A program made the translations under genes and the position numbers. From Rhizophagus irregularis (lineage: Eukaryota), in contig NC_089430.1 of the NCBI RefSeq assembly GCF_026210795.1, positions 806,001 through 870,000 of the forward strand: a stretch of DNA of 64,000 nucleotides. The letters run 5' to 3'. Shown here in pieces: positions 1-64,000 of the stretch. The notes under the pieces are model-generated. The model was not told the origin of the DNA and did no database searches. It saw only the letters and a list, made by a program, of their open reading frames with translations. Position 1 is the stretch's first letter. Every line of letters starts with the position of its first letter.

Positions 1-219
1 AGAATCCGCTTTAAACAACACTTTGATCGACTTATGAAGGCGAGGAATTATACTTCTGATGAGATGTTTATCTCGGTAGCGGTAGATATTCGTGGTCTTG
101 GAGGGAATATTAAAATCTCAACAGTGAAAAATTTTTATAGTGGTGTTGGTCGTAGTACAGTTAGTACTGTTAATCAGATAAACGCATGGGTAGCTAGTTT
201 TAATAATAATGCGGAGTAG
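1..219 (+). CDS. 3' end of hypothetical protein (frame open from base 1)
   Basis: No stop from base 1 to TAG at 217-219; no recognisable motif. Confidence 0.4.
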   Translation, partial: RIRFKQHFDRLMKARNYTSDEMFISVAVDIRGLGGNIKISTVKNFYSGVGRSTVSTVNQINAWVASFNNNAE

Positions 220-1118
220 CGGGGAAGGAACTGCCAATATATGGGTTAGGGCCTGGCAGGCATTTATGCTTTATTTCTCCCTTGAAACAACCTGCTACTC
301 TATTGTTTTTTTATTTTCATTTTTTACTTAGCCGGCCGGCCCTTTCTCATGTATTACTTTGCAATAAAGAATGTTTTGAATGATTTTTAAAATCTTGCAG
401 TTAGTTATATTGGTAGAAACAAATTAGTTATAGATACTTTTCGTAAATGTAAGAGAGCAAAGAAATAACTTGATGCTGGGACTCGCACTAAATGGCCTAT
501 GATCCGCGTACTCCCTCCCTCTTTGATAGCATCATACATTTCGCTTACTACCTCCACTTTTTTATAAAGGAATCGAAAAATAAATCATTGTTTATGTAGT
601 TCTTTCATATGTAAATATGTATATCTTTGAACTCCGAAATATAACATCAGTAAAATCAAATGATGCATAAAAAAAGTATACAAAATCAATTAATCAAATG
701 ATGTCATCCTCATAAGATATATAATAATTAGTATTCAAAAAAAATGTTTCTTAAACTTCTTTCTTAAAATTTTAATCAATGTCTTCTTCTTTCATTGATA
801 AAGAAAGTTTTACCGATATCATATCTATCCTTCTCGTGATTTTTATCGCGTTCGTGGTCTGTGTGATTATTAAGATATCTGAATTTACTATTTGGATTAT
901 TACTTATCTAAGGCTTTCTTTTTGTCGCTTTTAGTTCTTTCCTATTACTTTCGTTCTTCTTTTGATCGCTATTACGTCATACATTGGATATAATATTAGT
1001 AAGGGGATTACTTATATCTTCAACAGAAGTAAGTCATTGGCTTGTTCACTTGTGTAACGTAAAGTCGTTAAAAACGGATTTCTCGTATTAAAAAATTTCA
1101 TACTCTATTCCAATAACC

Positions 1119-2045
1119 ATGGCGAACATGTCTAAAGTTTACTGCGAGAAAATAGATCTCAAAAATCTAGACCTTAAGAAGGTTTATACCTTCGAAGAGT
1201 TCGAGTACATAAACGACCAACTTAAGACTCGCACTATACAACTTAACGGAAAACCAGTTAACCTCTTCGAATACAAAAACGGAAAGTTAATCCCAATGCC
1301 TCAGACTCCATACGCAAGAGAAAAGGTTGTTGCCGAGATTGTAGGACAGTTGCGCAACTGGAACATCGAAACCCATCAAAATGGAGGCGTTACCTCTTCG
1401 CAAGGTGGCTTTGATTTTAATGTCGGGGGACAGAGAACAATTCGAGCACCCGACGTTTCTTTCACTCCAAAACAAACAGACCGCGGTTTGAACGCACTAC
1501 AAAATTGGACCTTCCAAGGTCAACCCTTCACCCCAATATTTGTTGTTGAGGTTGATTTTATTGAAAGTGAAGCACAATTCCAAGTATTTGACGATAGATT
1601 CAGAAATGAAATTTTTGCACAGGGAACATCTGTGGAGTTAGGATTTCTAGTTGACATCGGCCAAGATAATAACGGCCAACTGGTGGGAACTATCCATTCG
1701 TGGAAATGGTACGAAAATAGTAATGCTGTACGTCATTATGAACATGGATGGCGAAATATGGATACCAGGGTTAGCGGTCAGCAGATTCTTCCAGGATTCA
1801 TCTTGGATGTTGAGATGATTGAAGAGGCTATCTCACAAGTATGTTGTGACGATTTATCATTGATGATTTTATTTTAGATCTTATCATTTATTTATTTCAT
1901 CAAATGATTACAGCAAGATTCAGGTTCATATGATGATGTTACTAATATTCCTTGTAACGGACCTGGATGTACAGCAACTTTTACTAGTCACCACGCTTTC
2001 TTGAAACACTACCAAAAGGAACATGCGCTTAAACGACGTACATGA
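1119..2045 (+). CDS. Uma2/DUF820-like PD-(D/E)xK endonuclease with C-terminal C2H2 zinc finger; exons 1119-1838 and 1914-2045
   Basis: Motifs FEYKNGKLIPMP, IRAPDVSF, PIFVVEV and ILPGFILDV match Uma2. A phase-0 GTATGT...TTACAG intron (1839-1913) leads to QDSGSYDDVTNIPCNGPGCTATFTSHHAFLKHYQKEHALKRRT*. Confidence 0.75.
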
Positions 2046-2689
2046 CGTACACAACCGATTATAATGTGTCTTAATGTTGCTAATTTTTTATGTGCAGTAA
2101 TTTGATTATGTAATATTCATCTTGTAGAAATTTCGCATCATCTAACAACAATGCCATTTCTATTTTTCCATGTAATAATAGTAGTTTTCACAAGCCATAG
2201 GCATTATATAATTGCCCACTGATTTTTATTTTTCCGTAATGTGACTTATAATGCATATATATATTCGAATTTTTCCTATACTGTATTAAATGCAGATCAA
2301 TTATAGTACACACACAATTCAACTACTGCGCCCAGCGGTCAGATTTTTCATTTTGGTGTATTAAAGTATAAATAATAAAAAAAGGTTTGACCAGTGCCAG
2401 GGGAGCTAGGGTGATACCTGTGATACGATATACGTCATGCCATAAATCGCAATACCGCATGTAAATATAGCCACTATATAAATCCCCGATATGCTTGTAA
2501 TCGAATAAAAATGAATATGATATTTTATTATAATATACTTGCTATAAATTGCTATAAGTCTTTAAAACCGCTATAAATTATCAAATTCACTATAAATTGC
2601 TACAAAGTCCCTATATCCGTAAAATGGTTAAAACTAACTATTCTGGTTTAAATCCTGTAGTAGTGCAGGCGTTAAACAATCTGCAATAT

Positions 2690-5600
2690 AGCATAGCGAA
2701 CATCCCTATTTTATCACAATTTTGGCGATCATTTGACGATCATTTGTTGATCACTTTTCAACTTTATCACATCGCTATAATTAAATTGATTAGCTTAAAT
2801 TGAACGATTCTACATAATAATATTGATCAATATATACTCAAAATTTACAAACAGCATTTGAATTTACAATATATTGAATTTTATTAGAATCGCACTATTA
2901 TTAGGCAACTTTTACTAATAATAACTTTTAAAATGCCAATAATTAGCTTCAATCGGAAAATTTTACACAATAATACATGTTTAAATTTTACAAATAATTT
3001 TAGTATTGTTTTAATTTACTATGTATTAAATTTTATTAGAGTTGTATTACTATTGAATAATATCTATTAGTAATAACTTTTAATAAAAATAAATAAATCT
3101 ATTATAAATTTAATAAATTAATATAAATTATCATAATCTGACCATTTTTGATATAAAATTTCAAATTGGTTATCTATATTTTGTTCTACATTTTCCATAA
3201 TATCTTGTATATTTTCATCAATATCCTCATTTATATTGTTATTTGCATCTTTTTCAATTAAAGGCTTCTCATTATCTTTTAGTGGTGTATTTAATCTTTC
3301 TGTTAAACTATTAATATTTTTTTTTATTTCAGATGATAAATAATTAAAACAATGGTTACAATTACCATTATATAAAGTTAAACATTCTTTATGAAAGCCA
3401 TGCCCACAAATTAAAATAACATTATTATTAGGTAAATCTATATTATTATTATTAGATAGCAAACATTTTTCTGCATCACAAAATTTATCCTTATCATCAG
3501 AAGGTTTGCTTTTTGTATTCCAAGCCAATGGAAGGGCCTTTATATCAACATTAATTTTAAAGGTTGGAAGTGCAAAACTTGGATACTTATTATTATTAAA
3601 TTGATTTGTATTTCCTAAATTATGAAAAATTTCATCAAAAATAGAAAACAAAAACAAGGAAACTTTTTATTCTAAGTAATTTAATCTAACTTGAGAAATA
3701 ACTGGATTTCTTGAATTAACAAAAGCTTCTTTAAAAGAAAGGTTGCTATTTTTTTCAACATCAAAAATTTTGGCCTTTTGAATAATTTGTAATGCTGTAT
3801 TTGATTCAGCAGTTTGACTTCTAATAGAACTATGAAAATTTTCTACAAAATAATCATTAAAAATTGGCAAATGATTTTTTAAAATATTAGCCATTGGATG
3901 ATTATTTAATTTCCAATAAAACACATCGCTTAAAAACATAAGTGGTGCTTTATTATAATTATGTCGTCTTAATCTTTGAAATAATACCCAAATTCTTACA
4001 ACACCTTCTAAATATCCTTCAAAATATCCACTTCTAAAGAGTATTGTATATATATCTAAAGTAAGTGGTATAGAATTATCTAATAAATCAATCATCATTC
4101 TATATTCCATATCTTTAGAATTTCCAAAACGATGCATAACAACATTTCGAATCTTTTCCAACCATTAAATGTTAAATCTAAAATAAGATTAATTACAGTT
4201 TGTTTTGGTTTATGAGATAATATTTTTTTTTCTCCAAATAAATCATGGTATAATTTTTCAAAAAAAAAATGATAGGTTTGAAACAAAGTTTCTCTACTAT
4301 TTAATGAAATATGAAGTGGACCAATTATAGGAATTAAACTTAATATTTGTTCTGAAATACCAGATTTATTTCCTTTATTAATTCTTAATGTTATAGCTCT
4401 TCTTATATTTACTTGTCCTGGCCAATCAGCAACTACTGGAATAACATAATTATCTAAATAATTATATTCATTTTCTGACCTTTCAAATACTTTGAATAAA
4501 ATATCTAAACATTCTATATAATCTTTAGTACTATGCAATGAATGTAAGATAAAATCTACTAATTTGCTATTATTTAATGATCTTAATTCTTGGTAATTTT
4601 GAATTCGACCATCATAATCATGAACATTAAGATTTTCAACTCTATTTTCATAAGAATCTTCAATTAAGAATTGTTTCTATAATTCATTTTGTTCATAATA
4701 ACTTTTACCTATTTGCTTCATAAAAAAATCCTCAAAATTTTTAATAATTAATTTAAAGTCAATCCCTTTAGGATTATGTATTAAAATATTATTTGAACAA
4801 TATGGTATTGCTGCTATATTAGAATTAGAATTTAATAAAATTGTAACAAAATGAAATATATTATGTGTTTCTAATAATGTTGGCTTATTACGACGATGAA
4901 TATTATGATAATCATCAATATTTAAAATAAATATTTTTTCTATATTTTGCAAGCAGTAAATATCAACAGTTTGCTGATGCTCATTTGAAATAAGATTTTT
5001 TTGACGATCTACTGTCATTCTTCTTATTGAAAATCCTATATTTGCTAATGTATCAATAGATGATGATGATGCACCAGAAGTTTGTAAATATGATCCAATA
5101 TCAGCTTTAATACTATTAATATATTTATTATTAATACTGGCCAAAAAATAACATAAAGAAACTAATTTTTTCTTGTTATTTTCATTTGTTTTATCAGATT
5201 TAGTATGGGGATTAGTACCAATATATAATTCATCAAAAAAACCAACCAAATCTTTATCAGCTGCTTCTAACATTATTTTAAAAGTTGTTGGTTCATAAAT
5301 AGGCTTTTGATTTAATTTATGTTGATTATGATAAAGAATATTGGACATTTTTATTATCTTATCACTTAAACTAACTTCATTTGGAATTGTCATATGCTCT
5401 AAAATTTCTTGAAAATCCAATTCAAGTTGTTTTAATTCTTCTCCACTATAAAAAACATCATTTCTTAATATATAAGAATAATTACCAACTTGTAGAATTT
5501 TATCATCATTTTGTTTTTTTTTTGAAATAGGTGCTTTATATTCTTCAGTTTGTAAATATTCAGGATCCTTATCAGTTTTTTTCCTACACATGCTACAAAT

Positions 5601-6541
5601 TTCTGCAAACTCATCTAATCCTAATACTTCAATTAACCTCTTTGGAACTTTTTCAAGATTAAGTTTTTTTGATTGTTTATTGCCTTTTGATTGTGTTTTA
5701 TATAGTTCATGTTTTGGATGAGAACAAGATTTATTATATCCAAGATTATGAGTTTCATTAATGACATATCTATTATAATGAGTTTGACATAGTTTCATGC
5801 CAACTAAAACAATTTCTTTCATTGTTACTGGAATATCTATATTTTCAGTAATTATTCTAATTCTTCCCTTGCAGTCAGTAGAATGAAATTTACAAACATT
5901 TAATATGTTTTCTGTTTCCATTTTTTAATTTAAATTTTTAAATGATTTATTTTTCAAAAATAAAGAGTTTTCTTACAAATCTTAAGCTATTTATAAAAAA
6001 AATTAAAAAAAATTAACAATAAATTTAGTTATATAATTTTATTTGTTATCAAAATTCATAAAAAAAGTCCGAAAATTAATGTTTTCATATCCAAAGTTAA
6101 CTACCCAGCCGAAAATAGGCTAAATTTTTAATAATTAGAAAAATTAAAAAATAATTGATGATGTTGCAACACCCAGTGATCAGAATTTAACGATTTATAG
6201 CTTGTTGGATTCATCTCATCAAGACGAACATTTTGATAGTAATTTCATAAATATTTATGCAAAATTGATTGAGAAATGATATTTTGAAAATTTCTATTTA
6301 TTATATAAATTATAGTATTATAATTGCAAATACAATTTTATTCATAACTTTTGTGTTACCAAAAATTATACTTGGTTACTTCGGCCATTAATTTTAAAGC
6401 AGTTAAACTATGGGCTATAAAAGTTTCAAGTTTCGCCCGAACTTCTGTGGCTTCGCCCGAAGCCTTAAAGTCCGATATCACCTAATTTACTATATGATCG
6501 GCAAATGATCAACAAGGTGATATAAGCATGTTCGCTATGCT
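2690..6541 (-). mobile_element. TIR DNA transposon, 3852 bp, 14-bp TIR and 9-bp TSD (alternatively 13-bp TIR and 11-bp TSD)
   Basis: AGCATAGCGAACAT at 2690-2703 and ATGTTCGCTATGCT at 6528-6541; CTGCAATAT at 2681-2689 and 6542-6550; imperfect subterminal GATCATTTG repeats at both ends. Confidence 0.9.
3118..5921 (-). pseudogene. ~930-aa putative DDE transposase (DUF6589-like) with C-terminal RING-H2; two stops and one frameshift
   Basis: Four ORF pieces join: 5921-4677 and 4538- are in frame across TAG, a frameshift lies near 4160, and 3667/3657 are in frame across TAA. Motifs NIDDYH, ADWPGQ, IGPLHISLN, VENFHS and CDAEKC...CGHGFHKEC...CNHC. It is the only ORF between the TIRs. Confidence 0.7.
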
Positions 6542-8006
6542 CTGCAATATAGATATAATGGTGAAACACCAGAAATGTGGTGTTCTCGTATTTGTTATCC
6601 ATTTAAGAAACTTCTTGAATATAACCCAAAATACTTTTCGAAGAATGAGTTTATCCAGATGATTGAAAGATCATATATAGATGGGGAATTTAAAACTGGG
6701 AGACGCTCATTTCATATTTATTGCACTGTATGTGACTCCTTAGTAATTATCCGTGAAAATACCATTGAATGTGCAAATATTCACCTAAATGAGTGTATTG
6801 CTAAAACAGTCAAAAGGCGGATTGAATATTCTAAACCTGTACAGAAAAATGTGAAAAAAAGAGGAGTGCCAAGCCGAAATAGTGTATTATCGCTTAGTTC
6901 TGACGAGATAGATGAGATTTATCGAACATATTGTTTTACATTAAGTAATTACTGGACTAAATATAGTTATCATTATTTACCTGAAGATAGGAAAAGGGTT
7001 GTAAATCATTTAATTGAAAGTGCAAAAGTTGTCCAACAGGCTTGGAGGACTTTCAAGTTGAGACCTGAAACATGGGCGAAACAAGTTTGGAATATGGTAA
7101 GAAATGATGGTTCTCCTGACAAGAAGAAGTTTCTAGGTATAACTCCTTGCAAAATAAGAGTTCCTGATGATCGATATATAGACTATATATGGGATCCCAG
7201 TTATCTTCTGGCAGGAATTAATTATGGAGATAGAATTCAAGCTAAAGATATGCCTGCATATTATCAGAATCTTCCTATATTATATGATCATTATTCTTCA
7301 CAAAGCTGGGTAGAAAAGAAGAGAGAACAGTTATGGGAACGATTAAATAATGTAGCATACATAGTTGCTTTTATAGAATTACATCGGCAAGGCTATAGAA
7401 TTGTTGAATATTCAGGATGGAACTATATGTTAAAGTGGCTATCAAATCCTGAATATTATCGTATTGATAAATACCTCAACAATGGCAATGAAAACTTTGT
7501 TAGAAGTTCAGAATATGTACAATATAAGTGTAAATTGGCAGGCAAACATTATCAATATAATTTACTAGATATTGGCTATTATAAAACTGGAAATATTAGT
7601 ATTAATGGAGAGACTACTACTATAAATTTCTCAGATTTACATAATAATTGTGAGTATGTGCGCCGAATTTTCTGGAGCATAGATTCTTTATTAAAATAGT
7701 GTAATATATTTCATGTATAATTATTAGCCAAGCCCTTATGGCGCTTTGCAATATCTTTCAACCAAATATTAGTATTATGTATCTCTTGACTATGTCGAGG
7801 TCAAATATAGCTTATACTTTATTTTTTTGCACTATATAATCTGCATGCATGATCGCCTAGTATATATAATTGTGAAATGTACTACCTGCCAAATTTTTCA
7901 GATTAGTTCTTAACCCAGATCCTGGTTAAGATCATGCGCTTTCTGAAGATTGATATAAATTGATCCAAGGGGTTCTCCCATTCTCTTTTATAATCACAAA
8001 AAAAGA

Positions 8007-10463
8007 ATGTCATTTCACAGATCTCATCCAAGGCAGAGAAGAACATGTGAAGAACATAAAGCTGAGCTGGAAGAAGAGAACTATCATCTTCGTAGTGAAT
8101 TGCAGATAGAAGTTGATACTAATCACTAGAATGAGAGACAAATTAATCAACTGGAACGGGATTATGCCCGATGTGAGCAAGAAATTCAAGATCTCAATAG
8201 GGAGATAGAGCGCCTTGAAAATGCTTCGAAAGAAGAGATAGTAGAGTTAAAATCTGAAATCTCCAGCCTAAAAAAGCAACTATATCAAGCTAAGAAGGAT
8301 ATTTGTAATAATGAAAAACATATTTCTAGTATAGAAAATCAGTTAGTAGATTCTGAGGAACAGGTAGAGAAATTGCGATATCGGATCAGAACCATCTCAT
8401 CACGAAAAAATTCGCCAGAACGAGGGAATTCTCCAGACTTGTATAATCCTAATATTAACATAGAAATGGCTACTATCACAGAACTAGCAAATGCTATAGA
8501 TGGTTATCTGAATAATACAACAATAGGTAGAGAAATCTTAGCTGATCAAATAAAAAAGGCGACAAGGCAGATTTGCCGAAAAGAGAATAATTTGCATCAG
8601 GATTTAGTCCGTGAGCAACGAAGGCGATATGATGCAGAGGCTGAGCATGATAATGAAATTATACGAAGGCAAAATGCTGAAGGAGTGGAACAAATGGTTA
8701 TTGCTGACCTTTATCAGTTGCGGACCAATGCTCAAAATCAAGTAAATAGAATGTTAGACAATATAACAGGAAAGCGAACCCGTATTGGTATATTGCTACA
8801 GGAAAAATTTGCCTTACAATTGCTGTATCAGCGAAATGCCCATCACTTACAGCGAAGTAGAGGGAATATAGGTCTGTTAGAATTTAATCGTGACAGGCTC
8901 TATGAGCGATACGAGAAATGGAAAAATAAGACCCAAGTAGAGCGACAGAATAATTTAAATTTGCAAGGACAAATTTTGGCGCTTCAGAATAATCCACCTA
9001 ATTAAGTAAACATGGCAGGAATACCTCATCCATATTTTGACTGGGATGATAGTATCCCAGACTTTCTTGCGCAACTTAGACTAGACTTGCAAAATCGGGG
9101 AATAGATCCAGCAGGTGCAGGGGGCAATGGAAGAGCTCAGGCACTAGGATATTTAAGAGCATGTATGAGAGGAAGAACCTTAGAATGGTTTGATGAAGAG
9201 ATTACTACAAAGACAAATTGGGAATTAACTAATCTGACTGATGGTACAGGACAAGCCAATTTGGTAGCTGTAAACGGGCGTACAGCTATTCAGATCGGTG
9301 CTGATGGATTAAATGAGGCACTCGGACAACCTGGAAATGCAATAGTAAAATTAAGAGCTGTAGAAGGTGTATGGGACGAGGACTGGCGCATAGCAGGAGG
9401 TCGTCCTACTAATCTTCCTGTTAATTTACCGAATGCTGGTAATGGAACTACAGTAGTTGTAGCTGGTATTCGATTTGGTCAAGCCGTATGGTGGCTAAAA
9501 ACTCATTTTCCTACAGTAGAAGAGGAACTTCGGGATTTGATGTATGGAACAATCAGAAAGGGAGACATGACTATAGATGAATTATATAGAAAAATATTAC
9601 GAATAGGTAGACGAGCCAACTATAGACCTGAAGAATTACGTAGAAAGTTCTTAGATGCTTTACCACTTTTATGGCTTGAAAAAGCTGAAGATATTGGTGA
9701 ACATTTGCCATTAGATGAATTAGCTAAAAAGCTTTATGAGATAGAATTACGCCAAATAGCTAGACATAAAAGAGATAGAATATCTGATCTGCTAGTATCT
9801 AATCGAACATCTCGGCAAATATATGAACCTTCACCTGTTTCAGCCTCACAACAGCATGGAATATCTTTAGAAGATATGCAAAAAGCAATCCAGAATGCAT
9901 TAGCACAGCAAAAAACTGAATACCAGTCTTTATTAGAAAAACAAAAAGCCGATTTCCAATCACAAATGGCCCAGCAAACTAAAAAGATACCTCCACCAGT
10001 TCCTCCTAAAAATATGGAACAGCTTCTTGATACATATGAAAGCGCTAATCCTTTCCCTGATACACTTACTAGGGAAGAAATAATAAGAGTGGTCGCAAAA
10101 GCTTATGGGCCACCTCCTAAACCGCAAAAGCCAGAAAAGTTGCAATCATCTAGAATCGATAGATTAGAGTCAAAAATAGATGAAATTGGTCAAATGACAT
10201 CTAAATTTGGTAGGATATCACTTAATGATCAATCTCGAAAGCCTTTTTATTGCAGTAATTGCGGACAGGAAGGGCATAAGAAAAACAATTGCCCAAGGTT
10301 AAATCCTGTAGCTAAATCCAATTTTACTCAATGTTACTATCCTCAACTTCCATCTACACAGCCCTAATATACGCCTCCAGATTCAGATAATGAGGAAGAT
10401 GGTTATGATAAAGTAGAAAATGCGTGGTATTATACACCTGAAAAAAAAAACAACTACCACTAA
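8007..10463 (+). pseudogene. Gag-like polyprotein (coiled-coil N-terminus, Ty3/Gypsy-like capsid, CCHC knuckle) with three in-frame stops
   Basis: ATG 8007, ORF 8373 and ORF 9012 share one frame, with stops at 8127 (TAG), 9003 (TAA) and 10365 (TAA). Capsid-like IPDFLAQL...LRACMRGRTLEWF and IRKGDMTIDELYRKILRIG...RRKFLDALP; knuckle CSNCGQEGHKKNNC (CX2CX4HX4C). Confidence 0.8.
10445..10451 (+). promoter_or_regulatory. Putative -1 programmed ribosomal frameshift heptamer A-AAA-AAC
   Basis: In X-XXY-YYZ register with the gag frame, 3 sense codons before the gag stop; a -1 shift enters the open protease frame. Confidence 0.55.
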
Positions 10464-11110
10464 ATGATATGTTACCTCTAGAGTCCAGTCAGCCAAAAAC
10501 ATATGATGAATTATTTCCAAAACTTTTACCGGCAATGCGAAAAATGTGTCAGTCTCATACAGTTCAGAAGAAAGAATCAATATCAGATGAGTTGTTTTCC
10601 TCATTACAATATCTGAATGCTAAAATAGATGATTTAATGATCTCTAATTCTTTTTTAGATAGTGCGAGTGAGTTTGGGGGAGCGAATGATGCAACAATTA
10701 ATGCTCTTGGGTGGAAAGCTGATAAGCCATCGGACTTCGCAATAAAAGGTAATTCCAAACACATTACCGATTCATTGGGATGGTTTACTGATGTACCAAT
10801 CAGTATAAAGGATAAGGATGGTAAAACTGTCACAGCTACTGGAAATTTTACTCATATTGATAATGGAGAACCTGAACCAATGTTATGTTTAGGTATGACA
10901 TGGATTAGGAAAGTTCAAGGTGTCCTCGATCCAAATAAAAATCAATTCCGAATGAAGTTACATGGGAAAGCTTACATTATCCCAACTTTTAGCAAAGCTC
11001 CAGAAGTTGAAGATCCGCCAAAAGAAAATCAAAAATCAGCTAATTCTTCTAATCCGACTAGTAAGGAAGACTTAAAAAAAAGTGTGAAGAGCTTGAAAAG
11101 CGCCTCATAA
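10451..11110 (+). CDS. Retropepsin-like aspartic protease, probably expressed as a Gag-Pro fusion
   Basis: FLDSASEF (D-S/T-G-like active site), a flap-like beta region, and LCLGMTWIRKVQGVLD matching the retropepsin ILGxDWL motif. It lies in the -1 frame directly after gag. Confidence 0.75.
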   Translation, partial: QLPLNDMLPLESSQPKTYDELFPKLLPAMRKMCQSHTVQKKESISDELFSSLQYLNAKIDDLMISNSFLDSASEFGGANDATINALGWKADKPSDFAIKGNSKHITDSLGWFTDVPISIKDKDGKTVTATGNFTHIDNGEPEPMLCLGMTWIRKVQGVLDPNKNQFRMKLHGKAYIIPTFSKAPEVEDPPKENQKSANSSNPTSKEDLKKSVKSLKSAS

Positions 11111-11175
11111 AGACTGAAGAAATGCTCTATTTGGCCTTAAGTACCGGTAAATTTCTTGCTGATACATGTGAATCC

Positions 11176-11694
11176 TTATATAAGGGGGGTATTAGCTGTT
11201 AAACCCTTAAGCTTTTCACCACGATTAATTAGATTTTTAAGAAGAGATTCTGCCCTGTCTTCTCGGGATGTATCAGACGAATTATCAGAGGAAGAGACCA
11301 TGCCATTTTTGTTATTTTTTTCCACTATACTAGTTGCTTCAGTAACCGGCTTCTCATCTATTTTAACCTTCTTTTTTCGACCATTCTTTTTTGGAATATC
11401 TGTAGCTGGAAGGGATATAGATGATACTGCTTCAAGAGTCTGTTCTGACTTATCAGATTGGGAATTTTTATCCAAAGCAAGCTGATCAGAAGAAGATAAA
11501 ATAAGTCCTTGTTGGAGACGTTCACTATTGTTCCATATTTCATAAATACGCCGAGCACCAACATGGAATTTTTCAGCCATTATTTTTGATGCATTGGGTA
11601 TCCTGCCTCTGGATTCTCTAATTTCCTTGATGTCGGCTTCTGATAATGGGGTGGCATTGGATCGATAAAATTTTTCATGGAGATGGGTGACCAT
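11176..11694 (-). CDS. Small protein with N-terminal helix-turn-helix-like motif and basic tail
   Basis: PLSEADIKEIRES...KIMAEKFHVGARRIYEIW resembles an HTH; KKNGRKKKVK is NLS-like. Confidence 0.6.
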   Translation of the reverse strand: MVTHLHEKFYRSNATPLSEADIKEIRESRGRIPNASKIMAEKFHVGARRIYEIWNNSERLQQGLILSSSDQLALDKNSQSDKSEQTLEAVSSISLPATDIPKKNGRKKKVKIDEKPVTEATSIVEKNNKNGMVSSSDNSSDTSREDRAESLLKNLINRGEKLKGLTANTPLI

Positions 11695-11744
11695 TTTTTA
11701 ATTAGAATATATATGCAAAAAAAACTACCAATAATTTTTTCAAT

Positions 11745-11960
11745 ACCTTTCAATATGTATTAATATTTCTGGTGATCAATACATATCAATGCCTTTCAAT
11801 ATGAATCAATTCCTTTCAATACGAATCAGTGCTTTTCAATACATATCGGTATCCTTCAATGCATATCAGTATTCTCTTTCAGTGCGCATCAATAAGTATA
11901 AATGTGTCTCAATACCTTTCAGTACGCACCAGTAATCTTTTTTTCAATGAGTATCAATAA
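11745..11960. repeat. About 8 copies of a 20-bp-period repeat (consensus ~CTTTCAATACGTATCAGT) between divergent genes
   Basis: gcctttcaatatgaatcaat / tcctttcaatacgaatcagt / gcttttcaatacatatcggt / atccttcaatgcatatcagt occur at exact 20-bp spacing from 11791, with looser copies on each side. Confidence 0.75.
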
Positions 11961-12048
11961 GCATTAGTTTTGCCAAAAATAATCCACTTTCTTACAAGTT
12001 TAAGGCCTTAGCTGATTTTTTTTTGCCTAAAAAAAAAATACCAATAAA

Positions 12049-13071
12049 ATGCCCCAGATCCGTACCTTAAAAGATCTGAATAATGGTAATAAACTTGGGG
12101 ATACTCCAGCTAATTATTATCCACCCAGTCGAACAGATCTTGAAGAGCAACTTTCTTGTGCAAAAAAAGATCATGAAGTAGCTATTTATTGGGGAAGTCA
12201 GTTTGCAGATAACTATGATGTCTTAGATAGAAAAAACAAGCGCATGCAGGATGACTTGGATAAATCCAAAAATGAAAATGAAAAACTTTCCGACTGGGTG
12301 CACCAACTTGGAGAAGAGATAAGACAATTGCATTTAGATAAAAATGAGCTTATGCTTCAGATTACTCGCAAGGATATTTCTCTTGCAGATGCTGAAAGTA
12401 AATTCTCTATAAAATCGGAAGAGACGCAAGCCTTCCAATCCAAAACAAAGGAAGAAATACAGGCTCTCCAATCAAGAGTAAAAGAATTAGAGCAGGATGC
12501 TTCTTTAGCACAAGATGAGATATCAGAAATAGTTTCTCTCAAACGCAAATTGGAACTGAAAAATGTGGAACTAACTACTGAAAATATTGGTCTAAGTTTG
12601 GCAAAAGATGACTTAGAAGACTTATTGACCGAAAAAAAAGATGAATTGGCACAGATAAAAGATGATTTAGTCATAGCGCAAAAAGCATTAATAGAAAAAG
12701 ACTCCCTCCTTCAAGAAGCTAATGATCGTTTAGCTGAGCAGATCTCCCAAACATCTAGCGAGTCTGAAGTGCTTGGAGGTGATAAAGGACTGGAGAAAGG
12801 TATCGAAATCACTAGTCCTAAAACAACCTCAGATTCACCTTATTACTTATTTTTTCAGTATGCAATCATCTTCATAATAGTATTACTAATCATATGCATT
12901 TTATGGTGTGTATTCTCTCGTAGAAATTCTTCTTACAATGAAGAAAAAAATATTTCGAACTATAAAATACCCTTAAATAGAAATCAGAGTTATGCTTTCC
13001 CAATCCGATACACAGAAGAACCAAAAGACAGGACTGCCTCCTATGAAACTTCGTCTTTTGGATATGGATGA
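12049..13071 (+). CDS. Coiled-coil protein with a single C-terminal transmembrane helix
   Basis: About 200 aa of heptad-like sequence, then YYLFFQYAIIFIIVLLIICILWCVFS followed by RR; no N-terminal signal peptide. Confidence 0.75.
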   Translation: MPQIRTLKDLNNGNKLGDTPANYYPPSRTDLEEQLSCAKKDHEVAIYWGSQFADNYDVLDRKNKRMQDDLDKSKNENEKLSDWVHQLGEEIRQLHLDKNELMLQITRKDISLADAESKFSIKSEETQAFQSKTKEEIQALQSRVKELEQDASLAQDEISEIVSLKRKLELKNVELTTENIGLSLAKDDLEDLLTEKKDELAQIKDDLVIAQKALIEKDSLLQEANDRLAEQISQTSSESEVLGGDKGLEKGIEITSPKTTSDSPYYLFFQYAIIFIIVLLIICILWCVFSRRNSSYNEEKNISNYKIPLNRNQSYAFPIRYTEEPKDRTASYETSSFGYG

Positions 13072-14042
13072 GGTCACTAAACATGAATCATCCCGAAATA
13101 TTGGACATCCACACACGTCAAATGACCAAAAATAGGCAAAAAAAATGGCGCAAATCGCATAAACTATTCGCAAATTTGTATAAACTATTTACAAATAGTA
13201 TAGGTTAATTCGTAAACAGCCAAAAACAGCCAAGAATAGCCAAGAATAGCCAAGAATAGCCACTGCTTTTCGCGCCATTTTTTTTGCCGATTTTTAGCAT
13301 TTCGACCTGTGCCAGCAATGACATGGCCTTTCAGCATGTTGGTCACTGGGAGAAGTGGTTCAGGTAAGACTAATTTACTTGCGAATCTTGTTCTTGGTAA
13401 TAAGGATGAATATGTGCAAAGAGGGAAGAAAGATGGGTCTCGCTACATCAAATGTGATGATCTAATTGTTTGTGGGTATCATCCTGATGAACCAAAGTGG
13501 GCATATGTGAGATACATATATAATATGATTTCGAAAGACCCAAGAGCATCTTACTATGAGAATATTAGTTTCAGTTATATTCCACCCGAAAGAATTCCTA
13601 GTACAAGAACATTCTCACCCGAAAGAAGTAAATTATTTATTTTTGAGGATTTGTGCCTCGCTTCAGATCATATACAAAATCGTATTGGTCAGTTTTTTGG
13701 GAATGGGCGTCACCGAAATATTTCATGTATATATATTACGCAAAGTATCATAAAGTCGATACATTCAAACGTGAAAACTCGACTCATTTAGTATTATTTA
13801 ACTCTGGTAGCAGTATCCAAGACGTGTCTAAGATTGTTGGACGATATATTGATGATGTAAAGGGTGCATCTATGGTTATTAATAATTACCTTCGAAAAGG
13901 CGAGTTTGTTGTATTTGATCTCACTAGGCCAGAAGATGATCCTCTTGCAATCCGCCTAAGGTTTGACACTCCACTGAACTTACAAAAGGAGATAGAGGCT
14001 AGGCAGAAGTGCAAGAAAAAGAGTGCCTCAGCTAATGAGTAG
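13043..14042 (+). pseudogene. A32-like (FtsK-HerA superfamily) DNA packaging ATPase, interrupted by a MITE and a 1-bp frameshift
   Basis: After MITE removal: MKLRLLDMDEVTKHESSRNIGHPAMTWPFSMLVTGRSGSGKT (Walker A), FIFEDL (Walker B), GRHRNISCIYITQ (arginine finger/sensor). A frameshift near 13745 leads to KYHKVDTFKRENSTHLVLF. Confidence 0.85.
13112..13311. mobile_element. 200-bp MITE, CACA...TGTG ends, ~40-bp imperfect TIRs, 3-bp TSD CCA
   Basis: CCA at 13109-13111 and 13312-13314; excision restores the ATPase frame; internal AGCCAAGAAT tandem. Confidence 0.85.
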
Positions 14043-14092
14043 AATCTAACTTCATAGATACTAACTTTTTTTCGTAATTATAAAAAATTAGA

Positions 14093-15223
14093 ATGGGGGA
14101 ACCAGTTATTTATATCGATCCTCAAAAAGCTCATGATTTAGACTGGCATCTTGCTTTGCAAAAAATATATTATCGTCCTGAAGGTCTTTATCAAAATGTT
14201 AAGGGATTATGGGATGCTTGTAAAAAAGCCGGCTACAGCTTTCCATTTATTGATATAAAAAAATGGCTTGAGGGCCAAGCAATGTATCAAATTTTTCATC
14301 CTTCACCAAAGCATATACCTTATGCCAGTTACTCTAAAATCACAAAGCCAAATACTGTACACCAATGTGATTTAATCGAAATACCATATGATGAAGATGT
14401 GGATACAGATTTACTAGATGATGGTCCAATATATTACTATGTACTATTGGTTATAGACTGCGCGACTAGATATAAAGATTTCGTTTTTTTAACATCAAAG
14501 AGCAGTGAGGAAGTTGCGGAAGCATTTAAGAGTATATATAATAATCCCGATAAGCCTCTCAACTGGCCTCGAAAATTGCAATGTGATAAGGGCACTGAGT
14601 TTATGGGATACGTAACTTTATTAATGGATGAACATGGCGTTGAGATCTGAAGAATTATAGCACGTTTCAGACATACAAGCTTGGCTATGGTCGACCGTTA
14701 TGCTGGATTATTCAAATTAAGAGTTTTTAAAAATCAGTATTCAATAGAGTTTCTCCTGCCTACTGGTAAGCGCTGTAGAGAATGTGAGCGGTTTGCAAGA
14801 AAAATTGTTGATAATATGAATGATAGCCCAACTCGATTGATTGGGATGAGTCCTAATGACGCCACAAAACTTGAGCAGATATATTCCAAACCATCAGTAA
14901 AATATAATCGCCCAATAGGTGTTGATGAACCACAACTACCAAAGGGTACTACTATCCGATTTTTGCTCGCTCCTGGAGAGTGGGAAAATGATCCTTTCGA
15001 ACGACGCAGAATAACAGATCCGATATGGTCTCCCAGCCTGCATAAGATTCGGAAAATTGTTGTTGGAAAGAATCCTCCAATGCCTATTTTATATTATTTA
15101 GATGAATCAGGACCCCAACGCCCTTTCGTGAGAGAACAATTGATGCATATTAAGGAAGAGCCCATGTTACCTCCTAGGTGGGTATTGGGAGATAACCGAA
15201 TACGTACAAGGCGCTCCTTATAA
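14093..15223 (+). pseudogene. Polinton/Maverick-type retroviral-like integrase with one in-frame TGA (14648)
   Basis: LQKIYYRPEG N-terminus, HQCDL, LVIDCATRY, PRKLQCDKGTEF, AMVDRY, and C-terminal DPIWS...LYYL...RPFVREQL. The two ORFs share a frame. Confidence 0.85.
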
Positions 15224-15713
15224 AAGTTTCTAAGTCTACTACACAGTAAGGGATTGTAATAAGGATTACTCCTTCCCGATAGCATAACGCTTTCTTTTTC
15301 CAATCATGCCAGATTTGTGCGTCTAGATTCATCTGACCTTGTGGGTGAAAAAAAGGGACGATTTGGTAATGTTGATTGCCACTATATTCAAAGGCCAAGC
15401 CTAACTCTTCATTGTATCCATCTAGATGTAATCCCTCCAAGAATTTAGGCTTTCGGGGTGGAAATTTTTTATGTAATAAATCCTCAAATATATACCGGCA
15501 TGTTTTTTCTGGTATATTAGGACAAATATTGCACCATCTATAATTCTGTTTCATATTTTTATATGGCGCCTCCCATTGATGGCCTTTTTTACATGCCCAT
15601 AAATATGTATTAGAACTAACTTTAGCTAAGCATCTTCCTTCACGCTTTTGGGCATATGCCAAAGCTTTAGTGTTAATATCATCTTGCATTTTATAGGTAC
15701 AATAGAATATCAT
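15174..15713 (-). CDS. Zinc-ribbon plus PD-(D/E)xK (Vsr/DUF559-like) endonuclease
   Basis: WACKKGHQW...WCNIC zinc motif and LHLDGYNEELGLAFEYSGNQHY nuclease motif, a type common in large DNA viruses. The likely start is MQDD near 15689. Confidence 0.7.
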   Translation of the reverse strand: MIFYCTYKMQDDINTKALAYAQKREGRCLAKVSSNTYLWACKKGHQWEAPYKNMKQNYRWCNICPNIPEKTCRYIFEDLLHKKFPPRKPKFLEGLHLDGYNEELGLAFEYSGNQHYQIVPFFHPQGQMNLDAQIWHDWKKKALCYREGVILITIPYCVVDLETFIRSALYVFGYLPIPT

Positions 15714-15941
15714 GTACAGAAATTTGCGATAGTGATTATTAGCTCTGGACTAGTTTGGTCAGAAGAATCGATCTGGATATATGCAAATCCAGATGCAAGT
15801 TCGAAAGTAAAATTAAACTTGGCTACTACTATTGCATAAGTAAAAAAATAAATATCGCCAATATTCTTAGCAGGAAGTGGCAATTTCGGCTAAGAGTACT
15901 TGACAATACAGCTCAACAATCTTGTCTATATATTCGCTCTT

Positions 15942-16409
15942 TTATATATTATTGATATTATCAAGTAGATCGATATCTTTTAACAATTTTTTCGTTTGTT
16001 TATAAAGATTTTGCCATTGTACATGAAATTTGTTTCGTAAGACAGAAGACTTAATAAGACAGGGAAGAATACTTGTAAGATTATTTATATGGGATTTGAT
16101 TACTGCATGAACATTTGCAATTTCTTCTCCTGCTGTAATCCAATCATAATACAGAGTATAAAGAACTGTATGAATACGGGTTATTTCTTGTTTACTCCAG
16201 TCTAACCGATATTTTATAAAATTAAGATCTTCACAAAGTTCCCTTTCTTTTTGCTTTAAAATAACTCGAAATGCTTCAAAATTCCATTGATGATTTATAG
16301 TAAGACAGGAATATAGTATATCTTTAATCTTGAGATTACTAAAAATTAATTCAAGCAGTTCGGAACAAACAAGTGGGCTAGGTCCAGCATTTTTTTGCGC
16401 AAGAAGCAT
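15942..16409 (-). CDS. F-box-like protein with helical C-terminus
   Basis: SELLELIFSNLKIKDILYSCLTINHQW matches the F-box pattern. Confidence 0.6.
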   Translation of the reverse strand: MLLAQKNAGPSPLVCSELLELIFSNLKIKDILYSCLTINHQWNFEAFRVILKQKERELCEDLNFIKYRLDWSKQEITRIHTVLYTLYYDWITAGEEIANVHAVIKSHINNLTSILPCLIKSSVLRNKFHVQWQNLYKQTKKLLKDIDLLDNINNI

Positions 16410-16800
16410 GGTGTATATGCAAGAAAGCAGTATAAAATAACAGAGAAACTAGCAAAGTTCAAAATAAAAATTCTATATAATTTTGAGCGAATATGCTTGC
16501 TAGCGCGGGCAAAATACTGGGTCAGTAGTAGTACCCCAAAGTAATCAATATAATAATGCCTAAAAGTAATCGATGTAGTAGTACTCCAAAGTATCCCAGA
16601 GTAAAAACTATACAGGAACAAGAGCTAGAAGGTGAAAACAAGCAAGTTTATGGTAACCCACTCAAGCAGAATTATATATAGGAAAGAAAAGAGAAATTTC
16701 ACTTGAGTGGCCTACCACCGATAGGCAGGAAAGAGACCGGAAAGGCAGAAAGGTTCAGGAGAATACACGAAAAAAGATATGAAAGCGATATAGCCTGAAC

Positions 16801-17070
16801 CAATTCGACACTTCGCATAAGCCTCACACAGCAATCAGAAAGGGCATATAAAGGGCGGGATTGCAAGAATGGGCACAAATTCGGCACTTCGTGCTTCATC
16901 CTTGGCAATCAAAAGGGTTATGGAAGGCAGGATTGCACATCTAGGTCACCAATTCGGCACTTCGTGCCTCATCCCTGGCAATCAAAAAGTGAGGGAATGG
17001 ATTGTGAAATGTCTTCGGCAAATAGATGGATTGCAAATTCGGCACTTTGTGCCTCATCCGGTAATCAAGA
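16801..17070. repeat. Four spaced copies of AATTCGGCACTTCGTGCCTCATCC...GCAATCA
   Basis: Copies near 16802, 16878, 16951 and 17036 (spacing ~73-85 bp); the core contains the GGCAC-TTC-GTGCC hairpin. Confidence 0.8.
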
Positions 17071-17110
17071 AATGGCAATTGAGAGGGAAGCAATTATGTG
17101 AGGGTGTTCC

Positions 17111-17310
17111 CACAGGTCGAAATGCTAAAAATCGGCAAAAAAAATGGCGCGAAAAGCAGTGGCTATTCTTGGCTATTCTTGGCTATTCTTGGCTGTTTTT
17201 GGCTATTTACGAATTAACCTATACTATTTGTAAATAGTTTATACAAATTTGCGAATAGTTTATGCGATTTGTGCCATTTTTTTTGCCTATTTTTGATCAT
17301 TTGACGTGTG
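17111..17310. mobile_element. Second copy of the 200-bp MITE, inverted, 3-bp TSD TCC
   Basis: Near-identical reverse complement of 13112-13311; TCC at 17108-17110 and 17311-17313. Confidence 0.85.
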
Positions 17311-17900
17311 TCCGGCACCAGAACAGTATCACGTGACTGGCACAGTAAGGCGCAGTATAGATTCGCTTAATTTTGCCCAGCACTATAATCCATATTTTTT
17401 GCATAAATTTCAGGATGCAATATCTCGGCATCCAGGCATCAGATTCATGCGATCTTAGCATCATTGGAAAACTCTCAACGTCCTCTTTCAAACGACTACA
17501 ATATCGCATGAAACCAATCACAGGATGCCAAGATATTCCGCCCTAAAGATCGGCCAGAAATTATACCATAGTGCCGGCCAAAATCTGATCCGCAAATTAA
17601 CTGCGCCATCTGACGATTTTTTTACACTATTTCAGCAACTTAAAAGGCCAGCAAATGGGCCACACCCTCGACCTCAAATATGGCAACCAAAAGGGTCATA
17701 GGGTGGAAAACCCAACTTTACTCCTATACAATTATTAAAAGGCTTCAGAATGGAAAAACAAACCTCTGCCCTGTTTAGCGACCAAATAGTCACAGACCAG
17801 TGAAAACAGATGGATAGCAATAAAGCATCAGAAGAGGCATAGACACGTAAAAATAAGTAAGTATGCATCAATATCTATAAGTAGGTATCACTATGGTGTA

Positions 17901-17960
17901 AGTAGATAGATTAAGTAGACATCACTATAATTATAGTGATGTCTACTTAATCTATCTACT
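17901..17960. repeat. Perfect 60-bp palindrome; putative right terminus of the large element
   Basis: AGTAGATAGATTAAGTAGACATCACTATAA|TTATAGTGATGTCTACTTAATCTATCTACT, preceded by degenerate TAAGTAG.CATCACTAT copies at ~17857-17894. Confidence 0.9.
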
Positions 17961-18972
17961 GAAGAAGACATCTCCATCTACCCTTTAATAAACCAAAAGC
18001 TTGTTTTACTTTGATTCTTGTTTGTGAATGTTTACGATTGAAATATGTTTGTTTTTGAATTAATCCTCTACCTATATCTTTATAAGGAACTATTAACCAA
18101 CTAAGATTCGGATATCCTCCATCACCTAATATGTATTTATTATTAAAAGTTGTTACTAAATTATTAAACTTATTATATAGATTAGAATTTACTAAAATTC
18201 TACTATCATGTGTAGAACCTGGCCAACCAACACATATATCTAAAAAACTTTTTTTATGGTCAACTACTGCTTGTAAAACAATTGAATAAAATCCTTTTCT
18301 ATTAAAATAATCTACAGGAAATAGATGAGGTGCTTTAATTGGTATATGACTACCATCAATAGCTCCAATAACATTAGGAATTCTTCCAGTACCTTTGAAT
18401 CCATTTGTAATTTCATTAATTTCTGATTCTGTATTTGGAAAAACAATTTTTTCTGCTAGAAATTTTGTAACTATTACATTAATAAAATCTCTTAATGCAT
18501 AACTAAAAGTTGATTCTCCCATTCCAAACCTATTACCTATAGACCTAAAACATTCTCCAGTAGCAAGAAACCATAATGATGCACCAACCTTTTGTTCCCA
18601 TGCAAGTCCAACTATACCAGGTTCTGTAATTTCTCTTCTTAAATGTGGTATTATTTCACAGCATAACCATTCAAATGTAGACCTGGTTAACCTAAAATGT
18701 CTTTTAAATTCAAAATCTTGCATATTTAAACATATTTCATTAAACCAATACTGAGATATTGATCTATTTAATCTTCTTAAATTGATGCACTCATTAATTT
18801 CTATTCTATTAAGTTGTAAATATAGCAAGTTTAAAGGTAAAATGTTAAAATTTTCTTCCTCTTCTTCTTGTTCAGTTTGATAAGTAGCAATTAAATTTTC
18901 TTCAAATTCATTATATTTAATAAGTATAATAATTGTTAATATACAAATTGAAATTTGGAATTCCCTATTCAT
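17961..18972 (-). pseudogene. PIF/Harbinger (HARBI1-like) transposase, 3'-truncated
   Basis: FKRHFRL, GAIDGSHIPI, YFNRKG, WPGSTHDSR, ILGDGGY and RIKVKQAFGLLKGRWRCL (catalytic E position is K). The stop codon is supplied by the palindrome. Confidence 0.9.
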
Positions 18973-19169
18973 TACTGAGAAAATAATATGTAATTATAAA
19001 AATTTATGTAAAATTTTAAAAGAAAGTACGAAAAAAAAAATTTTTAAAGCATAACGGTAAATCATTAATCTAATGTAACACAAAAATTTGTGAATCAAGA
19101 TTGAAACGTTAATCTCAATTTCAAGCTGATCTCAATCCCAATCTCAATCACGGGTTTTGTGAAGACCCC
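17961..19169 (-). mobile_element. 5' part of a PIF/Harbinger element
   Basis: Transposase plus a candidate TIR GGGGTCTTCACAAAACC (minus strand, ending ~19169) with subterminal ATTGAGATT repeats; the partner TIR is not in the window. Confidence 0.6.
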
Positions 19170-19339
19170 AGTGTCTTGCGTCTACTGCTATAGGCAACAC
19201 TGGGTAGCGTACTGTAACAAGATACCCAACGAATTTAAAGGCTATTGCATCAAATGTTGGACGTCCAAATCCCATTAAGCGAAAAACTGCAAATATAACG
19301 CTCGAAAGGAGCCATGGCTCTAAATTCTTAATTTTAAAT

Positions 19340-19454
19340 ATCTCTCTCTCTCCCTCTCTCCCTCCTTTTTTTTTAAAAACATCTCTCTTCCTCTCTCTTT
19401 TTTTTTAAAAAAATACCTCTCTCTCTCTTTTTTTTTCTTTCTTTCCCTCTCTCT

Positions 19455-19514
<60 letters not shown>

Positions 19515-19560
19515 CTTTCTCTTCTTCTTTCTCTCACTTTTCTACTCAACTTTTTTTTCA
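19340..19560. repeat. CT/poly-T low-complexity tract
   Basis: (TC)n runs and a T run longer than 40 nt. Confidence 0.9.
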
Positions 19561-19914
19561 ATATTTTTATCAATATTTTTTTTTGTTTTCTTCGTCCAAT
19601 AGGGGTTGGACGTAGATCTGATTGGGTCAGACCTAATCTGATTGGGGTCAGATTTATTTTTTTTTTGATTTTTTTTATAATTTTTTTTATGTAAATAATT
19701 TTAATTTTTAATATAATTTTAATAAAATAATAATATATATATATACTGTATATTGCTTAGACCGTTTACTGTTTTTAAAAAATTTTCTTATTACTTTACA
19801 ATTTAAATTATGATCATCAATAAAAATTTGTGTAAAATTTTCAAATTATTAAATAATAGTGTTTAATTTTTAAAGCTCAAAACACTGCTTAAATTTTTAA
19901 TGTTCAAAGTCTAA

Positions 19915-20510
19915 TATACTGCTTAATTTAAGAAAATTCGCGAGAATTTTTCTTGATACTGCTTAATTCTAATTCAGCTAATTTAATATTAAGGTTTTAA
20001 TTTAAAAATTAAGCAGTATCTTATTAAATCGTTCAGTTACACTAAATTTTTTTTTTTTTTTTGCGAACAAAAAAAAAAATTTCAAATTCAAAAAAAAACG
20101 AGTTTTTTTTTTAGTATGTTTTAGTCGTTATCAAGAAAAATTCATGAGAATTTTCCTTGATACTGCTTAATTCTAATTCAGCTAATTTAGTATTAAGGTT
20201 TAATTTAAAAATTAAGCAGTATCTAATTAAATCGTTCAGTTACACAATTTTTTTTTTTGCGAACAAAAAAAAAAATTTCAAATTCAAAAAAAAACGAGTT
20301 TTTTTTAATATGTTTTAGTTGTTATCAAGAAAAATTCGCGAGAATTTTCCTTGATACTGCTTAATTCTAATTCAGCTAATTTAATATTAAGGTTCTATCA
20401 AAGAATTTCTCGCGAATTTTTCTTGATGATCGTGATTTTTAATTTATAAATCAGACTTTTGAACTTTAAAATTAAGCAAGTATGAAGGAAATTTCTTGCG
20501 AATTTTCGGT
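19915..20510. repeat. Array A: ~200-bp tandem units containing the palindromic core AAGAAAAATTC-GCGA-GAATTTTTCTT
   Basis: Core plus GATACTGCTTAATTCTAATTCAGC at ~19930, ~20133 and ~20326; further degenerate cores at ~20400 and ~20487. Confidence 0.8.
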
Positions 20511-21249
20511 ATAAATCAGACTTCTGATGGATTTTTTATATGATCACGTGAAATTATCTATACAGTTTACAGTAGGGATCGGCATCGTACATGAATAAAA
20601 ACTGCGCACGACCTGCTAGATCATATGGAGATGATGTAATTTTTATTTGTGAAACTAAGGATATTGTTTGTTGTTTGAATCATTACCAATTACGTTTAAA
20701 GATATCTCTATACTTATTTGTGAGAATAAAAGATGATCGTAAAATCATATGAAATAAAATTAGTATATAAGGGAATTTTCTTGATATTCTCACGGGTAGT
20801 GGGATCACTGCATCCAAGTTTGATTCAAGTTTTAATAAGAGGAAAAAAAAAATTTTTTCTCTGCCATTTAATTAAAAAGATAAGTAAAAAAGACTATCAA
20901 TATAAGTATATTAAAAGGCAAAACCGTCAGTTTGCGCTGTGATATTCACAAAATAAATATTACATATATGAGAGTATTATTGACCATAATTAGATAATTA
21001 AATTGGTAATTTAAATTTATTTTAATAAATAAAAACACCCCTTTGATTTTTTAGATCAATTCGAGACAATTAATTTTTTTCTCTAAATTTTTAGATCGAT
21101 TCAACACCCTTATTGACCATAATTAGATTGTAATTAAATTTATTTTAATAAATAAAACACCCCCTTGATTTTTTAGATCAATTCGAGTTTATTAAATAGA
21201 CACCCTTTACAATTAATTTTTTCTCTGGATTTTTAAATCGATTCAACAC

Positions 21250-21700
21250 CCTTATAATTAATTTTTTCTGATTTTTATCGATTTAACATCTTTAACATTA
21301 ATTTTTCTTCCTTCTATTTTTTCCTCAAAAATTACCCTTATAATTAATTTTTTCTTTAATTTTTTATCGATTTAACATCTTTAACATTAATTTTCTTCCT
21401 TCAATTTTTTCCTCAAAAATCACCCTTATAATTAATTTTTTCTTTAATTTTTTATCGATTTAACATCTTTAACACTAATTTTTCTTCCTTCAATTTTTTC
21501 CTCAAACTTCCTTCATTCTTCCTTCAATTTTTTCCTCAAACTTCCTTCAATTTTTTCTTCTTCCTTCAATTTTTTCCTCCAACTTCCTTTAATTTTTTCC
21601 TCAAAAATCACCCTTATAATTAATTTTTTCTTTAATTTTTTATCGATTTAACATCTTTAACACTAATTTTTCTTCCTTCAATTTTTTCCTCAAAAATCTC
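21250..21700. repeat. Pyrimidine-rich tandem repeats
   Basis: Repeated CCCTTATAATTAATTTTT...ATCGATTTAACATCTTTAAC...TTCTTCCTTCAATTTTTTCCTCAAA. Confidence 0.8.
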
Positions 21701-22216
21701 AAAAATGGATTCAATCGACAAAGAAAGTAAATTAAAAGAAATTAGTATGTAATGAATGAGATATATAAATTTATGTTTTTTATTTATGTATTATAAGTTT
21801 TTTTTATTTACTTAATAATTTTTCTAAAAGAACAAAATTTAATAAGGTTCGCCTCAAAGACATTTAAAGAGATGAAAGAATTAGGAATTACAACACTTAA
21901 TATTTCTAATTCAAACGCTATATTAGAAAATGATGATGTTGGAATATTCTGAATTCTTTTTGGAGAAAATGATTTTAATGAAATTGATGAAGAAGAAGTT
22001 GATTCAAAAAAACAGTCAATCACAATAAAAAATAAAAAAGTTAATAATTTTTTTATACTTTTAATTCATTAAGATTCTATTCATTTTGACAATATATTAA
22101 TTATGCATTGTTATGCGCAAAAACCGTTTTTATCATCTCCGGCTATTACGATGGCAAGGAATCTATGAGAATTATTACTAAATATAGATAAACTCCCAGA
22201 TTAACAATCTTTTATA

Positions 22217-23101
22217 ATGAACCCGACAAAATTCACAAAAATTGAATCATATGTACAATTTTTGTTGAACAAATTAAAAAGTTCTTCAACAAAAGAAGCT
22301 TTTGTTGAAGAACTTAGATATAATAATGACAATTTCTTAGAAATCGGTCTACCTCCTAATAATGAAAATTTAAAAGATAATTTTGAAATTACCTCAGAGG
22401 TAAATTTGTTAAAAATGGAGGAATCTTCTTTCGAACGAAGTAAGGAAGAAATAATAAAAGCGTTGGTCGCTCAATTAATATCAATTTATGACAATGTTCT
22501 TCAGGAATATGTCGAAGCAGAGATTAATAGACGAAATGGATTTCGTAATTATTTGAATTTTTTAAAGATTTATAAAAAAATCAAAATATTTTGTAACATA
22601 TACAAAATCAGATTGAAAAGTCAAACAATAAAAAATCAAACAAATACCAAAATTGTCGATTATAGCGAACAAAAAATTAAATTAACAACTTTCACCATCA
22701 CTTTCAGAGCAGCAAAAAGAATTGATAGGCTATTAAATCTTTCCAATAAAAATTTTCTCATTGTTGACATATTTCCTAATTTAGATGTAGCTTTTTTTAA
22801 ATCGTCGCCAATTAATGTCTCTGCATATGAATGTTGGCTGAAGATCATAGAAACGGGGGAAATAATTTCAGAGAAGCAAGGATACGAAATCTATCAACAA
22901 AAAAAGAAGGAGAAGAATTCATTAAGAGAAAATATTCTTAAACAAGTGTATGAATCGGCGGGATATGAATTGGCGGAATATTATTACATTGATGAAGAAT
23001 CACCAAGATACTATCCTGATAACGACAATCCTGATAATGAAGAATCACCAAGATATTATCCCGATAACGAAGAATCTATTCTTCCTATGGATGAATCTTA
23101 A
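22217..23101 (+). CDS. Hypothetical protein (largest exon; decayed upstream exons possible from ~21705)
   Basis: 294-aa ORF in AT-rich DNA with a duplicated C-terminal EESPRYYPDN; no family recognised. Confidence 0.5.
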   Translation: MNPTKFTKIESYVQFLLNKLKSSSTKEAFVEELRYNNDNFLEIGLPPNNENLKDNFEITSEVNLLKMEESSFERSKEEIIKALVAQLISIYDNVLQEYVEAEINRRNGFRNYLNFLKIYKKIKIFCNIYKIRLKSQTIKNQTNTKIVDYSEQKIKLTTFTITFRAAKRIDRLLNLSNKNFLIVDIFPNLDVAFFKSSPINVSAYECWLKIIETGEIISEKQGYEIYQQKKKEKNSLRENILKQVYESAGYELAEYYYIDEESPRYYPDNDNPDNEESPRYYPDNEESILPMDES

Positions 23102-23603
23102 CTCTTTCCTCCGCTTCCTTTCTCTCTTCTTCTCTCCCTTCTTTGTTATTTTCCTTCTTTTCTCCCTTCTTCTCTTTCTTCTTCGCTCGTATCCTCCCTC
23201 TCTTCTTTTTCTTTTTTTTTGCTCTTTTCTTCCCTTTTTTCCTTCTTTTCTCCTTCTTCGTTCTTTTCCTCCCTTCCCTTTCCTTCCTCCCTTCCTTTTT
23301 CTCTTTAATTTCACCAGTAGAATCCATTATTTTTTTGATTTTTTGTTCCTCGGCACTTGGTACTGATTTCGTCCGTTTCTTTGGCTCTCTTTTGACGCTT
23401 TCTTTCACGTTCATGTTTAAGTCATTGTTTGGATGTTTTTCTCCTTTTGTTATTTCATTTCTCGGGTTAGTACTTTGATATCCATTTTATTATAATTTTT
23501 AAATGTAAAAGTTTATGCAAAGCGCATGGGAATTTTATATCTGATTTTTTTATCTTAATTTTTATAGTCATCATCTTTACTTTAAAGTACAAAATTAGAA
23601 ATA

Positions 23604-24399
23604 CAATCGCCACTGGTTACAAACCTGGATATACCGAAAACTCGTTATATCGAACTAAATAGTGCAGAACTATTTATCTGAAACTCGTGTTTGTTTGATC
23701 AAATATATTATATACTGAATGATCACGTGAATTAAAATTGGATAATCTTTTTCTTTGTCAGAATACTAAATTTAAAAAAAACTCTGATATTAACACAATA
23801 TATCAACAAAGAAAAGGGATTATGTCAACAAATCTTGTGTTACAATATTTTGCTATGCAAATGCAACTCTGTGTTATAAAAAATGTCAACTACAAAAACC
23901 TTCCCGTTCATTATTTTTGGAATAAGAAGGCGTGAATGCAAATTAGTATTTTAATGAAATTCTTCTTGAACTTAATCTCTTGAACTTAATGCATGAAATT
24001 CTTCTAATATATATTTATTTCTTTTATTTCTTAGTTTTGATGGAAAAATTGATGACCTTGATATGTTAATTTCTAGCTTCCAAACAGTGATATTAACGTG
24101 TATGAATATGTTCATATTGAGGATGAAATGCTAGAGGGTGGACTTACTGATGAAGAAATTGTTGATAGGGTATAAATACAAAAATGAAATAACTTATTTA
24201 TACCAGAAAAAGTTACTTTGGCAGTAGTTAAAAGATTTATAAACGAATCTATAAGATTTTTATACGCAGAAGTGGGTAAAGAATTAAATAATATAATATA
24301 ATAATAAAGATAATTCATAATTCACCTTAATTATTTTTAATCATGTGATTTGATTTTATTGGTAGAATTTATATACCGCGTTATATCCAGTGACGACTG
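23604..24399. mobile_element. Degenerate Tc1/pogo-like remnant
   Basis: TA|CAATCGCCACTGG versus CCAGTGACGACTG imperfect TIRs; internal fragment IEDEMLEGGLTDEEIVD resembles a pogo/tigger C-terminus. Confidence 0.5.
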
Positions 24400-24989
24400 C
24401 AATCTCAATTTTATTAATCGAAAAAAATAAGTAGTACCAAGAAAATTCTCAGAAAATTTTCTTGATGATCGCAATTAATTGGATTTAAATTTAAAAATTG
24501 TCAATTGTAATTTCAATTTCAATTTATTTATTAATCAGCCTTTGAAAAATAAGGCCCATCAATTTCTATTTTGAATTTAATTTTAATGATTATTCTGTTA
24601 TATTAACAAAATTGATCAATTTGTGCTTTTTTCTAACAATAATAGTTAGATAATATAAAATAGATAGTCATAACGCTATTATGTAATAATAAAAGGGTGA
24701 TTTCTAATTAAACTCAATTCCAATTGTTTATTTGTAAATTCTAATCGTTTGATTGTGACGTAAATCATGATCATCTTCCGATTTCTGAAACTATTTTTCA
24801 CAAATATATACTGTATTGATATTGAACCGAAATTGATGGACTGAAATTTAAAATGGCCCCATGATTTTTTAGAAAACAACTTATTAGCATAGCGGCCAAT
24901 CACAAAGATAGCACTGAAAATATAAGATCAGCTGATACTAACAACTGTGATCTGTATATGGTGATTAAGACCGATTAGAATCACGATTG

Positions 24990-25215
24990 TTAAGAAAAAT
25001 TCTCGCGAATTTTTTTTAATACTGCTTATTTTAAAGTTTAAAGACCGATTAGCAAACTGAAATCACAATTTCAAGAAAAATTCTCGCGAATTTTTCTTGA
25101 TACTGCTTATTTTTAAAGTTTAAAAACCGATTAGTAAACTAAAATCACGATTTTAAGAAAAATTCTCACGAATTTTTCTTGATACAGACTGATTAGTAAA
25201 TTGAAATCACGATTT
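24990..25215. repeat. Array B: three ~82-bp units with the same palindromic core
   Basis: AAGAAAAATTCTCGCGAATTTTTCTTGATACTGCTTATTTTAAAGTTTAAAGACCGATTAG repeated; it is the reverse complement of array C units. Confidence 0.8.
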
Positions 25216-25394
25216 TTAAATATGATTATCTATATTTAACTAACTTTAATAATGATTGATCATTTTGTTAGAATTGTTAATTTTAGATACATAGTATGAT
25301 ATTATCGATACTTTTGCAATTGTAACGGATTTTGAAATCTATTATAAAATAGTTTTTTTTAGTTAAATAAATCATTTCGACTTTTTAGTAACTT

Positions 25395-25612
25395 TAGATA
25401 GTATAAAGTTATATTTGTGATCAAATTTTCTTTGTTAACGGTACGCGTTTCTCTAGAGTCATACCATAGATAGTATAGAGTCATATTTGTGATCGAATTT
25501 TCTTTGTTAACGGTACGCGTTTCTCTAGAATCACGATTGTTCACAATTTAGTTACCTTAGATAGTATAGAGTCATATTTGTGATTGAATTTTCTGTTAAT
25601 GGTACGCGTTTC
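25395..25612. repeat. Three copies of a ~60-70-bp repeat
   Basis: TAGATAGTATAGAGTCATATTTGTGATCGAATTTTCTTTGTTAACGGTACGCGTTTC repeated. Confidence 0.75.
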
Positions 25613-25869
25613 ACCATCATTCATACATTTGCATTTATCATTTACGTATTCTTTCTTATTTTTACGTGTTCTCATTCATATTCGTATGTTTACGTCAAAA
25701 AAATGAATCAACAAGAAGAAATTTCCTTGATCAAAAAACAAAATGAACTCATCTTGGAAAGATTAAAGTATGATAGATTTTTTATAAGAATAAATTTAAA
25801 TGAATATTATTACTAATGAGTTATTTTTTAAAGTTCTTTAGATGATGGTACTTTTGCTGCGTTGTCCAC

Positions 25870-26122
25870 AAATATTCGCAGACCTTCTACGTCGTCCACA
25901 ACCTTCCCCGTTGACGTGTCATCTTTATCAACTCATGAAAATATTCGCAAACTTCTACGTCATCTACAACCTTTCCCGTTGACGTGTCATCTTTATCAGC
26001 TTGTGGAAATTCTCACAAACCCTCTACGTCGTTCACAACCTCTCCTGTTGATGTGTCATCTTTATCAGCTTGTGGAAATATTCGCAGACCCTCTACGTCG
26101 TCCACAACCTTCCCCGTTGACG
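25870..26122 (+). repeat. ~69-bp tandem repeat (~3.7 copies), probably within a decayed exon
   Basis: AAATATTCGCAGACCYTCTACGTCGTCCACAACCTTCCCCGTTGACGTGTCATCTTTATCA repeated. Confidence 0.75.
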
Positions 26123-26366
26123 TAAGTTATTAATATAATCTAATCATACTTTTTTAAAAAAAAATTCAATTTTGTAAAAAAACTAAAAAAACTAATAATG
26201 TATGATATGTATGATTAAAAGACACACAATAAAAGTTTTGTTGCAAAACCGAAAAAAAATACATATCTAAGTTAGATATGATAAGTACGTTAGATATAAC
26301 GAATGAAATGTATACGTTGTGTATGGTACGTATATACATTAAATAATAATTGAATTTGGGGGTGAC

Positions 26367-26548
26367 GAAAACAAGTATAGTATGGAATCCTATGTATGTA
26401 TGTATGGTGACCTATGTATAGATGTATGGTGGCTCATGTATAGTATATTACTATTGTGATAACTATACCGTATGAAAATTAACACCATACATACCATACA
26501 TTAACCACCATACATACATACATAGGATTCCATACTGTACTTGTTTTC
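26367..26548. mobile_element. ~180-bp MITE-like inverted repeat (~43-bp arms)
   Basis: GAAAACAAGTATAGTATGGAATCCTATGTATGTATGTATGGTG and its near-perfect reverse complement ending at 26548; TSD not resolved. Confidence 0.65.
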
Positions 26549-27116
26549 TATATAATCATTGAATTGGGGTTGAATTTTCATACAAACAAGGCTTTTTGTA
26601 ATAAATTAATAATCAATAAAACTAGTCGTCAATGAGAATATGTGCAGATTATCATCTTGATTATAATTTGTCATATAAAGACATACACAAAAATATTTTA
26701 TTTAAAATAATCGAAAAGGTATTTATTTTTATTTACTTTAATCAATATGTTTATAGAATAAATATATAATATTTATAAAATAATTTTATAATTATTTTTT
26801 TTTAGTTTAAAATAAAAACTAAGGATCTTAACATTTTGCTTGGATACAATAATTGGTTTGCATACGAGCTATTAAAGAAACACGTTCAGCACGTTCGTAA
26901 GTATTTCTTTTTTTATTAATATAATACAAATTAAATATGATTTTTAAAAAATCAAAAAATATAATTTATATTTATATAATCAAAGGCGACCACAAAGCAA
27001 AAACAATAAATGGATATTTCATGAAAAGAATCTGAAGCAGAGGTGAGGAGAGGCCGGTGGAAAAAACCGTAGAAGAAAGCGGTGGTGATGAAGAAGAGAG
27101 AGAAAGTGAAGGTGAA

Positions 27117-27296
27117 GAAGCAGCAGCAGAAATTGAAATTCAGGATAATTTCAATTCTAAAGAAGCAGCAGTAGAAATTGAAGTTCAGGATAATTTCAAT
27201 TCTAAAGAAGCAGCAGCAGAAATTGAAGTTCGGAATGATTCTGATTCTAAAGAAGCAGCAGCAGAAATTGAAATTCGTGATGATTCCAATTCCGAT
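27117..27296 (+). repeat. 45-bp tandem repeat x4 encoding EAAAEIE(I/V)xDxxNSK
   Basis: Visible in DNA and in ORF 27057-27320; likely an exon of a decayed acidic-protein gene. Confidence 0.75.
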
Positions 27297-27939
27297 ATAG
27301 ACAAAGATTTAGAACGTTAACTCTTAGATTTATTTTGTAAAAGATATAAAAAAACAGGCAGAACAGATAGTAGTAAGGATGAAGAATTAGAACGCAATCT
27401 TATACGTGAAATAAGAAGTAAGTACAAGCGTAAAAAGAGGGAGAGACAACTACTACAACAAAAAAAACTACAACAACAATAACAATAAAAACAGCAGCAG
27501 GAAGAAAAAGAAAAAGAAGTTGAAAAAAAAGAGAAAGAAATTGAAGAAAAAGAGAAAGAAATAGAAGAAAAGAAAAATGAAACAGCGACAAGTAATAATT
27601 TTTCTGTATATTAATTAATTAATTTAAGTATTAAAAATAACTTATTTTTATCATTTTTTCTTAAGGAGGTGGACGTACCTTACGCAAAAGGACAGTGACG
27701 GCCAATAAGGCCAATAAAAAGCGAGAGCCAATAAAAAAAGACAATGAAAAAAATAAAAGGTAAATAACCTTACGCAAAAGGATAGTGACAGCCAATAAAA
27801 AGGATAATGAAAAAATAAAAAGTAAAAAGTAAATAGTTAAACATGTTTCTAATAAACAACTCATTTTTATAAAAAAAATTATTAATGAACTGAAATAAAT
27901 AATAATAGTAATTTTTATATTTAATTGGCTTTTGAACCT

Positions 27940-28600
27940 TAAGAAAATTCGCGAGAATTTTTCTTATTGGGATTTCAATTTACTTAAACTTTAAAATGAG
28001 CAGTATCAAGAAAAATTCGCGAGAATTTTTCTTATTGGGATTTCAATTTACTTAAACTTTAAAATGAGCAGTATCAAGAAAAATTCGCGAGAATTTTTCT
28101 TAAAAAATCGTAATTTCAATTTATTTAAACTTTAAAAATAAGCGGTATCAAGAAAAATTCGTGAGAATTTTTCTTGAAATCGTGATTTCAGTTTACTAAT
28201 CGGTCTTTAAACTTTAAAATAAGCAGCATCAAGAAAAATTCGCAAGAATTTTTCTTAAAAAATCATAATTTCAATTTATTTAAACTTTAAAAATAAGCGG
28301 TATCAAGAAAAATTCGCGAGAATTTTTCTTGAAATCGTGATTTCAGTTTACTAATCGGTCTTTAAACTTTAAAATAAGCAGTATCAAGAAAAATTCGCGA
28401 GAATTTTTCTTGAAATCGGGATTTCAATTTACTAATCGGTCTTTAAACTTTAAAAATAAGCAGTATCAAGAAAAATTTGCAAGAATTTTTCTTGAAATCG
28501 TGATTTTAATTTATTTATTAGTTAGTTTTTTAAACTTTAAAATAAGCAATATCAAGAAAAATTCGCGAGAATTTTTCTTGAAATCGTGATTTCAATTTAT
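27940..28600. repeat. Array C: about nine 68-85-bp units with the palindromic core TCAAGAAAAATTC-GCGA-GAATTTTTCTTGA
   Basis: Cores near 27941, 28008, 28077, 28149, 28230, 28304, 28385, 28468 and 28553. Confidence 0.85.
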
Positions 28601-29108
28601 TGGTTGGTATCTCTAATAGTCTCCAGATTCTTGTTTTTTCGTTATTAATTTCTTCTTTTTATACGTGGGGCTCGACTATTTTCAGATTTTAACAACCGAA
28701 CTATCAATCTAATCGCTCGCGACTTGACTGTTTGGCATTATAACGAACAAATTTTATTATTTTGAATAAAATTAAATCTATACCATAATAGATTAATAGA
28801 TGTTGTAATGCAATTTCGAATATATTATTATATCTTACAAAAATTCATATCTACAATATCGGCATAAATCCGGATATATATATATCATGTGATTTAATCG
28901 CTATCATTCATAGATTATGATTGGATAATTATCACATGGATGCTGATCATTTGTTTGTTTTGCATGCACGTGAATGATATAAATTGGGGAAAATACAAAC
29001 TGTTTCTCTTTTACTCTTTATTCTTTATTTTGCTTTTTACTCGAAGTATTATCTCAAATATTGCACTTATTTATTTATTTCATTTTTTTATAGAAGAAAA
29101 TTTTAAAC

Positions 29109-32100
29109 TAGGGGTCCGATCCGATATTTTGGAGGCCATTCGGATCAAATCCGAATTCCTATTACTGAATCCGGTTTGTAATTCGAATTCAAAAATCTTA
29201 CGGATGATCACTTAAATTCGGATTCCATCCGTAATTTGACCCAATTCGGATTCTAAAATCAATTCAGATATCCATAAATTTAAACCAAATTCGGATTTCA
29301 TCCGTATTTTAAATTCTAATCTGTTTTCTTTTTTAAAATATAATTAACTAATCACTTATATTTTCAAATGAATAAAAATTAATAAATTATTATAAAAAAA
29401 ATAAAAAAATAACCCCCCGGCTCTCCTAATTATTTTTTAATCAGTTTGTTTTTCGTATATGTTTATTTTGCAGTAATTAACTTATTTATTGTAATCATTA
29501 AATTGAAAATTTATTAGAATTTTAAATGATAGATAAATATTAAATTTAAAAATTTATAAAACGAAAAAATGGTATTAAACCTAGAAATTCAATGTATTAA
29601 CAGTTCAAAATATTGTAAAAACAATTTATAAAATCATCAAAATTTTATTGAAATTTAATAAAATTTAGTTTATCTCAATATTTTCATCCCATTCTGGTGC
29701 AAAAACTTTCATTGTTTTAATATTTCTCTTTAAAAATAGCATTTGACCTGCTAATTTTGTATCTAAACTTGTCCTCTTAGCACTAATGAGATTACCAGCA
29801 TCAGAGAACAGTCGTTCGCTTGATACTGAGGTTGCCGGTATTGCAAGATACTTGCGAGCTAACTTGGCAAGTTTTGGAAAATTTTGAGAACGTATTCGCC
29901 ACCAATCTAAAGGATTTTCTGTCTCTAATGCTAATGGCAATGACAAATAATTCGTAACTTCATCACAAATTACCATGTTCGGAATTGCTTTTTTAGTTTT
30001 ACTTTGACGCCGTTGACGATATTCTTTATGCGAACGTATTGAAGATTCTATATCTATGGATGGAGCTGGGTTATTCAAAGTTTCAGATTCTGGTACTACT
30101 ACCTCACCAATTTCATCACGAAGTTTTTGAATAATTCGTTCTTTCTCAGTATCAATTTCTATAAAATCCAAATTTTTATAACGAGGATCCAGTAAAGCTG
30201 CCATTAAACCAAGATCGTTTGGAATATTCCAGTAGTAAATTAGTGCATTGTATATATTTTGCTTTACTTTCTCTAAAACACCTGTTGTATCTAATGAATT
30301 TTTAATTGAAATATTTTCCTTTGTAATATTACTTATAACTTCATCATCATCAAAATCAATAGGACGTGTTTCTACAATTTCAGAGTCAAATACAGTATCC
30401 TCATCCAAAAACTCACCAACATTTTGTGGTACTTCAGAAGCCAAATCAAAAATTTTTGCCTTAATAGTTGGAATGGTTTGGCTTAAAGTTACATATGTAT
30501 TGCCAGAAAATTCGCGGGTTGCTTCCTCAAATGGCATTAATATATCAATAAGTTGATCTAACAGACTCCATTCTTCATCAGAAAGTAAGATTCTTTTCAA
30601 TTTATTGCCATCTTTCTTACTTTCCCGATCAGTTGATGTGCATAAATCTGCTTGAAGTTGGATAATAGCATCTTTTAAAAAGAAAAGACGATCCCAAGCA
30701 TAATACGTTGAATTCCAACGTGTAGATACGTCTTGAATACAGCGCATAATATCTACATAGTCAAGCTTTTTTTGTACCTGCTCTAATCTTTCTACTTGTT
30801 TTTGATATTGAAAAAAATGAATTAATCTCCTTGCACGTGCTACCAAAATCTCTGCAGGTGCCAACCCCTTTCCAATTGCCAATTGGATGGTATGTGCTGT
30901 GCAAGAAAGGCGTTTAACATCTTCACATCCACTTTTCTGATTCAATAAACGAAACATTGCAACCATGTTTGACCCGTTATCAGTGGTGATTGATGTCACA
31001 CGCTGCTCAAGATTCCAATCCTTGATACATCTGTAAAGTTTATTAGTAATAACATCACTAGAATGTGGAGAAGGAACATATTTGTTTTCTAACATTACAT
31101 CTTTAATTTCAAAATCCGGTGTGATCCAAGTTGCGGTAACTCCCAAATATCCATGCTTGGCTCTACTAGACCAGAGATCCATTGTAAGAGAAACACTTTC
31201 TGCAGTTTCAGTAAGGAGGTTTTGCAAATTTTGCCGATTATAGTTATAACTTTTAACAATCATTGTTTTGATCTTCTGTTCTCCTGGAACAACAAAAGAA
31301 GGATCAAATTCAGCCATTTTTTCTCTATATGCTTCATTAGTAACTGCAGAAAGAGGTTGGTTCGTGAGTAACATCCATTTAAGAGTTACTTCTTCGCGCT
31401 TTTTTTGAATATGCTTAGAATGAGGACGACAATTTCGTGCAAAGCTGGTAATTTTGGAATTTCGTGGCTAAAAATTATTAAGTAGTAATGTATGAATATA
31501 ATTAATATAATATTCATAATGATACATGAAACGCCATGTTTATCATACTTTTTTTGAAACAGCTGTATCATCCTGCGCAACAATTTCATGCTTATCCCTA
31601 AGATGCGCAATGAGGTTTCCCGTTGAACTTCCAACATTCTTATATTCTTGGCCGCATCTTTTACCACTTTCATCTAAGATTTTACAAATTCGTATCTCAT
31701 CACCTTTGTCATTAATACTCTTTTCAAAATATTCCTGGGTAAATGATGGTTTTTTTCGTTTGTATATATTCTTATCGCGATCAGCTTTTTTGTTGGAAAT
31801 TATTAATAAATGTACATAGAGATGAAACTATAATTTATTATTATTAATTATAATTTTACCTTTTCCTTTGTTTTTTGTAGAATTTGTGGAAAAGGAAAGG
31901 GTTGTTTGAGTACCAGGTGGTTTCCTAGTAGTTGCTGGCGAACAAAAAGTTTCATGTGGAGTATCAGAACTTCCAGACGCCTGGTTCTGCAGTTCCAAAA
32001 TAGGATCAAAGTCAAAATCTTCACCAGGATAATAATCAAAATTCTCCATAGAATAGGCTTTTGCTAGATAAAAAAGTGGTAAAATTCGCAAAGGGTCGTG

Positions 32101-32473
32101 AAGGCAGTAGGATACCGAAATAGAAGGGTAGAATTAGGTTGAAAAAAGGTTTAACCTTTAAAAAGGGGCATAGATAAAAGGAACATGATTTATATTTATA
32201 TATAGTCAAAAGTAGTGTGAAAAAAATCTCCTTAAATAAACGAGCGTGAGAATGTCAACATTGAACTGTGAAATTGCGAAATGAAAATTTTTTTTTTGAC
32301 GTTAATCATTTCGATTTTTTATATGTAATTCGAATTTCAATTCGGATGATCCGTAATCCTTAATCCGATGCATTTAGGGATCAATCCGTCAGATATTATC
32401 GGATACGGATATCCGAATTTAATTCGGATGATCGGATCAATCTGAATTGACCGGATTTCGGATCGTACCACTA
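29109..32473 (-). mobile_element. hAT transposon, full length
   Basis: 8-bp TSD TTTTAAAC (29101-29108, 32474-32481); 16-bp TIR TAG(G/T)GGT(C/A)CGATCCGA; many subterminal TCGGAT/ATCCGA motifs. Confidence 0.95.
29665..32049 (-). CDS. hAT transposase with BED finger, apparently intact (~742 aa); exons 32049-31860, 31784-31549, 31467-29665
   Basis: Two GT-AG introns give a continuous frame. BED CKILDESGKRC...HLRDKH; DLWSS, TDNGSNM, CTAHTIQL, TRWNS, ATSVSSERLFS. Confidence 0.85.
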
Positions 32474-33299
32474 TTTTAAACGATACCAAATAAAAGGTTG
32501 CCTAATAGATATAGAAAGAAATACATTTCACAAAAAGAAAATATTTAATGTTTATGAAGTAATATTTTTTTAAACTTAAATATAATTAATTGTATAGTTG
32601 GATCCATAATAACGCATCCAATAAAATTTGTTTATTTTAAAATAAAATAATTGTTTTTTTGGTATGTATATTTAGTAAAATCTTAACATAATTTGGTATT
32701 TATTAACCTAAATTATAAAATGACGTTGAGATTATTTCAATTGAATATCTAGATCAAAAGTTATTAGCTTCCAAAGTTCAAGTACTTTATTAATATAAGG
32801 AAGGATTTGAAACATATAATTCTGGCCAGAATTTCTAAAATTCTATAATGTGGGCCAGATTAAAGATATGTATCATTACACAAATAACTTGTATTTAAGT
32901 TACAAAAAATTTTTTATACATTGTTAATCTTAATTTTTTTATTTTTATATCTTAAGTGCAGGTTGATTATACATTAAAAAATATAAATCACATCGGGCTG
33001 TTTCAAATTTTAAAATATTGAAGAATTAATAAATAAATATTTTGCCTGCATTAATAAGTATATTTATATTAACTTTACGTATTTGAATTTTAACCAATCA
33101 CAAATCATTATTGTTGTGATCACGTGATTTTTTAAAAAACTTCAATTTGAAACATTTATAAATTAGTTGATGTCTTATTGTGGGTTCAACTGTATTATTC
33201 TTTATTACTAATTTTTTATCTTGTCTTTTTGAACTTTTCTAAAATAGATTTATTTATAATTTAATAAAATAGGTACAGTTACTTTTATTTTCGGTCTTT

Positions 33300-33780
33300 A
33301 TTGCTATTAATTGTATCGCTACTAATTGTATCTTTTTTTTTTATCATTACTAATTGTATCTTTCTTTCATCGCTACTAATTGTATCTTTCTTTTATCGCT
33401 ACTAATTTTTTATCATTAATTTTCTTCTTTTTATCACTATTAATTTTTCTTCTTTTTATCACTATTAATTATATCTTTCTTTCATTGCTACTAATTTTTC
33501 TTCTTTTTACCACTACTAATTGTATCTTTCTTCTATTGTTACTAATTATATCTTTTTTTTATCACTACTAATTTTTCTTCTATTGCTATTAATTGTATCT
33601 TCTTTTTATCACTAATAATTTTTCTTCCTTTTATTACTACTAATTGTATCTTTCTTTCATCGTTACTAATTGTATCTTTTTTTTTATTACTGATAATTTT
33701 TCTTCTTTTTATCACTACTAATTGTATCTCTTTTTATCACTTCTTCTTTTATAACTACTAATTCTTTCTTTTTTTTTATT
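33300..33780. repeat. Degenerate ~25-bp minisatellite (ACTAATTGTATCTTTCTTTTATC)
   Basis: Many consecutive variants. Confidence 0.8.
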
Positions 33781-33990
33781 TTCTCTATATTTAATTATAA
33801 TAATTTTATTACTATAATAGAAGTATTCTTTTATTAGATTTTAATTACACAAATTATTAATTGCATATCAATTTAAATAATAAAATTATCTGTTATATTT
33901 ATTTATACATTATATTATTAATAAAATAAAAACATTCTATGTAAATACGTGTACTAATGGTATATTTTTAATATGTAAACATACGGATTG

Positions 33991-34317
33991 CTGGGATATC
34001 ATACTGTTTGCAAATTAATCAAAGTAGGAAACGTACAGTTCACACTGGGATATCGTGCTGTTCGCAAATTAAACAAAGTGGGAAATGTATGGTGCACACT
34101 GGGATATCGTGCTGTTCGCAAATTAATCAAAGTGGGAAATGTACAGTGCATACCGGGATATCGTGCTGTTCGCAAATTAATCAAAGTAAGAAACGTACGG
34201 TGCACACCGGGATATTGTGCTGTTCGCAAATTAATCAAAGTGGAAAACGTACAGTGCACACTGGGATATCGTGCTGTTCGCAAATTAATCAACAGTGGGA
34301 AACGTACGGTTCACACC
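33991..34317. repeat. 54-bp tandem repeat, 6 copies
   Basis: CTGGGATATCGTGCTGTTCGCAAATTAATCAAAGTGGGAAACGTACAGTGCACA at 33991, 34045, 34099, 34153, 34207 and 34261. Confidence 0.9.
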
Positions 34318-35837
34318 GCCATATCATTCTTTATGTCAGTATAATTTTCACGTTAAACATATGTGCGTTAATACAATATGTATGATACGGTGTGCAGAAT
34401 ACCGAATATATACCGTATGTGTAATACGATAATAATACATTATTCATACTGTAAAGATACTGATCGCAAAATACGGTTATACTGTATGATAACAGTATGT
34501 ATATTTTTTTATAGGGTTGAAAGCAATGTTTCAAGTAAGAAGATTTTCACAAGGTAGGTTACATAAGTTATAAATGTTTAGTATTGTTTTTTATCACAGT
34601 GTTAACAAATTGATGGTTTTAAGAAATCGACAGTTAAGAGAAATTTCGTTAATCATGTGTGGAAAAATTGGAATTTGAGATTAGTCTGGGGGAAAGAATT
34701 CGTATGTAGAGACTAGCATGTTATATACGAACGAATAAAAAATGTAATTGAGCAGTAAGACGCAAAATGTATACAAAAAAATAAGGAGGTCTTAAGGGTG
34801 TTAGTATAATAATACCATAAAATTACCCACAATGATAATAAGTAGCGTTGGAAATCAGTAGAATCCATTTTTCTCCATCGATGAAGCAACTATTAATTTT
34901 TACAGAACATATTATCTCTCGGGTAAATATTCTGATAGTTTATTATTGTCGATATTTCTCCCTATTCTCCTATTAAGTAACGATTTTCCTTTAACGTATT
35001 TACTGTATTTTTGGAATAATATAAATCATGGGCCAGGTCCCGAACTTATTCTACACATTCCTTTGAGAATCCCCTTCAGGCATTTTATAATGGGTATTAA
35101 TAAAAATAAACTACGCTATATGTATTTTTTTGTGAACGAGTGTCATATTTGCAATGTGTTGTAGTGTATCCCTAATAGCCGGCTGTGATGTTATCGTATA
35201 AAGTTAGGGTAACATGAAATTTGAAGGTTACGATATATTGGTCATATAATATCGATACCTGAAGGTCTCATCTCATGTGATCTTGAAATATTTTCCCTGT
35301 AAGGCGTTAAAGCGTGATTGAACTTGTTTCTCGTATCTTTACTATTTAACAGTTTCACCAACTAGTATAGCCAACGTTTCGTGATTGAAGTTTCTAATAT
35401 CAACAGGAATGTAGGAATGTAGTGTATTAACATGATTTATCGGTGAACTCAGCTCACAGTCTCTTCATATAACTTTTAACTATTAGGAATATTAACATGA
35501 AAAGCGAATGAAGCACTAGTAATTTTTTCTAGAAATGGATATGATACTAGTTATGGTATTTTTGTGACCTTGAAATGGTATATCGTATTCCTAAGGTGTC
35601 CTGTAATCACGTTGGATATTTTTATTACTTTGTCCCTTATAAAACATCGATTTATACCCTAGTTTGAATTTTTTTTCATAATTCATTGTTGCTATTTTAA
35701 TAACGAATGTATAGTTCTACCTAGGGGTTAGATAAATAAACGGAAAAAATAATTAACCGCAGACTGCCCAAAGGGCACATGATACTGTATAAATGGATAT
35801 CGACTGCAGTTATCATCAGGTAGAAGATAACGTGGGA

Positions 35838-35960
35838 AGAATATGAGTGGATGACTGCGGAGAAGAATATGAGTGGACAACGGGAAAGGAATGACGTATG
35901 GGATAACGTGGAAAGAATATGAGTGGACGACTGCATAAAAGAATATGAGTGGACAATGGA
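35838..35960. repeat. AGAATATGAGTGGA short repeat cluster; related copies at ~49520-49560 and ~49770-49820
   Basis: Four local copies and degenerate dispersed copies. Confidence 0.6.
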
Positions 35961-36253
35961 TATGTAGCATCCTATTCGTATCATTTAATGATTTAGGTGT
36001 GATAAATAAAATACAATGCTATGTACAGTATAAATATCGTCCGCAATATTTTAATGTCTCCAAATGTTGGAATTGATCAAATTTCGCTTTTATCTTTTTT
36101 CGAAATTATTGCATGTGTAATAAATGCTAATTCGTAATTTGTGTAATCGCTTGTATTAGCCTCATATTGATCAACAAAAAAATACCATAATTACTTTATT
36201 TCTTTATCCTGAGAATATTTATCCCAGATTGCTATCGGTATTACTTCTCAATT

Positions 36254-38772
36254 TAGGGTTGGTAAAAGTCCTTATTTCAGACCTAAAGACTCAGTCCTAA
36301 GACTGAGTCTGCAGATCTTTAAGTCTGATTTTTGGACTAATAAGGAGTTAGTCTTAAATGAGTCCTAACCAATAAAAAGGGTTTTTACATTTGGTATATA
36401 TATTACACGGTATTTTAATTTTTGTTGTACAAACTTATACAATGAGTTTAGATGACGCGTTTAATTTTGTTGACTTGGAGAGTGACGACATTTTGGATAA
36501 CATATTACATACTGAAAAAAGTTTTCGAAAAACTTCACCTCTATGGAATTATGTAGATTGTAAAAGCCCAGCTCACCCGGGAGTACCTGTATGCAAAAGG
36601 TGCAATTATGTATTTTCTATTAAGTCAAGTAATACTACTATTGAACGGCATCTTTTAAATAAGCACAACATAATAATCCCAAAGGTCAGAAAGCAAACAA
36701 CATTAAATTTCAAATGTACAGACCCTTGGCCTGCAAAAGAAAAATTGGAGCGAGACAAAGCAGTTGTTATTTGGATTATTGATAACCAACAACCTTTTAG
36801 TGTTGTGAAAAATGAAAAATTTATTGAAATGATGCATATTTTCGATCCTCGTTACAAAATTCCTGATCGACATCAAATAAAAGAAATGATTATTGATGAA
36901 TTTAATGAACGTCATTCTAATATTGGCTATGATTTACAAAAAATATCCAGTAAAGTTTCCTTCACTGCCGATATGTGGACATCAACTATAAATAGCGAAG
37001 CATACCTTGGCCTAACAATTGACCAAAATTGGGTTCTTCGGCGTTTTTTACTTGATATTATTCCTTTTAAAGTTTGTCATACAGGAATCAATATGGCAGC
37101 AGCAATCACTAATGTTCTTAATGAATTCAACTTAGCAGGTAAAGCGTTAGCACTTACTACAGATAATGAATCTGTGATGTTAGTCGGTATGTGGACGGAA
37201 ATTATCAGAAGAATTTGAAAAAGAATTAAATAATCTTACCTTCAGCCATTATCGTTGTTCAGCACATATACTTAACCTTGCAGTTAAGCAAGGAATGGAA
37301 ATAGTTGATCAAGAAATAGTAGAAGTGCGACAACTAATGTCAAAAATTAAAAATTCAGTCTTATTATGTGATGAATTACGTGAATTATGTGTTATAGAGA
37401 AACTTGAGTATCTTCGGCCAGAAATAGACATAAAAACGAGGTGGAACTCCACCTATTACATGCTTCGTAAGTTACAGCGAATGGAAACAGCATTGAAAAT
37501 GCTTGCAGCTAAACATGATAGTGTGCGTGAATTAATGCCAGATATTGAAGCATGGACGAAAATAAAGGTAAAAATGAAATAATATTTTTTTTTTAATAAC
37601 AAGTTTCTTTTTTTTCGTTATTACTACTTACAAAATTAAATCCTTTTTAATTATTAATCAAAGGAAACAGTGATCATTTTAGAACCCCTTGAAAGAGCAA
37701 CAAAAAACCTCTCAGGATCATTGTACCCAACTATTGCTGATGTTTGATTTTACTTTAATGAAATTCGTGATCATCTAAAGTATTGTGTGGAAAGGGAGGA
37801 TGGATTTGGACAATACATGTTAGCTGCTTCAATAAATGAAAAACTTAAAGAATACTGGTTAATTATTGATAATAATACTACCATCTCATCAATATTAGAC
37901 CCCCGAAATAAAATTTCTCTTTTTGAACCAGGTGAACCAACGACAAATGCTATTGCCACCTTACGTGAACAATTTTCCTTCTATCTTTCCCAAAAGCCAC
38001 AATCACAAGCTTCCCTTCCTTCTACATCATCAAGAGAATATTTTCGTCAACTAAAAAAATGTCGTATAGGAGTAACTGCTGAAACAACACTACCACCCTC
38101 ACCTAGCCCTGATTTTGCTGAAATAGAAAGATATCTAACTTTGCCATATGATGAAAATGTGGAAGCGCTTCTTTGGTGGCAAGCCCACTCCACTGAATTT
38201 CCGGTACTCTCACTAATGGCAAAAGACTACTTAGCAATACAATCCACAAGTGTAGCCTGTGAACAAGCATTTTCTGTTGCAGGCAATACAATCACCAAAA
38301 TTCAAAATCGTTTATGTCCAGAGACTGCAAGAGCTTCGTTATGTACAAAAAGTTGGATTAAGAATAATATTGGTGAACAAATTCGGTTAAAGTAATTCAA
38401 ATATGTTTTATTTGTTAAATGCAGTATTTAGTATTACGTTGTATAACATATTAACATATGATCATCATTTATACAAATAAAACGTTTAGTATATTTTTTT
38501 GAAGTTTTTTTTTTATTTTTATGATGTTTTTATATTAATTTTAAGGAAAACGATAAAAAAAAAAGAAATTTTAATATTTTTAATACAGAATTTGTAATAA
38601 ATGTTATACGTTAAACTGGTTTAGGACTGAGTCTTAGGATCTAGTCCAGAACCGGACTTGGTCGGACACAAGTCCTGGACTAATCATATATGGACTTAGT
38701 TTGTAGGTCCATCAGATAGGACTTGCAAGTCTTAGGACTAAAACTGGACTAAGACCGACTTTACCAACCCTA
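36254..38772 (+). mobile_element. hAT transposon
   Basis: 8-bp TSD TCTCAATT (36246-36253, 38773-38780); TIR TAGGGTTGGTAAA(A)GTC; subterminal GGACT/AGTCC repeats. Confidence 0.95.
36442..38395 (+). pseudogene. hAT/BED transposase, disrupted
   Basis: CKRC...HLLNKH, DMWTS, TTDNES, TRWNS and STSVACEQAFS; frameshift near 37190, intron ~37568-37663, in-frame TGA near 37746. Confidence 0.85.
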
Positions 38773-39074
38773 TCTCAATTGGTGCTAGTGTGGTAAATAT
38801 AACAAGTATGAAAATGACACAATTGGATTAGCAGAGCTCTTTCCACTGCGTGAGAATTTTTGGAAATGAAAGTATTTGGAGAATCGCTTCGCTTTGTGAA
38901 CGATTATTTTTGTGGTATTCTATTTATCAAATCCTGTCAAAACACGAACAAGAAAATATTTCCAATTAAAATAACGAATACTAATAATACTTTATTTTTC
39001 CATAACTAATAACGTGGAAGAATGTCTTCTGAAAAGGAACTAGGATGTAATGATGAATACGAAGTCCACAATGA

Positions 39075-40019
39075 ATGGTATTGTATTTATCGGAAAATAA
39101 GTTGGTGACAAGTCCACTAGTAAAAATTGAAATGATCAGTGATATTTTTGGCCCGCCTACTATACTTGCCGAAGGACTGATTAAGATGGGTAACAAGTGT
39201 CTGGAGTTTATGGATAAAAAAGAAAATCGTAATTTTCAGGTTGCTTACCAGATTGAATTACTCCCGAATAATAACCAAAAAGAATGGGAATATGCCATAC
39301 AGTTGGACCCCGTTACATGGTTTGATATGTTATATAATTTGTCTGGTGACTTGCCGAATACACTAAAGGCTGCAAGAAGTTATGTAAATAGTGTTCAGAG
39401 AAAATACAAACTGCCAGCTCCTATTGAGCCTACTATGAATTCCATACCTTCTAAAATTTATTGCGGGCATCACGCAGATTGTAAGTATTGTCCTCCACCT
39501 GAGAGTAATAAAAAAAATGTCTGGAAAGCCCCCTCTCTTAAAGGTGAGAATTTGAAGTGTATTCGTGATATGAATCCCAAACGTATTATACATAACTATC
39601 CCAAATTTTTATTAGAGCGTCCTAGTAAGAACCACAACTCGAACCATGAAGAGCCTCCTGTTTTTTGTGTTGGAATGGCTCCACAGCAAATTCGTTTTCC
39701 TCGGTATTGTAACTGGTACGTGGAGAAAGAACGTATAGTCATTGGAGAAGATGGGAAAGACGGTTGGATATGTGTGTCCCAACAGGATGATGTACGTGAA
39801 ATTCTAATATGTTCTCATCCCGGGACATACAATACATATGACAAGAATACTAGACCAAACAATCATAAAACGAACAAGCATTTAGTTATCGATAGGAATT
39901 TATGGATTTGGGTGCTGGGATACTTCATGTCTACATATTTGGTAGAAAATATCTGTAAGCAACAGATCAAAAATCCTGTTGAACTTTTGCGTTCAACTTT
40001 GGGAAATGGGAATCTCTAG
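39075..40019 (+). CDS. Hypothetical protein (314 aa); a decayed continuation to ~40323 is possible
   Basis: Long ORF with a CGHHADCKYC motif; no family recognised. Confidence 0.55.
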   Translation: MVLYLSENKLVTSPLVKIEMISDIFGPPTILAEGLIKMGNKCLEFMDKKENRNFQVAYQIELLPNNNQKEWEYAIQLDPVTWFDMLYNLSGDLPNTLKAARSYVNSVQRKYKLPAPIEPTMNSIPSKIYCGHHADCKYCPPPESNKKNVWKAPSLKGENLKCIRDMNPKRIIHNYPKFLLERPSKNHNSNHEEPPVFCVGMAPQQIRFPRYCNWYVEKERIVIGEDGKDGWICVSQQDDVREILICSHPGTYNTYDKNTRPNNHKTNKHLVIDRNLWIWVLGYFMSTYLVENICKQQIKNPVELLRSTLGNGNL

Positions 40020-40758
40020 AATCTAAAGACTATCAAGCAAAAGAGTGCCATGGTCATTTACACGTTCATATAAAACCGGAGGTGGTTATAGCATTCAAAA
40101 CTGCTGGAACTGATGCCATGAATAGAAAAATAGGGCAGCCTAATAAGCAGTATGGCATACAAAATTGTATAGAATTAGAAACGCATCGTCTATTAAGTTC
40201 AGAGATGTGACAAGTTATAGAAGAGATTAGTAGACTTAGATCAGAAACTAACGAGCTTAAAACAGAAATTAATGGGATGAATCAAAAGCTAGATGAGATA
40301 TTGAAACTTATTCAAAAAGGATAGTGCACTGCCATCAATAAATTATCAATTATATGACGCATTTTATTATATCAATCAATAACTGATGTAACGATATTTG
40401 TTATTCTTAATTAACAAAGAATTGAATAAATTTTTATTCGTCTACTATTAACTATTAAAACTCTCACTATATCATGTTCATTACATGGAGGTTTGCATTT
40501 ACATTTTTTTCGTATGTTCATTCACTAGTTCTAGTGCATATGAGGGTCATGATGTTGACAAACTCTTCAAATTCCCAATGGAAATGCCAAAAAATGTGGA
40601 GCGGAAGAATGTTTAATGAATGGCGGACATTTATGCAAATTAGTTATGTGCAAGTTTACTCGTGGTTAAGTTAGATGGTATTGGAATAGTAAAGAATCTG
40701 TTAACGAAAATGTTTATTTGAAAAAAATATCATTACAGCATTTAATAAATATAACATT

Positions 40759-41154
40759 ATGATCGAAATTGAGCTTACTTGTCGTCTTTGTCGTGAAATA
40801 GAGGAAAATCCTGAGTCATTTACCATTAAGGTCCCCATAATCGCAAATATTAATTATCTCAGAACGATTATTTTCAAAGAGATCAAGAGAAGAATTAATG
40901 ATGTCATTTATATCGAGCACGATCACTTGGAGCTATGGAAGGTAAAAAAGGTAAAAATTGATATTCTGGAAAAGCTCGAGGTAACAAAACTTGTTAGCAA
41001 GCACTGGGAAGAACAACCTGAAAGAAAGCACTTTCACGTTATTGTATGTTCTAAATTAATAATCAAAGACTGGGAGAACCGACGATTGAAAAAACTTGTC
41101 AAAAAAATCGAAAAGCTTACTGACCTTAGTCTTAGTGATAGAAGTAAGTATTAA
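40759..41154 (+). CDS. Crinkler (CRN)-type N-terminal ubiquitin-like domain, exon 1; the remainder appears truncated
   Basis: LELWKV and HFHVIV motifs; donor GTAAGT near 41144; paralog of 50336. Confidence 0.7.
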   Translation: MIEIELTCRLCREIEENPESFTIKVPIIANINYLRTIIFKEIKRRINDVIYIEHDHLELWKVKKVKIDILEKLEVTKLVSKHWEEQPERKHFHVIVCSKLIIKDWENRRLKKLVKKIEKLTDLSLSDRSKY

Positions 41155-41778
41155 AATCCCCGTTACATTTATTTACTTGCATGTACCCTTTGAATAATAC
41201 TAACAGCTAACACTGGCTCTTATGTTTAGATATTTCTGCGGAGGTTATCACAAATCATACAAGTATAGACGATGAAGAAAAACTAATGTCCGATGGTTAT
41301 GTAATTATGTTAAATGACATACTTTATTGAAAAATAAATATGATCTAGGCGGAGCCTACGAAGTAGATTAAGAAATGTTTTTTTTTGTTTTTAGTATTTT
41401 ATGAAATGCTAGAATCATTGTCATGAAATTTTTCTCCGCTCCATAAAGAAAAATATCTACAGTATAGTCTCTTATTTAGTTCACTCAGCATCATCTACTA
41501 ATAACTCGTTTCTTGAACTGAGGGTCAAGTGTTTCTATCCAGTATTCTCCCAATCAAATATCTGAATTATTCCAAAACACATTAGGCCAAAGATGCATGC
41601 TCGCCATATAATAGAATAACAAATTTCGAAATATATTTAGTCGTTTTAAAGAATGTTTATAACATGGAGTGTTTATAGTAAAATTGTAGTCCGCTTTTAA
41701 AGAAAAAAAATACAAACTAAATTATTAAGCGAAATAGTAGAAACATATAAATGACTAAATGAGAGAGGACGTAACCCT

Positions 41779-43469
41779 TAGAGATGGGCATGTTATATAA
41801 CAATATAAAATAACACAATGTTATATAACATATATAACATATATAACAGTTATATAACATAAATAACAATGTGTAACAAATATAATACTGGCCAAAAAAA
41901 TTGTATAGTGACTATAATTCTAGCCAAAATTATATTAAAAAATTTCTGATGTGATCGACGAAATAATTTCCTTTTTTGATTCTTGTGTAACAACTGGCAA
42001 AGATTTTCTCAATTTTTATTGGGAGACAAAATTTCCTTTTTTGGATTTTTGTGTAACGACACGTGATATGTGCCGAAATTAGAACTTAATTCTGGCTAAC
42101 TTAAATTAATTTTGGCCAATTTTGTTATATAATGTTATATAATATTATATATGTTATATATGTTATAACTAATATCAAAAAAGGGGGGACTCTTTCTGCC
42201 GATCATCATGACCATTTTTCACACGACTTCATAAAACAATAAACTTCATTTTTCTCGTTATTCCAACTAATAAACTTTCATTTTTTCTTCAAAAAACTGG
42301 TTCCTTGACGAAAAATACCCTTAATACTTTACTTTTTAACAAGTTTTACGTTTTAGTAGAGGGCTTACCAATTGCTGAATTTTTTCAAGGCTTCGTAACT
42401 AACGTTTTGGCTCCTAATAATTTGTTGTTTTGGGGAGTTTTGCTATAAGAAGACACCTGGAGCGGTCCCTTGGTAAAACTTGAGACGGAGTCACTTTAGA
42501 ATATTGGTCTTTGGAAGTTGGAGAGTCAGCTTTTTGGAGTCAAAGTGGACTTTTAGAGGGAGGTTTGGCGTGGCGAACGGGGTGTACGTAAGAAGGTAAA
42601 CTTCGGAGTAGTGTGTTGGTGGAAGTTTTAGGACGCATTTAGCTTTTTCTGGAGGTTGTTTGGTTTGGTGTTTTTTACCCTTTACCCTTTTTTCTTTCCT
42701 TTTTCTTGTCATTTTTTCTTTGGGTTTCGTTTTGGTTTAGCGCAGTAGTATTTTTAAGCATATGTTAAATGTCCTCTTAAGGTGTGTTACAAGGTGTGAC
42801 CTATCCGTTTTAGGCAAGATTTTTCAAGCAGAAGGTACCAATCAAAATTGAAGTTTATGGATATGCTGATCAACATTGGGGAGGCCAATTATACCAAGTC
42901 ACGTGTCTGGGATACGGGTACATTGGAAGACGTTGAAATAAATTTCTTTGGAGAAAAGTCCTGCATGCGAGAAACTAACTAAAGATCACAGATTTCGCCG
43001 AAGGAAGGTTTTATTCTGGTTTACTGGGATATAGTACAGAGGGGATTAATCTGTCTTTATTTAGATAATTATCTTGATAGGTTTCAAATAGGTTTTTTAG
43101 CGATCTTGCTTTTCCTTTTTGTTATCTAAGTAGTTGTTATAGATTTTTTTTTAATTTATTTGTACGGTTCAATTTTATTAAGTTATGAGATGTTGGGAAC
43201 ATCGTTTATCGTGAATAGCACGCTGGTTACGTTAGTCTTACACTTTAGAATAAATTCTAAAGTTTTTATATGGAGAGGTGTAGTTAGAAATAACTAGCTT
43301 CAATGTATTATGTTGTATTTACTAGTTAATGTAATGCGTTACTATTTTCTAATAAAAGGGACAAATACGTTTATAAAATAAAAAAAAAAAAAAAAAACTA
43401 ATATCAAAAAATGTTATATATGTTATATATGTTATAAATGTTATATAACGTGTTATATGCCCATCTCTA
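41779..43469. mobile_element. Non-autonomous hAT element carrying a nested retroposon
   Basis: 8-bp TSD GTAACCCT (41771-41778, 43470-43477); 13-bp TIR TAGAGATGGGCAT; subterminal TGTTATATA/TATATAACA repeats. Confidence 0.9.
42183..43395 (+). mobile_element. 1.2-kb non-coding non-LTR retroposon
   Basis: TSD AACTAATATCAAAAAA (42167-42182, 43396-43411), poly(A) tail, AATAAA near 43351, 5' G-run, no sense ORF. Confidence 0.85.
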
Positions 43470-43809
43470 GTAACCCTTGTAGTTCCTCCAAAGAGCACCC
43501 AAATACTTATTTTTTACTAAGAATATCGAGAACTTTCAATAACAGTCCCGTATACTTTTTCAGATCACCAGGAATTCGTAATTTCTTTTTTTGCAGAACG
43601 TGTCACTTTCTTTATCTAAAGCAATAGACCAATCGTAATATCATATTTGTCACCTAATATATATTCTAGGTGAAGCAGTAGCGAAGCCTACGAAGTAAAT
43701 TTTACATACATGTTCGTCAGAAGTTCAGTAAATAACATTAAAACAGATTATTGCTACCGAAATATGGTATATAGTTTTCATTTTTTAGTGTAATTTGTAA
43801 AGATATCCG

Positions 43810-43961
43810 ATGTGGCACAGGTAATCAATTCTAGATTTTATTTATTATCGGCGAGCATGCTCATGTAATACAATATTGATTATGTAATATTATCCGCAGC
43901 ACAAAATTTCTCAACAACGAGACTGTGACCTTACGGGTCACGGTTGCCTTAGAATTTCTAG
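43810..43961 (+). repeat. Dispersed repeat ending in a hairpin plus CTAG (possible Helitron 3' end); homolog at ~60957-61110
   Basis: Shared blocks TGTGGCACAGGTAATCA, CCGCAGCACAAAA and CAACAACGAGACTGTGACCTTA(C)GGGTC(A/T)CGGTTGCCTTA; CTAG|T 13 nt after the hairpin in this copy. Confidence 0.5.
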
Positions 43962-45583
43962 TATGTTCTAAAGCGATCACAAATAAGAGAAGTGCAGATC
44001 ATATAAGCCACACATTCCGGACATGCAGCCACAAGGCATGATGATATAATAAATTACTTAATTAGGATAAGCATCGTATATTGGAATTCCATTAGAATAA
44101 ACTTCGCAACACTGTATATTTTTTTCATTCCCTTAGACAAAACATAAAGACTAGTGAATATTAAAATGCTCGTTAAGTGTTAATGACAAAAAATGAATAC
44201 AGAAAATAAGAATAATGGCAGTTTTCATGATATATAGTGCATAATAATGATCATACTGCAAAATATAATACTGAAGTTGATAGGGAGCAGATAACAGGAA
44301 AAATATACAGAGTGTACTATTTGGGTACTCTTAAGGTGGAAGATACATCAGACATAAAGTAATACGAATATGATATCTACAACAGAAAATATATACAAGA
44401 ATAGTTCTTTAAATGATAATGAAAAACGAAGAAAATAGTAGTAAAAAAAAATAGATGCCGGGTTGTGTATATGATTTAGTGATGAGAATGAGTCAACAAG
44501 AAGCATACAATAATCGAAAATTAGGAGATATAGTGAGGGAACAATCAAAATATAATTACTCGACTACAGAAATAGCCATGCAGTATACTTATTTAGTAAT
44601 CGAAGTATTATACAATATTCGCATTCTAGCAAAAAAAAGAATAATCGTTATTTTGTAATTCATAAAGGAAGTAGAGAAATCTGGGAATCCAAACGGTCAA
44701 AACTATTTTAGAAAAGCTATAACAACAAATAAAAGACCAACTGATTCCAACTTTTAACCCGTTGTATCTGATTTATTTTCGTAATGGAAATAACTTCTTT
44801 ATTCCGGTTTAAATTCTTCCTGCTATTTGAAACCTGGATTCTTATTTTTTTTCTACTTTAGAAATGATTACGAATTAAGTATCTGACGGTTTTATAGGAT
44901 GATTATGATACAATAATATCACCTTTCTCCTGTGGAGTTATATTTTCGTTTCTTTGTTATCTCCTACATCAGTAGTTACATCAGCAATGTTATATACAAA
45001 AATTTGGGTTGTTTTAAAACATGGTAACAATAATTAAATAATAGGACAATATATCGCCCAACTTACTGTTTTTCTTGCTCAATATCCAACTTAAACTAAA
45101 TAATACCAACTCGCATTATTTTTCTAGCATTTCATTCAAGAAATCAAAAGATTGGTCTAAATAATAAACACTGAGTCCCGCCCACATGTTGCAATAGATC
45201 AAATATCAAAGGAAGGTTTAATAATAACCTATTACCATAACCTCAAATTTCTCAATAGATTTGTCAATAATTCAGTTTCAACAGTTTTAAATACTGAGGC
45301 CAAGATACAATTGAAGGAAATGCTCACTCAGTAAATCAATATTCTTTTCCTTATTGAATATGGTCATTAGACAATAATATAGAAGTACAGTCAGACCTCC
45401 ATAATTGCACACCCCTTGGGACCATATGCATAATTTTCAAAATAGTGCATTTAAAGAGGGTGTGCATTTATAGAGGTAAAATAATTAGAGATCATATAAC
45501 CTTGGGACCGAACCAGAGGGTGCATTTAGAGAGGGTATACATAGTGGGTGCAATTATGGAGAGTGCAATTATAGAGGTCTGAC

Positions 45584-48500
45584 TATACTTGCCGTCCAAA
45601 CCCAAAAGTTTGGGATTTGTCCAGTGGAAATACCAGGACAAATGGGATTTTCCAGCTCCTCTTAAAATCCCATGATGGAAAAACTGGAAAAATTTAGTTT
45701 GGGCGGTCATAATCCCAAATGGCCAAACCCCGGACAAATCCCAAATCTGATGGACAAATGGACAAACTTAATATGGAATTCCCCCCTGAATATCATTTTG
45801 AAAATATCAAAATAAAATTTTTTTTGCATGTTTAACATGTAGGTTATAACTATCTTTGTTGTTATACACAACAGAACGTGTACCTTATTGGTGATTAATA
45901 TTATTATATAAATGGAGATAGATCAGTTAGATGATAGTTTTAGGGAAGACACAAGTGTACAGGGTTTAAAAAGTGGGGATAGTGAACGTTCAAGCGAAAT
46001 AAACCCTCCATCTAATCAATTAAATAAAGAAACACCATTACCAAACCTTGGAGGACGGCCTAAAGGAGACATATGGCAATTTTTTGCAGAAATTAATAAT
46101 GGAAAAGGAAAGCACAAGGGAGCAATTTGTAACTTTTGTAATTCTTCATGGAATCGAGGAAGAGCAAATGAAATGAAGAGTCATCTTGCAATGAAATGCA
46201 AAGGGCGTGTACCTAAAGATATTCGGCTAAATTTTCTTCGAGAAATTGATAATGAGCGTGAATCTTCAGAAACTTCATCTATATCATCAAGTAAAAAACG
46301 AAAAATATCTAATAATCAGACAACTTTAGAAAACTTTTATGATGATGATAAAATTGATGAAGTAAAGAGTAATCGGGCTGATAAAGCACTTATCAGATGG
46401 TTTGTCTGTTCAGGAATACCTTTTGTTGCAGCTGACTCTCCATACTTTGACGATTTTACTAAATCTTTAAATAGTGGATACAACCCACCTAAACGAACTG
46501 CTCTTGCAACTACTCATTTAGATGGTGAACTTGCAAATGTTACCTTAAAAATCGAAAAAGAATTGGCAAAAGCAAAAAATCTTACATTATGTAAGTATTT
46601 TTTTATTAACGTTACGTTTTGATATAAATTTTATTAACAGTTAAACATTATTAAATTTTTTTTATTAAACTGAAGGTGTTGATGGTTGGGCAAGCCCATT
46701 GAAACATTCAATTTATGCATTTGTTATAATGACGCCTGAACGAAAACAATACATTTATTCATTAGAAGATGTATCAAGTTTTTCACATACAGCAGATTTT
46801 AATGCTAGAAAAATGCTAGAAGTTTTAGAAAAAGTTGGTCCTGAAAAATTTTCTGCTATTATCACAGATGCAGAATCTGCAATGATGGCTGCTAAACGGC
46901 AAGTTGCAAATAAGTATCCTCATATTTTACCTATGAGATGCATTGCACATCATATCCAACTTATTTCAAGTGATATTTGTAATCACCCTTGGGCAAAAAA
47001 AGTACTTTCAGATTGTCAAAAAATAATTAGTTTTTTTAAGAATTCTTATCCTGCAGGTGCTGCTCTTAGAGAAGAAATATTTCATACATTTACTGTTGGT
47101 GGAAATTTGAAAACTTCTACAAAAACAAGGTGGTCAACAGCATGGGACTGTTGTGAATCTCTTTTAAGAAATGAAAATAACATCCGATCTGTAAGTTTTT
47201 ATTTTATTTTTATAAAATTAATACAATTATAATTAAATATTATTTTAATTTTATTAGGTTCTTGAACAAGAACCACAAATTTTTGCGCGTGTAAATGCAA
47301 CTAAAAATTTGATTAATGATCGGCAATTTTGGATTAATGTAGAACAACTTCGGAATCTTATTGCTCCAGTAAAAAAAGCGGTAAAAGATGTAGAATTTCA
47401 AAATACAATTTTAGCTGATGTATTTGTAGAATTGGTAAAAATAGCCATTGCCGTTCAAGAAATTCCTACTCCACTTAATAATCAGTTTCGTAAAGATTGT
47501 ATTGCTATATACAATAAACGATGAAAGCAATTTGATACTGATCTGTATCTTTTAGCTTATTTCTTACATCCAACATATCGAGGTAATTATTTAATTATTA
47601 TAAATACTTAATTATATTAAAAAATATTTTTATTTAAATATAAAAATTGTATAATTTTAATGTATAGGTGATAATTTAACACATAATACATACAAAAAAA
47701 TTATTTTGCGTAAAGCTTTAGAAATTTGGAAGCAAACCGGAGGTGGAGAGAAGAGTGCTAAAATTCTTAAAACTCAAATGAATTTATATAGAAATCAGGA
47801 ATCACCTTTTGATGATGATTTTATAGAATCTGTTGATACTGTTAAAAATTGGTGGTCATCCTGCGAACTCAAAAAAAATGAAAATCATATTTCAATTTTA
47901 GCATTAAAACTTCATTCTATTACTCCTCATAATGCTTCAACTGAACGAGTATTTTCAGTTTTAAATTGGTATTTATGTAAGAGACGAAATAAGTAAGTTT
48001 AAATTTCTTTCAATATTATTTAATCATCTTAACTATATTTAATATTTAAAAATATTATTAATTAAATATTTAGAATGAATATATCTCATTTGGAATCATT
48101 GGCTCAAATCCATTCTTTTTTAATTGCAAATGCTCCAGGTGAATTAAATTTTATTAATAATAACATCAGTCAAGATGAATTCACTGCTGCTTTTAACCAA
48201 ATTGCTGTAGCAATGGAAGAAGGTATTGATTTATTTGAGGAAAATAATTCATTTCCAGTTTTTGATGATGACAGTGAAGAGGATAATGATTTGCAATTGC
48301 AAAATGAAAATGGATTAAATTTAGAAATAAGTGAATTAATTCAGTTAAATGTAAATCAATCAGGTTCCATTAATGAAAATCAAGCAGACATAAATGAATC
48401 GAGAATTGAACATGGAGATAAAGATTTTAATATTGAAGACTTATTACATGACAATTAGAATAGTTTATTTTTACTAAAATATTAATATAAAATTGTAATT

Positions 48501-48798
48501 TCTATTATACATTTATAATACATAATAGTAATAATCAATAAATTCATAAATAATAAAGTGAATCGTAAATTTGGAATTTAGTTAGGGTTTGGGATGTCCA
48601 CTTTGTCCAGATTATTCCAGATTGGGTTTGGGATTTTGTCCAGTTTGTCTATATTTGTCCAGTTTATTCAGGTTTAGCCGATTTGTCCAGTTATGGCCGT
48701 CCAAACTTAATTTTTCCAATTTTGACATTACGCCCAAATCCCATGGGATTTGGGTTTGGGTGGGCATTTACAGAATTTTAGTTTGGATGGCAAGTATA
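45584..48798 (+). mobile_element. hAT transposon
   Basis: 8-bp TSD GGTCTGAC (45576-45583, 48799-48806); 17-bp TIR TATACTTGCC(G/A)TCCAAA; subterminal GGACAAA/TTTGTCC repeats. Confidence 0.95.
45912..48458 (+). pseudogene. Multi-exon hAT transposase (BED + DUF659-like) with an in-frame TGA near 47522
   Basis: CNFC...HLAMKC, CVDGW (across an intron), ITDAES, CIAHHIQL, TRWST and HNASTERVFS; about four GT-AG introns. Confidence 0.8.
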
Positions 48799-50335
48799 GG
48801 TCTGACTGTAGATTAATATTAGCGTGTTAGAGACTTTTGGTCAAAAATAGTTTCTACAAAGTAGAGTATCCTATTATACTTCCCAAAATATGTAACCAAG
48901 TATCTTCAGAAAATTCAACGCTCAATGGTAACTACCCTAAGAACATCCAAAAAAATTCTGCACAGGGTCGCACTACGGCATTATGACGGCATTATGCAGT
49001 AACACGTGAAATAAACAGTGACGATTAAGGGCGTGACATATAGTATTTTGACTAACCTAAGTCCCTCAAATACTTATGGAAATGGAAACACAGAGGATGT
49101 GAAGCGTGTGATGATTAAATTTACTATTGCGGAATTTTTTCGGGTGTTACTGGGCTAGTTCTCAATAGTAACTTACTGTTTCAGAAAATCTTTTAGAGTA
49201 AAAAGCAGAAAATGCCATTCCTAGCGGACTGTGAACTCAGTTCACAAACAATTCACGTGGTAATGCGCCACACTTAAAGCTTGGCAAAATTTTAATTTCA
49301 GCCGGGGCGCCCCTGCTAAAATAGGGGAGCGTGTTTGATCATGTGACATTAAATTATTTGTCGCTCCTCCCATCACATCCCAGTTTCCATTTTTACTATT
49401 TATCCTGGGGACAATTTTTTCGAGTTGTGAAAAATTATTTGTCACATACCTATTCATCACACCCCTACTATGAAAAAATCACGTGATCAAACACGGCTTT
49501 AGATGACCCCCAAAATAGGGAATGACTGTGGAGAAGAACAAGAGTGGACAACAAAGTTGAAATAATGTGAACGACTGCGATTAAACATTTAACAAGAAAA
49601 ATATATCACTAATGAAGTGTGTTTTACTGATACGTAATTTTTGATGTCGTTATGTATATAAATTATAATTTGTTTTTTCTAGATTGAGATAGCTTCTCAT
49701 CACTTTCTCATGATAGTTAGATAACATAAGAATATGGGTTATCAATTGCAGAGAAAAATAACAGGGGGAATAACGTGGAAAGGATGTGATTGGACAACTG
49801 CGGAGGAGAATATGAGTAATAATGATTGTATTATGGCTAATACATTGCAGTCGAAATGTATTTACATAAGAGAAACTATTATGGCGTTTATGGATGTCAA
49901 AAGATTATGTATCAAGGAAATGGAAAACAGACTAAAAAAACGGGTTAATATTGGATGCAACGTAACTAATGGCAAATCAACCAGTCCTCGTTAGTAATAA
50001 CTTTACTAAAATGTTTCACTTGATATTGCTAACAATATCTCTATATTTATTTGTAGTTATTCTCGTTTCATATGAAGTTCTTGAACGAGGTTTTTTTAAG
50101 GAAATTCATATGCGGAAGATTTTCAATTCACATGTCAGAGAGTCCTATACGATGTTAATCAATTTTTTCGTTTCCTTATGAAGAAAGGATGTTGAGTTGT
50201 GGCAATTTTAGCTGATGTTTATCATCAAGTTTGTGAAATTCCCCAGACAATCAGGGTATACTTTACGTACTCTTAGGTATGGTAAATTGAATTATAAATA
50301 CGTGGCTATTAATTATGGGTAATTTTTACAGAATC

Positions 50336-51152
50336 ATGACAGAAATTGAGCTCACTTGTCGCCTCTATGATAAAATAGAGGAAAATTCTGTTCCATTTCC
50401 TGTTAAAGTCCTTACAAGCTAAATATTAACTCCCTCGGAAAGAGAGTTTTCGAAGAAATCAAGAAAAAAAATGATGATACCATTTCTGGTATTGAGGCCG
50501 ATGACTTAAAGCTATGGAAAGTAGAAATCGACAATGATGAAGGAAGAGAATTTTCAAGTCTTAGTCTGGCAAACAAAAATGCAAAGAAGCTTGAAGTAAC
50601 CAAACTTATTAGTGAGTACTGGGAGGAACAACCTGAGAGAGAACGCACTCACGTTATTGTCGATTCGCCATTATTGATCAAAAATTGGGAGAATCGACAG
50701 TTGATCGAACAAATGGAAAATTTGAGTCTTAATAACGGAAGTAGGTATTGAGGTGTTTATTTGCTTGCACATGCCCTTTGAATAATTTTCGACCAATCCT
50801 ACACTCTTATATTTAGATGATAGATATCTTCAGAAAGTGTGTTTGTTCTGCAGGTGTTATCAAAATAGGAGATGAGTTAAGAATAAACAGATCTTATTCA
50901 AGTATTGTAGATGGTAAAAAAGATTCGGTGCCGGTTTATATTGGATGCAAAATAACTGAAATCATTGATGGTAAATTAACCGTGGTTCTCATTGTTTATG
51001 ATGAGGAACAAAAAGTAATTTTTTCCTTAAATACGCTGGAAGAATGGTTGTTTGTTAAATTCGGTCTAGATAAGGAGTATAGACCTAAGGATTATCATGA
51101 TTGTAACGAGAAAATCAAGATTAAACGTGAAGGGGAATGGATCGGGAGTTAG
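50336..51152 (+). pseudogene. CRN-type gene, frameshifted; paralog of 40759
   Basis: MTEIELTCRL..., frameshift near 50415, LKLWKV, RTHVIV; second exon from ~50817. Confidence 0.7.
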
Positions 51153-52359
51153 TATTAGGAAAACTTATAAGAAAATAAAAGATACCCGAAAAATTAACTA
51201 GTTCTAAATTTGGTGTTGGCTGTATAACTCATAGCACTCATTATTAAAGCTACTTGGTGTATTAGTGAAGCCGCTATTATTAAAAAAAAATGGTATAAAA
51301 ATGAAATGTTCACCATGTGGAAATGTGATTAGTACATTTTTTATTCAAGTGCAGGGAAAAAATAAATTATACGTTGTGCCACATCTGTTGTCATGCGAAC
51401 GGATCCATAAACATATGGCATGATTGATAAAAAGCCTCTTCACGGGCGAAATGTTATTATTGTATAAAATAGATTAGGGAAATCTCGAATCAAAGTTTGT
51501 GTAATTCCCATAGAGTGACTCTTTTATTGGTTTCTTCTTAGGATCATATGTAAACATCGTTATACAAATAGAACTATTCGTAAAGACCAATTAATCCGCT
51601 GGTAAACAAGACTGTGATGAAAGTCCTATGCCTAGTATTACACACTCTGTGCTAGAGATTTTCAAGTATTCATGTAATCAGCTGGAGTAAATAAACCATT
51701 ATTTTTTTGTTAACGGATAGAATAACAGTATGTTCAATGTGAAATAGATGGATCACTTCTCCTACCTGTATCGAATTATTTGTTAATCAATCCTGTCAAA
51801 ATTTTTAATGCGGTACGAAAGTAGATTGACCACAATATGTATTGGATAAATCATTACCAAATTATTCTGTTTCAAGTGTCCAAAAGTAATTAGTAACATG
51901 AAAGTGTCCACGCTAAGGTATTATGATTTTAATCATCACACTGGTACTTGGCAAAGATTAATTTTTCATTCCAATAAACGCCATTCCTTTTTTATCTACG
52001 GTATACGAATAAACTCTTTGCATAAGAACCACACCTAAATATTAAATCTATATATCTTGGAGGACATTCTTTCGGAAAGTATCGCACAAAGCAAATGTCA
52101 TTCATCTCCCTAACTGTCCTGAGATTTCGTGTGAAAAAAAATAAAATGTGTTCTCACTTGGCACAAAAATCCCCTGATACTTAAATGGCCGTATTCCTCC
52201 CGGCAAATAACTATCGATATATTCCCCCATTTTCAGTGTATCAAAATATCCCATTCCATTTATAGAATAACTATTACGTATTTTTGAATTAACCCTGTTT
52301 TAATGTTCACAGACAAGAAGTGTCTTTGCTATATGTCCTGAAATTAACCGAACCTTACA

Positions 52360-52460
52360 GCGCCCCTTGACACTGCCTTTTCTTCGAAAAGTCCGTTGTG
52401 CACTGGTAATAGATACTGGTGTCCATCTTTGAGTGACCAGTTAAAAACATCTATGACAGG
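52360..52460. repeat. ~100-bp segment duplicated at ~62365-62460 (decayed minus-strand coding relic)
   Basis: TTGACACTGCCTTTTCTTCGAAAAGTCCGTTGT...GTGTCCATCTTTGAG in both places. Confidence 0.7.
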
Positions 52461-53233
52461 AACATAAGCAATACAAGTATACAACTCTTCAATCATTAGG
52501 AACAGTATCAACCAACATGTCCATAGTGAATATCTTGAGATAATATACCTGATACATGCTGCCTGTTGCGTATTTCTTTTTTTTTAATTACATATTCTAA
52601 TGACCACATAGTTGACCGAAAACAATGTTGCGATAAATGTAGATCATATTTTTTCGACTCTGTTGGCCTTAGTTATATAAATAATTACTTCCACTTATTT
52701 CGAAATGTTTTGTAGATGACCATTTTTCTTTGTACTAAATGTATTCCAAAATATACTGTATAATCTGAAGACAATATATTATTAAAAATGAGTTCTAAAT
52801 ACATATTTTCGAATATGAAGGTTATGTTGGACTTACTCTCATCTAATCTTTGTAATATTACTAGAAAGAATTTCTTTCATACGAAAATTGTCTACGAGAC
52901 CGTGACCCAGGTGTCACAGACTCACAATTGCATATCTCTCATCTCTGGGATGTACAAGTATAACATCACTAGTCCAACAAAGTAATAAATTTATGCATCA
53001 AGTACAACAACTAATCAAATTATACTTACATTACAAAGTAATGTAGCTGCGTCAGAAGGAGATTTGTTTGAAGCAACTTTATTGGAAAAATTGATACCAA
53101 ATTCCACTTGATACATTGGCTTATCGTTAATATAGTTTATCGTACATTGAACCGGACATATGTTCTGATTCCAACTTGTTTGAACTATGTACCCATGCGG
53201 AATTGGATATTGGTTAGGCTTTTTAGTTTGAGT

Positions 53234-53435
53234 GGAGGAATCTTACCACACTACCGTGTGATGATTTTGTCACTTCGTCACGTGCTGACCTGTTTACGTT
53301 TTTTATTATGTTTCTGAGGGACTTAGTTTTTTTTTACTAGCCTGATCTCTATTTGTCACTGCATTATATGTCACCTGTACTACACGTTTAAAGTACTATT
53401 TATATTGTGACAGGGTAGTGTGGTAAGATTCCCCC
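53234..53435. mobile_element. ~200-bp MITE
   Basis: TIR GG(A/G)GGAATCTTACCACACTACC versus GGTAGTGTGGTAAGATTCCCCC; TSD unclear. Confidence 0.7.
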
Positions 53436-53449
53436 ATCAAGTGTATCAC

Positions 53450-54140
53450 ACAAATATAGCTTGTACTTGAGTATGCGGATGGTGGAACACTAAGAGATTA
53501 TTTAAGAATACTTTTGAATAGAAGGACCAACTAAAGTTCGTTAGAGATTACAAGTGCGATTTTATAGTCACATGACGATAGGGAAATCATACACGAAGCT
53601 TTTGTAAATACAATGATTATTTGTAATTCATTTAGTTGAACTAGTTCGCTACATTGTGCAATTAACAAATTCATTTTTTAGCATCCCGATAATATCTTAG
53701 TACAGTACATCAAAATACGATCAAATTGGCAGATTTTGACCGTTCATTTCTAAAAGGATCAGATTGTTATAACTCTGAAGTATTGGGTATGATTCCCTAT
53801 ATGGATTCTAAAACGTTTAATCGAAAAACTCCATATAAGATCAACGAGAAATGAGATATTTATGGCTATGTTCTGGGAATTAATCAGTCACTTTCAATTG
53901 TGAAACGAGAAACGATCATATTTCTCTTATATTAGACATTCTTAATGGTTTAAGAGAAGAACCTATCAAACACAAATTTATTGAGCTTTATCAAAGTAAG
54001 TATAAATAATTGATTCTTTTGGGGCTAGTATAATCTTTCTTGTCACCGTAAACTAATTGTCGTCTGTTGAACAGAATGTTGGAAATGCGAACCAGACAAA
54101 CGACCAGATATTCGCCAAGTAAATTCAGAACTTAATACTT
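53450..54140 (+). pseudogene. Decayed protein kinase (TKL-like)
   Basis: Fragments LEYADGGTLRDYL, IKLADF, MIPYMD and CWKCEPDKRPDI, with stops, frameshifts and introns. Confidence 0.75.
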
Positions 54141-54492
54141 AATAGCATTGATTCTGTAGATAATAATGTATCTTTCATTTTTTTATTCTAATGGAAGAGA
54201 CATAAACGAAAAAAAATAAAGTGCTGTATTACTTATAGATAATTTCTTTCACATAGTTTTGGATATTATAATTAAAATACCAAGAAAAATCGGCATACGT
54301 AATATTTTCTTACACACATACATACATAAATACAAGTTGTAAAGTAGAAAGGTTCAAACTTTATTTGGAAACTTGCTGTTTAGTATCATCACTGAAAACT
54401 ACGTATATGTAATATTTTTTTTATGCAAATGCAAGCTATAAAATATTAATGTATCAATTTAAGACTTCTCGACTGGTCGTTTTGCGAGAGGG

Positions 54493-57400
54493 TTATTTCT
54501 TCATTAATACTATATCCGCCAACTTTTCTCCGAAAACTTGTTTTACGTTGCGGTCATCAATAGTGACTATGAGATTACCTTTTTTGTCAATGCGTAAGAT
54601 ATCTGGCCTTTTTGACAAAGCCCTATGTGGTAACTCAACTAAAACATGAATGCATTTTCTTTTATCAGCCGCATTGCTACTAACATTATTGGCTGTCATA
54701 AGTTTTGCGATTTCATGGTGAAGTTTCGCATGCTCAGGTGTTTTGGATACTAGGTAATACTTGAGGGTTCTATCGTAATCCAAATCGTAGTTTATGTCCT
54801 TATTACGGCGTAGATCATCGTCATCATCATCGTCAATATTGGCGAGAATACTGTTTTCCTGAAGTTCTCCCTCCTCCCCATAGTCTTGTTCATAATAATC
54901 TTGCTTCATTTCCTTCCGAAAATTTTCAGTAAAACCAACATCGTCAGATACACCGACTTCACAATAATCCATCTTCATTTTCTTATTCTCAGGTCCAGAT
55001 TTATTAGGTCCAGATTTTTTAATGACCCTCTTTCTTTTCATCATTTCTTTCATATCTTCATTTTTTATCATGTACTGAAACTCCATGCACACCTTGAAAG
55101 CTTGCATTCTAACCTTGTCTGCCGGAACTGCATCTTTGTAGAAAGCGGAACTTAACGATAACAATACCACATTTTTAGATTCATTAGATTTATCTACAAG
55201 CGAGAGTACAAGATCCGAACCTGCATGAATCGCTGGTTGGATAGCAGCATTATGGTACCTGGTTGATTCGTATACGTCTTTGACATAATCATACAATGAA
55301 ACATTATTTGATAGATTTGTTTCCGTGACAAACTGCATTCCCGGCGTGATCCATTCTGGAAAGATGAAATCTGAACCGTTGGTATCGCCGGTCCACCTTT
55401 TAAGTTCTTCAAGCACGCTACAACCGCGTTTCTCAATAATTGCTGATGCAAAAGCAGCATCAAGCTCGCTGCCAATTGCCTGTTTGCTCCCAAGACGTTG
55501 TATAACGTGAGTAACATAAATATCTGTCAAAGTTTCTTTGTTACTTAACTTCAGATATTTCTCAATGCTCCTAATAATGTACGACTCTAATTCTGTATTG
55601 ATTTTGAACGAATTTGAGTCCAAGTTATGAGGACGAAGGGTAATGAAAGGTGGCGACTTGACAGGAAGAATTCCATGTCGAAGCAGTTCAGCACCAGGTG
55701 AATCTGAATTAATAATTCGGCAACAGATAACTTCAATAATCGCATTTGTTGGGTTGATTCCTCTGAGTGACAAAGTACTGGCGGTATTACGCAAATATGT
55801 TACCATTGTATCAGTTATTTCCTCGAACCATTTCTTACTAGTGTTAACCATTTCATTATCTTTATCTATTAACGGTTCTGATCGGTCGGCTAGCATTTTT
55901 ATAAATAACGCACAGTTTCGGGGTCGTCCCTTGAGAATATTTCCTAAATAAGAAAGAGTTTCAAGACTAACTCCATCCATATTGATTACAGTTTCGAGAA
56001 TTCGTATAACATCCTCAGGTGAGAGATAAGGGAGTTTCAACACAAGATGCACTTTTCGAGGTGCACTAAGTTTTCCAACACTAGTGACTAGGGCTATTCC
56101 GCTTGATATACGCATAGTAGTGCCAGAAATAATGGGTGTAACATCAAAATCGGAACTGATCATGTGATGAGTATAGGCAAAAGATTCCATGGAGTTCCCG
56201 CTTCACTACTTCCAACGTAATCTCCGAATTCAGGTCGACAAAGACATTGCGCCTCATCTTGGATAAAGAGGATCCGTTCAATCTTAAGGCATTTATTAAT
56301 GAACACTAAAAGGTCCGAAAATTCTCCTGCGCTTAGTCCTGACAGGTTTTCTCGAAGAAGTTCCATACTAGACTTATCTAAACCATGAAGTTGTGCTAAT
56401 AGCCAATCCTTTGGTGTTTTGATTTTTTTCTCTACAAGCATTTTGACTAGTATTAATACACGTAAAGCGAATTCTATGTCAAGACTGCGAAGTGCCCAAT
56501 TTTGTTGTTCGATTTCTTTGAAATGTGGATGTAACGCTTTAATTTCACCGAGTTCACGAGACAATTTATTATTATAATCTGAAATAATATGGGAACAGTC
56601 CACATGTATTCCCCATTGTTCTGCAGCAATGGCGAATGTGGTTGACGTTTTACCCCCTCCTGAGACTCCGGCAAGCACAATAACATCTTGTCCGTGCTCT
56701 TTAATTCTCTCTCGCACCAAATTAACGGTCTCTTGAAATTGCGGATCGTAGTATAGGGGATTCTCATAGATCATTTTAGAATTCGCTTTAAAAGGAGGGA
56801 GGCGAGGATCGATTTCATTACACGTCGTTTTAGTAACACCATAGGGTAGACATGTTTTTAAAATTGAAGGGCTCTGGTTCAGCTTATAGTATGGGTAGTT
56901 CGGAGTTGCGAGTGAAAAGTCATGTGAACGTTTCCAAATTACGGCGAGTTTCCGAGCCAGTTTACGAAAAAAAGGTTCATCGACATCAAGAACATGAGGA
57001 AAGGTCATTTGTAAATCACCTAGAAAAACGAATAAACAGTAAGGAGAAGGTTTTCAAAAAATACGACTTATAAGACTAACAATGTTACAAACCAACTATA
57101 GCATCGATATCTTCCTCATAAAAGTCTGGGTAGTTAGGCAGCCATATAGAAAGCAAATAACAATGAACGTAAGTAATATACGATATTATTAGCAAAAAAC
57201 GTTGAGACACTTACCAGTAACAAAAACGGGGGCTACAAAGATATGAAAGATAATTAAAAAAAAGAACATGCAAGGTTAAAAATTAAATAAAGGTATTTTT
57301 TTTTCAGCTGTAAATTTGATTAAACATTGGGAATTTACCAGTGTTACCAGTGGTGGGAATAATGGCGATGACGTGAATGTTAGACACTTTAAAATTTTGA

Positions 57401-57744
57401 TTATTATTATTTAATTCATCTTGAAAATATTCTTCAAACAGTTCTTGAAGTTCCATTTCTTTTCCACCAAGTTTTTGTACAATGTCTTCTTCGGTAGAAA
57501 CATTTTTATCTTTGATCTCTCTTTTCTTAACATTAACTTTCCAAAGTTTCGTATTGTTGGAATTAACATTTGCCTTACTACAAATATCATTTTTGAGAAG
57601 TACAACTGTAAGTTCGCTTAAGTAGACTTTTTGTTTATGATCATCTTGTTGAAGAATGGCGAACTTTCCAGTATTATCATTGAAAAAGGAAACCGGAATT
57701 AGAATATCAGAGTTTAGAAGTAAACAATTGAACGACCGTGCCAT
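54493..57744 (-). pseudogene. Crinkler-type gene: ubiquitin-like header + P-loop NTPase + REase-like domain; frameshift near 56190
   Basis: N-terminal FNCLLL...KLWKV...IHVIA; short intervening exons; LAGVSGGGKT (Walker A), FIQDEAQ (Walker B); QPAIHAGSDLVL nuclease-like motif. Confidence 0.75.
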
Positions 57745-58640
57745 TTCGATGATATTGCTAATAAGAGTGAAACAAATGTAAGTCAAAAAGAAATAAGTTG
57801 AAGTTAAAAAAAGTTGAAAGAGTTTATTGGAGGTACATATACTTGTAAAAACCTCATCATGACTGATAAAATAGACTCGGTGGCTTGTTGTAAGTTTATC
57901 AGTAGCGAAAGAAATGAATTGCTTCTCATGAGTAATTATCACGAGTATTGATTAATTACTATTACGCAATTTCATCTATATGTATATGGTAACGCAAGTG
58001 ACATATTATGCAGGTGACAAATAGAGAATATAAACAACGCGAACGCGGCGGTCACGTGTCAGGTGACGGTTAGGCATCACACCTTTCCGAGGTGGTGTGG
58101 TAAGATCATTCATTTTTCGGTTGTACAATTGACTAAAAAAAAATAAAGCGCAGTAACTCAGTAACTCTAAACCCGTTATATTATTTTCTCCAAGCCTGAA
58201 CTCGTTTAAGTAAATATTTGCGAGAAAATTATTAACAACATTAAAGCCGAACGATATAATACGCAATTAAGGTATGAATATTTCAGCTGTGCAAACTAAT
58301 GACCATTTTTTATATAGTTTTCTAAGGACCTTACTAATACATTACTAGATCACAGAACGCAAAACAACATAAAATTCGGCAGGGTTAATGTTATGAAACG
58401 TTATTCACTTTCTGATACTGCATGTTTCGTGTAAGTTAACTGTCGACAATAACTAGACACGATATTGAGTCTCACTCAAAAAGTAGTATCATTATTTTAT
58501 CAATTTTATAGTGTATTGTATTTTGTCAACAAATTTAAACTAGACTCATGGTTAAAAAAGTATCCTTGATGAGGATAAATGATAATATGAATATAGAAAA
58601 TCAAATATGCTAATTCATGTGTTTCTTTCAACACAGAAAA

Positions 58641-59483
58641 ATGCGTTCTGTCAACATCAATTGTCTAGTTCTGGGAAAGCCATTCAGAAACATAATCTCT
58701 ATCAAAATTAAAGAAAACGAAACGATTGGTGAACTCAAAAGACGTATTAAAGCTGAAAAGATTACTTCGAAACTGTTGGCGCAAGTGACCTCAGATTATA
58801 GCGTACAAATACCCATATAGGAAGCAATAATACATTTCCCTGTTTTGATCTTTTCGACAGCAACGAAATATTGTCATATTTTGGAATCAAAGACATTTGG
58901 AAAGAAAATCCTCCAAAATCTAATATTCACGTAGTTGTTAAAATCGAAGGTTAGTGTTGCTTTTTGCTTGCGTTGGTTTTCCGTTACAATAAATAACAAA
59001 ATACTTGCAATCAGTTGTTACCCTCAACTGAAATTCATGGACATAAACATCCCTCCTAATCAGGTTATTACATGTGAGGAAGACAAGTGTGTCATGAAAA
59101 ACTTGGACAAAATCAAGAGCGTTTTCGCTAATTCAATCTACAATTATAACCCTGACCATCTCCATGTAATGATAAGTTCAGATACCTGGAAGGAAGTGCA
59201 TTGTAAAGCTGTTTATAAAAAATCTATATGCGAGAAACACGAGAAAGAATTCCAATGGAAGATCACCCACGCAACGGTAACATTGGTCAAATTGAAGGAC
59301 AAGTTACGCAAATATTTCTCAGATCTTAATAATACTGAAAAAGAGTTTATTGGTCTTTATAGGACACATGATGGAAGCACCAAAGGGGAATTTATTCGAA
59401 GTGATTCCATGCTAGAGCGTATCATGTGGGGAAAGTTTTATAGAATCGATGTTAGTATAATCATCGAAGTTCATCACGAATAG
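58641..59483 (+). pseudogene. CRN-type gene, disrupted
   Basis: MRSVNINCLVLG...TIGELKRRIK, frameshift, DLRL*, NIHVVV; second exon to 59483. Confidence 0.65.
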
Positions 59484-62400
59484 CTACATCAAAATACTAG
59501 ATAGTGCAAACAATTCATATTTTTGTATTTAAAGAACAGTTATATTACGCACAAAAAATAGAGACTCGCAATGTTAGAATGATAAATAATTTCACGCAAG
59601 TCTTCTACTTTAACATAAGGTACGACTCATCATCTCAGAATATTGTTTTTTTAATGAAGGTTAACATCGTTGCATAGAAAATGTATATTACACTGCAATA
59701 AATTTCGTGTTTATTGCACCTATCTCACTAGAGACACTTTAGAAGATATGAAATATTCCGGTTATTTCGAATTTTCAGAAAACCTGTTACCAATGGTAAC
59801 GGGTTTTTGCCAAGAAAAATTTTTCATTAAACATGCGAAAATATTAACATCATACTAAAAGGATCCAAAATCACGTAAGTACGCCACATGGGTACTATAA
59901 GAGAATCAATCATCGTTTAATTTATTATCGTAACTAAAACTCATTGCAAACACTGCTTTATTCTAGTTAGGAAAAATAGGATGCACTTACGATCAGAAGA
60001 CATAGACACGTTAATCAGAAAGATAATTTCATTTGTGGAAATTCTACTACAAAGATTTTACGTGAAAATTCAGTCCCAAAATATATGTGGTCAGAGGCGC
60101 AAGCTGAGTAGTTGCCCTTATATTCTGATTTTGAAACCGGTTCCTACGCAAGATTTATTTTGCATAGAATTTATATAGAAATAGATTTACTGGTGGTTCT
60201 GTAAAATATGATTATGTATCGCAACAGACAATTGCATGCAATAAACTGTCACGATTATTATTTATTTATTTTTTTGTTGATAATTACTTGGTATACAGTC
60301 TGGTATATATAGTCTAAGTAGAACAATACATAAATTTTGTCTACGTGATGCATGTGAAGGGAGATATAAACATTTAGCACTAGTGCAACTCACACAAAAA
60401 CAAATTCAGATAGTTCTGTGATAAAGAATAATGTAAAATCGTTTATTAAGTTAATCATGTGTGTCCTTTGAGTAGCCTCTGACTGGTGCAAAGCATCGTG
60501 AAGTACATTTCTTTCTATGATGGTACTGTGTGATTCTCGGGATGGGATAATGTATACGATACAGAGTAACTTAAACTATCCTTTTGGAATTCTAAATATT
60601 CGACACATGGTTGACAATTTTCCTTCTAACTATTTGTTCCAGTTTTGTATCTCTTATAAAATGCGATTCAGAGTTATGTAATAATTTTTTTACCTGTAAT
60701 TCACGAATGCTTTATTTATCATTAAAAAATAAACTTGGTTCTATTAAGAATACGAAATACCGTAATCAAACCGATATATACCCAATTTGGTCAGTTTCTA
60801 TTCCCCCGTTTCGATTACTAAATATTCTGTGGCCGAAGCCTCTTTGCATACTCTTTTCCTCTTAAAGTTGTGATTCGTATATGATTATTGGGAAAATTGT
60901 CGGCAATAAACCTATTCCGTGGGAAAACAAATATCCGAAAAAAAAGTAGTTTTCATTGTGGCACAGGTAATCAGTAATCGTTGATCGTTTCCAAAAAGCC
61001 GTTACAAATGAATCCCGCAGCACAAAAAATTGCCCAACAACGAGACTGTGACCTTAGGGTCTCGGTTGCCTTATTAAAGTAAAACTGAGGTACAAATCTG
61101 GTAACGATCACATTGTGGCTTATGCCTTATGACTTATTTGTAGATTGCGTAGCAATTCTTTTTTTTCGAAAAGTTGTAATTTCCTAAATCTTGTATTATA
61201 TGGGATAAAAACTGTTTACTGTATTTTGAATATTGCAACATTATACCCCGTGTGGAAATCTTTCTAAGACGTGTTTCTTGTTTGGGTAGACTATTTTTTG
61301 TACCCATAGGCAGAAACATTTGCGACCAACAGCACTTTAACTGTATATGATTAATAGACAAAGCGATTACAAAAAGAAAATCATGTTTCCGATGAAATGA
61401 ACTACCTCACTACACTGAAGGAAGATAAAAGGTAGTATAAAAAGTAGTATTAATGTGTGGATCAGTCTCCTGCGGCTTCAGGTATAGTATATATTACCAT
61501 TATTTTTTCGTTTTTGTATGTACGGTATTTGTAATTAATGTTTATTAATCATAACACGATATTCTTATTAATAGCACAATCGATTTCATATGAAACGAAA
61601 CCACCTGAAAATCTACAATGAGGAACAAGAATATATAAAGAGTATTTGATGATTCATTGTTATCCGAAAAAAATGTTGAGAAGAAATTCGTTAACTATGT
61701 GTAGCAAGATTGGATTCTTGAAGAAAGAACTTGTATATAGAAACTTGTAAGTCACATATTAAATTTTTTTGTACCCGTTTTTTCATGATTCATTAATACA
61801 ACATACAACAATAGTGCATAGGCAACAGTTGTCAAGGACATAGTTGGAAAGAGAGATGATCATAGTATGCTGCTACGCAACCTTGGATTCCATTTTTTCT
61901 ACACATAATTAACGAAGTAACACTTAAAGTAGCTTTAGATAGTTCACTGAAACTGGGCAACATTGTCATCAGTCGGAAGCTGCTCGAAGAGCACATGTAA
62001 TATTTTATTTGTTCTCGTATTTTATATTTTTATGAGTTCCTGTCAGGATAACCTATTAATTTCCACCTCGCTCTTTTCTAAATGTCCACAACTAATAGAC
62101 ACAACAATAGTGTGAAAAAAATAAAGCTACTCATTTTTTATATTGCACAAAAATCCCCAATGTTTTTAATGACCAAATTCTCCCTAGTGAATGATTATCG
62201 TTATACCCCCTCTTTTTATTGTATTTTTCGATCTGGATGACAACACATTATCAAACGGCAATATACATGTTATTTCGTTTCGAATGAACCCCCATTTTAT
62301 AAGTTGACAGACGATAACTATTCTTACTTTAGCATGTACAGACATTAACCAATCCTTACAGTGTCCCCCCATTGACACTGCCTTTTCTTCGAAAAGTCCG

Positions 62401-63075
62401 TTGTACACCAGTAAGAATACCAGTGTCCATCTTTGAGCGATCAGCTAAACATCTGTACAAGAACGTAAAAACAACATTACTATCAACTATACACGTTGTA
62501 ACATCTCTCTAATTAACCGAAAATATGTGTATTACATAGATGCGTATTTTTAATTGGTTTTCTCATAGCGTTACAAAACCAAAGGTGAAAAATCACTATG
62601 CGTAGGACATAATTCTTGGTTTGGCTGGTCTTCGATAGTGATATGAATTGTGTTTAATTTAGTAATCGCAAACAATAGTCAACACTTTAAGTAGAACTGC
62701 ATTTAGTTTCGATTACTAAGAACAGACTCTGTATGTTATAGGGAGGGAAATCTTTGCAATTTCCAACAATGACACGAGGCTGTCAACTTTATTTTAGCAA
62801 ATAGCATGCAAAAGATTTTCCCACAATTTATGCCCAATGGTCAATGATGAACTACTAACCGATAAACAGGTAACGTTAATTCCAAACGAAATTATCATAA
62901 TTAGTAGTCAAGCATTATTTTTTCTTATCTGTTAATCTCGTACTCTAACATATAGTGCATCATTTAGTAGATATGAAATTTACTCTGTAAAAGCGTTGAA
63001 TATATTAAAATGTCAACCGTATAATAAACTACCATGCGCTATTGGTTGTGGTCCTATTGTTGTATAATCTGTATA

Positions 63076-63979
63076 CAGATGGTGGCCTAAATGATCCGGC
63101 CACTTTTTAATGCAAAAAGATTTACATACATATTATATATTAAAAATAAAATTTTAAGTTAAATATAATCATTACGTTTTTATTTATTAATTTAAATAAA
63201 AATTTAATAATAAATTCTATCTTTATTTGCAATAATGGCATCAATACTGAGATAGTATGCTATTAATGATTTTTAATAATATTCTAGAAAATTTTTTTTT
63301 CCATGTGATTTCAATATTCTTCCTAAGTACTCTTAACATAAAATTTAATAAGATATAGTAAGTATAATATTGTATAAGTCTTACATAACAATATTTTTTA
63401 TAATTATAGGATCTATGCAAATATAATTATTATGCAAGTTTTTGAAGCTTTGTAAGTTCATATAATTTAAATTTAAAAATAATCTAGTGATTGGATTTTC
63501 ATGATTTTAGATTTATTATATTTGTCTCATTAAGAGGATTATAATTATAATGATTTTGCAGTTGTAGAATTCAATCTTTGGCATGTAATTACACTTTTAA
63601 AAGTCTAAACATTAAATTTAAACATTTTCTACAATATCTTTTGTTTTTGATAATTGGATTTTCATAATTTTTGGCTCATTAGATTCGCCTCGTTGAGACG
63701 ATTCAGATGGTGGTAAATCCATGATTATCTGATCGATATTGACTGAATTACAATATTTTTAATCTTATAAATTTTTGTTGTGTAATTGTAAAAATTCATG
63801 CAGTAAATGGTTCCATATTTCCAAAAAAATTCTGAAATGATATGAAAGAATTGAAGTATGGAAATTTATTTTTTGTCATTATTAATACAAAATTATAAGT
63901 ATTTTATATCATATCAACATGTAATGATCTGTGTAATTTTGGCAAAATAAACTGGCCGGATTATTTAGGCCACCATCTG
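63076..63979. mobile_element. 904-bp non-autonomous Tc1/mariner-type element
   Basis: TA TSD; 27-bp TIR CAGATGGTGGCCTAAAT(G/A)ATCCGGCCA; no ORF. Confidence 0.9.
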
Positions 63980-64000
63980 TATTATTCTACGTTATTAACA

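Follow-up and report, generated by a model that had tools for sequence, protein, structure and literature searches.

In the current classification of viruses, Gag shells go with reverse transcription and A32 motors go with jelly-roll shells, and a lasting, selected union of Gag with an A32 ATPase would amount to a capsid swap between major virus lineages. The Polintons of Glomus have been published without a major capsid protein (MCP), penton or cysteine protease, and no MCP had been found for them by 2021 (PMC4028283 supplement; PMC7805220). Mavericks have been reported as expanded in Glomerales only (PMC11952901), and a PolB-bearing MELD virus has been named from Rhizophagus. Also, the legend to Fig. 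5 of Starrett et al. (2021) mentions 'Matrix/Capsid/NC/Pro' genes on a PolB-bearing Polinton-like element; this legend names no host, and it is the only place in the main text where 'Gag' appears.

The locus described here lies in a 64,000-nucleotide stretch of the Rhizophagus irregularis genome (contig NC_089430.1, positions 806,001 to 870,000; hereafter the window, whose numbering we use) and resembles Polintons/Mavericks (Polintoviricetes) in having a stand-alone rve integrase beside an A32-like ATPase. Together with these two genes, one DNA stretch contains a Gag (CA, CCHC) and a retropepsin-like protease, and the genes of the element use both strands. All the genes of the original prediction were recovered, position and strand included, while its boundaries had to be amended: the Gag frame starts at 8007 and the right side of the element extends to ~17960. 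The copy is decayed, with stops in Gag and integrase, a frameshift in the ATPase and two inserted MITEs, in a window crowded with nested insertions (MITEs, MULE-like, hAT, Harbinger). With a probability of about 0.6, we read it as a decayed integrated DNA element of arbuscular mycorrhizal fungi, derived from a Polinton/Maverick, in which a Gag shell likely replaces the jelly-roll capsid.

The Gag frame (8007..10463, plus strand) comprises a coiled coil of ~330 aa, the capsid domain (CA), a spacer and a CCHC nucleocapsid. It is interrupted by stops at 8127, 9003 and 10365, with the gag ORF at 9012-10364; in L009 and P0185, the coiled coil through the capsid domain is a single open frame. An AlphaFold2 model of Gag residues 1-253 reaches a mean pLDDT of 66 and leaves an 85-residue insert of the CA N-terminal lobe (68-152) without confident structure. 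In a fold search with this model, ranks 1-36 of 48,161 chains were all retroelement or retroviral capsid proteins, with the CA-CTD of PEG10 as best match (Z 10.5, rmsd 2.6, 82 residues); Foldseek returned the same leading names, but no match at E <= 0.001. The ESM Atlas clusters nearest to Gag are Retrotrans_gag (0.93), and the CCHC knuckle is found at E 5e-4, slightly short of the Pfam cut-off. Sequence searches against solved structures gave nothing for Gag, protease or ATPase. On the strength of the model and these matches, the assignment of a predicted retroelement capsid fold and a CCHC knuckle to Gag holds. Gag is under purifying selection, as the dN/dS check across copies of CA has a median of 0.26 and a maximum of 0.51 (42 loci). 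Within the family, identity has fallen to 25-35%, yet the Gag end and the terminal protease have been retained, and the RT motif was found in 0 of 289 Gag-family proteins. The C-terminal 640 aa of a 1,379-aa Gag model (P0321) were considered as RT or PolB and discarded: they have no Pfam match and look like an unrelated insertion.

At the end of Gag, a slippery site (A-AAA-AAC in an A-run, 10441..10451, plus strand) predicts a -1 ribosomal frameshift into the protease (10442..11110, plus strand), which lies in the -1 frame in the window and in 10 of the 11 loci showing the slippery site. No strong hairpin was found downstream of this site. The protease is retropepsin-like: its active-site triplet is D-S-A in the window and D-P-G, D-S-A or D-T-A among homologs, and, with no Pfam match for the window ORF, the assignment comes from the homolog P0016, which falls among gag-aspartyl-protease clusters (TM ~0.8; 0.95 by features), and from two distant family members matching Asp_protease_2 above cut-off. 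The conserved frameshift and active-site Asp suggest a regulated maturation of particles. The protease ends at a terminal stop with no RT beyond, and continuation into RT was seen in none of the 31 models that reach the protease end. A second A-run (11074-11081) accompanies a 45-codon frame (11065..11202, plus strand) in -1 register to the protease, with blastp matches in P0103, P0448 and P0404; if translated, it could be a short protease extension in place of pol.

A coiled-coil protein whose single hydrophobic segment comes late, at residues 272-290 (12049..13071, plus strand), holds a conserved place just upstream of the ATPase. It is included in 14 of 52 ATPase models, and its hydrophobic segment is also present in P0349 and P0362 and missing in nine spliced or partial models. 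The A32-like (FtsK/HerA) ATPase (13043..14042, plus strand) matches Pox_A32 above the Pfam cut-off; it is split by the MITE insertion 13112-13311 and by a frameshift close to 13744. The stand-alone integrase (14093..15223, plus strand; stop at 14648) is a separate gene paired with the ATPase, outside any Pol polyprotein; its rve match (E 4e-7) is below cut-off in the broken window copy, and its third catalytic position is D, not E, in the window's clade. On the minus strand are a 172-aa ORF (11176..11694), an endonuclease-like ORF (15174..15713) with PHROG HNH/homing endonuclease matches, which is fused to the C-terminus of the integrase in a sister clade, and an ORF with a weak F-box-like N-terminus (15942..16409), which adjoins the nuclease in Gigaspora too (P0097, 78%). 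The genes are there, but two of their earlier labels were not confirmed: the 172-aa 'HTH' has no Pfam or PHROG match and no homolog among the proteins compared, and the 'F-box' stands at E 0.086. The membership of a multi-copy ORF, U (6551..7699, plus strand), whose 5' end at ~2622-2689 is detached by a 3.85-kb MULE-like insertion, is uncertain; in L009 and L041 another ORF sits upstream of gag.

As originally proposed, no RT or RNase H follows the protease and no LTRs are present, which is borne out by the frame scan, the homolog models and the repeat search. Indeed, none of the 101 stop-to-stop frames of the window (at least 58 aa in 1-18000, at least 100 aa beyond; 101/101 scanned) matched RT, RNase H, PolB or capsid families in Pfam, and no direct repeat longer than 23 nt was found between the flanks. 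The double jelly-roll major capsid and the penton are likewise without a match in these frames, a negative at the level of Pfam, which divergent capsids can escape. No adenain-type cysteine protease was matched within the window, where a retropepsin is present instead, and pPolB was found neither in the window, where the left end of the element is missing, nor in the 28 long ATPase models scanned. Rfam families and tRNAs gave no match in the sequence.

On the right, the element runs into a non-coding end region (16800..17900), in which direct repeats occur internally, along with another copy of the MITE (17111-17310) and an imperfect palindrome (17370-17584); the repeats of this region are likewise found ahead of the F-box gene in P0097. 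It is followed by a perfect 60-bp palindrome (17901..17960; z -8.4), at which a Harbinger transposase ORF (17956-18972, minus strand) ends exactly and across which summed contig depth drops ~threefold in three of four runs; this palindrome is likely the right terminus. Polintons have long terminal inverted repeats and target duplications of 5-6 bp; in the window, no left terminus, left partner of the palindrome or target duplication was found. Loose ends at 6418 were rejected as left terminus, as they fall within the end of the MULE-like insertion 2690-6541. A 201-bp inverted repeat (13111-13311/17111-17311) might be taken for a pair of TIRs around ATPase and integrase. We rejected this reading because the arms have their own internal inverted ends and different 3-bp target duplications, and because a MITE-free joint (13108>13312) is present in all four runs; the left arm is thus a 200-bp MITE (13112..13311) with a 3-bp target duplication, a secondary insertion in the ATPase. 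Immediately left of gag, a relic of the 5' end of the integrase and of the sequence preceding it lies in inverted orientation (7931..8004, minus strand) and forms with 14067-14137 a 75%-identical inverted repeat flanking the gag-to-ATPase block. The inverted relic is also found in L009 and L041, and in L042, whose Gag is closest to Paraglomus, an integrase on the same contig stands head-to-head with gag, open to the contig end.

The homologous loci that we read cover 1.0-3.5 kb each, none of them a complete copy. Gene models, whose fusions depend on false introns, bridge gag/pro to coiled-coil, ATPase or integrase genes in R. irregularis (P0332), G. margarita (P0088, P0097), Cetraspora (P0379, P0381) and G. 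rosea (P0106/P0109, probably one locus), and two others (P0259, P0264) bridge coiled coil, ATPase and integrase. In one R. irregularis annotation, an integrase lies at most 10 tags from 3 of 12 gag loci among the matches listed (P 5e-5 under a uniform null, 0.005 under a clustered null), and the other nine have none nearby among these matches. Neighbouring gag/integrase accessions are GES89163-66/GES89170, GES81414/GES81409 and CAB5201965/CAB5201964, the integrase of the latter two belonging to a clade of merely ~44% identity; GES92388/GES92579 and GBC23467/GBC23361 are far apart among the matches listed. The linkage spans Glomerales, Diversisporales, a Paraglomus-like lineage and two distant integrase clades, and genes of the family are present in Gigaspora, Cetraspora, Acaulospora, Diversispora and Paraglomus, a range wider than Glomerales. 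Gag, protease, membrane coiled coil and ATPase form one block, with constant order in both arrangements. Viral contigs, genome contigs and phages were also searched and yielded no relatives of the element. The linkage in several genera supports gag-pro as a stable, selected part of an element with ATPase and integrase: it is neither restricted to the window copy nor housed in normal LTR-RT elements, and is not a nested relic.

Could gag-pro nevertheless be what is left of an LTR retrotransposon that inserted into a Maverick and was then replicated passively with it? Nested insertions abound in the window and many gag loci have no integrase neighbour among the matches listed, but the same linkage across distant fungi and integrase clades, dN/dS of ~0.25, the retention of Gag end and protease despite deep divergence, and the lack of any RT or LTR remnant make this very improbable, and we regard it as largely refuted. 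Slightly less implausible, though still improbable, is a retroelement devoid of RT, whose RNA would be packaged by its own Gag, reverse-transcribed with the RT of host Ty3 elements and integrated by the enzyme that the element itself encodes. In its favor, Gag, protease and integrase make up the gene complement of a retroelement from which RT is missing, another slippery site is found where pol would begin and the window copy has no pPolB; against this stand the absence of LTRs, the genes on both strands, the pairing of a separate integrase gene with an A32 ATPase, and an end that is a palindrome.

A more serious contender, if an unlikely one, is that a Polinton without a capsid has long kept Gag-protease as a passenger, which forms RNA-carrying shells as Arc and PEG10 do or blocks competing retroelements in the manner of Ty1 p22; the ATPase would then act in replication or segregation, and the element would spread within the genome only. 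Linkage and selection fit this equally well, the CCHC knuckle is a binder of single-stranded nucleic acid, domesticated Gags are among the top fold matches, and other passengers are aboard (the nuclease, the F-box-like ORF). However, the block from Gag to ATPase keeps its order in both arrangements, frameshift and active-site Asp are conserved, and the retention of an A32 ATPase without a shell is hard to explain.

We favor the Polinton/Maverick-derived element with a Gag shell, its Polinton affinity resting on the ATPase-integrase pairing and the published placement of the ATPase. The proposal that Gag and an aspartic protease replaced the capsid/maturation module gains from the stability of gag-pro and the absence of RT; that Gag functionally substitutes for the capsid is what we infer. 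In this scenario, the integrase would insert a linear DNA copy; Gag would be made along with a minority of Gag-protease through the predicted -1 frameshift, and would build a shell, perhaps at a membrane, that the protease matures. The ATPase, probably anchored with its membrane coiled-coil neighbour, would then pump the element's DNA into this shell, and a protein-primed polymerase, supplied either by complete copies or by sister Polintons, would copy this DNA. We know of no precedent for a Gag shell filled by a pump, and only tentatively, at somewhat less than even odds, do we extend the reading to an old lineage of integrating dsDNA viruses that swapped its jelly-roll virion module for Gag-protease and whose A32 motor fills a membrane-associated, protease-matured Gag shell with DNA. 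If true, this would be a chimera of jelly-roll DNA viruses and reverse-transcribing viruses, and would solve the 'missing capsid' of Glomus Polintons, since a replaced capsid would account for the fact that published searches found none. The open question of capsid-less Glomus/Rhizophagus Polintons becomes testable, and particles, should they form, would be a candidate route of DNA movement in arbuscular mycorrhizal fungi.

The gene set had been thought to match no described group. Among the papers searched, we found none that describes or discusses the family in its text, but the claim is weakened by the legend of Starrett et al. (2021): compared by that legend alone, their element has Gag-like and retropepsin-like genes in common with ours, whose window copy is without PolB, and it likely belongs to the same family, as prior art. 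By description only, our element of ~10-11 kb also compares with P_Gi1.1/Polinton-1_GI (11,954 bp) and P_Gi1.2 (11,019 bp) of Glomus intraradices, in the same host group, the latter listed with an ATPase and without MCP, penton or protease. With Ty3/Gypsy LTR retrotransposons (Metaviridae) and retroviruses the element shares the capsid fold, the CCHC knuckle, the retropepsin and the -1 slippery site between Gag and protease, but it differs from them in having no RT, RNase H or LTR, an integrase outside a Pol polyprotein, an ATPase and genes on both strands. Domesticated Gags (Arc, PEG10, PNMA2) likewise have the capsid fold without RT, and PEG10 also has a frameshifted protease, but here Gag is carried by a mobile element that is multi-copy and encodes an integrase of its own. 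Finally, where Polintons have jelly-roll capsids and a cysteine protease, the element in the window has Gag and a retropepsin, in a copy from which pPolB is absent.

Our reading of this element depends on whether its gag and protease genes belong with its ATPase and integrase, as the original prediction held, and four lines of evidence indicate that they do: bridging gene models, flipped layouts, locus-tag neighbours and selection on Gag. In the window, a single Gag frame on the plus strand (8007-10463; coiled coil, capsid, spacer and CCHC) is interrupted by stop codons at 8127, 9003 and 10365, and the corresponding frame on contig L009, another copy, runs unbroken from the coiled coil into the capsid domain. 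The protease (10442-11110, plus) lies in the -1 frame relative to Gag and is followed by a 172-aa ORF (minus), a coiled-coil protein gene with a single late hydrophobic segment (plus), the ATPase and integrase genes (plus), and nuclease and F-box-like ORFs (minus). The labels 'HTH' and 'F-box' first attached to two of these genes are still unconfirmed.

Mis-spliced models in which gag or pro is joined to the coiled-coil gene, the ATPase gene or the integrase gene occur in Cetraspora (P0379, P0381), R. irregularis (P0332), G. margarita (P0088, P0097) and G. rosea (P0106/P0109, probably a single locus). The coiled-coil gene forms part of 14 of 52 newly listed long ATPase models, and gag/pro of 3. 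On contig L042 the integrase stands head-to-head with a Gag whose nearest relative is from Paraglomus, a flipped layout also found in P0097; an inverted integrase relic, from the start of the gene, lies left of gag in the window (7931-8004) and is common to the window, L009 and L041. Together these show that, with respect to the integrase arm, the gag-to-ATPase block can face either way. Of 12 gag loci in a single R. irregularis annotation, at least 3 lie no more than 10 locus tags from an integrase, and the other nine have none that close among the matches listed (up to 15 members per cluster); the chance of such proximity is 5e-5 under a uniform distribution and 0.005 if both genes are restricted to one fifth of the genes. 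Other annotations add three neighbouring pairs and two distant ones. A quick tree divides the integrases into three clades; gag-adjoining ones occur in two of them, none being seen in the integrase-nuclease fusion clade. Finally, dN/dS in the Gag capsid has a median of 0.26 and a maximum of 0.51 over 42 comparisons, which share the window copy as reference and are hence not independent.

The Gag itself has a retroelement-type capsid fold, a structural call based on fold matches, Foldseek ranking, ESM Atlas clusters and distant family members. A model of residues 1-253 (pLDDT 66, built from 37 sequences) was compared with 48,161 chains, and ranks 1-36 were all retroelement or retroviral capsids, led by the PEG10 CA-CTD (Z 10.5, rmsd 2.6, 82 residues); Z values of this size are not decisive by themselves for helical models, though the list is homogeneous. 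With Copia and Arc capsids the alignment extends to about 150 residues and the rmsd is 12-13, because the lobes are misplaced in the model. Foldseek ranked the same proteins at the top, but none at E <= 0.001; the ESM Atlas search returned Retrotrans_gag clusters, and 14 of 46 distant members scanned matched PF03732 (E <= 0.001). Within the N-terminal lobe, about 85 residues rich in Asn, Gly and Ala (residues 68-152; 9213-9467) form an insert that has no defined structure in the model, yet is retained across the whole family. The window is fungal, its named Gag homologs all coming from Glomeromycota with up to 98-99% identity in Rhizophagus irregularis, and divergence within the family reaches 25-35% identity (best 150 of 379 representatives, E <= 0.001). 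A lysine pair lies near the end of 26 of the 28 Gags chosen as complete.

The ATPase is Pox_A32 in Pfam, and the integrase is an rve protein weakly matching retroviral integrases in the PDB. Its third catalytic position (14687-14700 region) is Asp in the window's clade and mostly Glu in the two sister clades. In one sister clade (P0273, P0283, P0150) the integrase C-terminus carries the nuclease as an in-frame fusion; in the window the nuclease is a separate gene on the opposite strand. A divergent ATPase clade (P0373-P0376) carries a C-terminal extension of 150-190 aa, whose end may resemble small Polinton proteins.

The right terminus is probably a perfect 60-bp palindrome (17901-17960), since a truncated Harbinger transposase frame (17956-18972) ends there and summed contig depth is lower beyond it in three of four runs; we take this frame to be without its usual tail. 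No matching left end was found within the window. Multi-copy cover begins near 2499, and a multi-copy ORF left of gag (6551-7699, plus) is interrupted by a 3.85-kb MULE-like insertion (2690-6541; terminal inverted repeats, 9-bp target duplication), whose minus-strand ORFs gave no transposase in Pfam and a single weak HEPN match. A different conserved ORF, with no family match, lies upstream of the integrase relic at L009:63-740 and L041:71-547, and also in P0049 and P0108. The 201-bp inverted repeat is in fact two MITE insertions within the element, near-identical 200-bp copies (13112-13311 and 17111-17310) with CAC ends and 3-bp target duplications; their copy cover is very high in the public runs. 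Counted from 7917, the element is 9.6 kb long once secondary insertions are subtracted; counted from 2499, it is 11.2 kb.

Elsewhere in the window lie a Uma2-family (PF05685) nuclease gene with an apparent second exon (1119-2042), where one run holds a single identical contig over 513-2547; three hAT-like transposase loci (29665-31374, 36442-38395, 45912-48458); and Crinkler N-terminal matches (PF20147) in two frames (40705-41151, 50407-50748). Mutually inverted arrays of ~80-bp repeats (24987-25221, 27977-28623) enclose 3 kb with a coding-like 45-bp tandem repeat, possibly a foldback-type element.

In the accessible text of PMC8502044 and its preprint, Gag/retropepsin appears solely in the Fig. 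5 legend, and that of preprint 10.1101/2022.05.25.493380 mentions a MELD virus of Rhizophagus that carries a PolB fragment; from the two it is quite likely that a PolB-bearing relative was already drawn in 2020-21. From the portions available, the Glomus Polintons are entered in PMC4028283 with no MCP, penton or protease, PMC7805220 describes the MCP as not yet found at its writing, and preprint 10.64898/2026.06.19.733378 groups Glomus and Rhizophagus ATPases with Maverick-Polintons, 'gag' being absent. The available passages of PMC11952901, PMC11075540, PMC8647823, PMC5751038, PMC11296320, PMC3671162 and PMC6431247 hold no description of the combination. The idea of an undescribed group is weakened, the element having probably been glimpsed once; the literature searched gave no account of it in running text (most subscription papers, Repbase and supplements may contain one).

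What is observed is which genes the element carries, how they are linked and that they are conserved; from this we infer, at a probability of about 0.6, how the element would work. A predicted frameshift would set the output of Gag and Gag-protease, the protease would mature the shells, the ATPase, anchored by the membrane coiled-coil protein, would load DNA, and the rve integrase would perform integration, replication falling to a pPolB encoded in full copies or supplied in trans. The protease is retropepsin-like, through its homolog P0016 (ESM Atlas features and structure) and Pfam matches in 2 of 46 distant members scanned. Of 13 loci examined for the A-run, one ends early and one is too divergent for the filter; the other 11 show the site, and in 10 of these, as in the window, the protease follows it in the -1 frame.

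The main rival, in which Gag is a passenger that carries RNA or acts in restriction, is a minority reading that we still consider seriously. A retroelement borrowing an RT fits poorly and is improbable. Scanning of 101/101 window frames gave no match to RT, RNase H, PolB or capsid families and the window has no LTRs, so the original observation of neither RT/RNase H nor an LTR pair holds. Neither of two RT motifs occurs in 289 Gag-family proteins; among 31 models reaching the last protease strand, 29 stop within 71 residues and two continue into the coiled-coil gene; and the window frame behind the second frameshift has only 45 codons. Protein models and window DNA suggest no hidden RT in the family; members represented by protein alone may have one behind a second frameshift. 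Gag-pro as a nested relic, also a poor fit, is the most remote of these alternatives.

The element we favour, Polinton-like in its working and equipped with a retroviral structural module, departs from Polintons in having no cysteine protease, and neither pPolB nor a TIR pair is seen in the copy read; strict Polinton membership is therefore not established. It is not an LTR retrotransposon, and it is real, ancient and present in multiple genera.
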